A DNA stretch of 64,000 nucleotides from an uncultured Rickettsiales bacterium. GTDB lineage: Bacteria; Pseudomonadota; Alphaproteobacteria; Rickettsiales; SXRF01. The notes under the pieces are model-generated. The model was not told the DNA's origin, did no database searches, and worked only from the letters and a program-made list of their open reading frames with translations. The stretch lies in assembly GCA_964518725.1 (NCBI GenBank), contig CAZFKP010000007.1, positions 8,397-72,396 of the forward strand. The letters run 5' to 3'. This document shows positions 1 through 64,000 of this stretch, piece after piece. A program made the translations under genes and the position numbers. Numbering within the stretch: position 1 is the stretch's first letter; every line of letters begins with the position of its first letter.

Positions 1-1708
1 TTACACCGTTGGAAGCCGCGCCGGTAATCACCGCATCAGGTGCCAACACGCCGGTAGACAGCAGGTTGAACGATACGAACGAGCCACCCAGGCCATTGGT
101 TCTGGTTTGACCCAACGCATCGGTATTGTAGATGGTGCTGGTGTCAGGAACCGTGTTACCACCCGAACCCGTGCCAGTAAAGAAGCTGATGGCACCGGTT
201 TGCTGAGAGTCTGCATAACGGATGGTGATGTTGTTGTTCTCTGCCACCGCAACGATACCGAGCGCGCCAGCATTGTCGCTGGCGTTGATTGCTTCAGCGA
301 TATCTGCAAGCGTATCGGATGCACCTAACGCGCCAGAAATATCAACATAATCCGCACCGTTCACGCTGGCAAAAATCGAGCTGCCGGAAGCGAATGGCGT
401 GGTCGCCGTGCCGCCAACAACGTCAGCCGATGTGCTGCCGATCGCCGCAGCGAGTGACGCAGAAAGCAGACGGGTCGTGCTGGTTGCACCAGAAAGCGTC
501 GTGGTCTGAACACCGGCAGATGTTTTATAGAAACTATCACCGCCGTTGATCGACACGCTGCCGCTGGCATTGCTCAGATTCAACTGGATATTGTAGCCAT
601 TGGTAGAGTCACCGATTAGGCTTGCTTTTACGCCAGTCGTTGCCGAATTACCGTTGATGCCGTTCACAATGTTGGTGAGCGAATCACCTGCACGGAACGT
701 ATAAAGGTCAATCGCCGTGCTGGTTCCTACCTGAACACTCAGCGCATCGCCAGCCAAGAACGGTGCTGTTGCACTTTGCGAGCTGGCTACAACCACCGCA
801 TTGGTGGCACTAGTGAAAGCAGAAACGTTGGTTGCAAACAACGATACCGTTGCACCGCCGTAATTGCCGCCGACGCTTGCCTTATTGCTGGCAACGCCGG
901 TAACATCGAGGGTGAACTTATCGCTGAGCGCACCACCGGTACGGGATGCGATCGTCAGCGTGCTGCCACCCGGGGTCGAGGTATACGTCGCACCACCGAG
1001 CACTTGGGTAAAGGTAGAGGTCGTGATGTCGTTGGTTGCGTTATTGTTGTTGGTGAGCGCCGTGAGTTTAGATGCAAGGTTAGCAACCGTATCCGCCGAC
1101 GTTGCGCCGATCAGGAATTGCTGACGAGCCGTTGACGCCGTGCTGCTGAGCGCGGTTTTTGCCGTGAAGGTCAGGCCGTTGATCTCGATCGTGTCGCCAT
1201 CAACAAGGTTAGAAGCCAGACCAATCGTCGCAACACCTGCAGAAGCTTGCTTGGTAGCATCTTCAATGCGCGAAGAAGTAGAGAGCGAGCCGTCGATCAG
1301 CGATACACCGTTGAAGGTCGTGGTGCTGGTGATGAAGTTGATCTGGTCGGTGAGAGCCTGGAACTCCTGGTTCAGGAAGCCGCGGTCAGAAGCCGACAGG
1401 TTACCCGAAGATGCTTGTACTGCGAGAGTTTTTTGACGTTGAAGAATTTCAGTGACCTGACCGAGCGCACCATCGGCTACCTGCAGCAGCGACACACCTT
1501 GCGAGGCATTTACAAGTGCTTGACGCAACGTGCGTACAGTAGTCGAGAAAGATGTACCGATGGATAGACGCGCTACGTCATCGGATGCTTTGGTGATGAA
1601 GTTACCGGAAGAAAGGCGCGATACGGACGTTGTCGCCGCCGAGCTTGCCTTTGCAATATTAGCCTGCGCGAAATACGCGGAAATATTGGTATTAATTGAG
1701 TTAGCCAT
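1..1708 (-). CDS. fliC: Flagellin, N-terminal and variable region only; the C-terminus lies beyond the left window edge
   Basis: Hand translation from the ATG at 1708-1706 (AGGAGA 5 nt upstream) gives MANSINTNISAYFAQANIAKASSAATTSVSRLSSGNFITKASDDVARLSIGTSFSTTVRTLRQALVNASQGVSLLQVADGALGQVTEILQRQKTLAVQASSGNLSASDRGFLNQEFQALTDQINFI. This is a canonical flagellin N-terminal domain. The stretches translated by hand (about 270 codons from the ATG, plus the last 14 codons) contain no stop. No complete ORF ending at 1708 is listed, which is consistent with the frame staying open to position 2 and explains its absence from the complete-ORF track. The rest is a Thr/Ser/Ala/Gly/Asn-rich variable region. 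Confidence 0.9.
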   Translation of the reverse strand, partial: MANSINTNISAYFAQANIAKASSAATTSVSRLSSGNFITKASDDVARLSIGTSFSTTVRTLRQALVNASQGVSLLQVADGALGQVTEILQRQKTLAVQASSGNLSASDRGFLNQEFQALTDQINFITSTTTFNGVSLIDGSLSTSSRIEDATKQASAGVATIGLASNLVDGDTIEINGLTFTAKTALSSTASTARQQFLIGATSADTVANLASKLTALTNNNNATNDITTSTFTQVLGGATYTSTPGGSTLTIASRTGGALSDKFTLDVTGVASNKASVGGNYGGATVSLFATNVSAFTSATNAVVVASSQSATAPFLAGDALSVQVGTSTAIDLYTFRAGDSLTNIVNGINGNSATTGVKASLIGDSTNGYNIQLNLSNASGSVSINGGDSFYKTSAGVQTTTLSGATSTTRLLSASLAAAIGSTSADVVGGTATTPFASGSSIFASVNGADYVDISGALGASDTLADIAEAINASDNAGALGIVAVAENNNITIRYADSQQTGAISFFTGTGSGGNTVPDTSTIYNTDALGQTRTNGLGGSFVSFNLLSTGVLAPDAVITGAASNGV

Positions 1709-1823
1709 GGTTGTCTCCTACCTGGATGTTAATGTTACGAAAGCTACTTGCTTTCAAAAAACCATGCGACTTTTTCAGCCACATACTACTAGGATTACAC
1801 AAAACGTATTAATGCAAGGTTAA

Positions 1824-1850
1824 TTATCGGAAATTTTCTAAAATATTTTA
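1824..1850 (-). promoter_or_regulatory. Sigma28 (FliA)-type promoter candidate for the flagellin gene
   Basis: The minus strand reads TAAA (1850-1847), then 15 nt, then tCCGATAA (1831-1824). The consensus is TAAA-N15-GCCGATAA. It lies in the intergenic gap about 115 nt upstream of the flagellin ATG. Confidence 0.55.
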
Positions 1851-1905
1851 TAAAGCACTGATACACAATACTAATATGGCGCAAGAAAATCTACAGTGGC
1901 AATCA

Positions 1906-2802
1906 TTACGCATCATTGATGGATTCTTTTTCCTCACGTTTCAGGCGCGATTCGCGGTGTGCAATATAGACTGTGCTTGCCACCACAATCCCTGCCCCAA
2001 ACCATGCATGGCTATCCAGCACCTCGCCAAAAAATACATAGGCAAGGATAGATGTGAAAACCAGCCGTGTGAAATCAAACGGCATGAGCACCACCATCTC
2101 GGCGCGCTTATATGCACGCGCCATCATCAACTGTGCCGACGTTGAAAACAATGCGATCAGCACCATGGCACCCCACGCCGTTGCATCGACAGGTTGCCAG
2201 TGCAATAATCCAAACGGTGCAGAAAGTGGTGCCATGACAAGTGCCATATAAAATACGATGGTCTCCGGCGGCTGGTCGCGTGACAAGCTCTTAACAAATG
2301 TTCCTGCCACCGCCATCGCTGCCGAGGCGCCAAGTACATAGAAGGCATTGGTGTTGATCCCTGAAATATCCGGCCGGAGTACGAGCAGCACGCCGATAAA
2401 GCTTACCGTCAATGCCGACCATCGGCGAATGCCGGCACGCTCACCGAGGAAAAAGATGGCGAAGATCGTGGCAAAAATCGGCGTGGTGAACGATAGCGCC
2501 GTGGCCAGCGTCACCGGCATGATGGTCATGGAATAAAACCAGAGCTGCATCGCCACCAGCCCCGCCGCCCCGCGCCCGATATGCCCGGCAAGACGCTGGG
2601 TAGGAAACCGTGGAACGCCGCGCTGCTGGATGCCTGCAAGCAGCAGCACCATGACGAGGCTCATGCTGTTGCGGATGAGCACCATCTGCCCAGAATGCAT
2701 AGTGCCCGAGAGCGCGCTGATAATCACGTTCATCGCAGCAAAGCACGCCATGCTTGCGAGCATGAACGCCATCGCCTGAGCAGTAGCATTCTTGAAAAAC
2801 AT
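1906..2802 (-). CDS. DMT (EamA/RhaT-type) family transporter
   Basis: The protein is hydrophobic with about 10 predicted helices and a two-fold EamA-like organisation. The ORF extends to 2922, but the ATG at 2802 (MFFKNATAQ...) gives a typical length of about 298 aa. The start is uncertain. Confidence 0.7.
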   Translation of the reverse strand: MFFKNATAQAMAFMLASMACFAAMNVIISALSGTMHSGQMVLIRNSMSLVMVLLLAGIQQRGVPRFPTQRLAGHIGRGAAGLVAMQLWFYSMTIMPVTLATALSFTTPIFATIFAIFFLGERAGIRRWSALTVSFIGVLLVLRPDISGINTNAFYVLGASAAMAVAGTFVKSLSRDQPPETIVFYMALVMAPLSAPFGLLHWQPVDATAWGAMVLIALFSTSAQLMMARAYKRAEMVVLMPFDFTRLVFTSILAYVFFGEVLDSHAWFGAGIVVASTVYIAHRESRLKREEKESINDA

Positions 2803-2821
2803 GCCGTAAGCTAGTGCCGGC

Positions 2822-5452
2822 ATGCGTAAACTACAACTTGAAAATATTGCCCGCGACCAACTGTTACAGACCGTGCGCCCGTGGCTTATGGAAGCGCAGG
2901 ACAATGTGCGCGCGCAATTCATACGCTCACAGGATGCAGAACAGCTGGCGTTTCACCTCTCCTCCGTCATCGACCACCTTATCAGCACCCTATTCGATTA
3001 CTTTACCGGGCGACAGTCCTCACATATTGCTGTTGTCGCCACCGGCGGCTATGGCCGGCGCGAACAATGCCCCTATTCGGATATTGACTTGTTGTTCCTA
3101 TACGCGCCCAACCAGTTAAAGGAAGCGGCAGGCATCGCCGAATCGCTCCTGTACGTATTGTGGGATCTCGGGCTTAAGATCGGACAGGCACATCGGAATA
3201 TCGAAGAGACATTGATGATGGCGCACGAGGATATCCATGTGCGTACCAGCCTGCTTGATGCGCGATTAATTACCGGCGACCGCACCCTGTTCAATCATTG
3301 CATGCGACGGTTGCGGGAAGAAATCATCGATGCCAGCACACTGGAATTCGTCGAAGCAAAATTAGCCGAGCGCGACGCGCGTCATGTGCGATTCGGCGAT
3401 TCGCGCTATGTGCTGGAACCCAACGTAAAGGAAGGCAAAGGCGGTTTGCGCGACCTGCACACGCTCTGGTGGCTGGCGCGTTATGTCTATCACGTCGATG
3501 CGCTCGACGAGCTGGTGGAACTCGGCCGCCTCACCCCGGAGGAGCTCGCCGCCTTCCATCATTCCACCCAGTTCCTGTTACGCACGCGGGCGCACCTGCA
3601 TTACCTCACCGGACATGCCGACGAACGACTTGCGTTCGACAAGCAGCTCGCCATCGCCCGCGCCATGGGATATGCGAACTCAAACCCCAACCTTGCCATC
3701 ACGCGTTTCATGCGGCGATATTTTATCGCCGTACGCACAGCCGGAAGCCTGACTCGCATTTTCTGCGCTTTACTCGAAGATGAAAAAAAACGCAAACCAA
3801 GCAAACCGCTGGGATGGATTACGCTTGGTAAGGAGCGGCAAGATTATTTCAACCTCGATGGCGAGCGGGTCAGCATCATCGACGAAGAATTGTTTGCTAA
3901 ACATCCAACCGCCATGCTCACCTTGTTCCATGTCGCGCAGGAGCAATCGCTCGACATCCACCCACGGGCACTGCGCGCCATCACGCGCAACCTGCACCGG
4001 ATTGACGACAGTTTCCGCAAGGATCCGGATGCCTGCCACACGTTCCTACGTATCCTGCAATCAGACAAGGGGCCGGAGGTGGCGCTGCGGCGCATGAATG
4101 AAGCCGGCGTACTGGGACGCTTCATTCCCGAGTTCGGGCGCATCATCGGCCAGACGCAATTCAACATGTACCATGTATATACAGTAGATGAACATACGCT
4201 GGTGGCGCTTGGTATCCTGCATGCGATTGACGTCGGCCGCGTGACCGATGAAGCGCCGCTGGCCAGCGGCATTATGCCAAGGATCACTCAAAAACATGTG
4301 CTTTACCTTGCACTATTCTGCCACGATATCGCCAAGGGACGCGACAGTGACCATTCAGAGCTAGGCGAACATATTACGATCAAACTCGGGAGGCGCTTTG
4401 GGTTCTCGGAAGAAGAATCCGGCACAGCGGCGTGGCTGGTACGCAATCATCTATTGCTATCTGGCACAGCCTTCAAACGCGACCTCAACGACCCGAAAAC
4501 CATTGCCGATTTTGTCGCGCTGGTACAAACACCGGAGCGCCTGAAACTACTGCTTGTACTGACCGTTGCCGATATCCGCGCCGTTGCACCTGCCGTATGG
4601 AACGAATGGAAGGGATCGCTGATGCGCGACCTGTTCAACCGCGCCATGCAGGCGATGGGAAGTGGTGAAGTATTGTCCAGCGACCATGATCCGCACCTAG
4701 TGCGACACACGATTTCCGAAGCGCACCCAAGCCTTGATGTCGCACAAATTGATCATTATTTAGCGCTGGGCACCACCGGATTCCATCAGGGCTGTACGCT
4801 GTCACAGCATCTTGCAATTGCCGGAATGCTGCTGGTGGATGAACGGCTCGACCAACGCATTCGCCTGCACATCAGCCATGATGAAAAGAAATTTGTGACG
4901 GAAGTGATTATCCTGCTGCCCGGCCAGACAGGCATGTTCGCAAGACTTACCGGAGCCATCACACTGGCGGGCGCCAGCATTATCCACGCAAAGATTTTTA
5001 CCCTGAAAGACGGCAGCGCCGTCAATATTTTTCACCTGCAGGATATTGCGGGCAATGCGTTCAACCGCCCCGCCATGCTGGCCAAAATGGCGGTGTATAT
5101 CGAGCAGGCCATTGACGGCAGCCTTGATGTCTCGCAAGCACTCCTGCACCGCGCCATGCCCTACCAGAACAACCTGCCCGACCGCATGAAAAAAGAGGCG
5201 GCGGTGTTTATCGAGAACGATGCGAGCACCGTGTGCTCTGTGGTTGAAATTGCGGCTACTGACCGTGTTGGCTTGCTCTACAGCGTTGCAAACGCGCTCG
5301 ATAAGCTTGGGCTTTCGACCGTCACCGCGCATATTTCCACTTATGGCGCTCGCGCCGCCGACGTGTTTTACGTGAAAGACGGTTTCGGCATGAAAATTAC
5401 CCACGAGAAAAAAATCAAAGCCGTGCGCGAAGCACTCACCGCAATTTTATAA
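2822..5452 (+). CDS. glnD: [Protein-PII] uridylyltransferase / uridylyl-removing enzyme GlnD
   Basis: 876 aa. It has the nucleotidyltransferase motif GGYGRREQCPYSDIDLLFLY, an HD domain (LALFCHDIAKGR) and two C-terminal ACT-like domains. Confidence 0.92.
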   Translation: MRKLQLENIARDQLLQTVRPWLMEAQDNVRAQFIRSQDAEQLAFHLSSVIDHLISTLFDYFTGRQSSHIAVVATGGYGRREQCPYSDIDLLFLYAPNQLKEAAGIAESLLYVLWDLGLKIGQAHRNIEETLMMAHEDIHVRTSLLDARLITGDRTLFNHCMRRLREEIIDASTLEFVEAKLAERDARHVRFGDSRYVLEPNVKEGKGGLRDLHTLWWLARYVYHVDALDELVELGRLTPEELAAFHHSTQFLLRTRAHLHYLTGHADERLAFDKQLAIARAMGYANSNPNLAITRFMRRYFIAVRTAGSLTRIFCALLEDEKKRKPSKPLGWITLGKERQDYFNLDGERVSIIDEELFAKHPTAMLTLFHVAQEQSLDIHPRALRAITRNLHRIDDSFRKDPDACHTFLRILQSDKGPEVALRRMNEAGVLGRFIPEFGRIIGQTQFNMYHVYTVDEHTLVALGILHAIDVGRVTDEAPLASGIMPRITQKHVLYLALFCHDIAKGRDSDHSELGEHITIKLGRRFGFSEEESGTAAWLVRNHLLLSGTAFKRDLNDPKTIADFVALVQTPERLKLLLVLTVADIRAVAPAVWNEWKGSLMRDLFNRAMQAMGSGEVLSSDHDPHLVRHTISEAHPSLDVAQIDHYLALGTTGFHQGCTLSQHLAIAGMLLVDERLDQRIRLHISHDEKKFVTEVIILLPGQTGMFARLTGAITLAGASIIHAKIFTLKDGSAVNIFHLQDIAGNAFNRPAMLAKMAVYIEQAIDGSLDVSQALLHRAMPYQNNLPDRMKKEAAVFIENDASTVCSVVEIAATDRVGLLYSVANALDKLGLSTVTAHISTYGARAADVFYVKDGFGMKITHEKKIKAVREALTAIL

Positions 5453-6079
5453 GAACTGGCGTACAAACGGCACCGTAAGCATACGGCCTTCGGCGAGCGA
5501 GGCATTGTCAAGCGTAGCGACCAATGCTGCGATTCCAGAGAAAGAGCGCGGTGCACGTGGCATGATGTAGTGCACCGTTTCTTCCGATATTTTGAGCTGG
5601 CGGTCGCTTAAGTGTTTACGCAGTACGGCTGCAAGCAACGCATCATCCGGCGGCAGAATATGCGCGAGCGGCAGGGATTTCAGGCGCGAGCGAATGTCCG
5701 GCAAGGTAAAAGCCAGCGCATCCGGCATGTGTGTAGACGTGATGAGTAACGGCAACTGGTGGGATTTACAATGGTTGTAAAGATGGAATAAGGTAGTTTC
5801 GTCGCGCCATGTTTCCACCCCGTCGATAATGGACGCGGCCGACGGCAGTTCTTGGTGATCAGGCACAAGAAAAGTCGCCTTTGATTTTTGCTGCCAGAGG
5901 TGCGCCAGATGTGTTTTCCCGGCACCGTGCTCGCCTTGAACATACAATGCATTCCCTGGCCAGTCGGGAAAACGTATCACCCATTCATAAGCAAGTCGGT
6001 TGCTTTCCGAGACGATAAATTGCTCCGGCGCATAGGCCACCGGCAGGCTCATATCCAGCGCGTATTGCGTCATGGCCAA
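5447..6079 (-). CDS. hdaA: DnaA regulatory inactivator HdaA (Hda)
   Basis: 210 aa. It has the Walker A-like motif GEHGAGKTHLAHLW and overall DnaA domain III-like layout. The hdaA-perM-DUF2066-purM neighbourhood is typical of alphaproteobacteria. Confidence 0.8.
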   Translation of the reverse strand: MAMTQYALDMSLPVAYAPEQFIVSESNRLAYEWVIRFPDWPGNALYVQGEHGAGKTHLAHLWQQKSKATFLVPDHQELPSAASIIDGVETWRDETTLFHLYNHCKSHQLPLLITSTHMPDALAFTLPDIRSRLKSLPLAHILPPDDALLAAVLRKHLSDRQLKISEETVHYIMPRAPRSFSGIAALVATLDNASLAEGRMLTVPFVRQFL

Positions 6080-7144
6080 TTACTGGAAATACTGGCTCTG
6101 CTGGTAGTGCAGCAGCGCGAAACGAATGAGTACCCCAAGCACCGCAGCAATCGGCACCGCCAGCAATACCCCGACAAAACCGAATAACGCAGCGCCCGAA
6201 AGCATCGCAAAAATAATCCACACCGGATGCAACCCCACCTTGTCACCCACCAGTTTAGGCGTCACAAAATTACCTTCGATCACCTGCCCGGTGATAAACA
6301 CTGCAAGCACAGCGACGATCGAGGATATGTCTTCAAATTGGAAAAATGCTACCGTCAAGCCCGTCAGCATGCCGACCAGCAGGCCGACATACGGGAAAAT
6401 GACGAGGAACCCAGTGGCAAGGCCGATGATAAAGCCAAAGTTGAGGCCAACCAGCGATAGGCCGATTGCATAGTAGGTCGCAAGAAGAATGCACACATTC
6501 AACTGCCCACGCACAAAGCCGTCGAGGGTGCTGTTAATCAGCGCAAGCTGCTCATGTACTGCAGCGGCGTGGCTACGCGGAATCAACGCGCTGACATGTG
6601 ACACAACCTTGTCCCAATCCCGCAGCAGGTAAAAGGCTACGACCGGCGTAATCAATACCAGCGACAGAATATTGATGAAGGCCATGCCGGAAGTAAGCGC
6701 ATTGCCAAAAAACTCGACAACCGTGCGGGCAACGACGCCAGAGCTGTTCATCACCGCATTCTTGATTTCCTGCATCATGGAAGGTGACAACATGCTGAAC
6801 CTGCGCTCCATATAAGGAATCAGGTTCTGGTCGACCTGTGCCAAATAACCAGGAATCGTGTCTACTAACTCGCTCACCTGCGTGGCGATAACAGGAACCG
6901 CAATGGTCAGCACCAGAATAATCACGGAGAAAAATGCCGCCGTGATGACCAGGGTGGAGGTGGTGCGCGACAGGCCTGCCTTCTGCAGGCGATCAGCGGC
7001 CGGATCCAGAAAATACGCCGTTGCCATCCCCAGCACAAACGGCAGCAGAATCGAATGGACAAGATAGAAAAACACCATAAACACGGCACTGGTGATAAGC
7101 CAGAAGCGCACATCGCTGGAGCGAATAGAAGTTGGTTCAGTCAT
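6080..7144 (-). CDS. AI-2E family transporter (PerM/UPF0118)
   Basis: 354 aa polytopic membrane protein. It carries the C-terminal pattern typical of the family (GDKVGLHPVWIIFAML...GF.GVLLAVP). Confidence 0.75.
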   Translation of the reverse strand: MTEPTSIRSSDVRFWLITSAVFMVFFYLVHSILLPFVLGMATAYFLDPAADRLQKAGLSRTTSTLVITAAFFSVIILVLTIAVPVIATQVSELVDTIPGYLAQVDQNLIPYMERRFSMLSPSMMQEIKNAVMNSSGVVARTVVEFFGNALTSGMAFINILSLVLITPVVAFYLLRDWDKVVSHVSALIPRSHAAAVHEQLALINSTLDGFVRGQLNVCILLATYYAIGLSLVGLNFGFIIGLATGFLVIFPYVGLLVGMLTGLTVAFFQFEDISSIVAVLAVFITGQVIEGNFVTPKLVGDKVGLHPVWIIFAMLSGAALFGFVGVLLAVPIAAVLGVLIRFALLHYQQSQYFQ

Positions 7145-8234
7145 TGGAAATTACCCAGTAATCAGGATTTTTCTTGAAGCGGATGGATTTACTGGACAGC
7201 GCATTGGTGAATGACTCCTCGCTGCCACGGTAATGCACTGCAATATCGACCTGCCGCGCAGAAACAGCCAGCGTATCGACCTTATCGACCATCGGCAATG
7301 CGGTAAGTTTTTTTCGCAATTCCGTCCATGACGACATGGTGGAAATACTCGCCAGCATCACCAACCGTTTCCTGTCGCCACCCCGGACCGCTGCTTTGGT
7401 TGCGGTTTCATCGACCTTCTTTTCCTGCAATTCGGAAATAATGTCGCGGGCAGCGCGGGCAAATAACAACTCGCGGGTTTCCTGTGGATCGGCACGGTAG
7501 GTCAGCACATTGACATTGCTATCCTGCCGACCAACCCGCCGCTTGACGACTGTCAGCATCATGTCCGGACGAAAGACGTAGGTTGCCTGCAGCAACACCA
7601 CATCGCTCACTCCATAGCGCACAGCGAACGTCGATAGCGTCTGAAAATCCGCCGTCATCATATCACCATAGGCCAGCGCCGCCGCATCTGTCTGATCGCC
7701 ATAGGGCACCAGCACATCGCCGGTGGTGACCTCAAGCGCCACCTCATCCCATACGGCTTTCCAAATATTGCTGCCTTCCCATAGCAATTTCTGATTGCCG
7801 ATCTCCAGCCCGGGTATCACCAGGAACGAGCCAACCGATGCCGGCATAAGCTCTTTGGCATCCGGCGCACTGACACCACTCATGATTTTGCTGATTTCAT
7901 CACCATCGAAAGATACGATCAGCTTAGCGCGGTAGCGGTTGCCGCTGATGCGCTCATCGACCACCTGTGTCCCTTTGACCATGGCAGTGATTTTTTTGGA
8001 ATCGAGCGTCGACATGATATCCTTCGCCTGCCCCGGAGGACCCAAACGCTCAAGAAGGGCAACCAGCCCATCTACCTCGGCCTTGGCCATTGCCTGCGTG
8101 CGCGCACCGGAAGGGTCTTTGCTGGTGATGTCAACATTGACCTCGCTATTGACGATCGCTTCCCCGGCATAAAGCGGCGGGGTAAGTAACAAACATACCG
8201 AAAATAGAAGCAAAAATAGGCGCATGGTTGCCAT
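7137..8234 (-). CDS. Secreted DUF2066-like protein
   Basis: 365 aa with an N-terminal signal peptide (MRLFLLLFSVCLLLTPPLYAGEA). Its position between perM and purM matches the conserved alphaproteobacterial DUF2066 gene. The family assignment is from memory of synteny and composition. Confidence 0.5.
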   Translation of the reverse strand: MATMRLFLLLFSVCLLLTPPLYAGEAIVNSEVNVDITSKDPSGARTQAMAKAEVDGLVALLERLGPPGQAKDIMSTLDSKKITAMVKGTQVVDERISGNRYRAKLIVSFDGDEISKIMSGVSAPDAKELMPASVGSFLVIPGLEIGNQKLLWEGSNIWKAVWDEVALEVTTGDVLVPYGDQTDAAALAYGDMMTADFQTLSTFAVRYGVSDVVLLQATYVFRPDMMLTVVKRRVGRQDSNVNVLTYRADPQETRELLFARAARDIISELQEKKVDETATKAAVRGGDRKRLVMLASISTMSSWTELRKKLTALPMVDKVDTLAVSARQVDIAVHYRGSEESFTNALSSKSIRFKKNPDYWVISND

Positions 8235-8312
8235 TGACCCGTTGAAAACTATGGCTTAACCTGTAGCCTGAAATCGCGCCTTTCGCAAGGCCACATTCAG
8301 TTAAGGACGACC

Positions 8313-9350
8313 ATGCACGCTACCTACAAACAAGCCGGGGTTGATATTGATGCCGGCAATGCGCTGATTGACCGCATTAAGCCGTTCGCCAAAGCGACAC
8401 GCCGCAGTGGCTCGATGGACGAGCTGGGCGGATTTGGCGCGCTGTTCGATCCCAAAGCCGCAGGGTTCAAAGACCCCCTGCTCGTCTCGTCCACCGATGG
8501 CGTCGGCACCAAGCTCAAAATCGCACAAACCGTCGGCAAGCACGATACGATCGGTATCGACCTCGTCGCTATGTGCGTGAACGACCTCGTCGTGCAGGGC
8601 GCCGAGCCGCTCTTTTTCCTCGATTATTTCGCAACCGGGAAACTCAGCGTCGATGTCGCCGCCGATGTGATCAAGGGTATCGCTGAAGGTTGCAAACAGT
8701 CAAACTGTGCCTTAATCGGCGGCGAGACCGCCGAAATGCCGGGCATGTACGCGCCGGGTGAATATGATTTGGCGGGGTTCACGGTCGGCGCCGTTGAACG
8801 CGACCAGCTATTGCCGCGCAACGTTGGCGAAGGCGATGTGGTGCTTGGGCTTGCGTCAAGCGGGGTGCATTCCAATGGCTTTTCGCTGGTGCGCCATATC
8901 ATGGCCGGAGCGGGTGTCGCCTTCGATTCACCGGCGCCTTTTGCCAACGGGAAAAGCTTCGCCGACGTGCTGCTTACCCCTACCCGGCTCTATGTCGGCT
9001 CCTGCCTCAGCGCCTTACGGGCTTTCCCGCAATCGGTGCATGCGTTCGCGCATATTACCGGCGGCGGGTTGCCAGAAAATTTACCGCGGGTGCTACCCAA
9101 ACATCTGGGTGCCATACTTTTCGCGAAGGCTTGGAAAATGCCGGGCGCTTTTGCATGGCTGCAGCAAACCGGGAATGTGCCAATGGCAGATTTATACCGT
9201 ACGTTCAATTGCGGCATCGGCATGGTCGCGGTGGTCGCAAAGACCGATGCGACCGCTATCACCAAGCATCTGGAGGCGGCAGGCGAAACGGTATATGTGT
9301 TAGGCGAGATTACCACACGCGGCGACGAAGCCGTCATCATCCGTGAGTAA
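8313..9350 (+). CDS. purM: Phosphoribosylformylglycinamidine cyclo-ligase (AIR synthetase) PurM
   Basis: 345 aa. Motifs seen: [33 protein letters not shown]. Confidence 0.95.
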
Positions 9351-9927
9351 GAAAAAAGTCGCAGTACTGGTGTCTGGCAGTGGCAGCAATTTGCAAGCGC
9401 TGATTGATGCGGCGTCGGCGCCGGATTATCCGGCGGACATTGCCTTGGTGGTGTCGAACAAACATGAAGCGTTCGGCCTCACCCGCGCAACCAATGCCGG
9501 CATTCCCACCCGCGTTATTTCGCACAAGGAATTTGAATCACGTGAGGCGTTCGACGTAGCAATGGATGCAGCGCTCCAAGAACATCATATCGAGCTGGTT
9601 TGCCTTGCCGGGTTCATGCGCGTGCTATCGCCGTGGTTTGTTGAAAAATGGCAGAGGAAAATGATCAACATCCATCCTTCCCTACTGCCAAAATATAAGG
9701 GATTGCACACGCACCAGCGGGCGATTGATGCCGGTGAGAAAGAAGCCGGATGCACCGTGCATTGGGTAAGCGCCGGGGTGGATGAAGGCAAAATTATCGC
9801 GCAAGCCAGCGTTCCGGTACTGGCAGACGATACGGCGGAAACCCTTGCAGCGCGTGTATTAGAACAGGAACATACAATCTATCCGGCGGCACTTAAGCAA
9901 ATAATCCAAGCAACCGAGCTTCCTTAG
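9343..9927 (+). CDS. purN: Phosphoribosylglycinamide formyltransferase PurN
   Basis: 194 aa. Motifs seen: [15 protein letters not shown] and [13 protein letters not shown]. It overlaps the purM stop by 8 nt. Confidence 0.95.
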
Positions 9928-11056
9928 TCCAGCCGGTTTCTCCATAAATGGATAATGAGAATGCCGCGTCACCAAGATGATCGAGGAAGCGCGACAGGCT
10001 CTGGATGATCCGCACGATTTCTGCTTCCGGCAATGCACCGTACAGAACATGCGCCGACGCCAGCGCGAGGCGGATCGTTGCCAATCGGACGCCGATGAAT
10101 GTGATGCGCTCGACCGCGTCCGCGCCCAATCCGGCAAACGGAAAGAGATTGAGCGACAGTTGCATGGCAAGCACCCGCCGCAACGCGTGGGTATAGTAAT
10201 CACCGGATTCCTGCCACGCCGCACGCAGAGCAGCTAGCGCCCCGGCGCTATCCGGTGAAAGCCGGATGTGCACCTGTTCCCAATCGAGCGTCGCGGCGAG
10301 CGCTTTCTCCATCTCGCCGATGGTCTGGCGCAGGCGAGCGGAAATGGGTTTGTGCGACGACACAATCAGGCCGCATAGCGCGTGCAGCAGGTTGAATGCA
10401 TCTGCCGGTTTTGTCTCTGGCACTGGCACGCGCCCATCGGCCAACCGCAAATAAAGCGGCACCGACTGGTGCCAGCTTGCCGTATCGAGCATGGACATGG
10501 AGCGGGCGACGCTGGAAATACGCGCCAATGCTTTCTCCGGCGTGATGGAGCTATCGAGCGCACACTCCATAAATGCCTGATGCACCTGCATGGCAGAGCC
10601 GCTTTCTATTCCCGCAGGAAGGTAGTTTCTAAGCTGCGACGGCAAACGTTCAATCGCCGCATCTTCCAGCGCAAACGGCGTCGGCAATGCCAGCACCAGG
10701 CGCACGATCTCCGGGCAGGAGGGTGTCCCAGTCATGATTTTCTGGTTTCCAAGTTCACGAGTGACACGCGGGTAAAAATGACAGGCGTCCCCCAGCATTG
10801 CGTCGCCATATTTCTTATGGATGCCGCACAGGCCGTTTTCCATTTTAACGCAATGGCGCGTGGACGAGTCGCGCTGCATCACCGGAATGCCATCGCTTTC
10901 CATATCCACCGCTGCCAGCAACTCCGGCGCATCGGCGCGGTATTTTGCAAGCGTCGCCGCATCCACCTGCATCGACCAGTTCTGGCAGCACGTGTCCTCG
11001 CATGAATCGCCGAGGCACTGGAAATTTTTCATTAGCTGGTTGTGAGTGATCTGCAT
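9893..11056 (-). CDS. fliB: FliB-type flagellin lysine-N-methylase-like protein
   Basis: The N-terminal Cys cluster FQCLGDSCEDTCCQNW, followed by C..MENGLCGIHKKYG...C.FYPR...PSCPE, matches the cysteine pattern of Salmonella FliB. The chosen ATG (11056-11054) overlaps the upstream gene's TGA (ATGA), which implies translational coupling. The ORF track extends to 11131. Confidence 0.75.
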   Translation of the reverse strand: MQITHNQLMKNFQCLGDSCEDTCCQNWSMQVDAATLAKYRADAPELLAAVDMESDGIPVMQRDSSTRHCVKMENGLCGIHKKYGDAMLGDACHFYPRVTRELGNQKIMTGTPSCPEIVRLVLALPTPFALEDAAIERLPSQLRNYLPAGIESGSAMQVHQAFMECALDSSITPEKALARISSVARSMSMLDTASWHQSVPLYLRLADGRVPVPETKPADAFNLLHALCGLIVSSHKPISARLRQTIGEMEKALAATLDWEQVHIRLSPDSAGALAALRAAWQESGDYYTHALRRVLAMQLSLNLFPFAGLGADAVERITFIGVRLATIRLALASAHVLYGALPEAEIVRIIQSLSRFLDHLGDAAFSLSIYGETGWTKEARLLGLFA

Positions 11057-12684
11057 CAATGCACCGTCATTTTCTTGAAGAAGAATACATGCCGTACCAC
11101 CTGCTCTTCTTCCGCCGGATCGGATACCCATTCCTTATGCAGGATAAGCTGGAGCCCTTCAGCCTGCGACACGTCCATCACATAGGAATAGTGATGGCTG
11201 TAGCGGCCATGGTTGGCTACCGAATAGGCAAGGGTCGACGTTTCCTTGTCCAGCATGCAGGCAACGATCGTATCCTGATGCATGACACCGCGCACTGCCT
11301 GGAAGAATGGCTGGAGATTACCAATCCATCGCAAGGCGCCGGTAGCGACGATCAGGTCGAAGGTGGCCTCACTGCCCATCACGTAATCAATAATATCGAG
11401 ATCATAAAGCACATCGTAACGCTTGCTGCGGCGGGCGATTTTCAACATGCCGGGCGTAATATCTACCCCAGCGGAAATCGCAACCATATCTCCCAGATGC
11501 TGCGCGATTACCCCCGTGCCGCAGCCGAGATCAAGCAGGCTCAAATAGCGTTTTCCCTCAAGCTGCGGCAAGCGCCGGAGTTCTTTGGTCAGATACTGCA
11601 CGTGGGGAGCATCGCTTGCGACCACCACCCACGGCTCGAACATATCAATGAACGCACTATAGAATGCGACGATGAATTCACGGGATGCAAATGGTGGCAC
11701 ATCGCCCCCAAACAATGCACGAAGATGCCTCAGCGGAAGCTCGTTCGGGATGCTAGCGATGATCTCACTGAGACGCACAATTCCTTCCCTACCCCGCCCG
11801 GTTTCCTGCATCATCTCCAAAAGACTATACCACGCCAGCACGTGGTCTGGGGCGAGCGCCAGCACGTGGGTGAAGGCTTTCTCACTGGCCTGCACATCGC
11901 CGGATTTCATAAAAATGCCGCCAAGAATCAGCAGGCTCGGCAGATGGGTGGGGTCAGCTTGGAGCGCCTGCAACAAATGGTCGATTCCGCCGCGCTCTTC
12001 ACCTGCTTCCGCCAGCAAAAGCGCCAGGTAGAAATGTGCCTGCACGTGGTTGCGGTTGCACGCAATCGCCTTTCTCAGCAACGCTTCCGAGCGCACGAAT
12101 TCTGCGTTCAGCACGGCAAGCAGCGCCATCACATAGTGTGCCTGGGCATCGTCAGGATGATCCGCAATATATTCCGACAAGAGCCTTTCCGCCGCATCAT
12201 GATTACCAGCCTGTATGTCACATTCAGCCTCATCAACACGGGTATCGACCGCCCCGTCATCACGCACACGCTCATACCATATCCTTGCTTCATCGAATTT
12301 TTCCTGGGCAGCAAAACAATTCGCCATCCACCGGCATGCCTCGGCATCTCGTGGGGAAATCGCCACTGCGCGCTCGAACGCCGCCTGCGCCGCATCATAC
12401 TCCTTGAGCAGATGCAGCATTTGCCCCTGTTGTAAGTGATAGTGCACCACCTGCGCGTCCAACTGCGCGGCAATGGAAGAATAGTCGCGTGCCTTGCGGT
12501 AATTACCGGTTGCCTTAAATATGGACGCAGTAAGGTGGTACCCGCGCGCGGATTGCGGATACTGAATCAGGAGCGATTTGCACAGGTCGGCCGCCTTGTG
12601 CAGGTTTCCCTGCTCAAGTGCCGACTGGGCTTCCTCACAGAGCTGCTGTTCTTCCTGAGGGGACACCATAAAAATCTCTGTCAT
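11056..12684 (-). CDS. TPR-repeat protein fused to a class I SAM-dependent methyltransferase domain
   Basis: The N-terminal ~300 aa contains repeated 34-aa TPR-like units (A..Y...A......G....A...). The C-terminal ~220 aa carries SAM-binding motif I, LLDLGCGTGVIAQHL, followed by GVD acidic-loop and post-I/II motifs. The ATG at 12684 is preferred over the TTG at 12702. Confidence 0.8.
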   Translation of the reverse strand: MTEIFMVSPQEEQQLCEEAQSALEQGNLHKAADLCKSLLIQYPQSARGYHLTASIFKATGNYRKARDYSSIAAQLDAQVVHYHLQQGQMLHLLKEYDAAQAAFERAVAISPRDAEACRWMANCFAAQEKFDEARIWYERVRDDGAVDTRVDEAECDIQAGNHDAAERLLSEYIADHPDDAQAHYVMALLAVLNAEFVRSEALLRKAIACNRNHVQAHFYLALLLAEAGEERGGIDHLLQALQADPTHLPSLLILGGIFMKSGDVQASEKAFTHVLALAPDHVLAWYSLLEMMQETGRGREGIVRLSEIIASIPNELPLRHLRALFGGDVPPFASREFIVAFYSAFIDMFEPWVVVASDAPHVQYLTKELRRLPQLEGKRYLSLLDLGCGTGVIAQHLGDMVAISAGVDITPGMLKIARRSKRYDVLYDLDIIDYVMGSEATFDLIVATGALRWIGNLQPFFQAVRGVMHQDTIVACMLDKETSTLAYSVANHGRYSHHYSYVMDVSQAEGLQLILHKEWVSDPAEEEQVVRHVFFFKKMTVH

Positions 12685-12716
12685 GACATCACACCAGCAC
12701 AAAGGCCGGCAGATGA

Positions 12717-13247
12717 TTAACCGAACATGTGCTGCACTTTATAGGTGTCATTCTGGAAAACATGCTGCACACCGATCTTACGCTCGGCATCGATGAAAAT
12801 CGGCGCACGGGCATTAACCGAAAGCTTCACCTGGTCGGGGCTGCGATGTACCGAAACAATCAACAGCACGGCAAGGTTTTCTTCCTTGATCTGCATGTCG
12901 GCTGCCGTCGCACGGATATCGCTTGCAGCAATGATACTGTTTTCGATTTCCAGCGGCAGAGTGATGAATGACAGGTTATGGTCGTCCAGCGACTGCAGCA
13001 ATTTAAACTGCGCCATTTTGGGGCTGGGGAATGATGAAATAGCGTAACGTGGCTTGTCTGGCATGCCCAGCAACCCGCGTGGAAACAAGACAGCTTTAGT
13101 CGTATCCACAATAACCTCCCCGAAACGCGTTTTAATCGAAATCATGGCCGTGGCGTCCGGTGATCCGGTGCCGGAAGCGAAAGCTGGTTGTCCAAGCATG
13201 GTGAGCGCCGCATTCCCATCGAATCGTGTCGTTGCAATAATATTCAT
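12717..13247 (-). CDS. fliW: Flagellar assembly factor FliW
   Basis: 176 aa. Motifs seen: IKTRFGEVIVD, FPRGLLGMPD, FKLLQSLDDHNLSFITLPL and SVNARAPIFIDAERKIGVQHV, all fitting the FliW family pattern. AAGGAA lies 7 nt upstream of the ATG. The gene starts 17 nt after the flgL stop. Confidence 0.8.
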   Translation of the reverse strand: MNIIATTRFDGNAALTMLGQPAFASGTGSPDATAMISIKTRFGEVIVDTTKAVLFPRGLLGMPDKPRYAISSFPSPKMAQFKLLQSLDDHNLSFITLPLEIENSIIAASDIRATAADMQIKEENLAVLLIVSVHRSPDQVKLSVNARAPIFIDAERKIGVQHVFQNDTYKVQHMFG

Positions 13248-13264
13248 AGTACAGTTCCTTTACT

Positions 13265-14179
13265 TTAACGTAAGAAGTCAGAGAGTTTCAAGCTAGAAAT
13301 GCGGGCAAATACCTGAAAAGAGGCCTGCAGTATGCCCTGGTTTACTGCTACCTCCGTCGATGCAGCAACGATATCGGTGTTGCTGATTTCTTCTTTTAGT
13401 CCCTTCCAGTAAAGGCTTTGCGATTGGAGCCTGTCGGAGTTCTCCGAGACGGTTACCTTGTTGGAATTCACAATAGCGCGCAGCCCGATAATGCCATCCA
13501 CACCTTCGGCAATGAGATCGTAGGCCTGTTGTAGCTGCTCACTTTCGCCCGACTGCGAACCGAATTTCCTCGCCGTCGCCAGTCCGGCAAAAATCTTCTG
13601 GAATGCCGGATCGTCGGCGCGTGTGTTATAAATAATGGTTACGTTATCTTCGATGCGAATCGAAATATCATCGGAGCTACCGTAGTAATAGCCGGAATCG
13701 GGCACCCCATCGACTTGGAGTTCAGGGAAATTGGTAGCACTGACTGGCGGCGTATCGGTTGCGGTACCGCTGAACAGGTAACGCCCTTCGCTGGTGATAT
13801 TGACCTGGGATACCAGCGCCTGCCACTTACCTTCAAGCTGGGATTGAAAGGCCAGAGAATCGCCGACCGCGCTGTTGCGGCGAAGCGCAATCAGGTTCTT
13901 GATATCGGTGGCAGTTTCAATGATCGAATTAAGCGCGTTATCGGCAACATTCAGCCGCCCCTCCAGAATCTTGCTGCCGTCAATAAACGACTGGCTACGG
14001 CTGAGGCGCGCTTCCAGATCGGCGAACTGCTCGACATTGCCACCGAGACCCGAGAAGCTGTTGCTTTTGATACCACTGGAAATCTGTCCTTGCAAATCGG
14101 CAAGCGTAAGCTGCGAGCGCGTAGCGTCGCGGAGCAATGTCTGCTGAAGGTTATACGTGCTTAATCTTCCTACGGTCAT
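13265..14179 (-). CDS. flgL: Flagellar hook-associated protein 3, FlgL
   Basis: 304 aa. It has flagellin-like N and C termini (RLSTYNLQQTLLRDATRSQ...; ...QGILQASFQVFARISSLKLSDFL). It starts 2 nt after the flgK stop. Confidence 0.85.
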   Translation of the reverse strand: MTVGRLSTYNLQQTLLRDATRSQLTLADLQGQISSGIKSNSFSGLGGNVEQFADLEARLSRSQSFIDGSKILEGRLNVADNALNSIIETATDIKNLIALRRNSAVGDSLAFQSQLEGKWQALVSQVNITSEGRYLFSGTATDTPPVSATNFPELQVDGVPDSGYYYGSSDDISIRIEDNVTIIYNTRADDPAFQKIFAGLATARKFGSQSGESEQLQQAYDLIAEGVDGIIGLRAIVNSNKVTVSENSDRLQSQSLYWKGLKEEISNTDIVAASTEVAVNQGILQASFQVFARISSLKLSDFLR

Positions 14180-14181
14180 AA

Positions 14182-16902
14182 TTACCTCACTGCATCAATC
14201 AATGCTTCAAAAAATTGGTTCGCTACCGTAATGATCCTTGCCGAAGCGCTGTAGGCATTTTGATAGATAATTGTATTTGCAAGTTCTTCGTCCAGATTGA
14301 CACCGCGCACACCATCGGAACGCTCCTTGAATCCATCGAGCAGCAATTTGGCGTTATCGCTCTCGCCCTGATTGGAGGTAGCCTTGCTGGAAGTGGTACT
14401 GATAATCTGGCCGGCATAGGCTGAAATCGTCTGGTTGGTTGCTCCCAAATCTCCAGCGGCAGGAAACCCGACAATATCCGTATTGAACGCGGCAAGTGCT
14501 GCGATTACGCTGTTATCACCAATATTTCGTTCGTAGGTATAAAGTGGCGGTAGCGTGCTATCCGCAGGGCGCGCCGTCTGTGAAAGCCTGCCTAATGAAA
14601 TCAAATTCACGTTCGCGGCGATAGCATCCGAAATCGACAAGCGAGCCGCACTGCCAACCGTATCGTCAACGACACCATCGCTCCGATTACTCTTGAAGAA
14701 GTTATTCAGTTCAAAATAATGTGAGAACCCACGGCCGGTTGCGTCTATTTCTGGGCTGGCATTCGGTTGTCCGCCCTCGACACTATCAAGGCTGTCGATC
14801 GCAATCGAGTAGGTGGAATTGCCTGCCACCAGCTTGAGATAGCCCTTCTGGGTAGTCGTGTATTGGTTATTAATGATCGGCAGCTCGTTGCCATTCGCAT
14901 CCACCAGCATCGCGGTGATGGCAGGCCTGCTGGTGTTGGGCACTACGACGGTACCGTCATCGGTAGCGGAGCGCGCCGCATACCGGTAGTTCTTCACGTT
15001 AGTGGCAAGATTATCGATGCGGTAGGTGACGACGCTGCTGGTAATGGTGCCGTTCGCATCGACCGACGCAACGGTGGCCTTCACCGTGTAATATTGCGAT
15101 GTCGTATTGCTGGCGATATTCGCCGTGATGGTGCCAGCATCTTTGGTGCGGGCATTCGTTCCGGCTTCGGAAGTGTAATAGGATGACTGCGCCTGTATCC
15201 CGGAAATATCGTGAGATGCACCACTTTCTGCGGGATTGGCCACCGTAATGTTAAAGCCTGTGGTAGTAACTCCACTGATGATAAAATACCCGCCAAGGTC
15301 ATCTGCCGGAATGCCGTCGATATCGAGCGATGGCGGCGTCAGGTAAACACGGTCACCGTCGCTGAACCCGTGGGCGGCGGCAGTTTTGACAGTGACGACA
15401 TCACTGCCTGCTGTTGTAACATATGTACCCGTAGAGGCCAAATTGACCTTCGGCACGTCTTGTGTGAGGTCGGTGATATCGGTGTTGCTATCGTCCAGCA
15501 CCTGGATGTTCGTGACAAAGAGGTCGGAATTCTCGCCTGAAAGATTATCGAGCTGGAAATCGAAGTCAAGCTGCGGCGTCGTGCCTGGAATACTGGTGTT
15601 ATTCAGCACCAGCCCGATATCATTTAGTTTGCCGAGCGTGACTTTGTTCTGCGGCACGCCATAGTACTGGTTAATCTGGCTGATAATGCCCTGCACGGAT
15701 GGATAGCCCTCGGTGTTGCCAGTATCGAGCTTGGAAAGATCAAGCAACAGCGGCCGCAATCCGGAAGTCTCATCCGAATAATTGGACGGGATAGGTTTAC
15801 CGGCCTGATCCAGAACGGCGATCCGAACCTGGCCAGCCCACTGGCTGTAATCTTCGCCGCTCAAGAGCCTCGTGCCTGTGTAACTGTTCGCTCCCGGAAA
15901 CGCCACGCCATCATTATGCACCGCGTTGATTTCATCGCGCACCGTCGCCGCCAGCGCATCCAGTTTTTCGAGCACATCCGGCAGTTGCTTATCGCGCAGC
16001 TCAAGGTATCCCTTCAGCTTGCCGCCGGTGATTGCCGTAGCGACACTGGCTCCGATGCCGGACGACACAAGAATCGACGGCGATCCGGTGCGCGCGCCAC
16101 TTTCGTTCAGCCGATAAATATTGATTGGGCTAGTAGCATTGCCATTGGCAAAAAACTCCGGGGAGGATGCCGGATTGTAACTCAGCTCATACACATTTTC
16201 ATCGACCAAGCTGAATCCACCGGCTGTGAATACGTTAAGCACGCCATTGCTCTGGGTGTACGTCTGGATGTCGATGACATCCGATATCTGGGAAAGCAAT
16301 GTGTCGCGACGATCCTCGAGTTCACTGACCGAGCGCCCAAGCAACTTGTTGCTGGAGATGGTCGCATTCAATGAATAGATATCTTTCAAGTTGGTGTTGA
16401 CCGTGTCGATCGAACGCTTGATGTCCTGATCGATGGCATACTGCATGTCGTAAATGCCGCTGGCCAGTGAACGTGTTTCGCGAGCCATACTCTGAGCAAC
16501 ACCAATCGCCGTGGTGCGAAGCGACGCATTTTCTGGGGTCTGCGATAGCCCTTGCAGCGCATTGAAAAAACTCTGCGTATAGGAATAAATACTGTTCTGG
16601 CTGCCGGGACGCCCGAGTAACGTCTGTAGACGATCGGTATAATCGGCGACCGCCTCGCTGCGGCCATACACCGAACCCTGATTACGCACCGAGCGAATCA
16701 GGTAATCGTCCACCCGGCGACTGATGTCGCGGATCTGAACACCCGCACCGGTGCCCTGAAGGTACACCGCATCCTGCGTCAGCACCTTGCGGCTGTATTC
16801 GGGGTTGTTGGCGTTGGCAATATTCTGCGACAAAACCGACAACGAACGCTGGTTGACGTTCAGGCTGGACAGCGCGGTATTGAGTGCGAGACTAAGGCTC
16901 AT
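14182..16902 (-). CDS. flgK: Flagellar hook-associated protein 1, FlgK, with a large central insertion
   Basis: 906 aa. The N-terminus is MSLSLALNTALSSLNVNQRSLSVLSQNIANANNPEYSRK. The C-terminus is EELANTIIYQNAYSASARIITVANQFFEALIDAV. Confidence 0.92.
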   Translation of the reverse strand: MSLSLALNTALSSLNVNQRSLSVLSQNIANANNPEYSRKVLTQDAVYLQGTGAGVQIRDISRRVDDYLIRSVRNQGSVYGRSEAVADYTDRLQTLLGRPGSQNSIYSYTQSFFNALQGLSQTPENASLRTTAIGVAQSMARETRSLASGIYDMQYAIDQDIKRSIDTVNTNLKDIYSLNATISSNKLLGRSVSELEDRRDTLLSQISDVIDIQTYTQSNGVLNVFTAGGFSLVDENVYELSYNPASSPEFFANGNATSPINIYRLNESGARTGSPSILVSSGIGASVATAITGGKLKGYLELRDKQLPDVLEKLDALAATVRDEINAVHNDGVAFPGANSYTGTRLLSGEDYSQWAGQVRIAVLDQAGKPIPSNYSDETSGLRPLLLDLSKLDTGNTEGYPSVQGIISQINQYYGVPQNKVTLGKLNDIGLVLNNTSIPGTTPQLDFDFQLDNLSGENSDLFVTNIQVLDDSNTDITDLTQDVPKVNLASTGTYVTTAGSDVVTVKTAAAHGFSDGDRVYLTPPSLDIDGIPADDLGGYFIISGVTTTGFNITVANPAESGASHDISGIQAQSSYYTSEAGTNARTKDAGTITANIASNTTSQYYTVKATVASVDANGTITSSVVTYRIDNLATNVKNYRYAARSATDDGTVVVPNTSRPAITAMLVDANGNELPIINNQYTTTQKGYLKLVAGNSTYSIAIDSLDSVEGGQPNASPEIDATGRGFSHYFELNNFFKSNRSDGVVDDTVGSAARLSISDAIAANVNLISLGRLSQTARPADSTLPPLYTYERNIGDNSVIAALAAFNTDIVGFPAAGDLGATNQTISAYAGQIISTTSSKATSNQGESDNAKLLLDGFKERSDGVRGVNLDEELANTIIYQNAYSASARIITVANQFFEALIDAVR

Positions 16903-16917
16903 GGCCAGACCTACCTG

Positions 16918-17370
16918 TTAAATCCTGCTGTCGAGTGTCACCGAAATTGTTTCGTAAGGCGCGTAGTGTGTTATCCCATCGCCACCGTAGGTTTTGCTGG
17001 TAGTGTGGTCACGAACCACTTCCTTGATCGCAGAAACGATCTTGTGGTTCACTTCCTTGGCAAGCAGCAATTTGCGATGGTTTTCTTTGAGGATATTGTT
17101 GAACACCTCAATCACCCGCTCGAGATCGTTCTTATCCTGGGACGGAATGGTTCCCATCATGTGTGGATGTTTTTCAAGGAGCTTACGCTGCGCTTCCAGA
17201 GCATTGGTGATGAATATTTTCTCGTGCTGTAATTTCTCAATCTGCTTGATTTTCATCATGCCGAGGAGATCGACTTCCTCAGCGAGGAGCTGGGCGAGCC
17301 GCGCAGTGAGCGTGATCACATCCTGAATCTTGATTTCATGCTGCACCGGTAGTTTAGACTGCTGGCTCAT
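16918..17370 (-). CDS. flgN: FlgN-like flagellar export chaperone (putative)
   Basis: About 150 aa, helical and Leu/Glu/Lys-rich (LTARLAQLLAEEVDLLGMMKIKQIEKLQHEK). It sits immediately upstream of flgK. The ATG at 17370 is preferred, whereas the ORF track extends to 17421. Confidence 0.5.
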   Translation of the reverse strand: MSQQSKLPVQHEIKIQDVITLTARLAQLLAEEVDLLGMMKIKQIEKLQHEKIFITNALEAQRKLLEKHPHMMGTIPSQDKNDLERVIEVFNNILKENHRKLLLAKEVNHKIVSAIKEVVRDHTTSKTYGGDGITHYAPYETISVTLDSRI

Positions 17371-17746
17371 ACGCGACCTCCTGGGTTTTAAGCAGCTCGC
17401 TTTGGGCGCGGCTGCGTTCAATCAGTGTTTGTTCAATATTCTTAGCAATTCCTATGCCACCGCCTTTCACAATCGCCTTGGCATATTCATCCACCATCAT
17501 GCTTTTATAGATTTCGTCGGTTTCCTGGTTGCCGAACAGGCTCTCGCCAAGCGAATCTCCGCCCATCATATGTTCCAGCATCTGGCTGATGAACAGCGAC
17601 TCAAACTCGGTGGCAACCATCTTGGCGGATGTTGCGTTCAGCGGACCTTTCGCCGCTTGCTCCAGTTTGCGCGTCGAGGCATCGAGCAAATCGTTACGCA
17701 TCAGGCTGCTGTTCAGCGCATTGGCCAGTGTTCCTGCCTGGATCAT
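17354..17746 (-). CDS. flgJ: Rod-binding protein (FlgJ N-terminal domain only; CheL-like)
   Basis: 130 aa with the rod-binding motif ATEFESLFISQMLEHM. There is no muramidase domain, as is usual in alphaproteobacteria. Confidence 0.75.
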   Translation of the reverse strand: MIQAGTLANALNSSLMRNDLLDASTRKLEQAAKGPLNATSAKMVATEFESLFISQMLEHMMGGDSLGESLFGNQETDEIYKSMMVDEYAKAIVKGGGIGIAKNIEQTLIERSRAQSELLKTQEVAYEPAV

Positions 17747-17750
17747 GGGA

Positions 17751-18965
17751 CTACCTCGTCACAATCTCTGCCTGCAGAGCGCCGGCAGCTTTAATGGTTT
17801 GCAGAATGGTAATCAGGTCACGCGGCCCAACACCCAGGGCATTCAGACCCGCCACCAGGTCTTTCAACGTGGCGCCACGCTCCATCACGGCGAGCTGTTT
17901 ACCCGGCGAGCTATCAACCATCACTTTGGTTTGCGGAACCACCACCGTCTCGGCTCCCTCCGGCGCGAATGGCGCTGGTTGCGACACTTGCGGCGCTTCC
18001 TCGATACGCACCACCAGGTTTCCTTGCGCGACCGCCACCGTATCAATTTTCACATTCTCGCCCATCACGATGGTACCGGATGCTTCGTCGATGACGATTT
18101 TCGCGATCTGGTCAGTAGCGACCGGCAGTCGCTCAAGATCGGCGAGCAGCTGGGTGACGTTATTCTGGTAAATGGCAGGAACAGTGAGCTGGATAGTGCC
18201 GGGATCGAGGACATTGGCAACCCCCGGCCCGATATTGGTATTGATGGCATTGGCAACTTCCTGCGCGGTCGTGACGTCCGGATTGCGGAGCGACATTTTC
18301 AATTCCGGCAGGTTATTGAGAGCAAATTCGATTTCTTTCTCGACCACAGCACCGCTGGCAATAAACCCGGTGGTGGGAACCCCCTTGGTCACCGTAGTCG
18401 CCTGCCCTTCCGCCCTGAAACCGCCGATGGAGAGCGTCCCCTGCGCGACAGCGTAAACTTCGCTATCCGCGCCATAGAGGGGCGTCGCAAGCAAAGTGCC
18501 TCCGCTTAAATCCTTGGCGTCACCCATGGCACTGACGGTCACGTCGATGCGGCTGCCGCTGCGCGCAAACGGGGGAAGTTTTGCGGTCACGGTGACGGCG
18601 GCAACGTTCTTGGTTTTCAGTTCCGTGCCACGGGTGTTCACGCCTTGCCGCTCGAGGAATGCGATCAGGCTTTGTTCGGTGAATGCGCTATTCTTGAGTT
18701 TATCGCCAGTACCATTCAAGCCAACGACCAGGCCATATCCCATCAGCATATTTTCGCGTACGCCTTCAAAATTGACGATGTCCTTGATGCGCGCATCCGC
18801 ACGCGCCGGCTGCATCACCAACATCAGGTAAGCAAGCAACAACAGCATAAAACCGAACGTCATGCCAAACCCCTGCAACGCCACACGCCCCACCAGATTG
18901 GCGGCAGTCACCGCCGGAGTCTGTATGGCATGGTTTGAAGCGTAGGCTGGATGCGTTGTCTGCAT
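17751..18965 (-). CDS. flgI: Flagellar P-ring protein FlgI
   Basis: The signal-like segment MTFGFMLLLLAYLMLVMQPARA is followed by RIKDIVNFEGVRENMLMGYGLVVGLNGTGD. An alternative start at 18863 would remove a 34-aa N-extension. Confidence 0.9.
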   Translation of the reverse strand: MQTTHPAYASNHAIQTPAVTAANLVGRVALQGFGMTFGFMLLLLAYLMLVMQPARADARIKDIVNFEGVRENMLMGYGLVVGLNGTGDKLKNSAFTEQSLIAFLERQGVNTRGTELKTKNVAAVTVTAKLPPFARSGSRIDVTVSAMGDAKDLSGGTLLATPLYGADSEVYAVAQGTLSIGGFRAEGQATTVTKGVPTTGFIASGAVVEKEIEFALNNLPELKMSLRNPDVTTAQEVANAINTNIGPGVANVLDPGTIQLTVPAIYQNNVTQLLADLERLPVATDQIAKIVIDEASGTIVMGENVKIDTVAVAQGNLVVRIEEAPQVSQPAPFAPEGAETVVVPQTKVMVDSSPGKQLAVMERGATLKDLVAGLNALGVGPRDLITILQTIKAAGALQAEIVTR

Positions 18966-18997
18966 AGTGGTATCCCCGTAATTTCTTTACCCTTGAT

Positions 18998-19013
18998 GCG
19001 AAAGCCGTGCCAA
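18998..19013 (-). promoter_or_regulatory. Sigma54 (-24/-12) promoter for the flgI operon
   Basis: The minus strand reads TGGCACGGCTTTCGCA. The consensus is TGGCACG-N4-TTGCA, so there is one mismatch in the -12 element. It lies about 33 nt upstream of the flgI ATG at 18965. Confidence 0.65.
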
Positions 19014-19094
19014 GTTGCAACCACCTGTTTTTACAATATTTTACTTAATTCTGCTGGTAGCGCGCAGCTATTGCACCCACAGTCGAGCGTGAAG

Positions 19095-19111
19095 GCGGCA
19101 AATATTGCCGC
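19095..19111. promoter_or_regulatory. Perfect dyad GCGGCAA-ATA-TTGCCGC, candidate enhancer-binding-protein (FlbD/NtrC-family) site
   Basis: It has 7-bp perfect inverted arms. The centre is about 90 bp upstream of the sigma54 -24 element and about 43 bp upstream of the fliX ATG. Confidence 0.4.
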
Positions 19112-19145
19112 TCGAATTTTGTTAAACACGTTGTATAGTGTAGGA

Positions 19146-19592
19146 ATGAAGGTCACTGGCTACGGCACAATCAAACCCACGACAACACTACGCAGGCGTG
19201 ACGGCACAAATAGCGCGGGGAGCTTTTCCGAGTTGTTGAGTGCCGCACAGACCGAAGCCAGCAGCAGCGCGGCTGAGGCCAGCGAAGTTTCCCACGCAGC
19301 GCCGCTTGGAAGCTTGCTTGCCTTGCAGGAGGTTTCCGAGGAAGAGCGTAAACGCGAGCGCATGATAAAGCGCGGTAAAATCATGCTCGACGCGCTGGAA
19401 AAATTGCGGCAGCAGCTTCTGATCGGTGAGATTCCCGCACACATGCTGCCGGAACTGGCCGCTACCGTTGCCGGACAAAAAGAAGGGGTGAGCGACCCTC
19501 ACCTGATGATGCTCATTGATGAAATTGAACTTCGCCTTGCCGTAGAGCTGGCCAAGCTGGAAATGTCGTTTGCCAGCCGGTCGGCATTTTGA
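19146..19592 (+). CDS. fliX: Flagellar assembly regulator FliX
   Basis: 148 aa starting MKVTGYGTIK. Motifs LLALQEV..EERKRERMIKRGKIMLDALEKLRQQLLIGEI and LIDEIELRLAVELAKLE are present. It is divergent from flgI, as in Caulobacter. The ORF track start at 18951 is an upstream extension. Confidence 0.75.
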   Translation: MKVTGYGTIKPTTTLRRRDGTNSAGSFSELLSAAQTEASSSAAEASEVSHAAPLGSLLALQEVSEEERKRERMIKRGKIMLDALEKLRQQLLIGEIPAHMLPELAATVAGQKEGVSDPHLMMLIDEIELRLAVELAKLEMSFASRSAF

Positions 19593-19694
19593 ACTCCGCA
19601 ATGCCCTGATAATGCTTGGTAAATTTAGTTGATTGCATTTTCTCCGGGTTTTGCTAGAAAGTCGGGTCTTTCGTAAACCAATATTAAAAGGACG

Positions 19695-20117
19695 TTGCAT
19701 ATGGCCGCACTTCCCAAAAGCTACAAGCCAACTGAAAAAGAAGAGTACATGAGCAAGCAGCAGCTGGAGTATTTCCGCCAGAAATTGCTGAAGTGGCGTG
19801 AAGAGCTGATTGCCGAGTCGCAAGAAACCATCAACAACCTGAAAGAAGAAAACTGGCGCGAGCCGGATCTCGCTGATCGCGCTTCGCTCGAAACCGATGC
19901 AGCGGTCGAACTCCGCACCCGCAACCGTTACCTGAAGCTGATCGGCAAGATCGATGCCGCGTTGCAACGTATCGCCGATGGCGAGTACGGTTATTGCGAA
20001 GAAACGGGCGAACCGATTGGTATCAAGCGCCTTGAGGCTCGCCCGGTGGCGACCATGACCATTGAGGCGCAGGAACGCCACGAAAAAGCCGAGAAACAAT
20101 TCATCGACGAAGAATAA
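19695..20117 (+). CDS. dksA: RNA polymerase-binding transcription factor DksA (one-Cys variant)
   Basis: 140 aa. It has the coiled-coil tip motif DLADRAS and the C-terminal sequence GYCEETGEPIGIKRLEARPVATMTIEAQ. Confidence 0.88.
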   Translation: MHMAALPKSYKPTEKEEYMSKQQLEYFRQKLLKWREELIAESQETINNLKEENWREPDLADRASLETDAAVELRTRNRYLKLIGKIDAALQRIADGEYGYCEETGEPIGIKRLEARPVATMTIEAQERHEKAEKQFIDEE

Positions 20118-20338
20118 TCCAGTTGCTTCCGGTACGCGCTACTGCGCGTCCCATGAGGCATGCTCAAGGCTGGCTCAGGTTGCTCATTCGCATCACTGTT
20201 ATGAGAGCGCGGCAGCGCGTCATGCGATTTCCATTAGGAAATCGCGGGCACATTACAAGAATATCAAAGCGGTAAGTTGAAACTTGTGCCGGAGTCGCTA
20301 TATTCACCTCGCCGCTTTATTTAATCGATGGGGTTTTT

Positions 20339-21787
20339 ATGCGCTTCTACGTCGTGCCGTTATTTCTTTCTTTCATTTTTTCAGCGCCAATAGCAGGAGC
20401 GCAGACTGCTGATCCACGCGCCGGGTTTGCCGATTTGGTGCAAAAGCTTTCCCCCGCCGTGGTCAACGTATCGACAACACAGAAAGTAAAAAGCGGCGGC
20501 GTGCAGATGTTCGGCAATTTGCCCAACACCCCGGAGATGGAGCCGTTCCGACAGTTTTTTGAACGGTTTGGACAGATGCAGGGTGGCCAGCAGCAAGAAC
20601 GCGAAGTCACGTCGCTTGGTTCCGGTTTCATTGTTGACGCCGATGGGTACGTCATTACCAACAACCATGTGATCGAAGATGCGGACGAAATTACCGTTAC
20701 CCTCCCCAACAACGATAAATACAAGGCAAAAATTATCGGGCGCGACAAAAAAGTTGACCTCGCGCTCCTTAAGGTCGATGCCAAACAGCCATTGCCGTTT
20801 GTTGCGTTCGGCGATTCGGACGCGATGCGCGTTGGCGACTGGGTAATCGCCATCGGCAACCCGTATGGCCTCGGCGGCACGGTAACGCAGGGCATTATTT
20901 CGGCACGCCAGCGATCGATCAATTCCGGACCGTTCGACGATTTCCTGCAGACCGATGCGCCAATCAACCGCGGGAATTCCGGCGGGCCGCTGTTTAATTT
21001 GAATGGTGACGTGATTGGCATCAATACCGCGATTTTTTCACCGTCCGGCGGCTCAGTCGGGATTGGCTTTGCCATTCCAACATCGCTTGCAAAACCGGTG
21101 ATCGCGCAACTGAAAGAATTTGGCCGCACTCACCGCGGATGGCTTGGCGTGAAAATTCAGGAAGTGTCGGATGAGATGGCCGACAGCCTTGGCATGGAAA
21201 AACCGATAGGGGCACTCCTGCTCGATGTTTCGCCCGGCGGCCCGGCTGCCAAAGCCGGATTGCAGGCTGGCGACCTTATCATCAAGTTCGACGGTAAGGA
21301 GATCAGTGAAATGCGCCTGTTGCCGCGCATTGTCGCCGAAACAAAAATCGGCTCCACGGTGAATATCATCTACCTCCGCAATGGCAAATCCGTCACCTCC
21401 TCGATCAAGGTCGGCGAAATGGATGAGCAAGACGATGCTTCGGAAGGCAAACCGGGAAAAGATAAAAAAGGCGAGCAGGTCACACCGGGCAGCAGCAGTT
21501 TCCTTGGCATGGAAATGGTGCCGCTCTCGGCAAATCTGCGTCAGGAGCTGCGCCTTCCGGCATCCGTGCAAGGGCTGGTTATTTTGTCGGTGGCAAACGA
21601 CAGCCCGGGGCTTCGTCGGGGGCTTCGGCGCGGCGATGTCATTGCCGAAGTTGGCGGGCAAGTAACGGCGACGGTCGCAAGCCTCAAGAAGGCATTTGCC
21701 GCGACCAAATCGTCGGGACGAAAATTCGCAATGGTGAAAATCATCCGCGCTAATGAAGCGGCTTTCGTCACGCTCCCGGTGGAGTGA
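20339..21787 (+). CDS. htrA: Periplasmic serine endoprotease, DegP/HtrA (Do) family, two PDZ domains
   Basis: 482 aa with a signal peptide. The catalytic triad contexts are NNHVIEDAD, DLALLKV and GNSGGPLFN. Confidence 0.92.
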   Translation: MRFYVVPLFLSFIFSAPIAGAQTADPRAGFADLVQKLSPAVVNVSTTQKVKSGGVQMFGNLPNTPEMEPFRQFFERFGQMQGGQQQEREVTSLGSGFIVDADGYVITNNHVIEDADEITVTLPNNDKYKAKIIGRDKKVDLALLKVDAKQPLPFVAFGDSDAMRVGDWVIAIGNPYGLGGTVTQGIISARQRSINSGPFDDFLQTDAPINRGNSGGPLFNLNGDVIGINTAIFSPSGGSVGIGFAIPTSLAKPVIAQLKEFGRTHRGWLGVKIQEVSDEMADSLGMEKPIGALLLDVSPGGPAAKAGLQAGDLIIKFDGKEISEMRLLPRIVAETKIGSTVNIIYLRNGKSVTSSIKVGEMDEQDDASEGKPGKDKKGEQVTPGSSSFLGMEMVPLSANLRQELRLPASVQGLVILSVANDSPGLRRGLRRGDVIAEVGGQVTATVASLKKAFAATKSSGRKFAMVKIIRANEAAFVTLPVE

Positions 21788-21796
21788 TTTAGGTCG

Positions 21797-23134
21797 TTAC
21801 GATAGCGGAACCGTTTTGTTGATGGCAACGCGCCGAACGGGGTGCGGGCGGGTGAAGGCGGCAAGCGGATCGCCACTCCAGAGAATTTCACCGATTCCTG
21901 AGGCTTTATTGCCACCGAATCCCATGCCGAAGGCGGGTGTGCCCGTGCCTTTCGGTGAATTGATGACGCTATGCCCCGCCTGGTTCAGCGCTATAAAGTC
22001 ACTCGCTTCCTGCTGGCTCAATGTGTAGATGCCGTTAACCAACCCGGCATTGTCCGGCGCATTCACCAGCTGCATTGCAGCTCCCACGCCACCCTCATAG
22101 CCTACCACATATAAAAGCGGTGCGAATGTTTCCGTGTGCATGATCGCGGTCTGCGATGGCATCAGGGCAAGCACCGGTTCACCCGCACCGCCGAAGAGAA
22201 TTTTCCCACCCTCTTTCACTGCCTGCGCCCTGGCAAATTCAAGCCGCGCCACTGCATCAGCATCAATCAGCTCACGGTAACCAAAACTGTTATCGGGGTT
22301 GGATATCTCACCCGATGCGATAAACACTTGCAGCGACTGCGTGAACAGCGCCACCGTGCGATCGAGCCATTTCCGGTGCACCACCAAACGACGGGTATTG
22401 GTGCAGCGCTGGCCGGTAGTGCCCAGAAACGACGTCAGAATCGAAGTCACTGCAAAACCAAGGTGTGTCTCGCTCATCGCCTCACCGATCACCACCGCAT
22501 TATTGCCCCCCAATTCCAGAATCGGTGGGATGGCATTATTTTTCTTTGCAGCAAGGATTTGCTTGATTGCCCCTCCCATGGCCACACTACCGGTTGCGGA
22601 AATCATATCCACCCCTTCATCCGCAACCATTGCCGCGCCAAGCTCCCGATTGCCTTCCAGAACCTGTAGCAGCGCCGCATGCTCGCCTGCCACACCATCA
22701 AAAATCTCTTTACACGCCAGCGCCGCCTTCGGCGTTTTTTCCGACGGTTTCCACAGCACTGCATTACCGGCAAGCAGCGCCGGGGCGATGTTCCAATGTG
22801 CCACCACCATCGGGAAATTGAACGACGTAATCAGCCCAACAATCCCGACCGGTGGGCGAATGCGCTCACGTGCCATGTCGCCAAGATCGGCGAGCGTTGC
22901 TCCCTGAATCGTTTTGTAGAGGATATCGATCGATGCATCCACCTCGGCCGATGCATCTTTTGCTGTTTTACGCGCATCGCCGGCAAGCACGCCAGCCAGC
23001 ACCTCACGGCGTTGCTTAAGCGCCGCAGCATATGCCTCAAGCAGCGCCACCCTCGCCAGACGCGGCGCCAACGCGAACGCCCGCTGCGCCTGCTGCGCTC
23101 GATTTAGTTGCTGGGATAATGCATGACTGGTCAC
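21797..23134 (-). CDS. Aldehyde dehydrogenase family protein (short, 445 aa)
   Basis: Catalytic Glu context ELGGNN, catalytic Cys context TTGQRCTNTRR and cofactor-binding context FNFPMVV..W are present. The GTG start overlaps the upstream stop (GTGA). Confidence 0.8.
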   Translation of the reverse strand: MTSHALSQQLNRAQQAQRAFALAPRLARVALLEAYAAALKQRREVLAGVLAGDARKTAKDASAEVDASIDILYKTIQGATLADLGDMARERIRPPVGIVGLITSFNFPMVVAHWNIAPALLAGNAVLWKPSEKTPKAALACKEIFDGVAGEHAALLQVLEGNRELGAAMVADEGVDMISATGSVAMGGAIKQILAAKKNNAIPPILELGGNNAVVIGEAMSETHLGFAVTSILTSFLGTTGQRCTNTRRLVVHRKWLDRTVALFTQSLQVFIASGEISNPDNSFGYRELIDADAVARLEFARAQAVKEGGKILFGGAGEPVLALMPSQTAIMHTETFAPLLYVVGYEGGVGAAMQLVNAPDNAGLVNGIYTLSQQEASDFIALNQAGHSVINSPKGTGTPAFGMGFGGNKASGIGEILWSGDPLAAFTRPHPVRRVAINKTVPLS

Positions 23135-24159
23135 AATCTCTTGATAAGATTTTCCAACCCGACATTCAATGAATTCTTTTGCTGACGCAGCCGTTGCACA
23201 TTCTGCTGCATGCGCGTGACCTTCTGGCTGATATCCGACACAACGCCAGCAATAGCGCGCAAAGCCTCGACATCATCGCCCGTTAGCTGCGCCATCTGGC
23301 CGACAATGCCGTCAATGGCCGTGGAGATGTCGGCAAATCCGCCGGTCATTTCCAGCCATTCTTGCTGAAACGCCTGGAATGTCTCGATTTGTTTGCGTCG
23401 CGCCTCTGACCGGGCGGAGTGGCCAGTGCGAATGTGGCCGATCGCGAGCGCCACCACAACCGAAAGCACTGTCGCAATCACCAAGCCGATAATATAGGGA
23501 ATGCGGACATTATTGATGCGTGTGATATAATCTTCTGCATCGATGTCGGCGCCGACAATACCAATAAACTTTTTGTGACTGTCATAAAGCGGTACGTAGG
23601 CGCTGATGAACGTTCCCCACTCGTCCGTATACGGTTCTTCTTCCACCGCTTCGCGCCGCTCACGCAGCGCCTGCTGCATCGTATCGGAAATTTCGGGATA
23701 CTCTTCCATCACGTTAGCGGTGGATTTGCGCTGGTTCCCTAGAGGGCTCTCCTGACCGTCCTCCGGTTGCGTATCAATAATGAAGTGAGCCTTGCCCTCA
23801 TTCTCGACGACCGTGTAAACGTAGCGCAACCCACCGTAGCTTTTCAGCAAGATACGGTAGGGTTTCTGCACCTGCAAATAGGCCTCGGAGTTTTTCTGGT
23901 CACGGGCGGTCAGGGTTGTGTGCAGGTCAACGTCGGTCAGGTTGGCGGCAATCCTGGCAACTGATAATAATTCACGCTGCACTTCCTGCTTCTCACTTTT
24001 TACGATCAGATGATACATGCTGGTGCTAGAAGCGACCGTAACAATGAAGGTACAAATGCCAATCAACAGGCCATCACGCCACGGGCGGATGCCTTTCCGT
24101 TTTGTATTTTTCTCTGCTTCCTGCACCATACACACAACGGCTGGTTGATTATTAGTCAC
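23131..24159 (-). CDS. Membrane protein with a periplasmic Cache/PDC-like sensor domain and a short cytoplasmic coiled coil
   Basis: TM1 is GLLIGICTFIVTVASSTSMYHLI. The periplasmic domain is about 190 aa and contains YVYTVVENEGKAHFIIDT and EEPYTDEWGTFISAYVPLYDSHKKFIGIVGADIDAEDY. TM2 is IPYIIGLVIATVLSVVVALAIG. About 100 aa of helical tail follows, with no recognisable kinase, GGDEF or full MCP module. Confidence 0.55.
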   Translation of the reverse strand: MTNNQPAVVCMVQEAEKNTKRKGIRPWRDGLLIGICTFIVTVASSTSMYHLIVKSEKQEVQRELLSVARIAANLTDVDLHTTLTARDQKNSEAYLQVQKPYRILLKSYGGLRYVYTVVENEGKAHFIIDTQPEDGQESPLGNQRKSTANVMEEYPEISDTMQQALRERREAVEEEPYTDEWGTFISAYVPLYDSHKKFIGIVGADIDAEDYITRINNVRIPYIIGLVIATVLSVVVALAIGHIRTGHSARSEARRKQIETFQAFQQEWLEMTGGFADISTAIDGIVGQMAQLTGDDVEALRAIAGVVSDISQKVTRMQQNVQRLRQQKNSLNVGLENLIKRL

Positions 24160-24341
24160 ACAACTTTCATCAACACCATAGTTCGGTTAAGACAAGATTA
24201 AGCGCTACAGTGATTCCCCTAGTTTATTATCCCCACACCTTTTTTGCTGAATCCTAGCCGTGATGAATGAGACTAAATAACGCCAAAATACGGGGAATGC
24301 ACACAGGAAAATCCCTAATAACCCAGATAGACCCTTGGTAT

Positions 24342-24474
24342 CTGCTGTTTTATGCTGACCGAAAAGTAGTGCGAAAAAGTTAATAAAATGTTATAAAACA
24401 CAAGGATTTAAGCCGACTGGAATAACCAAAATTTAATGTGACCTGCCTATAATGGTAATTCGGTAAAACAGCAG
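24342..24474. repeat. 11-bp perfect inverted repeat pair flanking a 111-bp AT-rich spacer
   Basis: CTGCTGTTTTA lies at 24342-24352 and TAAAACAGCAG at 24464-24474. The right arm ends 7 nt before the tolC-like ATG. Confidence 0.6.
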
Positions 24475-24481
24475 GCTGTTC

Positions 24482-25990
24482 ATGATCCAACACACAAAGC
24501 GGATATTTTTTGTTGCCATGATTGCCCTCGCCACCCAACTGGCGGGCAACTCTTCCGCACGCGCGCAAGGGATTGAGCTCCCAAGCATCGGCGATCCGTT
24601 TTCAACACAGAAAAAACTGGCGCCTTACGGTAAAAATCTCAAACCGACCAGTTGCCCCACACCGCCTGACACGAGCAAACCGTTGCTACTTGGCGAGGTG
24701 GTTATCACCACCATTTGCCATAGTCCGGATACACGCTCAGCATACCTTTCGCTGCTAGCAAGCGCCGACAGCTATGACGGCACCGTCATGTCCTACCTGC
24801 CGGATATCAGCGCCAGCGCAACAGGGAGTTCATCAAAGACATGGTTTGATGGTAACAAATTTATTTCACGCAGCAGCAGCGCATCGGCTTCTACCGGCCT
24901 CACTCTCTATGATTTCGGGCGGCGCGAAACCACGCTTGCGATTGCCGAAAGGACACTGGCGGCATCCGGTCTCGGCTATGACTCGACGTTGCAGGGATTT
25001 ATCGCTACCGCCCTGCAGACCTACTTCAGCCAGCTTACTGCACAGAATGCGCTCGCCGTTGAGCGTGAATCAAACGAGCTATCCAAGGCAACACTCGACG
25101 CAACTGAGACACGTTATAGCCTGGGGCTAGTGCCCCTTTCTGATGTGCTGCAAGCACGGACACGCTACAGCCAGACGCAACTCAGCCTTGAGCGCGCAGA
25201 GAATGCCGTCGTGTTGGGCGCCGCGCGCCTCGCTCAACTGATGGGGTTTTCGCCGCTTACAGAATTGAAAGTGGCGGAACTAGACGATGCGAATATTCTT
25301 GTGCCGCCATTCAACAGCGCGCTCACTGAATTGATCGAGAAAGCCAAGGAACAACGCGTTGACCTTAAGAGCCGACAGCTGCAGCTGGAAAGCGCCAAAG
25401 ATAGTCTGAAAAACACACGTCGGCGTAACCTGCCGACGATCTCCGCCAGCGCCGGCCGGAGCTACAGCGACTGGGATGTGCTGAATCAGGATCACCCGCC
25501 CGTTGATACAGTTGGCGTCACGGTGAGTATTCCTATTTTTACCGGCTTCGGAAGCGTGTTCTCGGAACGGGCGCAACGCAAGCAGCTCGAATCACAAATC
25601 ATCCAGTATGAAGATGCCGAACGCGATGTTGAGCAGGATGTGCTGCGTAGCTGGCAGAATTATAGCACGGCACGGACGTCTTATGACATCAGCATTTCTT
25701 CCCTCGGTGTGGCGCGTCAGTTTCAGGATGTGGCGCTGGGACGCTACAAAGAAGGCATTGGTTCGATCCTCGATGTGCTGAATGCTCAGGATTCTTACCG
25801 TAATTCCTTGCAAAGCCACTTAAACTCACGTTACAGTCTGCTCACGGCGAGGGTCGACCTCATCCGCGCCGTCGGTGCGCTGGATTTGAACAATGTCGAA
25901 CCGCAAGGCGCAGACATGCCGGCGATGGCGGCAGTGGTGAGTTATAAAGACCCACGTCCAAACAAAGGATCTACCCATGAAATTCGTTAA
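24482..25990 (+). CDS. tolC: TolC family outer-membrane efflux protein
   Basis: 502 aa with a signal peptide and two tandem outer-membrane-efflux-protein repeats (..Y.AAL.AY...LL.A...). Confidence 0.85.
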   Translation: MIQHTKRIFFVAMIALATQLAGNSSARAQGIELPSIGDPFSTQKKLAPYGKNLKPTSCPTPPDTSKPLLLGEVVITTICHSPDTRSAYLSLLASADSYDGTVMSYLPDISASATGSSSKTWFDGNKFISRSSSASASTGLTLYDFGRRETTLAIAERTLAASGLGYDSTLQGFIATALQTYFSQLTAQNALAVERESNELSKATLDATETRYSLGLVPLSDVLQARTRYSQTQLSLERAENAVVLGAARLAQLMGFSPLTELKVAELDDANILVPPFNSALTELIEKAKEQRVDLKSRQLQLESAKDSLKNTRRRNLPTISASAGRSYSDWDVLNQDHPPVDTVGVTVSIPIFTGFGSVFSERAQRKQLESQIIQYEDAERDVEQDVLRSWQNYSTARTSYDISISSLGVARQFQDVALGRYKEGIGSILDVLNAQDSYRNSLQSHLNSRYSLLTARVDLIRAVGALDLNNVEPQGADMPAMAAVVSYKDPRPNKGSTHEIR

Positions 25991-27122
25991 GCGCATCCTC
26001 ATACTCTGTATGGTTGGGGCATTCATTTATGTCGGCGCCTCGGCGCTCGTGTGGCTGTTGTCGAACAACACACCGGTGGGCATCCCTTACCGCACAGCTA
26101 AAATCACCCGCGGTACCATTGCAGAACTAATCACTGCTACCGGCACCATCTCACCCGAAGAAGTTGTTACGGTCGGCACCCAGGTATCCGGTAAAATCAC
26201 GGCACTCCACGTCAAACTGAATGACGAAGTGAAGGAAGGTCAATTGCTGGCAGAAATCGATCCATCGATTCCCCTCACCCAGCTGAAGCAAAGCCAGGCA
26301 TTCCTAGAAACCGCCACCCTGTCGCACGAACTCGCCAACCGCGATTACGAGCGGATTAAAACATTGCTGGCAAAAAACTATGTCGCCAAGATTGAGCTGG
26401 AACGGGCATGGCAAAACGTCGTTAATACCAAGAATAGTAAGGAATCGGCAAAAATACAGGTGGAACGCGACGAAGTGAATTTGGGATTCACCCGAGTGAC
26501 ATCTCCAATCGACGGGGTGATTATCGCACAGGAAGCCACCAGCGGCCAGACCGTCGCCTCGAACTTCCAGACGCCGAACCTGTTTAAAATCGCCAAAGAC
26601 ATGCGAGTGATGAAGATCGACATGAACGTGCCGGAATCCGACATCAGCAAAATTCACGAAGCCATGCCCGTGAAATTTACCGTCGATGCTTTCGAGAAAC
26701 GTACATTTGACGGCCTTATAAAACGGATCGACCTGAACCCAAACAACCAGGGCGGTGTGGTGACTTATAACGTCGTAGTAACCGTAGAAAATAAAGACCG
26801 GGCGCTGTATCCGGGCATGACTGCAAACATTATCATTACTCTTTCAGAGACCAAGAACATTCTGAAAGTGCCGGCAGCAGCACTGCGTTTCACGCCACCC
26901 GTGGAATATACCAGCCCGCTCGCACGTATCCTAAGCGGCCAGCGCCAGAAAAAGGGTGCCGAATCTTACGATGGCCTTAGAATTTATGTTTGGCGCAATA
27001 GCCAGCTGACAATGGTTCCAATCCAGGTAGGCGTCAGCGACGATTTATATTTCGAGGTGGAAAGCGATCAGCTTAAAGAGGGTGATTTGGTTGTCACCGG
27101 CCTGCAGATCAGGGAGGAGTAG
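25977..27122 (+). CDS. macA: Efflux periplasmic adaptor subunit (MacA/HlyD family)
   Basis: 381 aa. It has an N-terminal TM anchor, lipoyl/coiled-coil/beta-barrel organisation and the motif GFTRVTSPIDGVI. It overlaps the tolC stop by 14 nt. Confidence 0.85.
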   Translation: MKFVKRILILCMVGAFIYVGASALVWLLSNNTPVGIPYRTAKITRGTIAELITATGTISPEEVVTVGTQVSGKITALHVKLNDEVKEGQLLAEIDPSIPLTQLKQSQAFLETATLSHELANRDYERIKTLLAKNYVAKIELERAWQNVVNTKNSKESAKIQVERDEVNLGFTRVTSPIDGVIIAQEATSGQTVASNFQTPNLFKIAKDMRVMKIDMNVPESDISKIHEAMPVKFTVDAFEKRTFDGLIKRIDLNPNNQGGVVTYNVVVTVENKDRALYPGMTANIIITLSETKNILKVPAAALRFTPPVEYTSPLARILSGQRQKKGAESYDGLRIYVWRNSQLTMVPIQVGVSDDLYFEVESDQLKEGDLVVTGLQIREE

Positions 27123-27125
27123 CCC

Positions 27126-27818
27126 ATGGGCGCCGCCGTCATTGAAATGGAATCCATTGTCAAGGAATACGAGCAGGCCATTGGCACGACCACACGCGTT
27201 CTGAAAGGCGTAGACTTGCTGATTGAGGAAGGAGAATTCGTGGCCATCATGGGGCCATCCGGTTCCGGCAAAAGTACGCTGATGAATTTACTGGGCACCC
27301 TTGACCGCCCGACTTCTGGCACGTATCGGCTGATTGGTGAAGACATCAACGATTACAATGAACGCGGGCTGGCGGAAGTACGCAACAAAGCCATCGGCTT
27401 TGTATTCCAGGGATTCAACTTACTGCAACGCCGTACCATCATTGAAAATATCGCCCTGCCGCTGCGCTACGCCGGAATGAGCGGACGCGCCAGTATCGCA
27501 CAGGCCGAAACCTACCTTGAGAAGGTAGGGCTTGCCACCCACCGCAACTACCTCCCTACCCAGCTTTCCGGGGGACAACAACAGCGCGTTGCCATCGCCC
27601 GCGCGCTGGCCGCCACCCCCAAATTAATTCTGGCCGACGAACCGACCGGGAACCTCGATAGTAAAACCAGCAAGGAAATCATGCAGCTGTTTTGCGCGCT
27701 GAACGACGAAGGCATCACGATTGTATTAATTACGCACGAGCAGGACATTGCGCGATACGCGCAACGGCTGGTGCAGGTGAAAGACGGCGAGATCATCTAT
27801 GACGGTCCGATGTATTAG
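27126..27818 (+). CDS. ABC transporter ATP-binding protein (MacB/LolD-type)
   Basis: Walker A GPSGSGKST, signature LSGGQQQRVAIARAL and Walker B LILADEPTGNLD are present. Confidence 0.92.
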   Translation: MGAAVIEMESIVKEYEQAIGTTTRVLKGVDLLIEEGEFVAIMGPSGSGKSTLMNLLGTLDRPTSGTYRLIGEDINDYNERGLAEVRNKAIGFVFQGFNLLQRRTIIENIALPLRYAGMSGRASIAQAETYLEKVGLATHRNYLPTQLSGGQQQRVAIARALAATPKLILADEPTGNLDSKTSKEIMQLFCALNDEGITIVLITHEQDIARYAQRLVQVKDGEIIYDGPMY

Positions 27819-27826
27819 GAAATCAT

Positions 27827-36639: not shown

Positions 36640-37420
36640 TTACAGCGCGATCTGCCCACCGGAAAGTTCCTGTGACATAAGCTTGAACAGTGAAAGCTGG
36701 TCGGGATAAAGTAATGAGTGCTTGCCAGCCGCCACATCGTCGAGCGGCAGGATGGAAACCGTGCAGACTTCCGGTTTCCCGCTTTCCTTGTTACTTGTGT
36801 GCGCGCGCATGGCATGACGGTACGTCGCATCCTCTTCCAGTCTTTTTACATGGTTCTTGATATTCAACACTTCCAGCGGCATCAAGTTCGAGCATATAAC
36901 CAACCACTGCGCGGCGTTCACCCCACGGCATCGTCAGTGTTTTCGTATCGATGGGCTTGAGGCGTGATGGATTAATCGCAAGCACCGGTTTTCCATTATC
37001 GTCCACCAGCTCTTCCTCACATTCGCGAACGGCCGCCGCACGCGAGTCTTCTGCTTTTGTATCGTCGGCGAGGGTATGAATGGTACCGGGAGTCTTGGTG
37101 AGGTTGTTCATACCGCCCGCAATCATGTATATCGGAATGTTCGGATCGGCAGCATATTTCGGGCTTTCGTAGTGAGTTCCTGCTTTTACCAGAACGACTT
37201 TCTGTACACCGTTTTCCTTGAAGGTCAGCACCACGCCGGAACCAACGGTTGCTTTCTGCACCTCTTCCACCACTGCGTGTTCTAGTGTGGTATAAACGGG
37301 AAGGCTCGGCCAGTGGCGCGCCACGATGCCGCGGATAATTTCCTTCTTTTGATCGTCCGTGCCTTCAAGCTGCTGTATCAGGGCATCAACCTGTGCGACA
37401 ATTTCAGCGTTATCGGCCAT
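36640..37420 (-). pseudogene. Nudix-like hydrolase split by a frameshift
   Basis: Two minus-strand ORFs (36791-37420 and 36640-36921) overlap by 131 nt in different frames. The upstream frame carries a loose Nudix box (GG...AAVRECEEELV) and ends in low-quality sequence (CKKTGRGCDVPSCHARAHK). The downstream frame reads naturally from about KRLEEDATYRH onward. A T5/A5 run lies at 36843-36847. Confidence 0.5.
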
Positions 37421-37423
37421 GCA

Positions 37424-37978
37424 TCATCCGACCTGGCCAGGAATGTTTCCGCCCATCACATCGTCAATACCCAGCTTTGCATAGGCCGCAATCTGCTGCC
37501 TTACATACTCTGCCATTTTCGCCGCATGTGGAAGTTTCTCCAGATCGCCGCGATAGACGTTGCGAAGCAGCGCTTCCTGTAATTTCCCCGTGTCGCCGCC
37601 CGCGGTTTGGTAGGCGAGCTGCCTGCCGTAAAATGCCTGCGACATATTTTTGATGCGTTTGCCGACACCCGTATCACTCGATCCCATTTCACGCAGACTG
37701 CGATCCATATCGGCGAAGAATACTTCCGATACGGCACGGAGCAGTTCCATCGCCTCGATCGAGCCGATTTTTTTCAGCCGGTCGATGGCAAGGAACATGT
37801 GCAAGGTGATGAGATCAAACCGGCCATCGAGCGTATCCGGCACGCCGTAGCTGGTATAAAATTCAGGAGCGCGTGCCTGCTCGACGATGCGAACATACAG
37901 CGCGTGGGATTCATCGCGGTAGGGCGGCGCGGAAAAAAGGTTGGAAATGGCTTTAAGCATGGGGTTGTTACGCGGCAT
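37424..37978 (-). CDS. Ubiquinol-cytochrome c chaperone (Cbp3-like) family protein
   Basis: 184 aa. Motifs seen: LYVRIVEQARAPEFY..GVPDTLDGRFDLITLHMFL and DMDRSLREMG..D.GVGKRIK...AFYGR. Confidence 0.75.
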   Translation of the reverse strand: MPRNNPMLKAISNLFSAPPYRDESHALYVRIVEQARAPEFYTSYGVPDTLDGRFDLITLHMFLAIDRLKKIGSIEAMELLRAVSEVFFADMDRSLREMGSSDTGVGKRIKNMSQAFYGRQLAYQTAGGDTGKLQEALLRNVYRGDLEKLPHAAKMAEYVRQQIAAYAKLGIDDVMGGNIPGQVG

Positions 37979-38864
37979 CTGCCGTCATTTCTTTTTGCAA
38001 CTTCTCGAAGGCCTTCACCTCAATCTGGCGGACGCGTTCACGCGAAATGTTATAGGCCTGACTCAAATCCTCAAGCGTATCCGGTTCTTCTTTCAGGCGG
38101 CGACGGAGGATGATATCGCGCTCGCGCTCATTCAGCTTTGACAAGGCGCGTTTCAATGCGTCGTGCAGCAAGCCCTTTTCCTGGGCATTGGCCAGCACCG
38201 TTTCCTGATTATCGGACGTATCTTCGAGGAAATTGATTTTTTCTTCATCGGAATCGCCGGACATCATGCTGTTCAAATAGACATCGGCACCGGACATGCG
38301 TTGATCCATGTCAAACACGTCCTGTTTATCAACATCCAGCATAGTGGCGATGTCGCCAGCCTGCTGGTCGGTAAGACCGCGTGCATCATGGGCGCCGATT
38401 TTTTTCTTCATCTTACGCAGGTTAAAAAATAGCCGCTTCTGGGTGGCGCTACTGCCAACTTTCACCATCGACCATGAGCGCAAGATATATTCCTGAATGG
38501 CCGCCCGGATCCACCAGATCGCATAGGTCGCGAGGCGGAAACCCTTGTCCGGCTCAAAACGTTTGACCGCTTGCATCATACCGATGTTACCCTCGGCGAT
38601 GAGTTCGTTCATCGGCAAGCCGTAACCGCGAAACTTAAAGGCAATTTTTGCAACAAGCCGCAGGTGGCTCGTCACCAGACGGTGCGCGGCGTTCACATCA
38701 CCATGATCTTTCCAGCGTTTGGAAAGTTCGTATTCTTCCTTTGGTTCGAGCACAGGAAATTTTGAAATCTCCTGCAGGTAACGGCGCAACCCATCCGACG
38801 ATGAAGACGGGATTGGAAGTGCGGCAACTTTAGCCGGTAAATTCTTAGACGGTGTAAATTCCAT
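37968..38864 (-). CDS. rpoH: RNA polymerase sigma-32 factor RpoH
   Basis: 298 aa. The RpoH box ATQKRLFFNLRKMKK is present, and regions 2 and 4 are recognisable (GNIGMMQAVKRFEPDKGFRLATYA; ISRERVRQIE). Confidence 0.93.
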   Translation of the reverse strand: MEFTPSKNLPAKVAALPIPSSSSDGLRRYLQEISKFPVLEPKEEYELSKRWKDHGDVNAAHRLVTSHLRLVAKIAFKFRGYGLPMNELIAEGNIGMMQAVKRFEPDKGFRLATYAIWWIRAAIQEYILRSWSMVKVGSSATQKRLFFNLRKMKKKIGAHDARGLTDQQAGDIATMLDVDKQDVFDMDQRMSGADVYLNSMMSGDSDEEKINFLEDTSDNQETVLANAQEKGLLHDALKRALSKLNERERDIILRRRLKEEPDTLEDLSQAYNISRERVRQIEVKAFEKLQKEMTADAA

Positions 38865-38889
38865 GGCTCTCTACTTTCCTCGGACGACT

Positions 38890-38918
38890 ATTATAGTGCG
38901 TTTGCCCCCGGCATTCAA
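38890..38918 (-). promoter_or_regulatory. Sigma70-type promoter for rpoH
   Basis: The minus strand reads TTGAAT (38918-38913), then 17 nt, then TATAAT (38895-38890). It lies about 26 nt upstream of the ATG. Confidence 0.5.
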
Positions 38919-38998
38919 GGGGTGTGGATATAATATAGATCAATGGGTTAACACAAAGCGTTTTGTTTCAGAAATTCGCTCCTGCAAAGAAGCACGCC

Positions 38999-39065
38999 GG
39001 AATGGATGCCGAGGAAAGCGAGCGTACGAGAGAGTACGTGAGCCTTTTTGAGGAGGCTCCATTCC
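38999..39065. repeat. 67-nt imperfect palindrome downstream of rpsD
   Basis: The outer arms are GGAATGGA (38999-39006) and TCCATTCC (39058-39065). The central hairpin is GCGTAC-gagaga-GTACGT. On the minus strand there is an inner hairpin GAGCCT..AGGCTC. Confidence 0.5.
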
Positions 39066-39091
39066 AAGCAGATTCAAAGCAGGAGTAGAGT

Positions 39092-39709
39092 TTACCGTGA
39101 GTAGAACTCGATGACCGCGTTCGGCTGCATGATCGTTGCATACGGCACTTCGGCGAGTTTCGGTACGCGGATAAATTTGCCTTTCAGCCCGTCCTTATCG
39201 AACTCAATATATTCCGGGATGCTGCGCTCAGGGTTTTGCACGGTTTCCAGCACTTTGGTCAGCTGCTTGGATTTCTCGCGCACTTCGATCAGGTCGCCCT
39301 CGTTCACCACCAGGCTTGGGATGTTGGCTTTTTTGCCGTTCAGGCGCACGTGGCCGTGGCTCACGAACTGGCGGGCAGCGAACACGCTTGGCACCAGACC
39401 CATGCGGTAAACCACCGTATCCAGGCGGCTTTCGAGCAGGCCGATCAGGTTTTCACCGGTATCGCCGCGGCGACGGAGCGCTTCAGCATAAATTTTACGG
39501 AACTGGCGCTCGGTAATGTTGCCATAGTAACCTTTGAGTTTTTGTTTCTCGCGGAGCTGCGTGCCATAATCCGAGGTTTTTTTGCGTTTCGCCGCACCGT
39601 GCTGGCCGGGCGCATAGGCGCGTTTATTGAACGGATCCTTAGCGTCACCCCACAGGCTTGCACCCAGGCGGCGGCTGATTTTGAACTTGGCGGTCACTCG
39701 TTTTGTCAC
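39092..39709 (-). CDS. rpsD: 30S ribosomal protein S4
   Basis: 205 aa. The N-terminus is [22 protein letters not shown]...PGQHG, followed by an S4 RNA-binding domain. Confidence 0.95.
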
Positions 39710-39863
39710 GCGGATATCCTCTATATAGTAAGTAGTGAAGGGACGTGGAATATACTGATATAAATGGCCATGTCAAATGGGAAATAGGCAGGATTTTGCC
39801 GTTTTTGTGAGGCATCTGCCGACATCTGTGCTAGAATGAACGAAAATTAAGATGGGGGACAGA

Positions 39864-40328
39864 ATGGTGGATGCACAAAACCGTGTCGCGGCGGCGGCTA
39901 TCCCTACGGAAATCCGCAAGAAATTCGATGCGTTAGTGGATGAGTATGTCGGTCTGCTGATTGGGACTTCCGTGGGGTCAGGCCCGGGTTCGGATGAAGT
40001 CAAAACATGGCAAGCTCGCCAAGGCGGCCAGCAATCGGCCGGGGGGGTGCCGATGGTTGACCGGATTACAGGCGCAACCGGAAGGAGCACCGTAGAAGAT
40101 TCAGCGCGGGAACAGGTATTCGCCATGTTGGAGCGCGGGCTGAAGGGTGAACGATTCGAGATAATAAAGGCGATTAATGTGGGCGAGCCGGGCAAGAACA
40201 TTGCCGAATTATGGAGCGCCAATACATCTTATAGTGAGTATGGCTGCAGCCCGGATCAATTAAAGGCTTATCTGAAAGAATACATTAGTGACGAGCGCTT
40301 TAAAGCGACCCCAGTTCCCCTGCCCTAG
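39864..40328 (+). CDS. Hypothetical protein
   Basis: 154 aa with GGGGGA 4 nt upstream of the ATG at 39864. The amino-acid composition is protein-like, whereas the antisense ORF is Ser/Pro/Thr/Arg-rich junk. I recognised no family. Confidence 0.4.
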   Translation: MVDAQNRVAAAAIPTEIRKKFDALVDEYVGLLIGTSVGSGPGSDEVKTWQARQGGQQSAGGVPMVDRITGATGRSTVEDSAREQVFAMLERGLKGERFEIIKAINVGEPGKNIAELWSANTSYSEYGCSPDQLKAYLKEYISDERFKATPVPLP

Positions 40329-41097
40329 CCACCGCCGCATCCACCGCTTCTGAGATAAGCTTCTGCAATCCTTTGTCTTTTTGTAATATGGCGAGTGCCG
40401 CCGCCGTGGTGCCGCCGGGGCTGGTCACCCAGCCGCGCTGGTCGGCGAGCGTTGCCGTCCCTATAGAATGAGTGGCAAGCGCCGCGCTCCCGCCGCAGGT
40501 GGCAAGTGCCAGCTGGGTAGCGGCCTGCTCGGTCAGCCCATGGCGGATTCCGGCGGTGACCAGGCACTCCATCATATAAAAGAAATAGGCCGGCCCACTG
40601 CCCGAGATAGCCGTGACCGCATCCATGAGTTTTTCATCGTCCAGCCACAGCGTCTGGCCGACCGCTCCCATTAATGTTGTCGCCTGCTGGCGCGCCGGGT
40701 CGTTAACTTTTGCGTTTCCGACCAGCCCGGTGATCCCCTGCCCGACGCTCGCCGGGGTATTTGGCATGGCACGGACGATTGGTGCAGCCCCCAGATGCTT
40801 TTCGTAATAGGCAAGCGGCTTGCCCGCGGCGATGGAAATATATAATGGGGTCACACCAAATTTTTTCGCAACGCCTGGAAGCAATTCGTCAAGCTGTTGC
40901 GGTTTGACGGCGAGCACCACCACATCCGGCGCGAAGCCATCAGGCAACTCGGAAATCTGTTTCGCATGCGGAACGGTGATGTCGGCTCTCGGATCAACGA
41001 TCATGATCGGATCGAACAGGTGACGGAGCATCTGTTCCCAACGCGTATATAACGCGCTGCCCATTGCACCATAACCGATGAGAAGGAGTGAAGTCAT
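40300..41097 (-). CDS. proC: Pyrroline-5-carboxylate reductase
   Basis: The NAD(P) motif LLLIGYGAMGSAL is present, along with the C-terminal VTSPGGTT motif. Confidence 0.9.
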   Translation of the reverse strand: MTSLLLIGYGAMGSALYTRWEQMLRHLFDPIMIVDPRADITVPHAKQISELPDGFAPDVVVLAVKPQQLDELLPGVAKKFGVTPLYISIAAGKPLAYYEKHLGAAPIVRAMPNTPASVGQGITGLVGNAKVNDPARQQATTLMGAVGQTLWLDDEKLMDAVTAISGSGPAYFFYMMECLVTAGIRHGLTEQAATQLALATCGGSAALATHSIGTATLADQRGWVTSPGGTTAAALAILQKDKGLQKLISEAVDAAVARAGELGSL

Positions 41098-41171
41098 AAC
41101 CCACACAAAAAATTAGCCGCCGGTGAGTTTGTAACCCACAGGCGGCTAACTGCCAAATGCTATTTCGCCAA

Positions 41172-41672
41172 CTACGCTTCGCCGACCGTTTCAAACAGTG
41201 CGAGGCGGATGGCATCGGCGGGTGCCTTGTCACCCCAAATCGCAGACTGGAACGCCGGATAGAAGCGCTCACACTCAGCTACAGCGATATCGAGCACTTC
41301 CTGCAAATGCTCGGATGTGGTGCCCGCGCCATCGCGCAGCAGCATCGAGTGACGGAACACGATCGTGCACTCTTCGGTCGAGACGTCGAAATGGCCAAGC
41401 CAGATTTTTTCATTGGCCATGGCAAGCAGCGAGTGCACTTTGAGCAGCATGACTTTTGGGAATTTGGATTCGATGGAGCAAGACAGGGTGAGGCCACCAC
41501 AATCTTCCTGCCAGGTGAACCATACATGGTACTTGCACCATGAACCATTCGTCTCCGCGATCAGCTCGCCATCGCTTGCGCGATCGAATGACCAGTCGCG
41601 ATCGAGAAACACCAGCTCGGCAAGATCGAGAGGATTATAGTGTTCACCGTTTTCAAGAAGCAACGTTGACAT
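41172..41672 (-). CDS. YbjN-like (putative sensory transduction/chaperone-like) domain protein
   Basis: 166 aa and acidic. It sits next to proC, which is the usual position of the conserved alphaproteobacterial YbjN-domain gene. The assignment is from memory of the family pattern. Confidence 0.5.
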   Translation of the reverse strand: MSTLLLENGEHYNPLDLAELVFLDRDWSFDRASDGELIAETNGSWCKYHVWFTWQEDCGGLTLSCSIESKFPKVMLLKVHSLLAMANEKIWLGHFDVSTEECTIVFRHSMLLRDGAGTTSEHLQEVLDIAVAECERFYPAFQSAIWGDKAPADAIRLALFETVGEA

Positions 41673-41863
41673 GTTTTTCTCCTGAGTTGAAAATGTGTGG
41701 AATGATTCCGTAGTCAGAATCGTTCGCTTTACCCCTCAAGTCTTACATAGGCGCAGGGCAAAAACCACAACTTTATTTTCCGTAAAGAAGAAATATTTTC
41801 ACGTTGTATAACAATTGGTTATTGTCTCAACTTTTGAGTGAAAACTGGTTAAAAATGCGGCAT

Positions 41864-42109
41864 TTAGGGTAGGCGATTTTCAAGCTTTTCGAGGCGGGTT
41901 TTTAGTTTTTCCTGCTCTTCCCGTATCTTAGTCAGCATGGCCAGTGCCGTATCCAGCTCTTCTTTCGTGCTTAAGTTCATTTTCTGTAGTAATTTTTCTA
42001 ACTGGGCGCTAACTATTTCCTCTAATTCGCGCTTAATACCCAGCAGAGAACCCGCAGCCCCGCTGGCTGCCTTGGCGATATCTTCAAAAAACCTGTTGTC
42101 TTTCTGCAT
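41864..42109 (-). CDS. ubiK: UbiK/YqiC (BMFP) family accessory factor
   Basis: 81 aa. The N-terminus is MQKDNRFFEDIAKAASGAAG, followed by a coiled coil (LSTKEELDTALAMLTKIREEQEKL). Confidence 0.7.
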   Translation of the reverse strand: MQKDNRFFEDIAKAASGAAGSLLGIKRELEEIVSAQLEKLLQKMNLSTKEELDTALAMLTKIREEQEKLKTRLEKLENRLP

Positions 42110-42204
42110 GTTAATCTCCTGTTATCCCATAAAAAAGCCGAGAATATTTACCTTTTATCAATAGTGATGCGTTACACTCTACTTATACAGGAGTCTTTTC
42201 AACT

Positions 42205-43200
42205 ATGAAAACCATTTTGGTGACGGGCGGCGCAGGATTCATCGGCTCCAACCTCGTAGCGGCGCTGGTAGCGCGCGGCACCCACCATATCGTCGTCTGC
42301 GATACATTCGGCACCGATGATAAATGGCGCAACCTTGCCAAGCACCCTGTGTTTGAAATTATTCCGCCGGAACAAGTGTTCGACTGGCTGGAGTTCAACC
42401 GTTCACAGGTCGAGCTTGTTTTCCACCTCGGATCGCTATCTTCCACCACAGAAAGAAACATCGACCTCATCCTCAAACACAATTTCACGCTGTCACTGAA
42501 ACTCTGGCGCTGGTGCAACGTGCGCGGCGTGCGGATGATCTACACGTCGTCGGCCGCTACTTACGGCAAAGGCGAACACGGATTCGACGATTCGACCGAC
42601 ATCGCTTACATGCGTTCGCTCATGCCGCTTTCAGGTTACGGCTGGAGCAAGCACATGTTTGACCTGCATGTGGTGCAGGCGGTGGCGCGCGGCGAAGCAA
42701 GCATTCCGCAGTGGGTAGGGCTCAAAACCTTCAACACCTACGGCCCCAACGAATACCACAAGGGCGATCAGCAGAGCGTAATCACTAAAGTCGCCGCCCA
42801 TGCCATCCAGGCGGGCACGGTGAAGCTGTTCCGTTCCTACAATCCGCAATATGCCGATGGCGAGCAGAAGCGCGACGTGATTTACATCAAGGACGTGGTG
42901 CGGGTGCTGCTGTGGTGCATGGATTATCCGCGCATCACCGGCCTGTTCAATCTCGGCACCGGTCAGGCCAGCACCTTCAACCAGATGGCGCGGGCGATTT
43001 TCTCGGCGCTGGGATCGACCCCACGTATCAGCTATTCCGACATGCCGGAAGACCTTGTGCCTAAGTACCAGTATTTCACCCAAGCCAACATGCAGAAGCT
43101 TCGCAATGTCGGGTTTACCGAAGAGTTCACGCCGCTGGAAACAGGCATCAAGGACTATGTTAGGAACTACCTGATGAAAAAGGACGATCCGTACCTCTAG
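42205..43200 (+). CDS. hldD: ADP-L-glycero-D-manno-heptose 6-epimerase
   Basis: The Rossmann motif ILVTGGAGFIGSNL is present, with catalytic YGWSKHMFD. Length is 331 aa. Confidence 0.75.
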   Translation: MKTILVTGGAGFIGSNLVAALVARGTHHIVVCDTFGTDDKWRNLAKHPVFEIIPPEQVFDWLEFNRSQVELVFHLGSLSSTTERNIDLILKHNFTLSLKLWRWCNVRGVRMIYTSSAATYGKGEHGFDDSTDIAYMRSLMPLSGYGWSKHMFDLHVVQAVARGEASIPQWVGLKTFNTYGPNEYHKGDQQSVITKVAAHAIQAGTVKLFRSYNPQYADGEQKRDVIYIKDVVRVLLWCMDYPRITGLFNLGTGQASTFNQMARAIFSALGSTPRISYSDMPEDLVPKYQYFTQANMQKLRNVGFTEEFTPLETGIKDYVRNYLMKKDDPYL

Positions 43201-44081
43201 AGCCCGGCATAATCTTCCCGCATCATCTGCGCCAACGCCTCGAATAGTTTCGTGCGCCCGCTGGTCTTGCGCCAATACAGTCCAATGGTGCGTGACGGTG
43301 CCGGCGCTTCAAACGAAATATAGCAGAGCGCAGGATCCTGATCCCGGGTCGCGAGTTTGGGTATCAGCGTCACACGGTCGCTCGCCGCCACCATATGGCG
43401 CAGTGTTTCCAGGCTGGTGGCACGGAAATTCTTCGCCTCCCCCGCCCCCATGGCACGGCACACCGACAATGCCTGCTCACGCAGGCAATGGCCGTCTTCG
43501 AGCAGCAGCATGGTTACATCCCGTATGTCGGCAAGCGCCACGGTTCTGTTCCCGGCGAGTTTATGGTGTTTGGCTACCGCAAGAAAGAACGGCTCGTCAA
43601 AGAGCGTCTGCGAGTCGAACATCCCATCACCAGCCGGCATGGCAAGCATGGCCGCATCAATCTCCCCTGCTTCCAACTGACGCAGAAGCTCCGGGGTTTT
43701 TTCTTCTACCAACAATAGGTTTAGTTTCGGAAAGCGGTTGCCGATCTGTGGCATCAGGCTCGGCAACAGGTAGGGCGCAAGTGTTGGGAAGATGCCGAGC
43801 TTCAATTCCCCAGCCAGCGCATCGCTGCTTGCCGCCGACAGTGCACGAATCTCTGCCGCCTCTTCCAATATGCTCCGCGCCCGCCGTGTGATCTCTTTAC
43901 CGATCTCGGTCAGCATCACCTGTTTATTATTGCGCTCGAATAATTGCACCCCAAGCGTCTCTTCCAGTTTCTTCAGCTGCATGGACAGAGTCGGCTGGCT
44001 GACGTGACATGCTTCCGCCGCCCGGCCAAAATGCAAGTGACGTGCTGTTTCTGATAAATATTGTAGGTCGCGTAGATTCAT
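43197..44081 (-). CDS. oxyR: LysR-family peroxide-sensing regulator OxyR
   Basis: The HTH region is MNLRDLQYLSETARHLHFGRAAEACHVSQPTLSMQLKKLEE. The redox cysteine context is LLEDGHCLREQALSVC. It is divergent from ahpC. Confidence 0.85.
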   Translation of the reverse strand: MNLRDLQYLSETARHLHFGRAAEACHVSQPTLSMQLKKLEETLGVQLFERNNKQVMLTEIGKEITRRARSILEEAAEIRALSAASSDALAGELKLGIFPTLAPYLLPSLMPQIGNRFPKLNLLLVEEKTPELLRQLEAGEIDAAMLAMPAGDGMFDSQTLFDEPFFLAVAKHHKLAGNRTVALADIRDVTMLLLEDGHCLREQALSVCRAMGAGEAKNFRATSLETLRHMVAASDRVTLIPKLATRDQDPALCYISFEAPAPSRTIGLYWRKTSGRTKLFEALAQMMREDYAGL

Positions 44082-44194
44082 ATGATAGATATAATCTATC
44101 ACCAATATAAAAACAATAGATTATACTGCCTATGCATCTCGGCATAAGGTGGTTGGCACCGCGCAATCATGCGTATCAACCAAAGGAGAACCAT

Positions 44195-44734
44195 ATGTTA
44201 AGTGTAGGCCACAAATTCCCGGCGTTTAACCTGAAAGCCACCGTTAGTAGCGACATCAAGGATGCGTTCACCGACATCACCAATCAAACCTACCAAGGCA
44301 AGTGGCTGGTGGTGTTCTTCTGGCCAAAGGATTTCACCTTCGTCTGCCCAACTGAAATTGCTGAGTTCGGCAAGCTGAACAAAGAGTTCAAAGACCGCGA
44401 CGCGCAGGTGCTTGGTGCATCCACCGATTCCGAATTCGTGCACATGGCGTGGCGCACCCACAAGGAAGAGCTTTCTGCACTCCCCTTCCCCATGCTCGCC
44501 GACGTGAAGCGTGAACTGACCACTGCGCTTGGTATCCTCGACCCAGTTGAGGGTGTCGCACAACGGGCAACCTATGTCGTCGATCCCGAAGGCATTATCC
44601 GCTTCACCATGGTCACCGATTTATCCGTTGGGCGCAACGTGAAGGAAGTGCTGCGCGTTCTCGATGCGCTGCAGACCGATGAGCTCTGCCCCTGCAACTG
44701 GCAAAAAGGCCAAGACACACTCAAGGTCGCATAG
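44195..44734 (+). CDS. ahpC: Peroxiredoxin AhpC (AhpC/TSA family)
   Basis: AAGGAG lies upstream of the ATG at 44195. The peroxidatic Cys context is FTFVCPTEI. Confidence 0.9.
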   Translation: MLSVGHKFPAFNLKATVSSDIKDAFTDITNQTYQGKWLVVFFWPKDFTFVCPTEIAEFGKLNKEFKDRDAQVLGASTDSEFVHMAWRTHKEELSALPFPMLADVKRELTTALGILDPVEGVAQRATYVVDPEGIIRFTMVTDLSVGRNVKEVLRVLDALQTDELCPCNWQKGQDTLKVA

Positions 44735-44762
44735 CGCCACATCCCACACGAAAGGAATAACT

Positions 44763-45293
44763 ATGACAATCGAACTACTCAAAGATGCACTCGGGGATCA
44801 TGCGAAAGATATTCGCCTGAACCTTGGCAGCGTTCTGTCGACTGACGGCGCGCCCGACCTCGCCCAGAACCAGATTTACGGGATTGCGCTCGCCTCAGCC
44901 TATAGCACCAAAAACCAAGCGGTGATTGACGCCGTGAAGGCCGATGCGGCGTCCGTATTGTCGGAAGCCGAATTTGCCGCCGCCAAATCGGCAGCGACGG
45001 TGATGGCGATGAACAATGTCTATTACCGTTTCGTGCATCTGGTCTCCGACAAAGAATACGGCAAGCTGCCGGCCAAGCTGCGGATGAACGTCATTGGCAC
45101 TCCCGGCATTCCAAAAGCCGATTTTGAACTTTACTGCCTCGCCGTCTCCGCCATCAACGGCTGCGGCATGTGCATGGACGCGCACGTGCATGAGGTAGAA
45201 AAGGCCGGCACCAGTAAACTCGGCGTTCAATCAGCGATCCGCATTGCGAGCGTCATCAATGCTGCGGCGCAGACCATCGCGATTACGGCTTAA
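44763..45293 (+). CDS. ahpD: Alkyl hydroperoxide reductase AhpD
   Basis: 176 aa. The CxxC context INGCGMCMDAHV is present. It sits immediately downstream of ahpC. Confidence 0.88.
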   Translation: MTIELLKDALGDHAKDIRLNLGSVLSTDGAPDLAQNQIYGIALASAYSTKNQAVIDAVKADAASVLSEAEFAAAKSAATVMAMNNVYYRFVHLVSDKEYGKLPAKLRMNVIGTPGIPKADFELYCLAVSAINGCGMCMDAHVHEVEKAGTSKLGVQSAIRIASVINAAAQTIAITA

Positions 45294-47210
45294 GGCGCGC
45301 TGCTTTCTATCCCACAAACGCTCCAACGTGGGGGCAATCGCCTTACTCACAACCAGCATCGATCCTTTGGTGGTCAGATGGTTGGTGTCCCACACCAGTA
45401 AATCACCTTCTGGTGTCAAATGGTCGCAATGCTGCCCGCGGCACATGGTATCAAGGACGCTGATGTATTCCAGCCCTGGCCGTGTCACGTGCGATCTAAG
45501 GCGTTTATCTGTCAGGAACAAGCCGGTATTGGTGTGGATCGTGAGATCTTCCGGATTGAACAGCAAATGTTGCAGAAAGGCAAAAGTTGTGGTTCTGGGT
45601 GCCGTCGCTTCCAGTAGATTGCGATCGAAACCAATGCCGGGACCAATAAAGATCAACTGAGTATTCGGCACATGCAGGTGGTCGAGTAGCTCAATGACCG
45701 GCGTGTCATGCTCACCGGTCAGCGACATATAGGTGCCCCACATACCGGACAAGATCACCACATCGAAGACGCCGCGATTTACCAGATCGATAACTTTATC
45801 ATTATTATCAATGCAAAACGGTGTGCCGGGAGTGGATGCCTTGTAAAACGGGGGGCACGATGACGGTGTGATCTGAGTGATCGCCATGGGAAGCTGCTTC
45901 GCCAGCCCGGCAAGCCCATGGTAGTAATGACCCGCGTGACTATCACCCCATAATAATACGTTCAGTTTGGTATCCGAAAATTCGAAACACATTTCAGGAA
46001 TTTCTTCAAAGCGAATTTTGCCGGTCAGGTTGCAAGGGAAGCGGTCGAGAGTGATGCCACGTTCAGCTTGTGGTCGGCTTTCGGGGAAGCGGCTTGGAAT
46101 ACCTTTGGTATGGATTGCATAATAGGCGAAACACAGACAAAGCATCGTCAGCGAAACCAGCAGTAAAAGCATCGCACGGAATGTATGGACGCCGCGCTTG
46201 CGGAAGGGGGTTTCAATCCACTTCCAGCTGACGACCGACAGCAGCAGGCAGACGGCAACATACGCCACGAGCTGGGTAGTATTAAGTGGAGCCTTCGAGA
46301 GATATTTGAAAAACTGCAGGATTGGCCAGTGCCATAAATACAGTGAATAGGAAATTAGTCCGATGCCACGCACGGGCTTGAAGGCCAGCAAGCGATGCAG
46401 CGGCGTAGGACTGTGCCCGATATAAATCAACCATGCCGCCGCCACGCAGGGTGCCAATGCAACAACACCCGGGAACGGGACGGTATCGGAAATAAATACA
46501 ACCGCAGCCGCAATCGCGCCCGCCGCTACCAGAGAGAGAACGGTTGCCGCATAACGGTTCATCTCCAACCGTGGCGCCACCGCGATGATTACACCGAGCA
46601 GCAATTCCCACAAGCGGCTGGGCAGCAGATAAAAAGCCGCCGTCGGATCCGTGCTCAGCAGCCATTGGCTAGTTACCAGCGATGCCGGCAATATCCCCCA
46701 CCACAGAATCGCACGGGCGTAGCGGTGTGCGGCCGTAAGAATAAGCAACAGCGGAAGCGCGATGTAGAATTGCTCTTCGACCGCGAGCGACCATGTATGC
46801 AGCAACGGATTGGCCGAGCTCTGGGCGACAAAATAATTCGTTGCCGACCAGAAATGATGGTTGGCAAAAAATAACAGCGCGCCGGGAACCGATTGAGCCA
46901 CGCGGAGCAAATCATCGGGCGAAAGTAGCAAGTAAGAGCCAAGGCAGGTCACAAGCACGACACTTAACAACGCAGGCAATATCCGGCGGATGCGGCGTTC
47001 GTAGAAATGGCGAAAATCGATGCGCCCAGTTTCGTTCAGCTCGCTCATCAACAAACCGCCAATAAGGAAGCCGGAAATCACAAAGAAAATATCGACGCCG
47101 ATAAAGCCACCGCCAAACCATCCCAGTCCCATGTGATGAAACACAACCACCAGCACAGCCACCGCACGAAGCCCGTCAATATCCCTTCGGTACGTTAAAG
47201 AAACCGACAC
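45231..47210 (-). CDS. Acyltransferase family 3 protein with a C-terminal SGNH-like domain (OafA-type O-acetyltransferase)
   Basis: 659 aa. The N-terminus is RRDIDGLRAVAVLVVVFHH, followed by about 10 TMs and an extracytoplasmic C-terminal domain (VLLWGDSHAGHY). It uses a GTG start. Confidence 0.82.
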   Translation of the reverse strand: MSVSLTYRRDIDGLRAVAVLVVVFHHMGLGWFGGGFIGVDIFFVISGFLIGGLLMSELNETGRIDFRHFYERRIRRILPALLSVVLVTCLGSYLLLSPDDLLRVAQSVPGALLFFANHHFWSATNYFVAQSSANPLLHTWSLAVEEQFYIALPLLLILTAAHRYARAILWWGILPASLVTSQWLLSTDPTAAFYLLPSRLWELLLGVIIAVAPRLEMNRYAATVLSLVAAGAIAAAVVFISDTVPFPGVVALAPCVAAAWLIYIGHSPTPLHRLLAFKPVRGIGLISYSLYLWHWPILQFFKYLSKAPLNTTQLVAYVAVCLLLSVVSWKWIETPFRKRGVHTFRAMLLLLVSLTMLCLCFAYYAIHTKGIPSRFPESRPQAERGITLDRFPCNLTGKIRFEEIPEMCFEFSDTKLNVLLWGDSHAGHYYHGLAGLAKQLPMAITQITPSSCPPFYKASTPGTPFCIDNNDKVIDLVNRGVFDVVILSGMWGTYMSLTGEHDTPVIELLDHLHVPNTQLIFIGPGIGFDRNLLEATAPRTTTFAFLQHLLFNPEDLTIHTNTGLFLTDKRLRSHVTRPGLEYISVLDTMCRGQHCDHLTPEGDLLVWDTNHLTTKGSMLVVSKAIAPTLERLWDRKQRALSRNRDGLRRSIDDARNADR

Positions 47211-47214
47211 AGAA

Positions 47215-47263
47215 CACCCCCCTTAAGCCGCCCACTCCCTTAAGCTTCCTGAAGGGGGGGGTG
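47215..47263 (-). terminator. GC-rich hairpin between glnA and the acyltransferase gene; contains a C8 tract on the minus strand
   Basis: The minus strand reads CACCCCCCCCTT ... AAGGGGGGTG, giving a stem of about 10 bp, a 2-nt bulge and a 27-nt loop. A T-rich stretch, TTCTGTGTCGGTTTCTTT, follows. The 3' arm doubles as the SD-like sequence for the acyltransferase GTG. Confidence 0.35.
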
Positions 47264-47269
47264 ATAGAA

Positions 47270-48685
47270 TTACACTGAATAATACAGCTCGAATTCACCT
47301 GCCGTCGGGGTGTGTTCCCAGCGATAGACGTCGCCCATCTTGAGATCAATGTAGGAATCGATGAAATCATCGGTGAATACATCGCCTTTTTTCAGGAAGG
47401 CACGGTCTTTATCGAGATTCTCAAGCGCTTCACGAAGCGAGCCGCACACGGTCGGAACGTGTTTCAGTTCTTCCGGTGGCAGGTCGTAGAGGTTTTTATC
47501 CATTGCATCGCCAGGATGGATTTTGTTTTCGATGCCATCAAGCCCCGCCATCAGCATCGCCGAGAAAGCGAGGTACGGATTCGCGGTCGGATCAGGGAAG
47601 CGCACTTCAATGCGCTTGCCTTTGGGCGACGCCACATACGGAATACGGATCGACGCCGAGCGGTTGCGCGCTGAGTAAGCGAGCAGTACCGGCGCTTCAA
47701 AGCCAGGAATCAGGCGTTTGTAGCTGTTGGTGGACGCATTGGTGAATGCGTTCAGCGCTTTCGCGTGTTTGATGATGCCGCCGATATAATACAGGCACAT
47801 TTCCGACAGATCTGCGTAGCCATTGCCCGCGAAGAGCGGCTTGCCCGCTTTCCAGATCGACTGGTGGGTGTGCATGCCCGAGCCGTTATCGCCACTGATC
47901 GGCTTCGGCATGAACGTCGCCGTTTTGCCATAGCTGTGCGCGACATTATGCACGACATATTTATATTTCTGCACGTTGTCGGCGGTACCAACAAGAGTGG
48001 AGAACATCACGCCGAGTTCACATTGTGCGGGCGCCACTTCGTGGTGGTGCAGCACAGGCTCAACACCAACCACTTTCAACGTGGAGAGTGTTTCCGAACG
48101 CAAATCAGCCAGCGAATCGACCGGGGCTACCGGGAAGTAGCCACCTTTGGTGGCTGGGCGGTGACCCATATTGCCCGCTGCATAGGCGCGGTCATTGTTG
48201 CAAGGAAGCTCTTCGGATTCGAGCTGGTGGAAGCTGTAGTTGCCGGCGGTTTTGAAACGCACATCATCGAACACAAAATATTCAAGCTCGGGGCCAAAAT
48301 AAGCGGTGTCGCCAATGCCGGTGAAACCGAGATAGGCCTCGGCGCGCTTAGCAATAGAGCGTGGGTCACGGCCATAGGACTGGCCGGTAGCGGGTTCAAT
48401 CACATCGCAGAAAATCACCATGGTCGGCTGGGCAGAAAATGGGTCAATGAAGGCGGTTTTCGCGTCCGGCATCAGGATCATGTCGGATTCATTGATCGAC
48501 TTCCAGCCGGAGATGGACGAGCCGTCGAACATGATGCCATCTTCAAAGCTAGCATCGTTTACTTGTTCAGCCACATAGCAGGTGTGCTGCCATTTGCCTT
48601 TAGGGTCGGTGAAGCGGAAATCGACAAACTGGATGTCGTTTTCCTTGATCATTTTGAACACATCGGCGGGGGATTTGATTGTCAT
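47270..48685 (-). CDS. glnA: Glutamine synthetase type I
   Basis: 471 aa. Motifs seen: [17 protein letters not shown], and the adenylylation-loop region NLYDLP. Confidence 0.95.
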
Positions 48686-48787
48686 AAGCTACCTTTCGTA
48701 CTCCCAGATTGGTTATTTTTATTTTTATAAGCGTCGGGCGGATGATTTTTTTATTGAGGGGATTCTTATAGCATTTTGTCACTTCTG

Positions 48788-48803
48788 TGCAAGCGGGAAT
48801 CCT
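48788..48803 (-). promoter_or_regulatory. Weak sigma54-like -24/-12 candidate upstream of glnA
   Basis: The minus strand reads aGGATTCCCGCTTGCA. GG and TTGCA have consensus spacing, but CAC after GG is missing. Confidence 0.25.
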
Positions 48804-48816
48804 GTCGCCGCACCGT

Positions 48817-48841
48817 GTCGTTCCGCCCAGCGCGGAACGAC
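48817..48841. repeat. Perfect 10-bp dyad/hairpin GTCGTTCCGC-ccagc-GCGGAACGAC
   Basis: The inverted repeat was read directly from the sequence. It lies in the glnA upstream region. Confidence 0.6.
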
Positions 48842-48887
48842 GTCATGAGAGGCGAGTAGCGCCGAACCAGCCTTGAGCACGCTTCAT

Positions 48888-48909
48888 GTGCGAGTTAGCA
48901 AACTCGCAC
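48888..48909. repeat. Perfect 9-bp dyad/hairpin GTGCGAGTT-agca-AACTCGCAC
   Basis: The inverted repeat was read directly from the sequence. It lies in the glnA upstream region. Confidence 0.6.
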
Positions 48910-48937
48910 GGAAGCAACGATTGAGAGATAAAAAAAA

Positions 48938-48961
48938 GGCCGCCCGAAGGCGGCCTTTTTT
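48938..48961 (-). terminator. Rho-independent terminator (bidirectional shape) after the pilin-like gene
   Basis: GGCCGCC-cgaa-GGCGGCC is flanked by A8 and T6 runs. Confidence 0.8.
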
Positions 48962-48980
48962 GATTCAACCCAACTTCAAA

Positions 48981-49772
48981 CTAGAAGTTAGAACGCAGGC
49001 GCAGTTGGCAACCTTGGTCGTTACCACTGTTCGTTGTGAAGTTGTAGAGGTTGTTGGCAAGAACGCATTCGCCAGCACCCGCCGCACCCGCAACGTCCTG
49101 ATCACTGAACACACCACCATTAGGCGAATCCATAGCAATCACACCGCCCGACGTTGGAGCGCCGTCATCGACTTTCGAGTCAACCTGAAAGGCTTCCGAA
49201 CCAGTGAGCAGGTCATCGAGTGTATAAGCACCAGAGGAAATGCTGGTCACACCGGTCAGAGCCCAGTAGTTAATGCCTCCGTTGGCACCAACGAGGATGT
49301 AGTTACCACGGCCAAGTTTCGAAATCGGAATCGACGTCCCAAGGAGCGTCGGAGACTGCGCTGCACCGCACGCGGTCGAAGCGTTGAGGCTTTCTGCAAT
49401 CAGGGCAGCCGTCGAAAGGTCATCCCAGAAGCACGAGGTCTCACCACCGAAGGTGCCCGACGTTGCCGCCGAAGATTCGATCAGCGCATCGCCATCGCCG
49501 GTGCCGGTGATCGCGCGGCTTTCAAAGCCGAAGTTGGTGGCATTCAGGAGATCGCCCGGAAGACCGTTATACTTGCTACGGAAGGTGTTCACTGCCGTGG
49601 CGTATTTTTCCATCTGGGATACGGTGGCGCGAATCTCAGCCGCCTTAATCAGATCCTGACCCACCAGAATGCCACCGACGATCAAACCGATGATTACCAG
49701 CACGATCGAAAGCTCGATCAGGGTAAAGCCCAGCTTTGCGGCTGCCCGGTTAAACTTACGCATTTTCTTCAT
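48981..49772 (-). CDS. Type IV pilin-like protein (prepilin-type N-terminal cleavage/methylation domain)
   Basis: 263 aa. The N-terminus is MKKMRKFNRAAAKLG|FTLIELSIVLVIIGLIVGGIL, which is a class III signal peptide with Glu at +5. The C-terminal domain is Gly/Ser/Thr/Ala-rich and contains 4 Cys. Confidence 0.8.
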   Translation of the reverse strand: MKKMRKFNRAAAKLGFTLIELSIVLVIIGLIVGGILVGQDLIKAAEIRATVSQMEKYATAVNTFRSKYNGLPGDLLNATNFGFESRAITGTGDGDALIESSAATSGTFGGETSCFWDDLSTAALIAESLNASTACGAAQSPTLLGTSIPISKLGRGNYILVGANGGINYWALTGVTSISSGAYTLDDLLTGSEAFQVDSKVDDGAPTSGGVIAMDSPNGGVFSDQDVAGAAGAGECVLANNLYNFTTNSGNDQGCQLRLRSNF

Positions 49773-50101
49773 AACTTACTCCCAAGAATTTAAATTTATT
49801 TGCATCCGTTTTTCGTCGCTACGGCACACAATAACCAGATGCCTACACAACTTAGACGAAGACTGCAAGATGTCTTTAGTCGATGCACCGTAGCAATCAA
49901 TTACTAACAAATAGTTAGCGCCACCAGGTTGTTTCATGCAAGCCGGCTGATTTCCTGCGCTTGCACCCAGCACGATCGGCAGCGAACGGACATCCAGCGC
50001 GCAATGGCGATCTAAGGCCGTGTAATTATTGCACTCTACTGTTGTAAGAATGACACAAAATATGGTGGTTTAACCAAAGGGCTCCAACAACCGATCGTGG
50101 G

Positions 50102-50659
50102 CTAACTGGCCTCGGACTCTTCATGTGCCACTGGCGCAGCAGGAAGTTTCAGTTTAGTCACTGCCGCATCAAGGTGTGTCTGGCTGCACAGGCCGAGAAG
50201 CACCGGATCGCGCGGCTTGATATTCGCTGTATTCCAGTGGCTTTTCCCGCGCACCGCCTGAATGGTGTTCTTGGTGGTGCCAACCAGCTTGCCGATCTGG
50301 GCATCACTCATAGTCGGGTAGTATTTCACCAGCCACGCAATTGCGTCGGGCTTCTCGCCACGGCGCGCCACCGGCGTGTAACGCGCACCCTTGGTTTTCT
50401 GGTTGATATATTGTTTTGCCGAACCGGCGAGCTGCAGATGCGCGCTGGCATCCGCTTCGCAACGGGCGATTTCGTCAGCGGTCAGCTGGCTTGCGGCCAG
50501 CGGGTCAACACCTCGCACACCGACCGCCACTTCACCATCGGCAATGCCTTGTACTTCGAGCGGATGCATGCCGCAGAACTCTGCGATCTGCTCAAAATTG
50601 AGTGCCGTGTTTTCAACCAGCCATACGGCGGTTGCTTTGGGCATGAGGGGTAGGTTCAT
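50102..50659 (-). CDS. DUF1013-family protein (TrcR-like)
   Basis: The N-terminus PLMPKATAVWLVENTALNFEQIAEFCGMHPLEVQGIADGEVA matches the conserved alphaproteobacterial DUF1013 signature as I recall it. The ATG at 50659 is preferred. Confidence 0.7.
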   Translation of the reverse strand: MNLPLMPKATAVWLVENTALNFEQIAEFCGMHPLEVQGIADGEVAVGVRGVDPLAASQLTADEIARCEADASAHLQLAGSAKQYINQKTKGARYTPVARRGEKPDAIAWLVKYYPTMSDAQIGKLVGTTKNTIQAVRGKSHWNTANIKPRDPVLLGLCSQTHLDAAVTKLKLPAAPVAHEESEAS

Positions 50660-50755
50660 GGGTCGTGCCTTTTTCAAAAATTGTAAGGGGAAAGCGAGGT
50701 TTTACAGCACTTCTTGCAAGTTGCAAGTGTTTTTCGATTGGTTTATACAAACTCT

Positions 50756-51541
50756 ATGACTTACCAAACAATTCTCACCGAGCTGGTAGACGGCACCATC
50801 GGGCTGATTACCCTCAATCGTCCGGAAAACGCCAATGCGCTGAACAAGCAGATGGGGCTGGAGCTTGCCAGCGCCGTGCAGATGGCCGAAGCAGATAATG
50901 ACATTCTGGCGATTATCCTGACCGGTTCGGGGCAGCGGGCATTCTGCGCCGGCGCCGACCTTAAAGAACGCAGAGGCATGAGCAGGCATGAGTGGCATGA
51001 ACAGCATGAAGCGTTTGAGAAAGCCCGCGACACGGTGCTGCATACGACCAAACCCGTAATCGCGGCGGTCAACGGTGCCGCCATGGGCGGTGGATTCGAG
51101 CTGGCGATGGCCTGCGACTTCATCTACGCCGCGAGCACCGCTCGCTTTGGTTTAACCGAGGCCACGCTCGGCATCATGCCCGGTATGGGCGGTACGCAGT
51201 TCCTGTCCCGCGCCATCGGCACGCGACGCGCTAAAGAAGCCATGTTTCTGGGACAGATATTCACCGCTGAAGATGCTGCCCGTTTTGGGATCGCCAACCG
51301 TATCTGCACGCCGGAGTCATTGCTGCAAAACGTCGTGTCGCTCGGGCTGATGATTGCCGGCAATGCGCCGCTTGCGGTCGCGGCGATCAAGCGCGCCGTC
51401 GACGAGGGCATGGGGCAGCCGCTTGACGTGGCATTACGCACCGAACTGCGGCATTACAACACCCTGCTCGACACCCATGACCGCCATGAAGGCATCAATG
51501 CGTTTAATGAAAAACGTAAACCGCGGTTTACGGGAAGCTGA
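50756..51541 (+). CDS. Enoyl-CoA hydratase/isomerase (crotonase) family protein
   Basis: 261 aa. Motifs seen: ITLNRPENANAL, FCAGADLKE and AAVNGAAMGGGFELAMACD. Confidence 0.88.
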   Translation: MTYQTILTELVDGTIGLITLNRPENANALNKQMGLELASAVQMAEADNDILAIILTGSGQRAFCAGADLKERRGMSRHEWHEQHEAFEKARDTVLHTTKPVIAAVNGAAMGGGFELAMACDFIYAASTARFGLTEATLGIMPGMGGTQFLSRAIGTRRAKEAMFLGQIFTAEDAARFGIANRICTPESLLQNVVSLGLMIAGNAPLAVAAIKRAVDEGMGQPLDVALRTELRHYNTLLDTHDRHEGINAFNEKRKPRFTGS

Positions 51542-51561
51542 TTGCATGGCATAATCCAGAC

Positions 51562-52068
51562 ATGCAGCCTTACGAGCCCATGCCTTTCGTGGTTTCAATT
51601 CCGGCGGTGTTTGATACACCGTGGAAGCGCGATTATATTTTAGGTAAAGCAACCGAATTCTGGGGTACTATGGCGAACTGGCAAGTAGAACGCAAAAATC
51701 CCGATTCACCACCGCTTTCTAGTGAAGTAAAGTCCGTTCTTGTGCAGGGTCTGGTTGATCTGGTTGCCGCAGAGATGGAAACCGAAGATGATGGAATCAA
51801 GAGAATCATCCATCGCTACAGAGGAAACCGGCGGGCTTTCAGGCGAACCGACACGATGCCTTCGGGAATGGCCGAGATATTTACCGCCGCCGCCGCCTCA
51901 TTACTCCATGATCGGATACAGGCGACGGAGCAGCTGCAAGCTTATGCAGACGACAAAGGAGAGGTTGCATACAAGCTGATGGGATCCGTTATTGGTCAGG
52001 CCTTGAATATTGGGATCCAGATAGGCATAAACCGCGAAGTTCCCGAACAGTTCTTCACCACCCGCTAA
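51562..52068 (+). CDS. Hypothetical protein
   Basis: 168 aa. It starts 20 nt after the crotonase gene and is followed by a strong terminator. I recognised no family. Confidence 0.4.
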   Translation: MQPYEPMPFVVSIPAVFDTPWKRDYILGKATEFWGTMANWQVERKNPDSPPLSSEVKSVLVQGLVDLVAAEMETEDDGIKRIIHRYRGNRRAFRRTDTMPSGMAEIFTAAAASLLHDRIQATEQLQAYADDKGEVAYKLMGSVIGQALNIGIQIGINREVPEQFFTTR

Positions 52069-52076
52069 ATAAAAAA

Positions 52077-52097
52077 GGCGCCCGGAGGCGCCTTTTT
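52077..52097. terminator. Bidirectional Rho-independent terminator
   Basis: GGCGCC-cgga-GGCGCC is flanked by A6 and T5 runs. It serves the plus-strand hypothetical gene and the minus-strand csp gene. Confidence 0.8.
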
Positions 52098-52114
52098 GCG
52101 ATTTTCTCTGGCGA

Positions 52115-52321
52115 TCAATCGATGATTTTCAGGTTTACCGCCGAGGTCTTGCCTTTTTCGGTGGCAAGTTCATATTCGATTTTCTGTGCGTCGTTCAGCG
52201 TACGCAGGCCGGCCTTCTGCACGGCGCTCACATGCACGAACACATCGCTTCCGCCGGAATCCGGTTGGATGAAGCCATACCCTTTGGTTGGGTTGAACCA
52301 TTTCACGGTACCAGTAGCCAT
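52115..52321 (-). CDS. cspA: Cold-shock protein CspA family (copy 1)
   Basis: 68 aa, [40 protein letters not shown] lies upstream of the ATG at 52321. Confidence 0.93.
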   Translation of the reverse strand: MATGTVKWFNPTKGYGFIQPDSGGSDVFVHVSAVQKAGLRTLNDAQKIEYELATEKGKTSAVNLKIID

Positions 52322-52453
52322 AAAATTCTCTCCTGTAGATGGCATTTCAGCGCACATCACCATAATGTGAGCCGGAGCATAGTGAGTTGCCCTTGTCAAA
52401 ACGCCATCCTCAGTCAGGCTTTTGGTCGCAAGTCGCCTCAAAACTCGCGGGTG

Positions 52454-52481
52454 ATTTTAGCCAAAAAAAATAATTTGTCAA
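52454..52481 (-). promoter_or_regulatory. Sigma70-type promoter for csp copy 1
   Basis: The minus strand reads TTGACA (52481-52476), then 16 nt, then TAAAAT (52459-52454). This implies a leader of about 125 nt. Confidence 0.55.
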
Positions 52482-52516
52482 AAAAAACACCCCCGTGCGG
52501 AGGCCGCGCGGGGGTG
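52480..52516 (-). terminator. Rho-independent terminator after csp copy 2
   Basis: The minus strand reads CACCCCCG-c-GCGG-cct-CCGC-a-CGGGGGTG, followed by T8. Confidence 0.8.
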
Positions 52517-52548
52517 TCAGTACCGTCGTAAAGGCGTAACGCCGTTAC

Positions 52549-52755
52549 TTATGCAGCGATTTGCAGGTTCACCGCCGAGGTTTTACCTTTTTCAGAAGCC
52601 AGCTCGTAGCTAACTTTCTGGCCGTCGTTCAGCGTACGCAGGCCGGCTTTTTGCACGGCGCTCACGTGTACAAACACGTCAGAACCACCGCTATCCGGTT
52701 GAATGAAGCCGAAACCTTTGGTTGGGTTGAACCATTTAACAGTACCAGTAGCCAT
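52549..52755 (-). CDS. cspA: Cold-shock protein CspA family (copy 2)
   Basis: 68 aa, [41 protein letters not shown] lies upstream of the ATG at 52755. Confidence 0.93.
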
Positions 52756-52904
52756 ATGAAATCTCCTTAGATGGCGTGACACCCGGCGCTAACACAGAAC
52801 CGGATGGAGCATGCAGAGTGCTCTTGTATTCAAAATGCCATCGTAAGAAATCAGGGAAATCAAAGCTGGTATTTGTACGCAAGTCGTCTCAAAACTCGGG
52901 GTCA

Positions 52905-52933
52905 GTTCTAGCATAGGCGCGGCCTAGTGTCAA
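52905..52933 (-). promoter_or_regulatory. Sigma70-type promoter candidate for csp copy 2
   Basis: The minus strand reads TTGACA (52933-52928), then 17 nt, then TAGAAC (52910-52905). The -35 element overlaps the stop codon of the upstream SH3 gene. Confidence 0.4.
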
Positions 52934-53412
52934 TCGAACACCTCGGGAAGGTAGACCCCCCACAGATAATGCTTCTGAATCCATGCCTTACGCCCCTCCA
53001 CCTGTATCCGGCACCAGTCGGGGACACACTCATCCAGGGCGCCGATCACCTCTGGCGCCACCTTAAACAGCGGCTTTGAGCCTTCGCTGGCATCAATATG
53101 CATCACATGCGCTTCCGCGCCGGTCACCATGGCATAACGTTTTCCGGAAAGCATGGTGTGGTGCACCCAGCCAGTCGTGCCGTCTTCACTGCGGATTTTG
53201 CGCCAGAGGTCGAACTCGTCCACCACCTCAACCGGCATGTGGGCGCGCTTGAACACCCATTGGATCGGGTAGCGCGTGCCGGGGCCGGTGCGGATATTGG
53301 TTTCATCGGATTTCAGCGAGACAAACCGCGGAATCGGCAGCCCGGACGGATTGTCGGCAAGGGCAGCCCACGAGAGGCTGCATGCGAATAGGAACAGTGC
53401 GATGCGTTGCAT
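52930..53412 (-). CDS. Secreted bacterial SH3-like domain protein (DUF1058-type)
   Basis: 160 aa with a signal peptide. The motif LPIPRFVSLKSDETNIRTGPGTRYPIQWVF...PVEVV.EFD.WRKI...DG..GWVH is present. Confidence 0.65.
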   Translation of the reverse strand: MQRIALFLFACSLSWAALADNPSGLPIPRFVSLKSDETNIRTGPGTRYPIQWVFKRAHMPVEVVDEFDLWRKIRSEDGTTGWVHHTMLSGKRYAMVTGAEAHVMHIDASEGSKPLFKVAPEVIGALDECVPDWCRIQVEGRKAWIQKHYLWGVYLPEVFD

Positions 53413-53480
53413 GGTGCGTCTTTACATCGTATCACCGACAGAATCAACCATCGTCATGCCAGCAGGCGCTAACGCGGCGC

Positions 53481-54536
<1,056 letters not shown>

Positions 54537-54571
54537 TTACAGGCAAAACCCGCTTACGGCAAGAATAAAGC

Positions 54572-64000: not shown

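Follow-up and report, generated by a model that had tools for sequence, protein, structure and literature searches.

The 64,000-nucleotide stretch analysed here (the window), which comes from an uncultured alphaproteobacterium, carries, between fliW and fliB in a flagellar operon, a gene whose product joins an array of tetratricopeptide repeats (TPR) to a class I S-adenosylmethionine (SAM)-dependent methyltransferase (MT) domain, and which we call TPR-MT. We propose, giving the assignment about an even chance of being correct, that TPR-MT is a FlmG-like, TPR-targeted accessory methyltransferase of flagellin, which would place a second, optional methyl mark on the flagellar filament. The observations that bear on this proposal are the gene order, the domains, the intact catalytic motifs, the deeply conserved placement of the gene, its patchy presence and, in relatives, a TPR-X modularity in which the repeats accompany other enzymes. 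Our literature search found no description of such a TPR-methyltransferase in a flagellar context, in agreement with the original prediction, which knew of no characterised enzyme of this type acting on filament proteins.

Gene order and domains in the window

The genes follow one another on the minus strand in the order flgK, flgL, fliW, TPR-MT and fliB (Table 1), confirming both the positions of the three same-strand genes predicted directly after flgL and the 17-nt gap between flgL and fliW. The gap between flgK and flgL is 2 nt, and fliW is separated from TPR-MT by 32 nt or 47 nt, depending on whether the first or the second ATG of the latter is used. Upstream of flgK, which is syntenic in all related loci, lies a block with flgI and flgJ-like and flgN-like genes (16918..18965, minus strand) whose order is kept in relatives, and at the opposite end the 3' end of fliB overlaps the convergent purN (9343-9927, plus strand) by 35 nt. 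The fliW product also matched NCBIfam FliW models at E ~1e-17, under their equivalog cut-offs. The truncated flagellin at the window edge, which matched the flagellins of a related locus (L004) in phmmer searches and contains 1.8% Lys and 27% Ser+Thr, is probably modified by FliB and is a candidate target for TPR-MT as well.

Table 1. Flagellar genes, domains and motifs located in the window.
Feature	Position	Strand	Basis
Flagellin gene, N-terminal 569 codons, runs past window edge	1..1708	-	Pfam Flagellin_N 115 bits + Flagellin_IN
fliB, flagellin lysine-N-methylase family, 387 aa	9893..11056	-	NCBIfam NF038110
FliB CX4CX3CC motif (C14, C19, C23, C24)	10985..11017	-	Regular-expression match CLGDSCEDTCC
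TPR-MT stop/fliB start junction TGATG	11054..11058	-	One base common to TGA and ATG
TPR-MT gene, TPR array + class I SAM methyltransferase	11056..12684	-	Pfam TPR families + Methyltransf_11/12/25/31/23
Methyltransferase domain, residues 335-540	11065..11682	-	Domain model pLDDT 91.9; Foldseek class I fold
SAM-binding motif I LLDLGCGTG, residues 383-391	11512..11538	-	Sequence
TPR superhelix, residues 12-325, nine helix pairs + capping helix	11710..12651	-	AF2-model secondary structure
fliW, flagellin-binding assembly factor, 176 aa	12717..13247	-	Pfam PF02623 59.7 bits
flgL, hook-filament junction protein 3, 304 aa	13265..14179	-	Pfam Flagellin_N 36.4 bits
flgK, hook-filament junction protein 1, 906 aa	14182..16902	-	Pfam FlgK_D1 148.6 bits + Flg_bbr_C
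flgN-like gene	ATG 17369, end 16918	-	Weak Pfam FlgN match
flgJ-like rod-binding gene	17354-17746	-	Pfam Rod-binding
flgI	17751-18965	-	phmmer match of window protein to L001 ORFs called FlgI (PF02119)

The predicted FliB-type protein is, judged by its sequence, a genuine FliB: it scored 143.2 bits with the NCBIfam profile NF038110 (cut-off 85), over profile positions 4-365 of 373. A Pfam search with this protein matched no model, and the assignment is based on NF038110 together with precomputed PF27117 FliB_C matches in relatives. All 8 conserved cysteines are present, with Cys 69, 77, 92 and 114 invariant in 27 homologues, and a public protein (P0057) is 100% identical to the window FliB.

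TPR-MT, originally given as 543 aa, has 542 aa when translation starts at the first ATG (12684) or 537 aa when it starts at the second (12669), which is used by public gene calls on identical contigs and fits better with the 536-540-aa orthologues. Its predicted domain composition was borne out by the matches to Pfam TPR families and to Methyltransf_11 (43.9 bits, cut-off 21.2, residues 384-474), and its AF2 model was obtained with a pLDDT of 91.3 and a pTM of 0.85. In the methyltransferase domain, two N-terminal helices precede a Rossmann-like seven-strand fold and the C-terminus contains a conserved GRYxHxxxY motif, which includes R494, Y495, H497 and Y501. Residues D385, G387, C388 and G391 of motif I are invariant in 19 homologues, and motif I, the acidic D408, D430 and the GRYxH residues are invariant or nearly so in about 20 sequences. 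Because these motifs are near-invariant and the models confident, the enzyme looks active. Foldseek searches with the methyltransferase domain returned a flat list (E ~1e-11, TM ~0.6, identity up to 18%) mixing NTMT1 and METTL9, which act on proteins, with METTL6, pavine NMT, ToxA and UbiG, which act on tRNA or small molecules, so the comparison of the modelled fold is without power to separate protein from small-molecule targets.

Placement and patchy presence among relatives

Uncultured Alphaproteobacteria showed the order fliW-TPR-MT-fliB on at least 17 contigs or genomes that are independent of one another (the window with its identical contigs L131/L132, L001/L002, L003, L004, L133, L136 and L137, and further L085, L086, L089, L091, L093, L094, L097 and L099). 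Beyond these, homologues of 532-583 aa form about 30 further clusters at 50% identity. Since the arrangement recurs across many divergent contigs, the genomic comparison rules out that the succession from flgK to fliB is a chance juxtaposition. TPR-MT is flanked by fliW and fliB in every flagellar-type copy examined, with fliB directly 3' in 4/4 lookups anchored on TPR-MT (L001, L003, L004, L133) and in every other flagellar-type locus whose contig reaches that far, and this placement is kept although identity to the window protein drops to 21-30%. Downstream there are usually one or two giant flagellin genes, followed by fliD and fliS. For 11 of the 15 close TPR-MT orthologues, the longest contig had the same size as that of a FliB homologue.

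At the junction with fliB, the original prediction described an ATGA overlap at 11054-11058, where the coding strand in fact reads TGATG with a single shared base. Start and stop codons also overlap in relatives (TAATG in L085, ATGA in L133 and TTGA in L001) or are separated by 5-6 nt (L086, L089 and L091). These overlapping or near-abutting codons suggest co-translation and nothing more, so that the stoichiometric coupling to FliB claimed previously was overstated. The evolutionary rate of TPR-MT is far above that of the neighbouring genes, and within the protein the TPR array diverges more quickly than the methyltransferase domain (27% and 35% identity, respectively, between the window and L086, against 55% for FliB), as expected of a module tracking a hypervariable substrate. 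Its pairwise similarities broadly follow those of FliB.

Among 33 informative loci anchored on FliB, fliW directly abuts fliB in 23 and TPR-MT was found in only 8. At the same position, L092 keeps a TPR-only stump of 226 aa from which the methyltransferase domain has been deleted, and which may be a decay intermediate, while one related locus contains a tandem duplicate. On this comparative evidence, the clade has fliB as its resident gene behind fliW and TPR-MT as an optional insert, which corrects the earlier view of a two-enzyme module appended to flgK-flgL-fliW. As fliB is resident and TPR-MT is optional and decaying in one locus, FliB does not need TPR-MT; the Salmonella enzyme is sufficient in vitro (PMC8598068).

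Other TPR-associated enzymes occupy the same site in relatives: a TPR+GT41 gene in L106 and L108, a TPR+GT9-like gene also in L108, a TPR+sulfotransferase gene immediately 3' of fliB in L114, and in L104 a GSCFA/methyltransferase/GT8/TPR insert that separates fliW from fliB. These genes are consistent with a swap of the catalytic module, and together with the layout of TPR-MT, a nine-TPR array of about 325 aa followed by a catalytic C-terminus, they lend support by analogy to the FlmG-like architecture originally proposed.

The methyltransferase domain, with its N-terminal helical extension and C-terminal RYxH, strongly matches the 'predicted TPR repeat methyltransferase' family (a JGI label), which we take to be COG4976. 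A profile built from the flagellar domains retrieved at least 3070 proteins at E<=1e-15; typical members of the family come from many phyla, are 220-390 aa long and carry up to four TPRs or none, whereas the flagellar subfamily has nine TPRs, about 540 aa and a fixed fliW/fliB context. None of 80 genome loci of family members had flagellar genes within 8 kb, and we found no characterised member in the literature, so no function can be transferred to TPR-MT. The association with flagellar loci was found for the flagellar-type proteins, located between fliW and fliB in every copy examined, and not in the 80 loci of the wider family.

Proposed mechanism and competing explanations

In the mechanism we propose, the OGT-like superhelix of nine TPRs would capture in the cytoplasm a flagellar export substrate that is unfolded or bound to a chaperone, most likely flagellin, the protein to which FliW binds, and the arm would present it to the C-terminal methyltransferase domain. 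The gene would be transcribed together with fliB, the gene of the predicted [4Fe-4S]/SAM flagellin lysine methylase, and probably also translated with it. Where TPR-MT is present, the filament protein would receive a second mark, either additional methyl on the monomethyl-lysine made by FliB or methylation of another residue. We infer the binding of flagellin by the TPR arm, the protein nature of the substrate and any interplay with FliB.

It is unlikely, although this is the strongest of the alternatives, that the arm recruits a different flagellar or regulatory protein, namely FlgK, FlgL, FliW (or its partner CsrA) or FliB itself. TPR-MT shares its operon with flgK, flgL and fliW, FlgK and FlgL have flagellin-like termini (with the Flagellin_N match in FlgL), and flagellin composition showed no difference between loci with and without TPR-MT. 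Nevertheless, the invariant neighbour is fliB, for which flagellin is the only known substrate (PMC8598068), flagellin genes lie directly downstream in most relatives, and the 23 loci without TPR-MT have FlgK, FlgL and FliW just as those with it do.

We regard as slightly less probable again that TPR-MT methylates a glycan or sugar-nucleotide precursor decorating the very Ser/Thr-rich flagellin, with the TPR arm as a mere site anchor. The flagellins examined do contain 24-28% Ser+Thr, TPR-glycosyltransferases adjoin fliB in related loci, and enterobacteria are reported to have flagellin glycosylation islands in which GT41 flagellin glycosyltransferases carry fused methyltransferase domains (PMC4875605). 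However, no glycosyltransferase or sugar-biosynthesis gene is found in the operon of the window, L001, L003, L004, L133 or L136, and the remaining genes of the window are housekeeping ones, except for an epimerase and an AT3-SGNH acyltransferase about 30 kb away. The PDB sequence matches include sugar N,N-dimethyltransferases (E ~1e-6), but these are generic class I matches.

That TPR-MT acts mainly as an adaptor or chaperone, holding flagellin for FliB or timing its export, with methyl transfer secondary or lost, seems improbable. The TPR domain of FlmG binds flagellins by itself (PMC7591256), and the L092 stump would be consistent with such a role, but this ORF is possibly a simple product of decay and most related loci have FliB without any TPR protein. 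Moreover, even copies that have diverged very far keep the SAM-binding and C-terminal motifs unchanged, which argues for selection on catalysis. Least probable of all is that a member of the widespread, mostly non-flagellar family entered an intergenic site that tolerates insertions and was carried along without a flagellar role, since a neutral hitch-hiker, even one missing from most related loci and sometimes degraded, would not persist so long with its insertion point, orientation, tight coupling to fliB and motifs intact at 21-30% identity and a similarity broadly tracking that of FliB.

Comparison with known systems

FliB, the other SAM-using enzyme of the operon, is unrelated to TPR-MT: in Salmonella it has neither a Rossmann nor a SET fold and its CX4CX3CC cysteines ligate a [4Fe-4S] cluster (PMC8598068; see also PMC7181671), whereas TPR-MT is an optional Rossmann-fold enzyme with a TPR arm. 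Class I methyltransferase modules occur in other flagellin-modification loci, as fusions to the TPR-carrying GT41 enzymes or as the stand-alone SmtA of Pectobacterium wasabiae FMI2 (PMC4875605). These enterobacterial enzymes are predicted from sequence only and are fused to a glycosyltransferase or lack a TPR arm, whereas TPR-MT combines TPRs and methyltransferase without glycosyltransferase; relatives of the window have TPR+GT41 genes near fliB, as the enterobacterial loci have GT41.

With OGT and SPINDLY, whose TPR domains (SPINDLY and human OGT) were the best Foldseek matches of the superhelix (E 1e-14 to 1e-11), TPR-MT would have in common the use of a TPR solenoid to deliver protein substrates to a transferase domain at the C-terminus. 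It has no GT41 catalytic domain, and the likeness is limited to the repeat array, at 14-22% identity, a similarity that is generic. In layout, TPR-MT is comparable to FlmG, the flagellin O-glycosyltransferase of Caulobacter crescentus, in which flagellin binding requires the TPR domain (residues 1-313) and needs no other part of the protein (PMC7591256). Both are cytoplasmic proteins of Alphaproteobacteria whose genes accompany flagellar genes, and in both a TPR domain of about 310-325 aa at the N-terminus precedes a C-terminal catalytic domain, which is a GT-B glycosyltransferase in FlmG and a class I SAM methyltransferase in TPR-MT.

Gene string and possible expression signals at the fliB locus

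The genes flgK, flgL, fliW, TPR-MT and fliB form a tight string on the minus strand, as read from the ORF list and the sequence, TPR-MT being the gene whose product joins a TPR array to a class I SAM methyltransferase (MT) domain. The minus strand also carries, upstream of flgK, the gene flgI, an flgJ-like gene of the rod-binding type and an flgN-like gene, and fliX and dksA are divergent from the flagellar string. ORF list, sequence, Pfam and NCBIfam together bear out the original prediction in its description of this string apart from two small points: the TPR-MT/fliB junction, described there as ATGA, reads TGATG with a one-base overlap, and the TPR-MT protein, given there as 543 aa, has 542 aa from the first ATG or 537 aa from the second. 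The second ATG is the one used in public gene calls on identical contigs, and it fits the orthologues better.

At its 3' end, fliB overlaps convergently by 35 nt with the plus-strand gene purN, and no terminator-like structure was found between the two. No flagellin gene lies directly 3' of the window fliB; about 8 kb beyond it on the same strand, at the left edge of the window, there is a flagellin gene with 569 codons or more. In the window clade, an 8-kb housekeeping block (purN, purM, DUF2066, a PerM-like gene, hda, glnD and eamA) stands between fliB and the flagellin gene. A motB-motA stator pair is located about 20 kb from the flagellar operon, in housekeeping surroundings. The window also carries a two-piece (permuted) alphaproteobacterial tmRNA gene, which confirms its alphaproteobacterial origin.

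Coordinates of the features discussed, in the window and in related loci
Locus	Feature	Position	Strand	Remarks
Window	flgK	14182-16902	-	Pfam FlgK_D1
Window	flgL	13265-14179	-	Pfam Flagellin_N; gap after flgK 2 nt
Window	fliW	12717-13247	-	Pfam FliW; gap after flgL 17 nt
Window	TPR-MT	11056-12684	-	Pfam TPR families and Methyltransf_11/12/25/31/23 at residues ~365-511; gap after fliW 32 nt
Window	fliB	9893-11056	-	NCBIfam NF038110
Window	fliB/purN overlap	9893-9927		convergent 3' ends
Window	flagellin gene	1-1708	-	left edge of window
Window	sigma-54-type site	17445-17459	-	-24/-12 type
Window	tmRNA gene	29052-29422	-	Rfam RF01849, 205.8 bits
Window	motB-motA	31615-33209	-	MotB_plug/OmpA; MotA_ExbB
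L004	ORF between flagellin gene and fliD	18414-18818		no Pfam match
L133	ORF between flagellin gene and fliD	12890-13270		no Pfam match
L136	ORF between flagellin gene and fliD	12996-13358		no Pfam match
L092	TPR-only ORF	5004-5684	+	226 aa, between fliW and fliB
L093	tandem TPR-MT duplicate	2-3178	+
L094	TPR-MT/fliB spacer	1294-1402		~95 nt
L104	insert between fliW and fliB	1998-9992		8 kb
L106	TPR+GT41 gene	12025-14181	-	719 aa
L108	TPR+GT41 gene	16331-18457	-	709 aa
L108	TPR+GT9-like gene	12518-14182	+
L114	TPR+sulfotransferase gene	11104-12822	+	573 aa; Sulfotransfer_3, 125 bits

Expression together with late flagellar genes, as had been proposed for the string, is plausible but not supported by the promoter scans. 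Scanning the operon for sigma-70 promoters and terminators gave matches at shuffle level, and the sigma-54 pattern search of the whole window gave matches at chance level, although one exact sigma-54-type site, TGGCATAGGAATTGC, is well placed, within the 3'-terminal part of the flgJ-like gene and 76-90 nt upstream of the flgN-like ATG (17369). From its sequence and position, this site is a possible candidate promoter for flgN-flgK-flgL-fliW-TPR-MT-fliB.

TPR-MT and other TPR enzymes at fliB loci

A whole-protein homologue search with TPR-MT returned at least 15 proteins at 48-68% identity, after which identity fell below 30%; 8000 candidates were scored and generic TPR proteins saturated them, so the family is under-counted. 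Four TPR-MT-bearing contigs, with 64% (L001), 51% (L003), 26% (L004) and 21% (L133) identity to the window TPR-MT, all have the order (flgI-flgJ-x-)flgK-flgL-fliW-TPR-MT-fliB, and in L004 and L133 giant flagellin genes and then fliD and fliS follow downstream of fliB. Two NCBI MAGs with megabase contigs, one labelled Rickettsiales bacterium, read flgI ... fliW-TPR-MT (540 aa)-fliB-flagellin (1189 aa)-x-fliD-fliS-fliK. Stop codon of TPR-MT and start codon of fliB overlap in the window, L001, L133 and the metagenome locus L085; three further loci have 5-6 nt between the two codons.

A FliB-anchored metagenome scan yielded 46 loci, annotated with HMMs built in this analysis, 33 of which were informative. 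TPR-MT lies immediately upstream of fliB in eight of these (L085, L086, L089, L091, L093, L094, L097 and L099), and fliW directly abuts fliB in 23. The locus L092 carries between fliW and fliB a TPR-only ORF corresponding to TPR-MT residues 8-232 with the MT part deleted; this ORF represents either an intermediate of decay or an adaptor that works by itself. In L093, TPR-MT is duplicated in tandem, the second copy having an internal TPR deletion or frameshift, and the TPR-MT/fliB spacer of L094 includes an inverted repeat, long but imperfect (CATCCTGAGCGAGCGTAGCGAGTCGAAGGATC ... GATCCCTCGACTTCGCTCAGGATG), that resembles a REP or MITE-type insertion.

Wherever the contig reaches that far, fliB lies directly downstream of every flagellar-type TPR-MT examined. 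Judged by gene order, the association of TPR-MT with fliW and fliB is real and old, but fliB is the constant element of the locus and TPR-MT the optional one. The two-enzyme module fused to the flagellar operon, as originally proposed, is therefore more aptly seen as a fliB that is resident in the operon and a TPR-MT that is inserted in some loci, and the stoichiometric coupling proposed between the two enzymes is not established. That FliB needs TPR-MT as a partner was rejected, since most related operons are without TPR-MT and Salmonella FliB is active alone (PMC8598068).

In a FliB tree (neighbour-joining, midpoint-rooted, without support values) TPR-MT-positive loci stand on both shallow and deep branches, and a single recent insertion was rejected on the basis of this tree. 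TPR-MT similarity broadly follows that of FliB. Both this pattern and the branch positions fit ancient acquisition and repeated loss; horizontal transfer may also lie behind the distribution. TPR-MT has diverged much more rapidly than the genes around it, and within the protein the TPR part has changed more quickly than the MT part: between the window and L086, the TPR part is 27%, the MT part 35% and FliB 55% identical.

The flagellins near fliB, comprising those downstream of fliB in L085, L086, L088, L090, L100, L121, L125 and L136 and that of the window, are giant proteins of 566-1219 aa with 1-2.7% lysine, 24-28% serine plus threonine and no cysteine. Between the flagellin gene and fliD, the TPR-MT-bearing contigs L004, L133 and L136 share a conserved ORF of 120-134 aa that may be FlaG-like.

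Other TPR enzymes are encoded near fliB as well. Within a few kb of fliB, the loci L106 and L108, which are without TPR-MT, carry TPR+GT41 proteins (Glyco_transf_41, ~300 bits) and, in L108, a TPR+GT9-like protein; their domain content suggests alternative TPR-guided flagellin modifications. In the locus L114, the gene that immediately follows fliB and precedes the flagellin gene (start ~13040) encodes a protein with TPRs in its N-terminal part and a sulfotransferase domain at its C-terminus, and this protein is a candidate flagellin sulfotransferase; we know of no report of flagellin sulfation. Five proteins are encoded in the insert of L104. Two are GSCFA proteins, one of which (659 aa) also has a Methyltransf_23 domain, and a third is GT8-like. 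The remaining two, of 571 and 520 aa, are TPR proteins with C-terminal domains that gave no Pfam match.

Predicted enzymes and the wider methyltransferase family

To our knowledge, FliB is the one enzyme known to methylate flagellin; its chemistry is unusual, and its biological role is understood only in Salmonella, in adhesion and invasion. The window FliB matches NF038110, 'flagellin lysine-N-methylase', with 143.2 bits over profile positions 4-365 of 373 (curated equivalog cut-off, 85 bits), so by its sequence it belongs to the FliB family as a predicted flagellin lysine-N-methylase. It had no match in the local Pfam copy, and the PDB sequence search found no FliB-related structure. Residues 14-24 (CLGDSCEDTCC) form a CX4CX3CC motif, the motif that in Salmonella FliB binds the catalytic [4Fe-4S] cluster (PMC8598068); C14, C19, C23 and C24 are nearly invariant among homologues, and C69, C77, C92 and C114 are invariant in 27 of them. 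The window protein thus resembles Salmonella FliB, for which eight conserved cysteines are reported (PMC8598068), in having eight, a likeness by count taken from the alignment of homologues.

TPR-MT was modelled with AlphaFold2 from a 19-sequence alignment (pLDDT 91.3, pTM 0.85). In the model, residues 12-325 form nine helix-pair TPRs and a capping helix, and residues 335-540 form two helices followed by a seven-strand Rossmann-like domain. A class I methyltransferase was recognized by a Pfam model above its gathering score together with motif I (D/E-x-G-x-G-x-G): Methyltransf_11 scores 43.9 bits against a gathering score of 21.2, Methyltransf_12, _25, _31 and _23 pass too, and motif I reads LLDLGCGTG. 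Every aligned homologue keeps motif I, D408, D430 and the GRYxHxxxY motif at the C-terminus without change or almost so.

Foldseek with the whole model returned TPR proteins only, and the superhelices nearest to the repeat array were those of SPINDLY and human OGT; the resemblance to OGT is confined to the TPR array, and TPR-MT has no Glyco_transf_41 match in Pfam. With the MT domain modelled separately (pLDDT 91.9), Foldseek gave 1424 PDB matches at E<=0.001, the top 50 all of the class I methyltransferase fold, and as modelled residues 335-540 certainly have this Rossmann-type SAM methyltransferase fold. The matches are nearly equal (E ~1e-11, TM ~0.6, identity <=18%): the protein N-terminal/histidine methyltransferases NTMT1, NRMT2 and METTL9 are near the top, and METTL6, pavine N-methyltransferase, ToxA and UbiG score as well as the protein methyltransferases (E 2e-11 to 5e-10, TM ~0.6). 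Foldseek of the MT domain alone thus mixes protein and other methyltransferases and carries no substrate-class signal, and the PDB sequence search with TPR-MT gave generic matches only.

A profile of the flagellar MT domains recovered at least 3070 proteins at E<=1e-15, many with the JGI label 'predicted TPR repeat methyltransferase', a family that we take to be COG4976 and for which the literature search found no paper discussing it. Most of these proteins, from many phyla, have 220-390 aa and few or no TPRs. TPR-MT shares with the family the MT domain with its N-terminal helical extension and C-terminal RYxH, and departs from its typical size and context with ~540 aa, nine TPRs and a flagellar locus; the nine-repeat arm, the size and the fixed genomic address make the flagellar TPR-MT a distinct subfamily of this orphan family.

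Flagellar-type TPR-MT sits between fliW and fliB across the loci examined; in the wider family all 80 listed genome loci are non-flagellar, with no FliB, FliW, FlgK, FlgL, FlgI or flagellin gene within 8 kb. The matches listed from this profile scan of genome contigs with the TPR-MT alignment have <=28% identity and include no close orthologues, so that they serve as a negative control for flagellar context. Full-length MT-domain matches occurred in about 40 genome loci, and the neighbours of the non-flagellar members have no common theme. An exhaustive profile search of 1.84 billion representative proteins, clustered at 50% identity, found about 32 clusters of 532-583-aa proteins matching the whole TPR-MT profile in one stretch, and eight tandem TPR-MT-TPR-MT polypeptides of 743-1072 aa (homologues P0307, P0351, P0360, P0362, P0371, P0373, P0379 and P0421). 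Among the 147 newly returned representatives there was no TPR-MT-FliB ('Rosetta stone') fusion, the longer proteins being tandem TPR-MT duplications.

Proposed function and relation to TPR-guided flagellin enzymes

The hosts are uncultured, and from the gene order, domains, motifs, conservation and patchiness observed for TPR-MT we infer what it binds and modifies, as we do everything beyond gene order and domain content. As the most likely reading, at about even odds, we propose that TPR-MT serves as an accessory protein methyltransferase directed at flagellin. Its TPR arm would capture flagellin in the cytoplasm, ahead of export, and its Rossmann domain would add methyl groups to it, either alongside FliB or after it. 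The asymmetry of the locus, with fliB beside every TPR-MT examined and TPR-MT at a minority of fliB loci (8 of 33), is compatible with action on the FliB product, for example from mono- to di- or tri-methyl-lysine. It agrees just as well with a substrate common to both enzymes and a common hot spot for insertion.

A wider and rather doubtful reading sets two mechanistically unrelated flagellin methyltransferases side by side, the iron-sulfur enzyme FliB and a TPR-guided Rossmann enzyme, and takes the fliW/fliB/flagellin junction as a cassette site. TPR-MT would then raise the monomethyl-lysine made by FliB to higher states or mark a different residue, and one flagellin-binding TPR scaffold would be combined with interchangeable methyl, glycosyl and even sulfo transfer, the last because the TPR-sulfotransferase of L114 suggests so.

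It is unlikely that the substrate of TPR-MT is another flagellar protein. In favour of this reading, the string also includes flgK and flgL, and the amino-acid composition of the flagellins does not differ between TPR-MT-positive and TPR-MT-negative loci; against it, flagellin genes follow fliB in several of the positive ones. Methylation of a flagellin glycan or glycan precursor seems quite unlikely. In its favour, GT41 enzymes fused to methyltransferase domains are reported from flagellin islands of enterobacteria, as is a SAM methyltransferase on its own in Pectobacterium wasabiae (PMC4875605). That TPR-MT is mainly an adaptor, as the TPR-only ORF of L092 might be, is very unlikely; the near-invariance of motif I, D408, D430 and GRYxHxxxY argues for a working enzyme. 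Least probable of all is that TPR-MT is a non-flagellar passenger; for this reading, its wider family lies outside flagellar loci, and against it, the gene keeps its place beside fliB.

If the proposal of a flagellin-directed methyltransferase is true, a conventional TPR-targeted methyltransferase genetically locked to fliB would for the first time make combinations of methyl marks on a bacterial filament accessible to study, and the large orphan 'TPR repeat methyltransferase' family would have its first testable substrate. The presence/absence polymorphism of TPR-MT among close relatives offers a ready-made comparison. With a cassette site, filament surfaces could reach a diversity comparable to O-antigen variation.

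No description of a TPR-MT-like flagellar enzyme was found in the literature searched. FlmG, Maf and OGT work on the principle that the target protein is chosen by a TPR arm and the reaction is carried out by an exchangeable domain. If the proposal is true, this principle would reach beyond glycosylation to include methylation and perhaps also sulfation. In Caulobacter, FlmG joins a TPR domain (residues 1-313) to a transferase at the C-terminus, and its TPR domain alone binds several flagellins whereas the catalytic domain alone does not (PMC7591256). The FlmG-like architecture with an exchanged catalytic module that had been predicted for TPR-MT is supported by the domain layout and by the TPR cassettes with other enzymes in relatives. 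Like FlmG, TPR-MT has an N-terminal TPR domain of about 300 aa; unlike FlmG, it ends in a class I methyltransferase and not in a GT-B glycosyltransferase, and because of this C-terminal domain it is an architectural analogue of FlmG rather than a member of its class.
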